Of a stretch of DNA of 20,000 bases, positions 1 to 20,000 are shown piece after piece (positions within the stretch are counted from its first letter, which is position 1; every line of letters begins with the position of its first letter). A program made the position numbers and the translations under genes. The DNA is from an uncultured virus (IMG/VR IMGVR_UViG_3300035501_001058). Taxonomy: Duplodnaviria > Heunggongvirae > Uroviricota > Caudoviricetes. The notes under the pieces are model-generated. The model did not search any database, had not been told where the DNA came from, and saw only the letters and a program-made list of their open reading frames with translations. Where the stretch lies: the IMG/VR virus record IMGVR_UViG_3300035501_001058, one strand, 5' to 3'.

Positions 1-1
1 G

Positions 2-442
2 GTTGTTATACTACAGGTTTTATTAAAAATTGGAGTAATTATTGGTAGTATTATGACATTAATATCAGTAAAAGCGCTAACCCTAAATAAAATAATTATA
101 ATTATAATTATTTTTAAAGTAGTGGATTTTATAATACAAGATGCCATTATAGAACCTATGCTAATGCAAAGTATACTATCCACATTTATTAAGTATGATG
201 CAGAGAAAGGAATGGCAAATAATATAATTGAAAAATTTCCTATACTAAATAAGATAAAGAAGTTACAAGGTGTTTCAGAAAAAGATGATGTTAATGATGA
301 CAATGATATGCAGAATGCAGAAGTCAATGAAAGCGCTGAAGTAAATACTGAATCTCATGAAAAACCTGACGCAGATTTAGACGCAGTTATAAATAGTGGA
401 AAAGAAAATGAGGCTAAAAAAGAGCGCGAGACACTACTCTAA
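2..442 (+). CDS. 5'-truncated membrane protein with acidic low-complexity C-terminal tail
   Basis: The frame is open from base 2 (VVILQVLLKIGVIIGSIMTL...), so the ATG at 53 is probably internal. Hydrophobic segments precede a D/E/N-rich tail; TAA ends at 442. Confidence 0.7.
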   Translation, partial: VVILQVLLKIGVIIGSIMTLISVKALTLNKIIIIIIIFKVVDFIIQDAIIEPMLMQSILSTFIKYDAEKGMANNIIEKFPILNKIKKLQGVSEKDDVNDDNDMQNAEVNESAEVNTESHEKPDADLDAVINSGKENEAKKERETLL

Positions 443-492
443 ATCGAGCTAGTTATGATTGTGTAAATATAAAATTTGGAAAGGTAGTTGCT

Positions 493-1035
493 ATGAAGAA
501 TATTGTTATAGTGGTGGATATGCAAGAGGGGTTTACAAAACACGAGCAGCCAAATAAATTAACTGAGAGAATTATTAATTTGTTAAATAGAAATATTTTC
601 GATATTGTAATAGCTACAAAGTTCATAAATGAAAGAAATAGTGTTTATGAAAAGCTGTTTGAGTGGCAAGAATTGGAAACAGAGGAAGAACAAACTATCC
701 CTGGTGAAATTATAGCACATGCTAACTATGTTATTGAAAAGCATATTTATAATTGTGTAAATACTGATTTCATTCAAAAACTTTGTCAATTAAATGATGG
801 AATTTATCCTGAAAAAATTTTTGTTGTTGGTGTTGATACCGACTGCTGCGTATTAGCAATTGCAACAGCATTATTTGAAAATAATATCAGACCAATTATT
901 CTTTCAAATTATGTCGCTTCAAATGGTGGGCTACATTCACATGAAGCAGGTCTTACTTGTTTATGTAGATTAATAGGTGCTAAGCAAATAACAAATATAG
1001 TTCCATTTTCACGAGAAGATTTAGAAAATATATGA
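493..1035 (+). CDS. Isochorismatase-family cysteine hydrolase
   Basis: IVIVVDMQEGF (catalytic Asp), VIEKHIY (Lys) and VVGVDTDCCV (catalytic Cys) motifs; 180 aa; GAAAGG SD upstream. Confidence 0.9.
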   Translation: MKNIVIVVDMQEGFTKHEQPNKLTERIINLLNRNIFDIVIATKFINERNSVYEKLFEWQELETEEEQTIPGEIIAHANYVIEKHIYNCVNTDFIQKLCQLNDGIYPEKIFVVGVDTDCCVLAIATALFENNIRPIILSNYVASNGGLHSHEAGLTCLCRLIGAKQITNIVPFSREDLENI

Positions 1036-1186
1036 GTAAAGGTTAACTGAATGGTAATAAATAGTTATATGGTGGCTAATAAATTAATTTATTATCAAAA
1101 TGGTAAGTTTTTCTCTTATAAGTAATAAATTTTTCATTGATGTTCACAATTGGTTACTTACATAAAAAAACCGTAAAATTTAATTC

Positions 1187-1209
1187 TTATTACTATTAAA
1201 TAGTAATAA
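1187..1209. promoter_or_regulatory. Perfect 11-bp inverted repeat, candidate operator
   Basis: TTATTACTATT-A-AATAGTAATAA in the largest intergenic gap, just downstream of a TAAAAT hexamer (1174-1179). Confidence 0.4.
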
Positions 1210-1291
1210 AGGAAGATAAAAAATGAAAACTAAATATGAAAATATTAGTTTATAGAAGACTAGTTGTCTAGGGCTCTAAGAGAGAGCTAAC

Positions 1292-1322
1292 AAGGGTCTG
1301 GATTAAATTCTGGACCCTTTTT
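1292..1322 (+). terminator. Probable Rho-independent terminator
   Basis: AAGGGTC/GACCCTT stem, extendable with G-U pairs, followed by a T-run. Confidence 0.6.
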
Positions 1323-1347
1323 AATCCAAATTAAGTGAAAATGGAGG

Positions 1348-1620
1348 TTGAAAGCTATGATTTGTCCAATTTGTAGAGCAGAAAATAGTGATGATAGAAC
1401 ATACTGCTATAATTGTGGTTATAACAAATTGCAGGAAGAAATAAATAAACAATCAGATAATAAACCAATAGATAATCCGAGTATCAATAAAGACAATTCT
1501 TTAATGATTGATCCATCAGATGATACATCTATTGGTACTTTAAATTATGTGGCAATCGTAATTATAGGCTTAATAGTCTTGATTGCATTGGTAGTAGTAA
1601 AGTGTATAGGGCTTTTTTAA
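1348..1620 (+). CDS. Zinc-ribbon protein with C-terminal transmembrane helix
   Basis: CPIC-x10-CYNC, polar linker and hydrophobic C-terminus (YVAIVIIGLIVLIALVVV). GGAGG abuts the TTG, so the true start is probably the ATG at 1357. Confidence 0.8.
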   Translation: MKAMICPICRAENSDDRTYCYNCGYNKLQEEINKQSDNKPIDNPSINKDNSLMIDPSDDTSIGTLNYVAIVIIGLIVLIALVVVKCIGLF

Positions 1621-1630
1621 GCCCTATTTT
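1606..1630 (+). terminator. Rho-independent terminator overlapping the stop codon
   Basis: ATAGGGCTT-tttt-AAGCCCTAT followed by TTT. Confidence 0.65.
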
Positions 1631-1661
1631 GTATTTATACAGGTAGGTGATGATTTAGCAA

Positions 1662-3275
1662 ATGTTATTAGCAGCAAAGAATGTAAAATCAGCCTTAATA
1701 AAAAAAGGGTGGTTTTTAACAAAAGATAATTCTATTTTAGTGAAAAATAATTGTTTTTTACATTTGAGTATTGATGTTTCCCCAATGATAGAAACAGATA
1801 GTTTTTCTTATAATAAAGAAGATATAGAAGCTTTAAAGGATAATAATTATTGCACTAATGAACTTAAACTTAGTCCAGCAATTCGTTTATTACCTTCAAA
1901 TATCACTCTTAGGAATGAACAATTTTATTTAGAGAAGTTTGGCTGGCTATTGCTAAAAGGTAAATATCCTAGTGCTTGTAATGAGATTAAAGAAGATGAG
2001 TTAACCTCTGATTTTTATAACTTTATTGATAATATCGATAATATTGCTCAGAAGGACTCAGTAGCGATAAAGAGCATAAAGCAGCATTTAGTTACTAGAA
2101 AAAAGCCTAAAACAGTTTTTCAGGCAATAGCTACTAATAAAGCTATAGCAGAGGAAAGCTTAATAGAAGTGCAAAAAGACTCAATCAGATGTGATATTTT
2201 TAAAGCTAGTGCTATTTTTAAGGTAGTGCTAATAGCAGATAGTGGAGTGATAGTAACTGCTGTTAATAAAAAAGGTGCACTTACTAATAAGAATTTTCAA
2301 ATTGATCCAGATGTATTCCTTAATGAAGCTTTAGAGAAGAATATAATCGCTGTAGAATATCTCCCTAGTACTGTTGAAGAGGAATATCAGGACTGGGAAG
2401 TGTTTTCAAGTAAAGACTTTGACACTAAACTGCCAGATAAAGTTTCGTCTCTGATATCAAATAAAACGCAAGAGGTTTACATTAGAGAATTATTTAACTC
2501 TTGTTACAATTATTCTGCTTTACTTAATGATAATATTGCTGAAGATGCAATACCTCTAGTAGCTGATTTATTAAAAGAGAATTACGTAACACCAGAGATA
2601 TTTTATGGACGTATAAGAGAAAGTAATATACGTTTAATTAAAGAACATTTTCATCTAGGCCTAGACCCAAAAAGGTTCTTTGATGATTCTTTAGATAGTT
2701 ATACTCTTGAAACAGAATTACAATATAATTTGCAAAAATGTGAAAATTATAAAAATAGCTTATCTAGCAACATTAGCGATAATGTTAAAGATATTGCATA
2801 TAAATATTTGTTTAAATATGGAGAGGAGCTTTCAGATACTCTAGATGATACAACGAGATGGCAATTTTTAATTCCATGGTTTTATAAAGAAAATTTTAGT
2901 AAAGAGCAAATAATGACGTTTGTCAGCTTAATAAAAGCATACGGAACTTTACATGATGATGGTGCTTCTATAAAGATAGGTTATTTTGATGCCTTAAGTA
3001 AAGGTTCAATAATTAATTATTATAAGGTGCCAAATTATTTAGAATATAATGGAAAATCATGGAATGATTTTTTGCTAGAGTTATTAAGTAATGATGTAAA
3101 AATTAATTTCACTATAAATAATCTGGAAGTAATAGGTGCTTCTTATAGATTACGTAGAGATTATAATAGTGTTGCTATATATTACTATGGTAACCAACCT
3201 GTATGGAGATGTGTTTTTATAAATGAAGAGAATTTTATTAGTAGTGACACTAGTCATGATGTTATGTTTTATTAG
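1662..3275 (+). CDS. Hypothetical protein, 537 aa
   Basis: Long ORF with AGGTGA SD; no family recognised. Confidence 0.8.
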   Translation: MLLAAKNVKSALIKKGWFLTKDNSILVKNNCFLHLSIDVSPMIETDSFSYNKEDIEALKDNNYCTNELKLSPAIRLLPSNITLRNEQFYLEKFGWLLLKGKYPSACNEIKEDELTSDFYNFIDNIDNIAQKDSVAIKSIKQHLVTRKKPKTVFQAIATNKAIAEESLIEVQKDSIRCDIFKASAIFKVVLIADSGVIVTAVNKKGALTNKNFQIDPDVFLNEALEKNIIAVEYLPSTVEEEYQDWEVFSSKDFDTKLPDKVSSLISNKTQEVYIRELFNSCYNYSALLNDNIAEDAIPLVADLLKENYVTPEIFYGRIRESNIRLIKEHFHLGLDPKRFFDDSLDSYTLETELQYNLQKCENYKNSLSSNISDNVKDIAYKYLFKYGEELSDTLDDTTRWQFLIPWFYKENFSKEQIMTFVSLIKAYGTLHDDGASIKIGYFDALSKGSIINYYKVPNYLEYNGKSWNDFLLELLSNDVKINFTINNLEVIGASYRLRRDYNSVAIYYYGNQPVWRCVFINEENFISSDTSHDVMFY

Positions 3276-3903
3276 CTCATGCGATGATAATATTTATGAT
3301 GACTTACCTACTGGTATTGTTTATACTGATAATGAAGATAGTGACCCAGGAGATGAATTAGAGAGCTTATCTGATTATGTGGGTGGATATACATCTGTTG
3401 ATTCTGAGGTTTTAGAATTTGATAAAATATCTGGTGTGGGAGACACAACAATACAGCTGGTTAATATTGAGAGAAGATATACAAAATGCGTAATTATTCT
3501 TTATGCCAATGTTAGTGGATTGTTGCATAATTTCACTATTAATTTAGAATATTACGATTCTGAAAATAATAGTTTAGGAATCCTTAATTCTGAACCAGTG
3601 GATTTAATTGGTTGCATGTATAATACCATTATCATTGATTTACCTGATAATGCACAGTCCTTTAGTTTCGCAGGATACAATGCTGATAGTGTGATGGAGA
3701 TTATACAATTAATTTTATATGATTTTGATGATAATCTACAAAGGGAATCTCAAACAACATTTGTATCTAATTATGAGAATGCTAATATTGTTTTTCTCGC
3801 TGATAATAGAGTGGTTGCTATTGAAATGGGGGCAGAAAAGGGACTGATAGTTGAAGGAATGACTGGTATTAATAGATATGGTGTCTTGGAGGTGAAAAAT
3901 TAA
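3223..3903 (+). CDS. Putative lipoprotein with FxLYD-like beta domain
   Basis: MKR + hydrophobic stretch + ISSC lipobox, acidic linker, and INLEYYDSENNSLG resembling the FxLYD motif; GGAGA SD. Confidence 0.7.
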   Translation: MKRILLVVTLVMMLCFISSCDDNIYDDLPTGIVYTDNEDSDPGDELESLSDYVGGYTSVDSEVLEFDKISGVGDTTIQLVNIERRYTKCVIILYANVSGLLHNFTINLEYYDSENNSLGILNSEPVDLIGCMYNTIIIDLPDNAQSFSFAGYNADSVMEIIQLILYDFDDNLQRESQTTFVSNYENANIVFLADNRVVAIEMGAEKGLIVEGMTGINRYGVLEVKN

Positions 3904-6002
3904 TGGACGCAAGTTCTTTTTACAATGCATGGAATAATGCTGTGGCTAATACTAATAAGGCTGATACACATGAAAGAATGGTTGTATTTGATGATTTAGA
4001 TATTGATGATTTTCTAGATGATAGCACAGATAGTTTACCCAAAGATGATACTACATTAAGTGATAATGTGGCCCAAACTCCTGTAAATATTGATACTGCT
4101 AAAAGTAATGATTATGCTATAACAAATTTCATCAAAACAAGTAAGTCAGTTTCTACAGAGAAAATAGCAAAGTTCCCATTGTTTGATGCTATACAGCAAC
4201 TAAGCGATGAATTTGATTATGAATTTAAGAATGATAATGTTTCTTCCCTATTAAAAGGGATAACTGGTCAAGAATATTCTAATGATAAGGCAATAAAAGA
4301 ATGGTTGTTTATGTTTTATGGTATAAAAGATAACGCTGATTTGAATGACAGTATTTTGCAATTCAGTAAAGACGAGTTAGATTCAATTTGTTCAGTAAAT
4401 AGAAATATGCAACTCAGTGAATTGTGCATGATTGCTGATTATAAAAATGATGATAACTTTGATGCGTCTATAATAAAAAAATACTCATTGGAAGCTCGTG
4501 ATACAAGCTTACTACTAGAACTTATGCGTAATTCATTATTAGATGAAGAGGAGCTCATAAATTATGTATTGGATACGGATGTATTTAATTCATATTTGAC
4601 ATTAAAAGTTACAAATAAGTTCAATAAAGAAGATTTTGATATAATTAATGCTCAGTCAATTAATGTAGATAGTTACACTAAATGTTTATTATCTTCGAAT
4701 CCTTGGGCAGAGTTAGGAATTCGTTCAGATTTTAATGAGATATATAAAATGGTCACAGAGAATGATATACCTTATGAGCTGGGTATTACATACAAAGATA
4801 ATAAATGGTTATTGCAAATACTTACAGCTTATGTAAAACATTTTTATAGTGATAAGTTCATAGAGAGATACTTAAATGATTCTAATAAGTTTGCTGAGAA
4901 AATGGCAAATGATTATGCTAACTTAAACATAGACTTAGAAACACTTAATGCTTATGATGGAAACTATTTTTTGGCAAAGGCAGTCGTTGATGTAAAATCT
5001 TTTTCAGATAAAAAATTAGCATTAACCGAAGATTTAGCAATATTTCTAGAAATAATAGTGACAGCTATATGGGAAAATAATATAGCGGAAATCAATTATA
5101 AGGAATTCCTTTTTTGTGTAAGTGAAGGTTCATACCATTTATGTAAGGAATACAACAGATTATTTAAGAAGAAGGGTGCTGTTACATTTAATCAATTTTG
5201 GATTTATAGGATACTTGAAGAATTTGGAATAGATACAACACTTCCAGATGATGTTGGCAGTGTAATTGCATACCAGATTAGTAATGGATTATCTTACTGT
5301 AATGTACAGATGATACATGAGGTTTTAGATAAGTTTGTTAATGCTATAAAGAGTAAAAATTATAATCTTACTGTTAAGTTACTACCTGGACACTCAGGTA
5401 TTCTTATTTGTGATTCATTATATAGTGAGATATCGAGAGAGCGTGCAAGAATACAGAATTTTTGTAATGCATCATGTTCTATTGAAAGTGCCATTAAGTT
5501 GAATGCGAAAAGTAATATTGCCAGATACAATGTAATAAGAGTTATTAATTTAGCTCAATCACAGTCACCTGGTGCTATTTCAGAAAGCTTTAAGCAGTTA
5601 TTAATTTTGAGATCAGAGAGCTATTTATTATTTGATACAGTACTAAGTATTATTGCTGACACATTTAATGAATTTGCTGGGCTGTGCATGTGTTCGGAAG
5701 CAACGCAATGTTTAAAGATATTTAATAACGCGCTATTACAAAAAAATAGATTTTGCATACAAGCTGAGTTCTTAAAGACTTATTTGACACTTAAGTTTGG
5801 GAATCGTATTAAATTTGATAGATATGACCCAGATTCCGTAGACAGTATTAGTATTATAGAAATAAGCAATTCTTACATTTATGGATCTGTTTCAATTTTT
5901 AATGTATTGGCATCTCTTGATAATTTCACTACAGAATTAAATAAGCATAGTAGGATTATTTGTAGATTTAATGAAAATACTGTTAGATTTGAAGGAGTTT
6001 AA
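3903..6002 (+). CDS. Hypothetical protein, 699 aa, acidic disordered N-terminus
   Basis: Long ORF, TAATG-coupled to the upstream gene, GGAGGTG SD; no family recognised. Confidence 0.8.
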   Translation: MDASSFYNAWNNAVANTNKADTHERMVVFDDLDIDDFLDDSTDSLPKDDTTLSDNVAQTPVNIDTAKSNDYAITNFIKTSKSVSTEKIAKFPLFDAIQQLSDEFDYEFKNDNVSSLLKGITGQEYSNDKAIKEWLFMFYGIKDNADLNDSILQFSKDELDSICSVNRNMQLSELCMIADYKNDDNFDASIIKKYSLEARDTSLLLELMRNSLLDEEELINYVLDTDVFNSYLTLKVTNKFNKEDFDIINAQSINVDSYTKCLLSSNPWAELGIRSDFNEIYKMVTENDIPYELGITYKDNKWLLQILTAYVKHFYSDKFIERYLNDSNKFAEKMANDYANLNIDLETLNAYDGNYFLAKAVVDVKSFSDKKLALTEDLAIFLEIIVTAIWENNIAEINYKEFLFCVSEGSYHLCKEYNRLFKKKGAVTFNQFWIYRILEEFGIDTTLPDDVGSVIAYQISNGLSYCNVQMIHEVLDKFVNAIKSKNYNLTVKLLPGHSGILICDSLYSEISRERARIQNFCNASCSIESAIKLNAKSNIARYNVIRVINLAQSQSPGAISESFKQLLILRSESYLLFDTVLSIIADTFNEFAGLCMCSEATQCLKIFNNALLQKNRFCIQAEFLKTYLTLKFGNRIKFDRYDPDSVDSISIIEISNSYIYGSVSIFNVLASLDNFTTELNKHSRIICRFNENTVRFEGV

Positions 6003-6446
6003 ATGGAAGAATTACATGTATTTGATGATTTATACAGTGCTGAGGAACAGCAGGAAATTAAAATAGATGAATCTCTTGCATCTACTTTCTCAGATATAAA
6101 GCAAAAATTGATAGAAGGAAAATATAGCTACGCAAAAGATTATTTAAAAAATGCAACCTCTGTAGAAGAAATTGTCATTACAGCTGCAGCATACAGAATT
6201 GGGGAAGAATATGCTGCAGCACTACAAGACGATTTAGACATTGAGGAAAAGAAAGTTGCGTTATTTGGTTTTAAAAATGAATTAAACGTCATTGAGCAAA
6301 TAAAAGGTGGCGAAGCATTACCTGATTTAGTTACTTTAATAGAAGCTTCAAAAATTCCAGGATTTGAGTTGATGAGTTTTTTCGATGAAACGGGTTCTTA
6401 TATCAATTATCCAAAGATTAGAAAATTCATACAAGAAAATTCATAA
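6003..6446 (+). CDS. Hypothetical acidic protein, 147 aa
   Basis: AAGGAG SD; ATG directly follows the upstream TAA. Confidence 0.8.
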   Translation: MEELHVFDDLYSAEEQQEIKIDESLASTFSDIKQKLIEGKYSYAKDYLKNATSVEEIVITAAAYRIGEEYAAALQDDLDIEEKKVALFGFKNELNVIEQIKGGEALPDLVTLIEASKIPGFELMSFFDETGSYINYPKIRKFIQENS

Positions 6447-6502
6447 TAAAGAGGAAATTAAAAATAAAAATGTACATAAATGTCTTAAAACACAGGAGGT
6501 TT

Positions 6503-7150
6503 ATGTACATGACAAATGAGGAAATTCAATTAATTAAAGAAATTAAACAGGGTAACTTAGAAGCAAGCTATGATTTATTAACAGTAAATCATAGCTTTTT
6601 GGTTAATTTGTATCGAAAATTGCATGTATACGGATACTATTATGAAGAATTTGAAATGATTTGTTATGAGGCTTTAATTAAAGCAGCAAATCATGCTGAC
6701 CTGACAAAAGGTTATTGTTTTAATGCTTACTGGAAAAAATATATTTTACATGAATATCTTTTAGAGAAGATACAGCTACAATATGCATTTTCCTTAACTA
6801 CTGCAGAATACAGTACAGCAAAAAGAGATAATGTTGATTTAATTAATAACTATTACAGAAGATCTACCAGTAAACAGGAAGGTCTTATTATTAATGATGT
6901 ATATGAGTGTGTATTTCAGGCAGAGTTGCGTAAATTGGTATGGATAGAAGTAAGTAAAACGGTCACTAATGAAAATGCTTATATTTTATGGGAGCTATTT
7001 AGTAAAAATAGAACTTTAACCTCATTAGCACAAGAGTTACATATTGGCACTGATAGGGTTAGAATGCGTAAGATTAGGAGTTTAAAAAAGTTAAAAGAGA
7101 ATAAAAAATTAAGAGAGTTAGCATATGACTATTATGGAATATTATGCTGA
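6503..7150 (+). CDS. RNA polymerase sigma-70 family factor (alternative sigma)
   Basis: TNEEIQLIKEIKQGNLEASYDLL and ALIKAA...FNAYWKKYI (region 2); RTLTSLAQELHIGTDRVRMRKIRSLKKLK (region 4 HTH). AGGAGG SD places the start at 6503 (or 6509), not 6470. Confidence 0.85.
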   Translation: MYMTNEEIQLIKEIKQGNLEASYDLLTVNHSFLVNLYRKLHVYGYYYEEFEMICYEALIKAANHADLTKGYCFNAYWKKYILHEYLLEKIQLQYAFSLTTAEYSTAKRDNVDLINNYYRRSTSKQEGLIINDVYECVFQAELRKLVWIEVSKTVTNENAYILWELFSKNRTLTSLAQELHIGTDRVRMRKIRSLKKLKENKKLRELAYDYYGILC

Positions 7151-7168
7151 CTAAAGGAGGTATAAGAT

Positions 7169-7639
7169 TTGATAGCAAATGACGTAATGCAATATTTTTT
7201 GGAACAATGTTCTTCAATATCTAGAAATTATTATAGAGATTTGGGGAAAATCAATTCATCAACGGATGAAGATATTGACAGAATATTGCAACTGCAAAGT
7301 TATTATGGCACACAGCTTGAAGCTGTGGCTAATATAATCTTAGAGGAAAACATGACAGAAGAATACTTGAAGAAAGGTAATATTATTGAGATGTCTAATG
7401 GTAATGTAGAATACATAGATGAAAGTATGAAGACCTATGTAATGAATAATACGGAAATCTTAAAACGAAAAGGTTTAATAGATGTGTGCGATATCAATAC
7501 TGAGTGCTTAGTTTGTGGACGCAGAATACTTGGTATCGGTTTACAAGATGACTCTGATGCAGGATATGCTATTTGCTTCTCTTGTATAACAGAGGAAAAT
7601 TATGTTGGTGGTGGTTGTAATTTTAAAGTATTTAAGTAA
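7169..7639 (+). CDS. Hypothetical protein with C-terminal C4 zinc finger
   Basis: AAGGAGGT SD before TTG; CLVC...CFSC pair. Confidence 0.7.
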   Translation: MIANDVMQYFLEQCSSISRNYYRDLGKINSSTDEDIDRILQLQSYYGTQLEAVANIILEENMTEEYLKKGNIIEMSNGNVEYIDESMKTYVMNNTEILKRKGLIDVCDINTECLVCGRRILGIGLQDDSDAGYAICFSCITEENYVGGGCNFKVFK

Positions 7640-7838
7640 ATTTATAATAATTATAGGTATAACTGCGTGCTTAACCGGATGCAGAGAAATTAATTATTTT
7701 GAAGATACAACAGAGACTACCACTGTTGTAGATGATGAAGTAACTAGTGAGGAGAAATCAACTGTTCATGTCGATATTTTTCCTCAAAGTGTTTATGACT
7801 ATGATGTAAAGGATACTATTTTGGTTCCTAAAGAGTAA
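7602..7838 (+). CDS. Small putative lipoprotein
   Basis: KFIIIIGITACLTGC lipobox and T/E-rich linker; exact start uncertain. Confidence 0.6.
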   Translation: MLVVVVILKYLSKFIIIIGITACLTGCREINYFEDTTETTTVVDDEVTSEEKSTVHVDIFPQSVYDYDVKDTILVPKE

Positions 7839-7850
7839 AGGAGTGAGTAA

Positions 7851-9845
7851 ATGGGTGAATTAAAAGAGATGAATCTTTTCTCTTCTAATGCAGACGCTAA
7901 ACCATCTTTTGATGAAGCATATGAACAATTTTGTCGAGAGCTGGGGTTGGATTACAGATATAATAAATTAAGATGTAAGGCTTTTGATAAATACCTACTA
8001 GAATTATTTAGCCAAGGAAATTTATTACATAATCCGGATTTAGATAAATTGGTTAAGGAATCATTTTCTTCATATCAAGAAGAATTTGATGTTAAGTATA
8101 GCAACTGCTGGGCAATTGCTAAATGTTTAGAAGCTGGTGCAGATTTGCATAAAATTATGACTAGTGGTAGCTTGCGTGCAGAAGCAGTTATAGAGGCAAT
8201 TAGTCTTGATAGTACAGTTGATATCAATTTAGCAATTGATATACAGAAAGTTCTCAACATAAATAATGAATTTGAGAAAATCGTGAAAATGATAACAGGA
8301 AATAGTTATCGAAAGAAAAATTCATATGGATACACATTACTAACAGTGTACAATCTTATAAAAAGTTATCCAGAGGTGCAAGCTCATTTAGACTCGTGGA
8401 GTGATAATTATTGTCTTGTGATTATAGGAAATTATTTACAAGAAGGTATAGCATACTACGAAGCAATTCAACGTGTTGATAGATACAAAGGTAAAAAATA
8501 TTCTTGGCAACTAGCTAAATTAATGGATATAAAATTCCCAAATGATAATGTATTACCTAAAAACACAGATTTATTTGAGATAGTAGCGCAAAATGAAATA
8601 AAATACTGTAATAGTTTACAGGAATTAGAGGCTAGATTTACTAGCTTACAAGAATTGTTACATAAAGATAATGCTACAATTACAGCCAAAGATATTAGTG
8701 ATGTTGCTTCTGTATACGAGACAGGTTTTTCCATTGGTAAATTAATGGAGATGTATCCTGAGATAAGAGAATCTATTGCTATACAAAAGTTTATTTCATT
8801 GTGCAAATTAGCACGTTCAATTATTGACAGAAATTCTATAAGTAGTTCTATGCATAGAAGAGACACTACAGGACTGTATAGTGAATATGTTTTTGGTGGA
8901 GAAATAGTAAAGGTATATAAACCGGAACTGCTTTTCGATCTATTCAGGCATGTTATTGATAACCTTTCTACTGAAGCTATAGGAAATTTTAGTAAAGTAG
9001 ATTATGTTTCTTATTATGTAGAAAATTGGATAAATGGTATTTCTGGAACAGTGATGTGCTTACAAGATAAAAGTGAAGTAAAAGCTATACTATCTAGAAA
9101 TTTTTCAGAAGTACAAATAGCATACAATGGAAGAATTATGAATCATTTTCCAGCAGATTTCTTTATTGAATACGGTGAAGAAGTTATCTTTTGGGTAAAG
9201 AAGAATAGACCTAAGTATTTCATAATTAAGCATGAATTTGTAACACAAAAATCTGATATTGATAAAACTGCTGATAATCTAGTCATAGATTTTAGCGATA
9301 ATAATGATTTAGGATACGTGTTACATGAATGCTGTTTAGGTTTATCTGTAGACTTTGCTACTAAAAAGAGAACTGTTCTTGAAAGTGGATATAGATTGGG
9401 TACTCCGTACTATAAAATATTGTTAAAGAACTATTTTAAGGAGCATGGACAAGATTACAATGAGATAGAAACTTTTGATGTTCAGACTGTTGTTGGTATG
9501 ATACAAGCTTTAATTTTACAAAAGTCTAGTGAATACGAAGAGCTATTTAAGAAACATGATGTTTTTGTTGCAGTGATGCGTGGTCTTAAATGGTGTATTA
9601 GAAATGATGATAATTTATACAGTGCAGTAGTGCGATATGCTCTATTAGCTGCAGGTATCAATAGTAGATACACACGATGTAGGATTAGCCCTACTTTAAG
9701 CAGTACATTAGTTATTGATGATAAACAATATCCTATTTTGCAGTGTTTGACTAACAATAATAAGATAATTGAGTTTTTAAAAACAAACAGAGATTTTCTA
9801 CAAATAGAATTGATAGGGGATCAAATACATGTTAAGGGTGCATAG
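7851..9845 (+). CDS. Hypothetical protein, 664 aa
   Basis: AAGGAG SD; long ORF; no family recognised. Confidence 0.8.
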   Translation: MGELKEMNLFSSNADAKPSFDEAYEQFCRELGLDYRYNKLRCKAFDKYLLELFSQGNLLHNPDLDKLVKESFSSYQEEFDVKYSNCWAIAKCLEAGADLHKIMTSGSLRAEAVIEAISLDSTVDINLAIDIQKVLNINNEFEKIVKMITGNSYRKKNSYGYTLLTVYNLIKSYPEVQAHLDSWSDNYCLVIIGNYLQEGIAYYEAIQRVDRYKGKKYSWQLAKLMDIKFPNDNVLPKNTDLFEIVAQNEIKYCNSLQELEARFTSLQELLHKDNATITAKDISDVASVYETGFSIGKLMEMYPEIRESIAIQKFISLCKLARSIIDRNSISSSMHRRDTTGLYSEYVFGGEIVKVYKPELLFDLFRHVIDNLSTEAIGNFSKVDYVSYYVENWINGISGTVMCLQDKSEVKAILSRNFSEVQIAYNGRIMNHFPADFFIEYGEEVIFWVKKNRPKYFIIKHEFVTQKSDIDKTADNLVIDFSDNNDLGYVLHECCLGLSVDFATKKRTVLESGYRLGTPYYKILLKNYFKEHGQDYNEIETFDVQTVVGMIQALILQKSSEYEELFKKHDVFVAVMRGLKWCIRNDDNLYSAVVRYALLAAGINSRYTRCRISPTLSSTLVIDDKQYPILQCLTNNNKIIEFLKTNRDFLQIELIGDQIHVKGA

Positions 9846-11037
9846 ATTTGCTCTCGCTATAGCTCTGTGCAGTTTATTAACTGGCTGTACTAAGCAAACT
9901 GAGCCGGTAGATGTTGCAACAAATACAACAGAAGTTGTTGCAACATCAGGTGATGCAACAACCGAGCAAGGTGTTCATTATGATATTTTTGAAAATAATC
10001 CTGTTGTGTTTGATTCTAATGTACAAATTCCTATTATGAAAGATTCCCAGATATCAGGTTGGTTAAACATAAATTATGTAGAAAAACTTGGTATTTGGGA
10101 TATCAATAATAAATCTGCAACAGATAATGGTGTAAAATTCAGTTATGCTATAAATTACTCTATTGATTTAACAGAATATCTGGAAGCAAATGAATTAATA
10201 GAAGTTAAAGTGACTCCTAAATTATACGATAATGCAAATAATTTAGTTGGCTCTGTCGGATACGTAGGTTGGTCTGGCTTCACTGATACAGTTAGTTTAT
10301 ACAAGAGTAAAGCCTCTGGTTATGCTGAAGTAGTTTTACAACCATACGATAAAGACATAAATAATTATAAATCATTAGTATTAGAAATAGCTGATCTAAA
10401 TGGTGAAGTACAATTTGATGATGTATACATAGATGTAGGTTGTCTGTTAAATGCAAAAGATGGTCCAAGCATAATGACATTAGACGATACAGCAACTATA
10501 GAAAGTATTAATGGTGCTATTTATACTATTAGTTTTCGTGATGTTTATTATGAACTAAATGATGTAAGCAACACTAAATTAGGTGATGATAAAATGGATT
10601 ATTTTTATGACTTTACTTGTATAGTATCATATAAGCAACAGCCAACTAATGATATAGAGGTTACTACTTTTGACTCTTTTAATAATTTTGCAATGATAAA
10701 AATGCCATTAATTGAAGTCTTTAGTGATACAGATAGCACTAAGCTTTATAATGTGGTTGAAGGTGTAAAGCGCTATGTATACAGTGATAGCAACGATTTA
10801 GAAGAATACTTAACTGAGTTTCCTAGTGCTCTTGATGTAGGATACAGGGCCATAGTTAGTCAAAATAGAATTGTTCCAGAAACGACTGTTGAAGAGCCTA
10901 CTTATATAAGGATAGTTCTACAATTTCCCGAAGAAATAAAATCAAGAAGCTACTCAGAAATATCAGAATTTTCTGGTCGATATCTCGTTTGGCAATTGCC
11001 TTTATCTACACGAAGTCTGGAGGCGAAACCAAAATGA
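9829..11037 (+). CDS. Putative lipoprotein, 402 aa
   Basis: LAIALCSLLTGC lipobox, T-rich linker, beta-rich body including PKLYDNANNLVG (FxLYD-like). Confidence 0.8.
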   Translation: MLRVHRFALAIALCSLLTGCTKQTEPVDVATNTTEVVATSGDATTEQGVHYDIFENNPVVFDSNVQIPIMKDSQISGWLNINYVEKLGIWDINNKSATDNGVKFSYAINYSIDLTEYLEANELIEVKVTPKLYDNANNLVGSVGYVGWSGFTDTVSLYKSKASGYAEVVLQPYDKDINNYKSLVLEIADLNGEVQFDDVYIDVGCLLNAKDGPSIMTLDDTATIESINGAIYTISFRDVYYELNDVSNTKLGDDKMDYFYDFTCIVSYKQQPTNDIEVTTFDSFNNFAMIKMPLIEVFSDTDSTKLYNVVEGVKRYVYSDSNDLEEYLTEFPSALDVGYRAIVSQNRIVPETTVEEPTYIRIVLQFPEEIKSRSYSEISEFSGRYLVWQLPLSTRSLEAKPK

Positions 11038-12035
11038 AAAAGATAATATTGATAGCTATACTGATACTGTGTACTGCATGTAGCTCTAATAACTTTAGTT
11101 ATGATAATTCATTGAAAGCACTTGTTGAAGAATATAACAAAGACGGCACCGTAGCAACCGACGAATTAGAAACTTTGATGCTAGATAAATCTAGCAGTTA
11201 TAAAAAATTAATAAGGTCATTAAAGCAAAGTGCACAGATAGTTGATTATGCATCAGATGGTACTTCTATCAAATGTCAAGTAAGTTTTATTGGATATGAA
11301 AATGCCTGTAATTTGATGGCAAGTGATAAGTCTGGATTTGTGCACGATATTAGAAATTTAAAAAGTCTTGATATGTCAATGGAAGACTTACAAGAATATG
11401 CTTATGATTATTTATACCTACTTATTGATAAATGTAACACTGCTACATATGAAGTTACATTAAGCCTGACTCAGTGTACTAATGCTCCATTCGAGTTTAG
11501 TTCTAATAAGCCAATTATTGAAATTATTGAGACAGAAGTAGATAAAATAGTATACGATAGTATACAAATGGCATTAGAGGTTTCTGATGATGAAGAGACT
11601 TCTAATAATAAAATTGAATATCGAAAGATGGAAGTTGGTAAATCTTACTTGCTTAATTATGCAGTAGATGATAAAACCACTGTACCAGTTATACTTACTA
11701 TTAAGTCTTTACAGACTGGTGAAGATGCAGTAAATGCAATAAATGATTTAAGTATAACTAATAGTTCTCTGATTAGTAGTAATGTCTGCTATCTTGAATA
11801 TGAAGTCTATAATTGTAGCAATCAAGATATTATTTTTAGCGATAAATTTTATGATGCAGATATTTCACTATGTAATTTATTTATAGACGATACAAAATAT
11901 GTTGGATTAAATAAGACTTGTAATATTAATGCTGGCTCAACCACTATGATAAATAGTATATCCAAGATGAATCACGATGGTTTAGTATGGTATGATAGTC
12001 AAGCTTCTGAGTTGTACCTTCTAAACTATAAATAA
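11034..12035 (+). CDS. Putative lipoprotein, 333 aa, possible DUF4352-like C-terminal domain
   Basis: GGAGG SD and ATGA overlap give the start MKKIILIAILILCTAC (lipobox). The C-terminal VILTIKSLQTGEDAVNAI...YLEYEVYN pattern is the basis for the tentative domain call. Confidence 0.75.
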   Translation: MKKIILIAILILCTACSSNNFSYDNSLKALVEEYNKDGTVATDELETLMLDKSSSYKKLIRSLKQSAQIVDYASDGTSIKCQVSFIGYENACNLMASDKSGFVHDIRNLKSLDMSMEDLQEYAYDYLYLLIDKCNTATYEVTLSLTQCTNAPFEFSSNKPIIEIIETEVDKIVYDSIQMALEVSDDEETSNNKIEYRKMEVGKSYLLNYAVDDKTTVPVILTIKSLQTGEDAVNAINDLSITNSSLISSNVCYLEYEVYNCSNQDIIFSDKFYDADISLCNLFIDDTKYVGLNKTCNINAGSTTMINSISKMNHDGLVWYDSQASELYLLNYK

Positions 12036-12051
12036 ATTCTAGGAGGTACTT

Positions 12052-12843
12052 ATGAGTACAATATTAATTTTTATAGATGCAGAGAATATGTCAAAATCGC
12101 AGGCATTGAAAGCATATGAGGAAGCTAAGAGAATGTCTTCACCAGAAGATATTATACTTGGTAAATTTTATGGTGTTAAAGAGAATCTTGGTGACCTTGT
12201 ACAATTTTATTTATCTTTGGGTTTTGAATTTGTTGACACTAGTATTTATGCAGAACAGAAAAAGAATTTAACGGATATGAAGATAATCACAGATACAGTT
12301 TTTGATATAGTCAACGTATTTCCAAATGAGTTAAAAGCTGTTTTTATCTTGAGTAATGATTGCGACTTTAATCCGTTAATTTGCAAATTGAAAGCATACA
12401 ACACACAGGTAATTGGTGCTTCTTCTTTTTTATTTGGGTCTATAGACTCAGTAGATGCATTAGCAAGTTATTTAAAGATTCAAAGATTTACACCTGCATC
12501 AGTACATACTATTAATAATGTACTATATGATAGTATAGTTGATTTAACAAGAGATATGTTATTAGATGATACGTTAATTATTAAATTTTTGCGTACAAGA
12601 ATAAATAAGTTAGCAAGTGCAACTTTAGCTAAATACAGATATGCTATGAGAGAATTGTCTGATGATGAAATTAGACAATTCTCTTTTGCTTCATACAACA
12701 ACTTACTAGAACAAGCAGGATACTGTAACGTGGAAGAAAATTTAAAGTTATTTACTAACAAGATGTTTGGTTCAACTTTAGATAAAAACGGAGTTGCACA
12801 AGTAGTAATGAAGATTAGAGGTGATAATAATGCAATTAACTGA
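12052..12843 (+). CDS. NYN-domain (LabA/DUF88, PIN-like) putative ribonuclease
   Basis: IFIDAEN, KKNLTDMKIITD and LSNDCDFNPL acidic motifs; AGGAGG SD; extra C-terminal domain of about 130 aa. Confidence 0.88.
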   Translation: MSTILIFIDAENMSKSQALKAYEEAKRMSSPEDIILGKFYGVKENLGDLVQFYLSLGFEFVDTSIYAEQKKNLTDMKIITDTVFDIVNVFPNELKAVFILSNDCDFNPLICKLKAYNTQVIGASSFLFGSIDSVDALASYLKIQRFTPASVHTINNVLYDSIVDLTRDMLLDDTLIIKFLRTRINKLASATLAKYRYAMRELSDDEIRQFSFASYNNLLEQAGYCNVEENLKLFTNKMFGSTLDKNGVAQVVMKIRGDNNAIN

Positions 12844-13840
12844 TGCTAATTTTTTAGGAGATATTAAATCTGATAAAGAAACGCCTAAGGAAGAGAAAGT
12901 ATTATCACAGGCGGATACTAATTTTTTGGAAGAGTTTGATACTGTATCTATTGTAACCGTTGATAAAGATGATACAACAGTAAAATCAGATACTGCTGTA
13001 ATTAATAAAAATTCTGAGGATAAGATAGAAGAGCAAGAGCTAGAAAAAAAGTTAATTGAGCAACCTCTAGAAGAATTGGAATTTGATGCTGATGCTATCG
13101 AGAAAAAGAAAGAAACATCAGAAACATCACAGCAAGTAAACAGTACAGCAGATGAATCTACACAACTTAGTGAATTAAGTACATATGAAAAGTTGTGCTC
13201 AACTGCAGCAATACTTGATGATAAAGCTGAAGATGCTTTTTCGAGAGTGAAACAGAAAGCGAGTATTCTTGCTAACAGCGCTTTAGCAGTTTTTAATAAT
13301 AATAAAAATCTTAAAGTGTTTGAAAACGGTAAATTAGTCATTTGTGGAGATTTTGAATTTTTGCTACATAAAGATGAATTAATGTTATTGAAATACACCG
13401 GCATGAGTTCTAGAGTTATTTGTCCGGATGAAGTTGGTGGAAAACCTGTGAGATATATACATTCTAATGCTTTTAAAATTGGTCATTTTAATGGTACTAA
13501 TAAAATTAAAGCAGTGTTTAGGGTACTCAAGAATGAAGATATACTATTACATGATGTAGATAGTTTGAAATATGCTGCTATGCAAATAACATACTTGCAA
13601 TTGCCAGTTGGTTTACAGTTTATACCAAATGATTTATTTAGATTTTGTCCAGGACTATACTCTATAGAGATACCACAAAGTGTAGTTAGTATAGCCCCGG
13701 CAGCGTTTAATAATAGCAAACTTAATACAATTTTCTTTAGTAATAATTGTGTTAAAAATATGAAGTTTGTTAAATTTCAAGAAAATACCAGGTTATTTGT
13801 AAAGAAAAATGTCGTTCGTTCTTACAGGGTGGTGAGCTAA
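12830..13840 (+). CDS. BspA/TpLRR-type leucine-rich repeat protein with acidic N-terminal region
   Basis: PDEVGGKPVRYIHSNAF, LQLPVGLQFIPNDLFRFCPGL and SIEIPQSVVSIAPAAFNNSKL repeats; GAGGTGA SD favours the ATG at 12830. Confidence 0.8.
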   Translation: MQLTDANFLGDIKSDKETPKEEKVLSQADTNFLEEFDTVSIVTVDKDDTTVKSDTAVINKNSEDKIEEQELEKKLIEQPLEELEFDADAIEKKKETSETSQQVNSTADESTQLSELSTYEKLCSTAAILDDKAEDAFSRVKQKASILANSALAVFNNNKNLKVFENGKLVICGDFEFLLHKDELMLLKYTGMSSRVICPDEVGGKPVRYIHSNAFKIGHFNGTNKIKAVFRVLKNEDILLHDVDSLKYAAMQITYLQLPVGLQFIPNDLFRFCPGLYSIEIPQSVVSIAPAAFNNSKLNTIFFSNNCVKNMKFVKFQENTRLFVKKNVVRSYRVVS

Positions 13841-14193
13841 TGAGTGAAAAACTTGTAAAGGTACTTTGGAAAGTAGACATAGTAATAGTACTAGTTAAAT
13901 TTGTTTTGGCTTGGATCAGTACATTAGGAGATATTACTTTTAGTAAGATATGGAATAAGAAACTCAGTGTTCTCTTTGATGTGCAATCTATCAAGACTAT
14001 AATGTTTCAACGCAATCTAACTTTTTGGATAATACTTGCTTTAGTCAATGTTCTAATAATCGGTATGTGGTTATTATCTTCTAATGGTAAAAAGCAAAAA
14101 GAAGACACTGCAGAAACAAAAGTAATTATTGTGCCACAAAACAATGATAGTACTGTAAAACAGCATGAAGAAACAGAAATGAAAGTATTCTAG
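13840..14193 (+). CDS. Small membrane protein (2 TM) with polar tail
   Basis: Two hydrophobic segments, TAATG coupling, tail ending EMKVF. Confidence 0.75.
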   Translation: MSEKLVKVLWKVDIVIVLVKFVLAWISTLGDITFSKIWNKKLSVLFDVQSIKTIMFQRNLTFWIILALVNVLIIGMWLLSSNGKKQKEDTAETKVIIVPQNNDSTVKQHEETEMKVF

Positions 14194-14204
14194 GGGGAAT
14201 AGAA

Positions 14205-14585
14205 ATGAATAAAGTACAATCGCTCTTTTTACTTATAATTATTGATGCAATAGTACTAGTGTACTGTTTCAAAGCAACTATAACCTTATTGATTTTACCA
14301 GACAAGTTAGTTACGTGGTTATTCGATAAAGTCTTTAAAACCTTAGATATGGGTAGTACCACAATGGTTGTAGCTGCAGCAGAAGCAGCGTCCCATAAGA
14401 CTAGTTTGATAGTTTTATTAATAGTAAATATTCTAGTAATAGTTTTTAAATTATTAGCCTCAAAAGGCAGAAAAAGATCCAAATCAAATGGCACTAAGCA
14501 GTTATTAACTACTGTAAATAATGCACAGACTACTTCTGTTGAGCCGGATTTAGCAGAACGAAATAAAGATCTTAATGTTTTTTAA
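14205..14585 (+). CDS. Small membrane protein (2 TM) with polar tail
   Basis: AGGGGG SD, two hydrophobic segments, tail ending DLNVF. Confidence 0.75.
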   Translation: MNKVQSLFLLIIIDAIVLVYCFKATITLLILPDKLVTWLFDKVFKTLDMGSTTMVVAAAEAASHKTSLIVLLIVNILVIVFKLLASKGRKRSKSNGTKQLLTTVNNAQTTSVEPDLAERNKDLNVF

Positions 14586-14587
14586 TC

Positions 14588-14622
14588 AAATTCTAGTGGT
14601 GTAGTAGCCACTAGAATTTTTT
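14588..14622 (+). terminator. Strong Rho-independent terminator-like hairpin
   Basis: AAATTCTAGTGGT-gtagta-GCCACTAGAATTT followed by TTT, immediately after the stop codon. Confidence 0.8.
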
Positions 14623-14634
14623 AGGAGGTAAATT

Positions 14635-15033
14635 ATGTTGGTTTATAGTCCAGATGATGTAATGAAAATGAATAGTGCTAATGCAATTATTACAAAATAT
14701 AATCATAGTCACAGAGTAAAGGCTATTTATTTTATGGCGCTAGGGTTGGATAGATTTATACCAGAACTATGGTTTAAACGTTTGCTCTTTAGTGAAGATA
14801 GCGAAGAATATGTTGGATACATGGATTATTATTTAGATCCATGTGCAAATTTTACATGCAGGATAATGGATATTGAATTAGATGATTGTAGTAAAACCGA
14901 TATTGAAGAATTAGAAATTTATCTAAGACAGTATGGTACAACAATACAATTCTTAATAAAAGATGAAAGAGATAAAAGGCTAGCATCGATATTTTCGGAT
15001 GCAGTAGAAAAGATTTATAAGGAGGATTTATAA
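14635..15033 (+). CDS. Hypothetical protein, 132 aa
   Basis: AGGAGGT SD; ORF. Confidence 0.75.
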   Translation: MLVYSPDDVMKMNSANAIITKYNHSHRVKAIYFMALGLDRFIPELWFKRLLFSEDSEEYVGYMDYYLDPCANFTCRIMDIELDDCSKTDIEELEIYLRQYGTTIQFLIKDERDKRLASIFSDAVEKIYKEDL

Positions 15034-15034
15034 A

Positions 15035-15457
15035 ATGGTAGTTTATTATGTTAATAAAAATAGTTTAGGTGTTGAAGTTTTCAATGGTATAAATGATTTG
15101 CTCAATAATGTAGATAATAGAGATACATTAAAAAATGCAGATTTAATGAGTTTGCGCTCAGGAGAATTATTTATAGAGAGGATTAATAGTGTCGAGCAGC
15201 TTAAAGAGTTTGTTTTGCAGATACCAGCTAAAAGTAAGGATTTTGATTTAGAGGTATACAGAGAACCAATGCAGACATTTATAGGTAAAGAAGCTGTTAT
15301 TAACAAGATTAAAGAAAAATATGATATTGATGATGGGCTTATAAATGAAATGTTATTTATTATGAAGCCGGATTGTTTTTATGGTTTGTTATCTAAACGA
15401 GAATTTAACGAGGAACTTGATACTGTACATAATATGGTGCTTCAGGAGGTAGAATAA
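15035..15457 (+). CDS. Hypothetical protein, 140 aa
   Basis: AAGGAGG SD; TAATG-coupled to rnz. Confidence 0.75.
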   Translation: MVVYYVNKNSLGVEVFNGINDLLNNVDNRDTLKNADLMSLRSGELFIERINSVEQLKEFVLQIPAKSKDFDLEVYREPMQTFIGKEAVINKIKEKYDIDDGLINEMLFIMKPDCFYGLLSKREFNEELDTVHNMVLQEVE

Positions 15458-16365
15458 TGATTTCTGTTTCTATACTTGGTACTAGTGGTATGACACCGTT
15501 ACCAAATAGGCATTTAAGCTCATGTGTCTTTAGACATGATGGTGTACAGTTTTTAATTGATTGTGGGGAAGGCACACAGGTAGCTTTAAAAGAGGCAGGA
15601 TATAGTTTAAAGAAGATTGATTATATCCTTTTAACTCATTATCATACAGATCATGTTGGAGGCTTGGCAGGTTTATTGGCTAGTATGGCTAATAGTGAAA
15701 AGGATAATACAGTTACCATAATAGGTCCTAAAGGTTTAAATCGAGTGGTAAATGCTGTAAAGAGCTTAGTGTCTAAATTACCATTCACCATAAAAACTAT
15801 TGAAATAGTTGATGAAGATGTAGTCTTAGAGTTAAATGGACTTAAGATAACACCTTTTTCTGTAGAACATAAGATTCCTTGCTTTGGATACAAAGTTATA
15901 CTGCCAAGAGAGGGCAAATGCTTACCAGAAAAGGCAGCTAGTAATGATGTTCCAATAGAGATTTGGAGTGAATTACAGCATAATAAAGTTGTTGAACGTG
16001 ATGGTAGAATTTTTACAAAAGATTTAATTATGACAGATGCAAGAAAAGAAATTAAGTTTGTTTACACTACTGACACAAGACCTTGTAATAATATTGTGGA
16101 AGCAGCAAAAAATGCAGACCTGTTTGTGTGTGAGGGTATGTATGGTGATTATGAACAAATAACGAAAGCAAAGAAGAATTATCACATGATGATGCAGGAA
16201 GCAGCAGAGATTGCATCAAAAGCCGGACCAGCAAAATTAGTTCTTACTCATTATAGCCCAAGTATGGTAAAACCTGAACAATACTTAAGTGAATTACGGT
16301 ATGTATTTAATAAGGTAGAAATGGGTTATGACGGTTACACAGTTGAGTTAGATTATGAGAAGTAG
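15457..16365 (+). CDS. rnz: Ribonuclease Z (tRNA 3'-processing metallo-beta-lactamase)
   Basis: LGTSGMTPLPNR, LIDCGEGTQ, THYHTDH (HxHxDH), EHKIPCFGY, exosite-length insertion, YTTDTRP, CEGMY and LTHYS motifs. Confidence 0.93.
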   Translation: MISVSILGTSGMTPLPNRHLSSCVFRHDGVQFLIDCGEGTQVALKEAGYSLKKIDYILLTHYHTDHVGGLAGLLASMANSEKDNTVTIIGPKGLNRVVNAVKSLVSKLPFTIKTIEIVDEDVVLELNGLKITPFSVEHKIPCFGYKVILPREGKCLPEKAASNDVPIEIWSELQHNKVVERDGRIFTKDLIMTDARKEIKFVYTTDTRPCNNIVEAAKNADLFVCEGMYGDYEQITKAKKNYHMMMQEAAEIASKAGPAKLVLTHYSPSMVKPEQYLSELRYVFNKVEMGYDGYTVELDYEK

Positions 16366-16382
16366 ATTGTGGGGGTGCTACT

Positions 16383-16937
16383 ATGAAGAATGAATTTGCG
16401 AAGACTCGTGAAGAGGAATTAGCTGAAGCTTTAAATAAGGAAAAAAAGAAACAGGCAACTAAGAAAATCATAGGTGCCGTAGTTGCTTTAATACTAGCAA
16501 TACTTTATTGTCCACTTCCTGACCCTTTACCCGGACCTGTAGATGATGCATCATTTCTAGGTGTAGCCTCTATATATTTGGTATACGCTATTCATTATGC
16601 AAGAAATGTTGCAGCCACATTAGTTGTCACTACACAATTAGTAAATCAGGCAGATAAGTCCATAGAAAATGCAACAGCAACAGCTAAAAGTGCTGTAGGG
16701 GTAACTAATAATGTTAAGGATATTGCAGTATCATTTAAAGATGCTGATTCTATTGATGAATTAGAAAAAAGAAAGCTGGCTGTGGATAATAGTATACAAG
16801 AAACTCAGAATAGATTTGAGAGCACCAAGCAATCTTTAGCAGAAACGCAAGAGATGTTTAATAGTTTAAAAAATAATAGAAAGACTAATGAGAGCGTAGA
16901 TAGTCTAGATACAATTCACACTCTAGATACATTTTAA
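16383..16937 (+). CDS. DUF1232/YkvA-like membrane protein with coiled-coil tail
   Basis: TM segment, LYCPLPDPLPGPVDD re-entrant motif, second TM, then coiled coil ending TLDTF. Confidence 0.65.
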   Translation: MKNEFAKTREEELAEALNKEKKKQATKKIIGAVVALILAILYCPLPDPLPGPVDDASFLGVASIYLVYAIHYARNVAATLVVTTQLVNQADKSIENATATAKSAVGVTNNVKDIAVSFKDADSIDELEKRKLAVDNSIQETQNRFESTKQSLAETQEMFNSLKNNRKTNESVDSLDTIHTLDTF

Positions 16938-16954
16938 TTGAAAGGAGATCAGCT

Positions 16955-17296
16955 ATGAAAGTTTCAAAAGAAGTGGAATATAAAAATTCTGTGGTAACTA
17001 TGCACTTGATGACTAAAAATGGTGGAGAAGAAGTTATAAAATGTGCTAAGATTTCATACTATGTTGATGACAATTTAATTGTACAAGGTAGTGGTGAAAT
17101 AATGATAAACAGAAGAGATAACTATCCTAAGATACATATAAAACAGCCAGATACTGGAGATTACACAGAGGATTTCCAGGAAAATTCTTGCATATTTTCT
17201 GAATTGGATGATGGTATTGTGAGAATAGAAACAAAGTATGTGCCAAAGTTCTTAGGTCATGAGATAAATGTCAAGGTTATAATTGTGACCTGTTAG
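16955..17296 (+). CDS. Hypothetical beta-rich protein, 113 aa
   Basis: AAAGGAG SD; ORF. Confidence 0.75.
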   Translation: MKVSKEVEYKNSVVTMHLMTKNGGEEVIKCAKISYYVDDNLIVQGSGEIMINRRDNYPKIHIKQPDTGDYTEDFQENSCIFSELDDGIVRIETKYVPKFLGHEINVKVIIVTC

Positions 17297-17304
17297 GAGG
17301 GCTC

Positions 17305-17790
17305 ATGCATTTTTGGTTTTTAGATGTAAGATTAGAAGATAATTACACCAGTAAGTTGTGTGACGATAATAAAATACAGCAGGATATACAAATCTTAATT
17401 GGGCATCAGTTGTGCAGTAAATGTGCTTCTGATGCCCAATTTACTTTATTAGAGTTGCAAGGATTACAGCGATATTTGATACAGGCAGATTTACCTATAA
17501 CCAGCTTGGACTCTAGGCATGTATATAATGAGCAAGTATTCTGCGAGAATCGTAATTTTTATTATGTTATGTTCAATGACACATGGCTGATTATAAGAGG
17601 TTTACATGATAGTTTTTCAATTAGATATGACTATGATTACACAAAAGAGAATGGTTGTTTAATTATAAAAAATCTCTTAGATGAAGACGCTAGTACAGAT
17701 AGCATTAATAAAACAATTGATAAGATAGTCACTCGATATATCGGAAAATATAGAAAGATCGCAGAAAGTAAATATTTGAAGATTTTTTAA
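17305..17790 (+). CDS. Hypothetical protein, 161 aa
   Basis: AGGAGG SD; ORF. Confidence 0.75.
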   Translation: MHFWFLDVRLEDNYTSKLCDDNKIQQDIQILIGHQLCSKCASDAQFTLLELQGLQRYLIQADLPITSLDSRHVYNEQVFCENRNFYYVMFNDTWLIIRGLHDSFSIRYDYDYTKENGCLIIKNLLDEDASTDSINKTIDKIVTRYIGKYRKIAESKYLKIF

Positions 17791-17808
17791 TATAGGAGGT
17801 ATTTACAA

Positions 17809-17910
17809 ATGCTTTATGTAAAAGCGTTAATACTAGCTTCGTTAATATCAGGGATATTAACTATTGCTACAATCATTACGCTAATTTGCATGATAATAAT
17901 ATCGAAATAA
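17809..17910 (+). CDS. 33-aa single-TM peptide (absent from ORF track)
   Basis: AGGAGGT SD, then MLYVKALILASLISGILTIATIITLICMIIISK*; fills the intergenic gap. Confidence 0.7.
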   Translation: MLYVKALILASLISGILTIATIITLICMIIISK

Positions 17911-17938
17911 AAATAATAGCAAGATCGGAGGAAACATA

Positions 17939-18571
17939 ATGAAAAGTCCGAGTTCAGAAAAAGTTGTTCAGTTTTTAATTGATAAAGGGTTTACAAGAGG
18001 TAATGCTTATCTAATTGTTGATTGCATAAGAGAGAATTTAGACATTAATGAATTAGCTAATCCAGACTATGACTATAGCCAGATAAAAGAAATAGCAGAT
18101 GGAATGTCTAAAGGGATAGAATATCAATTATATGCTAACATTGAATACTCAGGTGCTCAGATGCAGGTAATAAAAAATGCTTTGCTTGCAGGACAAGATG
18201 TTGCATGCATACTTAATCCTGAATACTCTGCAGTTTTAATGAAAATAATACTTGAATGTAATAGTATCAATTGTGACTATAGAATATTCATTGATAATCC
18301 AATTTTAATAGGACATTATAATACAATACTTCCATACTTAGTAAATAATGATATAGAAGATTTTTCTTGGGTCACAGCTGAGATGTCTGATGATGACGTT
18401 AAGTGTATTTGTAGCGCAAAGGAATCCGGCATCTACAGAGAAGAATTACTATTATTAACAGGCTGGAGCTTACAAGATAGAGTGAACCAATTAAAATTGG
18501 AAGAACAAGATCGAGCACTTTTTAGTCCTGAAAGGTTACGAAAGTTCGATATATTTAGTGACTTTAAATAG
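17939..18571 (+). CDS. Hypothetical protein with ~26-aa helical repeats
   Basis: LANPDYDYSQIKEI / YANIEYSGAQMQVI / ILNPEYSAVLMKII repeats; GGAGG SD. Confidence 0.8.
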   Translation: MKSPSSEKVVQFLIDKGFTRGNAYLIVDCIRENLDINELANPDYDYSQIKEIADGMSKGIEYQLYANIEYSGAQMQVIKNALLAGQDVACILNPEYSAVLMKIILECNSINCDYRIFIDNPILIGHYNTILPYLVNNDIEDFSWVTAEMSDDDVKCICSAKESGIYREELLLLTGWSLQDRVNQLKLEEQDRALFSPERLRKFDIFSDFK

Positions 18572-18618
18572 AGTAAATAGTGTTCCGCTTTTTACATTAA
18601 TAGTGTAGGAGGTGTATT

Positions 18619-19833
18619 ATGGATAAAAATGAATTATTGCAATTTGCAGTTGATAATGATATGATTGACATGGCATCACTAGAAAAAATGATAGCCATGA
18701 ATGAGAAAACTAAATATTTAAATATGCATAAATATAAAATCTGGTCCAATGCTTCTGGGCAGTGGTATACATATTTGCCAGACGCAAATCGTAACAATAA
18801 TAGACGCTTAGTAAAGAAATCATCTGAAGCTACTCTGATTAATACTATAGTTAAGTACTATAAAGAACAAGAAAAACGAATAACTATTACTGATGTTTTT
18901 TATGAATGGATTACAAATAAATTGCGATATGGAGAAATCAAGAAACAGTCTTATGATAGATACATAACGGATTTTAATAGATTCTTTGGTAATAAAAAGA
19001 TTAGTGAAATGGATTTTTCTCATATTTCTGAGGGCATATTAGAGGACTTTATAAAAACATCTATTAAGGAAAATGAGTTGACTGCTAAATCTTGGAGTGG
19101 TCTGAGGTTAATAATACGTGGTGTATTTAAGTATGGTAAGAAGCACGGTTATACTCAGATAAGTATAACAAATTTTCTTGGGGATTTAGATCTCTCTAAT
19201 AATACTTTCAAGAAAACACATCATAAAAGTACTGAATCAGTTTTTACAGATAACGAGATTTTACAGATAACTAATTATGTTCTAGAGCATGCAGATAATG
19301 TTGTTAATTTAGGCGTTTTATTAGCATTCCAGACTGGTTTACGAGTAGGTGAGCTTAGTGCTCTGTGCTGGTCTGATGTTGATGGTGATATCTTACATGT
19401 TAATAAAACGGAAGTCCATTATAGAGACGAAGATAACAAATACGTATACGAAGTTCAAAAATTTGCTAAAACAGATGCTGGTGATAGAGATGTCCTGCTT
19501 TCTGATTCTGCAAAAGCAATCTTAGATAATATTAAGAGGTTGGGTAAAACAGATAAGTATATATTTATGCGAAATGGAGAACGTATAAAAGAGAAAGCTT
19601 TTAGTGTTAAAATTGTAAAAATCTGTAATCAATTAGGCATAACGCCTCGTTCTTTACATAAGGTTAGAAAAACATATGCTACAAAATTGATAAATTCAGG
19701 AGTAGACGAAAGTTTAATTATCAATCAAATAGGGCATACTGATATTTCGACGACAAAGCAGTTTTACTATTTTAATAATAAAACTAAAGAAGAAGCTAAA
19801 AAACAAATACAAGATGCTATAGAGTTTAAGTAA
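18619..19833 (+). CDS. int: Tyrosine recombinase / phage-type integrase
   Basis: TGLRVGEL (R), KTDAG (K), LHKVRKT (HxxR), IGHTD (H) and TTKQFY (Y); N-terminal arm-binding-like and core-binding regions; 404 aa. Confidence 0.96.
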   Translation: MDKNELLQFAVDNDMIDMASLEKMIAMNEKTKYLNMHKYKIWSNASGQWYTYLPDANRNNNRRLVKKSSEATLINTIVKYYKEQEKRITITDVFYEWITNKLRYGEIKKQSYDRYITDFNRFFGNKKISEMDFSHISEGILEDFIKTSIKENELTAKSWSGLRLIIRGVFKYGKKHGYTQISITNFLGDLDLSNNTFKKTHHKSTESVFTDNEILQITNYVLEHADNVVNLGVLLAFQTGLRVGELSALCWSDVDGDILHVNKTEVHYRDEDNKYVYEVQKFAKTDAGDRDVLLSDSAKAILDNIKRLGKTDKYIFMRNGERIKEKAFSVKIVKICNQLGITPRSLHKVRKTYATKLINSGVDESLIINQIGHTDISTTKQFYYFNNKTKEEAKKQIQDAIEFK

Positions 19834-19895
19834 GTAATCAGAGTAACCATCAGCTATTCCCAACTAGCTGATATTTGTTAACTTTTCAATAATAA

Positions 19896-19926
19896 TGCCG
19901 AGAGTTCGATTCTCTCATCCCCTGCT
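19896..19926 (+). mobile_element. att core: 3' fragment of a tRNA, probably tRNA-Trp
   Basis: GAGAG-TTCGATT-CTCTC T-arm, ATCCCCT acceptor strand and G discriminator; the CCCCTG end is typical of Firmicute tRNA-Trp. No 5' half upstream; about 60 bp from the int stop. Confidence 0.85.
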
Positions 19927-19968
19927 AAAAAGCCTTGAAAACACTGGGTTTTCAAGGCTCTTTGTTTT
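19927..19968. terminator. 12-bp hairpin after the tRNA fragment, potentially bidirectional terminator
   Basis: AGCCTTGAAAAC-actgg-GTTTTCAAGGCT, with an A-run before and a T-rich tract after. Confidence 0.75.
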
Positions 19969-20000
19969 ATAAGTAGCCAAAAAAGTAGCCAAAGTGATTT

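Follow-up and report, generated by a model that had tools for sequence, protein, structure and literature searches.

A C-terminal [LM]-x-[VIT]-F end shared by three lineages of small proteins in a tRNA-Trp island: a possible docking peptide, or coincidence

Four small proteins encoded within an island of 30% GC in which most genes are ORFans, located at tRNA-Trp in a Lachnospiraceae-like host, finish exactly in the tail [LM]-x-[VIT]-F-COOH (with A or M at the third position in homologues), and they represent three independent lineages: a pair with two transmembrane (TM) segments each, a further membrane protein and a soluble protein. We tentatively favor, at rather less than an even chance, reading this tail as a C-terminal docking peptide for one putative cytoplasmic partner, as in the clamp-binding tails of T4; coincidence is nearly as likely. 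A preliminary description of the window (the whole 20,000-nucleotide stretch of DNA that was analyzed) had reported a looser motif at either terminus of about nine unrelated proteins. All nine strings (9/9) lie where that description placed them, and the termini of the enzymes that it named as lacking the motif (isochorismatase, NYN, RNase Z, sigma) are indeed free of it. Its exact C-terminal half holds up in enrichment and, where homologues exist, in conservation, and its N-terminal half is at chance, so the signal shrinks from about nine proteins to three independent lineages (four genes). These four genes, each identified as an open reading frame (ORF) together with its motif, are:

13840..14193, + strand: 117-aa protein that ends MKVF (codons 14179-14190)
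14205..14585, + strand: 126-aa protein that ends LNVF (codons 14571-14582)
16383..16937, + strand: 184-aa membrane protein with a long polar tail that ends LDTF (codons 16923-16934)
17305..17790, + strand: 161-aa soluble protein that ends LKIF (codons 17776-17787)

The identity of the element as an island rests on two features at the right of the window:

18619..19833, + strand: tyrosine integrase (Pfam Phage_integrase, 1.9e-19; PHROG 1, 1.9e-41)
19896..19925, + strand: tRNA-Trp 3' fragment (attachment-site copy), followed by a host-type terminator

The integrase adjoins the tRNA 3' fragment and the base composition is unlike that of the host (27-34% GC per kb, compared with about 39-40% in the best-matching loci for the flank of the island), as in a tRNA-integrated genomic island. 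A 23-mer of the fragment equals the 3' end of tRNA-Trp(CCA) in three loci (L038, L050 and L023), and the fragment plus terminator are 93% identical to L038 over 58 nt; no whole tRNA lies within the window. The left end of the island falls beyond the window, whose first 48 bases have no match in the metagenome collection, and the searches recovered no related elements in which the terminal-motif test could be repeated. When three island proteins were searched against 5.8 billion proteins, two had no match but themselves and the third had none at all; as nearly all of the island genes are ORFans, homology cannot tell the function of the island.

Enrichment of the exact C-terminal motif was measured against two control sets: 777 chromosomal ORFs of at least 100 aa, compared with 25 window proteins, and, from a second ORF caller with a threshold of at least 75 aa, 1101 ORFs (224 from phage contigs and 877 chromosomal), compared with 24 window ORFs. 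The motif ends 4/25 window proteins and 2/777 controls (Fisher 1.1e-5, or 2.3e-4 with the paralogues merged), and 0/3000 within-protein shuffles attain four such ends. The second caller returned 4/24 for the window against 2/224 phage-contig and 3/877 chromosomal ORFs, and among proteins of at most 200 aa the counts are 4/13 for the window and 0/233 for the controls. Phe as the last residue is itself in excess (5/25 against 28/777, P = 0.0025), the fifth such protein, 1348-1620, having been overlooked in the preliminary description. The excess is not a DNA-level effect, because TTY precedes just 4.8% of + strand stop triplets and no other common DNA motif was seen when the gene ends of the window were compared.

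The remaining instances from the preliminary description, together with the overlooked F-ending protein, are:

3903..6002, + strand: 699-aa ORFan with an acidic N-terminal stretch, MVVF at aa 26-29 (nt 3978-3989)
6003..6446, + strand: 147-aa acidic protein, LHVF at aa 4-7 (nt 6012-6023)
7851..9845, + strand: 664-aa ORFan, MNLF at aa 7-10 (nt 7869-7880)
7169..7639, + strand: 156-aa protein, Cys-rich at its C-terminus, FKVF followed by a single last residue (nt 7622-7633)
17939..18571, + strand: 210-aa protein, FDIF four residues from the end (nt 18545-18556)
1348..1620, + strand: 90-aa zinc-ribbon protein with a C-terminal TM anchor, ending IGLF (codons 1606-1617)

Within the first 31 aa, the motif occurs in 3/25 window proteins and 66/777 controls (shuffle mean 1.7, P = 0.23; Fisher 0.37). 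The 5-mer VFDDL is common to 3903-6002 and 6003-6446, a shared N-terminal 5-mer being expected in 25-28% of shuffles; no relatives of 3903-6002 were found among the 301 genomes of the family, and the only homologue found for 7851-9845 was itself. The end of 7169-7639 overlaps the next gene, a lipoprotein gene. The three N-terminal and two near-terminal instances (NFKVFK and FDIFSDFK) are most likely due to chance, with the near-terminal pair adding little evidence, and the majority of the nine-protein pattern as originally described is coincidence. The IGLF end of 1348-1620 belongs to a different context, because its F terminates a TM segment and a terminator hairpin overlaps the stop codon. 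The settings of these ends are heterogeneous overall (membrane tails, a helix end and a TM end), an observation that counts against docking.

Homologues were found for only one of the motif bearers, 17305-17790, in three clusters (P0004, P0005 and P0006; E 1e-10 to 3e-6; 23-29% identity) that end LEAFNE, MEMF and MKAF, respectively, and so carry [LM]-x-[AM]-F either at the C-terminal end or two residues before it. In this sole family open to a conservation check, L or M at -3 and the F are kept in 4/4 lineages; the F is C-terminal in three of them, and the fourth has two further residues after it. The same F forms 1 of 15 invariant columns and is retained by 15/15 cluster members, and the linker of a dozen or so residues that precedes the motif is unalignable, with a proline in one lineage. 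The AlphaFold model of 17305-17790 (pLDDT 70.8) predicts a helix at residues 132-160, with pLDDT 68 across residues 151-160 and 42 at F161; with ideal-helix geometry, an angle of ~150 degrees would separate L158 and F161 from the hydrophobic face of helix 132-150. As the motif ends this predicted long helix, its conservation in the family could reflect folding rather than docking.

The second case of conservation comes from 13840-14193 and 14205-14585, which are weak paralogues (BLASTP 2.6e-4, phmmer 2.4e-6); the description of the bearers as unrelated therefore fails for this pair, and it holds across the three lineages, between which no similarity is detectable. In the paralogue alignment (24% identity), the terminal VF is kept and the rest of the tail diverges, with few identities and unequal length. 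Both proteins have two predicted TM segments, followed in 13840-14193 by a K-rich stretch and a polar tail of ~40 aa and in 14205-14585 by a 41-aa tail that starts with a basic stretch; 13840-14193 has no Pfam, PHROG or NCBIfam family match, and a terminator-like hairpin lies 3' of 14205-14585. The third lineage, 16383-16937, has no homologue (it is its own sole match among 5.8 billion proteins). Its tail gives only weak Pfam matches, to alpha-helical families. Assignment of this protein to DUF1232 was rejected, no PF06803 match being found in Pfam at a cutoff as loose as E 10; its residues 29-61 align weakly with the DUF1232 part of P0008 in a pairwise comparison (E 0.11).

Basic stretches precede the tails, which are polar, and from hydropathy and charge we infer that those of the membrane proteins face the cytoplasm. 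The partner would then probably be cytoplasmic as well: K/R-rich stretches lie between the last TM segment and the tail in the membrane proteins, and no hydrophobic segment resembling a signal peptide is predicted in the soluble bearer. Docking would place the terminal Phe, the free carboxylate and both hydrophobic side chains in a groove of one common partner; the candidates for it are, in order, a protein encoded by the element itself, an unfoldase or protease of the AAA+ type (for which the tail would be a tether or degron) and the sliding clamp. If real, a shared docking peptide would provide an experimental handle and could link several uncharacterized island proteins into one pathway; it would also extend the many-clients-one-hub strategy of T4 and Mu to integrative elements of gut Firmicutes.

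The strongest competitor, only just behind docking in probability, is that three lineages end alike by chance, the island being AT-rich and its proteins having a high content of L, I, K and F, and that there is no common partner; the ends of the paralogues would be shared by descent, and that of the 17305-17790 family may be kept for a helix cap, for oligomerization or for core packing. Enrichment alone is weak evidence, because the motif was defined post hoc, on data already seen, in what is presumably one of very many windows scanned. When the residue classes can be chosen freely, some terminal pattern with at least four members appears in 63-87% of random 25-protein sets, and a minimum-p test that corrects for the post hoc choice gives P = 0.098 once one paralogue is dropped to merge the pair. 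The sample, at three independent lineages only, is tiny. Chance is further favored by the N-terminal and near-terminal members lying at or near expectation, by the 5/1101 control ORFs that have the same C-terminal end, and by the position of the motif at a predicted helix end in 17305-17790. However, it must accommodate the strong nominal enrichment, a corrected P of 0.003 when all five F-enders are counted, the retention of the terminal motif in two separate families whose adjoining tails diverge, and the orientation of L158 and F161 away from the packing face of the helix. Coincidence, if correct, would serve as a useful warning that short hydrophobic terminal patterns easily arise in AT-rich genomes.

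Three more specific proposals name the partner or the fate of the tagged proteins. In a clamp-specific form of the wider preliminary proposal, a motif usable at both termini, approximately [DE][LM]x[VLI]F and resembling that of Mu MuC, could attach the large ORFans 6003-6446 and 7851-9845 by their N-terminal copies, and the membrane proteins by their C-terminal ones, to the beta clamp of the host, which we consider unlikely. This exploratory pattern, matched by the N-terminal copies in both of those ORFans, has 5 occurrences in 6373 residues, the control rate being 1.5e-4 per residue; 4/5 copies lie within 10 residues of a terminus, and 0/4000 shuffles attain three terminal copies. The control frequencies are 0/1101 in the first 10 residues, where the N-termini depend on guessed start codons, and 2/1101 in the last 10, and PMC12867686 describes near-consensus clamp motifs at both termini of Mu MuC and Mor. 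The pattern was, however, refined a second time post hoc, its two C-terminal members are paralogues, it fails to match LDTF and LKIF, and the consensus Q is missing throughout; the original motif falls within the first 10 aa in 2/25 window proteins and 30/1101 controls, with no clear excess. We know of no precedent for a clamp partner of membrane-anchored tails, which also counts against this proposal. A broader form, a 'toolbelt' in the manner of T4 or Mu in which [LM]xΦF-COOH together with N-terminal [DE][LM]x[VL]F on two large ORFans would tether membrane and soluble ORFans to a single host ring or AAA+ hub (for instance the sliding clamp or ClpX/FtsH), is just as improbable; if true, it would constitute a recruitment code so far undescribed for integrative elements of Gram-positive gut anaerobes. 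Lastly, the non-polar end of a long cytoplasmic tail might mark proteins for FtsH, ClpXP or Lon and keep the membrane proteins short-lived, a possibility to which we give a slightly lower standing still. Non-polar C-terminal tails are established protease signals, both in ssrA-type tags and in FtsH substrates, and the predicted cytoplasmic tails extend ~40 to 137 aa past the last TM segment to a non-polar end; the motif is unlike LAA-type ends, however, and a strictly conserved terminal F is not what a degron predicts.

Among known terminal peptides, the SSB tail is an acidic run ending I-P-F on an OB-fold protein, a flexible Phe-ending peptide that recruits partners. The island tails share the C-terminal Phe, but an SSB-type tail was rejected, as no instance has proline at -1 or an acidic run directly before the end; none of the bearers matches an SSB or OB-fold family in Pfam, PHROG or NCBIfam. 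A PDZ class II ligand, with hydrophobic residues at 0 and -2, was likewise rejected, the -2 residues of the four exact-terminal instances being K, N, D and K. AAA+ adaptor and degron tails (SspB-type ClpX-binding and ssrA-type) are short hydrophobic or basic peptides that end a disordered tail and, unlike those of the island, do not finish in F; to our knowledge, Firmicutes lack SspB.

Comparison with clamp-binding motifs is closer. The bacterial beta-clamp consensus is QL[SD]LF, with copies in Mu MuC and Mor at N- and C-termini (PMC12867686), and the island motif could similarly occur at either terminus. MKVF, LNVF and LKIF, all on polar tails, agree with it at three positions (L/M at 2, a hydrophobic residue at 4, F at 5), and LDTF fits partially, with T at position 4. 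In contrast to the consensus, Q occupies position 1 in 0/9 instances (four have E or D there, and the rest R, T, Y, N or K), and the C-terminal set has V, I or T, not L, at position 4.

The nearest parallel is with T4, in which gp43, gp55 and gp33 have common hydrophobic-acidic C-terminal clamp-binding tails, the epitope lying behind a divergent, unstructured linker and being conserved in homologues (PMC2988020). The clamp is the hub in T4, whereas any hub for the island is putative; in the island, the motif is borne by membrane proteins and by one small protein of no recognized fold rather than by polymerase or sigma-type factors, the sigma-like protein of the island itself (6470-7150) has no such tail, and the element is an integrase island of a Gram-positive gut anaerobe rather than a lytic phage. 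As with the T4 epitope, three mutually dissimilar lineages of one element share an extreme C-terminal [LM]x[VIT]F, and the motif is kept behind a divergent linker in both the 17305-17790 family (4/4 lineages) and the paralogue pair.

The preliminary description had proposed that a short motif, [LMF]-x-[VILT]-F, marks the N- or C-terminus of about nine unrelated proteins and acts as a candidate docking signal. All nine strings were found at the places it gave, and a further protein absent from it, 1348-1620, ends in IGLF, making a fifth F-ending product beside the four that carry the pattern [LM]-x-[VIT]-F at their exact C-terminus:
13840-14193, + strand, ends in MKVF
14205-14585, + strand, ends in LNVF
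16383-16937, + strand, ends in LDTF
17305-17790, + strand, ends in LKIF
The bearers show no similarity in any pairing except 13840-14193 with 14205-14585, which are weak paralogues (BLASTP 2.6e-4, phmmer 2.4e-6). All four exact-terminal genes lie within 13840-17790; the chance of three lineages falling within 8 of the 25 genes (P ~0.24 by hand arithmetic) is left out of the argument.

The two ends of the proteins were compared with 777 non-overlapping ORFs of at least 100 aa from 122 loci around tRNA-Trp in gut Firmicutes (953 kb), with the low-GC subset of these (216 ORFs, from loci below 33% GC), and with 224 further ORFs from six phage or fecal phage contigs. The N-terminal half of the claim proved to be at chance level: the motif falls within the first 31 residues of 3/25 window proteins, 66/777 controls and 21/216 of the low-GC subset (shuffle mean 1.7, P = 0.23; Fisher 0.37), and a pair of adjacent genes with a 5-mer in common, as seen here for VFDDL, arises in 25-28% of shuffles. 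At the exact C-terminus the motif is nominally enriched.

Proteins ending in the exact C-terminal motif, window against controls
First ORF set: window 4/25; controls 2/777
Low-GC subset: window 4/25; controls 0/216
Second ORF caller: window 4/24; controls 2/224 and 3/877
Proteins of at most 200 aa: window 4/13; controls 0/233

Four such proteins were reached in 0/3000 shuffles (mean 0.05), and the Fisher probability of 1.1e-5 rises to 2.3e-4 when the paralogues are merged. A C-terminal F of any kind is also more frequent in the window (5/25 vs 28/777, P = 0.0025). A cause at the level of DNA is unlikely, as TTY precedes 4.8% of + strand stop triplets and the gene ends share only TTT-TAA. The Phe-tipped C-terminal tail on three lineages is statistically unusual, and the analysis gives no support to the wider proposal of a signal carried at both termini by nine proteins across the element. 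The original observation is confirmed in part, and its interpretation has partial support.

Retention of the motif in homologues across a divergent linker had been set beforehand as a test, and the 17305-17790 family passed it. A HMMER search with this protein returned three distant clusters, P0004 (1.1e-10), P0005 (9.6e-7) and P0006 (3.1e-6), at 24-32% identity in the search and 23-28% in the alignment. The homologues end in LEAF plus two residues, MEMF and MKAF, compared with LKIF in the window, and these ends hold in 15/15 cluster members. Just 15 alignment columns are invariant, the terminal F among them, and the −3 position is always L or M; the preceding dozen or so residues are unalignable, with one lineage carrying a proline there. 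The paralogue pair, at 24% identity, provides a second, weaker case: apart from the final VF, identities are sparse across the last 34 alignment columns, and one tail is longer than the other. Judged from these alignments, the C-terminal Phe tail is conserved in the families that have sequences to compare. The public record for 17305-17790 (P0003) holds just its C-terminal 73 residues, from an internal Met, which explains why a word-index search of 5.8 billion proteins with 17305-17790 matched nothing; the 161-aa form can be aligned over its N-terminus, from residue 1, to homologues of 158-164 aa and so is the real gene. In the same word-index search, 7851-9845 and 16383-16937 matched only themselves.

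In P0008, a 233-aa member of the P0004 cluster, the 17305-17790 homologue is fused in frame to a membrane module, DUF1232 (E 6.5e-11). The membrane protein 16383-16937, two genes upstream of 17305-17790, has a faintly DUF1232-like core (pairwise E 0.11), and the module and the 17305-17790 family may have a conserved functional link.

Hydropathy gives each paralogue two TM segments and a tail of ~40 residues, and 16383-16937 one clear TM segment and a long polar tail. The tails of these membrane proteins open with K/R-rich stretches and would, by the positive-inside rule, be cytoplasmic. For 17305-17790, an AlphaFold model built from 13 sequences (pLDDT 70.8, pTM 0.68) has five strands and a helix, 132-160, running to the end, with a confidence of 68 over residues 151-160 and 42 at F161; Foldseek found nothing for it at E ≤0.001 in PDB or BFVD. 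Placed on an ideal helix, L158 and F161 are turned ~150 degrees away from the hydrophobic side of residues 132-150 and do not extend the side expected to pack against the sheet; the argument is one of rough geometry rather than structure.

Every one of the 25 genes in the window lies on the + strand; the GC content per kb is 27-34%, and only seven gene products match a family. These, and the tRNA fragment, are as follows:
Isochorismatase
Zinc ribbon
6470-7150, sigma-70 region 4, weak
NYN
BspA-type LRR
15457-16365, full-length RNase Z (NCBIfam NF000801, 337 bits against a cut-off of 252)
18619-19833, + strand, tyrosine integrase, last gene of the array (Pfam 1.9e-19; PHROG 1 at 1.9e-41)
~19896-19925, tRNA 3' fragment, after the integrase
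ARAGORN found no whole tRNA in the window. In three fetched loci a 23-mer of the fragment forms the 3' terminus of tRNA-Trp(CCA). Together with its terminator, the fragment has 93% identity over 58 nt with a locus titled Coprococcus sp. and 87% over 75 nt with one titled Lachnospiraceae, these best-matching loci having ~39-40% GC. From the integrase, the tRNA-Trp 3' fragment and a GC content unlike that of the matching loci, we infer that the window is the right-hand 20 kb of an island inserted in tRNA-Trp in a Lachnospiraceae-like host, the host assignment being putative and derived from a short DNA match.

Several further features of the array were recorded. The RNase Z protein is 42-45% identical to the chromosomal RNase Z of nine host-like-genus genomes, and its gene is the sole sizeable island segment with DNA similarity to such genomes: against 24 of them, the window DNA matched only at this gene (~70%) and over 42 bases at 566-607 (E 7.5e-4). 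RNase Z also scores, below cut-off in both cases, against anti-Pycsar Apyc1 and cyclic-nucleotide phosphodiesterase models. The divergent sigma-70-like product, encoded between large ORFans, falls below curated cut-offs (region 4 E 3e-4, PHROG sigma factor 1.8e-5) and has no Phe tail. Interspersed among the large ORFans are four predicted lipoproteins (3223-3903, 7602-7838, 9829-11037 and 10989-12035), whose signal peptides all end at Cys; the N-terminal 60-65 residues are alike between 7602-7838 and 9829-11037 (E 2e-4) and between 3223-3903 and 10989-12035 (E 0.02). Terminator-like hairpins with T runs at 1606-1640 and 14586-14630, at or just past the stops of 1348-1620 and 14205-14585, suggest more than one transcript. 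The 148-nt gap after 17305-17790 holds a 33-aa hydrophobic ORF outside the count of 25 genes (17809-17910, with a good RBS, TAGGAGG) that ends in ISK, not in the motif.

The island has almost no relatives in the collections searched. Megablast of the 3900-18600 DNA against phages and plasmids found none, no match to the window's first 48 bases occurs in metagenome contigs, and the 664-aa ORFan 7851-9845 has no related locus in genome contigs or viral contigs. Across 301 genomes of the family, the ORFan 3903-6002 gave one weak match, which is non-syntenic and lies where the GC content is 49%, and ESM Atlas yielded no usable lead for it or for 16383-16937. The alignment of the 17305-17790 family revealed no genomic context of homologues in viral contigs, in 401 genomes of the order, in five low-GC Bacilli genomes or in 399 genomes of the class, nor did tblastn with the sequence P0012 against phages and plasmids. 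The sole locus from single-homologue searches of metagenome contigs was rejected as a phage tail-sheath gene matching only the search pattern. The paralogue profile gave 24 weak matches in 401 genomes of the family, and the four that were read through are unrelated single-TM proteins. Integrases 41% identical to that of the window are encoded at 8646-9881 of L025, a locus titled Blautia, and at 14805-15989 of the fecal phage contig MT835477 (L127). The former adjoins a tRNA-Trp 3' fragment at 10001-10023, and ORF translations of its cargo read as a replication-initiator-like and a P-loop protein. The cargo beside both integrases is unrelated to that of the window and includes no such Phe tails. 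The integrase lineage seems tied to tRNA-Trp, with varied cargo, the adjacency to the tRNA-Trp fragment coming from the window and L025.

The reading we tentatively favor, short of calling it probable, is a trimmed form of the docking idea in which the last four residues of the three lineages bind one common cytoplasmic partner. A hydrophobic groove of that partner would take up the Phe ring and the carboxylate together with the L/M and the −1 residue; the candidates are a product of the island, AAA+ unfoldases or proteases, and the sliding clamp. Coincidence is nearly as likely. With free choice of three residues at −3, of four at −1 and of the final residue, patterns with at least four members occur in 63-87% of random 25-protein sets, mostly ending in K; of random sets, 0.3% match the minimum p over this free-choice space with all five F-enders counted, and 9.8% with one paralogue dropped. 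As the motif was chosen post hoc and the window is presumably one of very many scanned, enrichment alone is insufficient for the claim.

A reading in which both ends carry the motif and the partner is the clamp is unlikely. It rests on the form [DE][LM]x[VLI]F, of which the window has five copies; four of them are within ten residues of an end, and three at ends were found in 0/4000 shuffles. This form is exploratory, a second post hoc refinement, and leaves LDTF and LKIF outside. A complex prediction of two copies of DnaN from a host-like genome (L143) with the 41-residue tail of 14205-14585, run without controls, scored 0.01 (mark 0.34) and speaks neither for nor against a clamp partner. That the tails serve purely as degrons is quite unlikely. 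Docking on a common partner, if real, would be a variant of known hub recruitment and would open this ORFan island directly to experiment.

Among known systems, the SSB tail and the PDZ class II ligand were rejected, as the window motif fails the test for each, and a narrow literature search, not proof of absence, found no such tail on Firmicutes island proteins. The bacterial clamp-binding consensus is QL[SD]LF, and phage Mu MuC has near-consensus clamp motifs at both termini (PMC12867686). The window motif has positions 2, 4 and 5 in common with this consensus, but Q occurs in 0/9 strings, and because it is never present the motif is not filed as clamp-binding. The nearest analogue of the window's tails is provided by phage T4, whose C-terminal clamp-binding tails keep the motif in homologues behind linkers of divergent sequence and length (PMC2988020).
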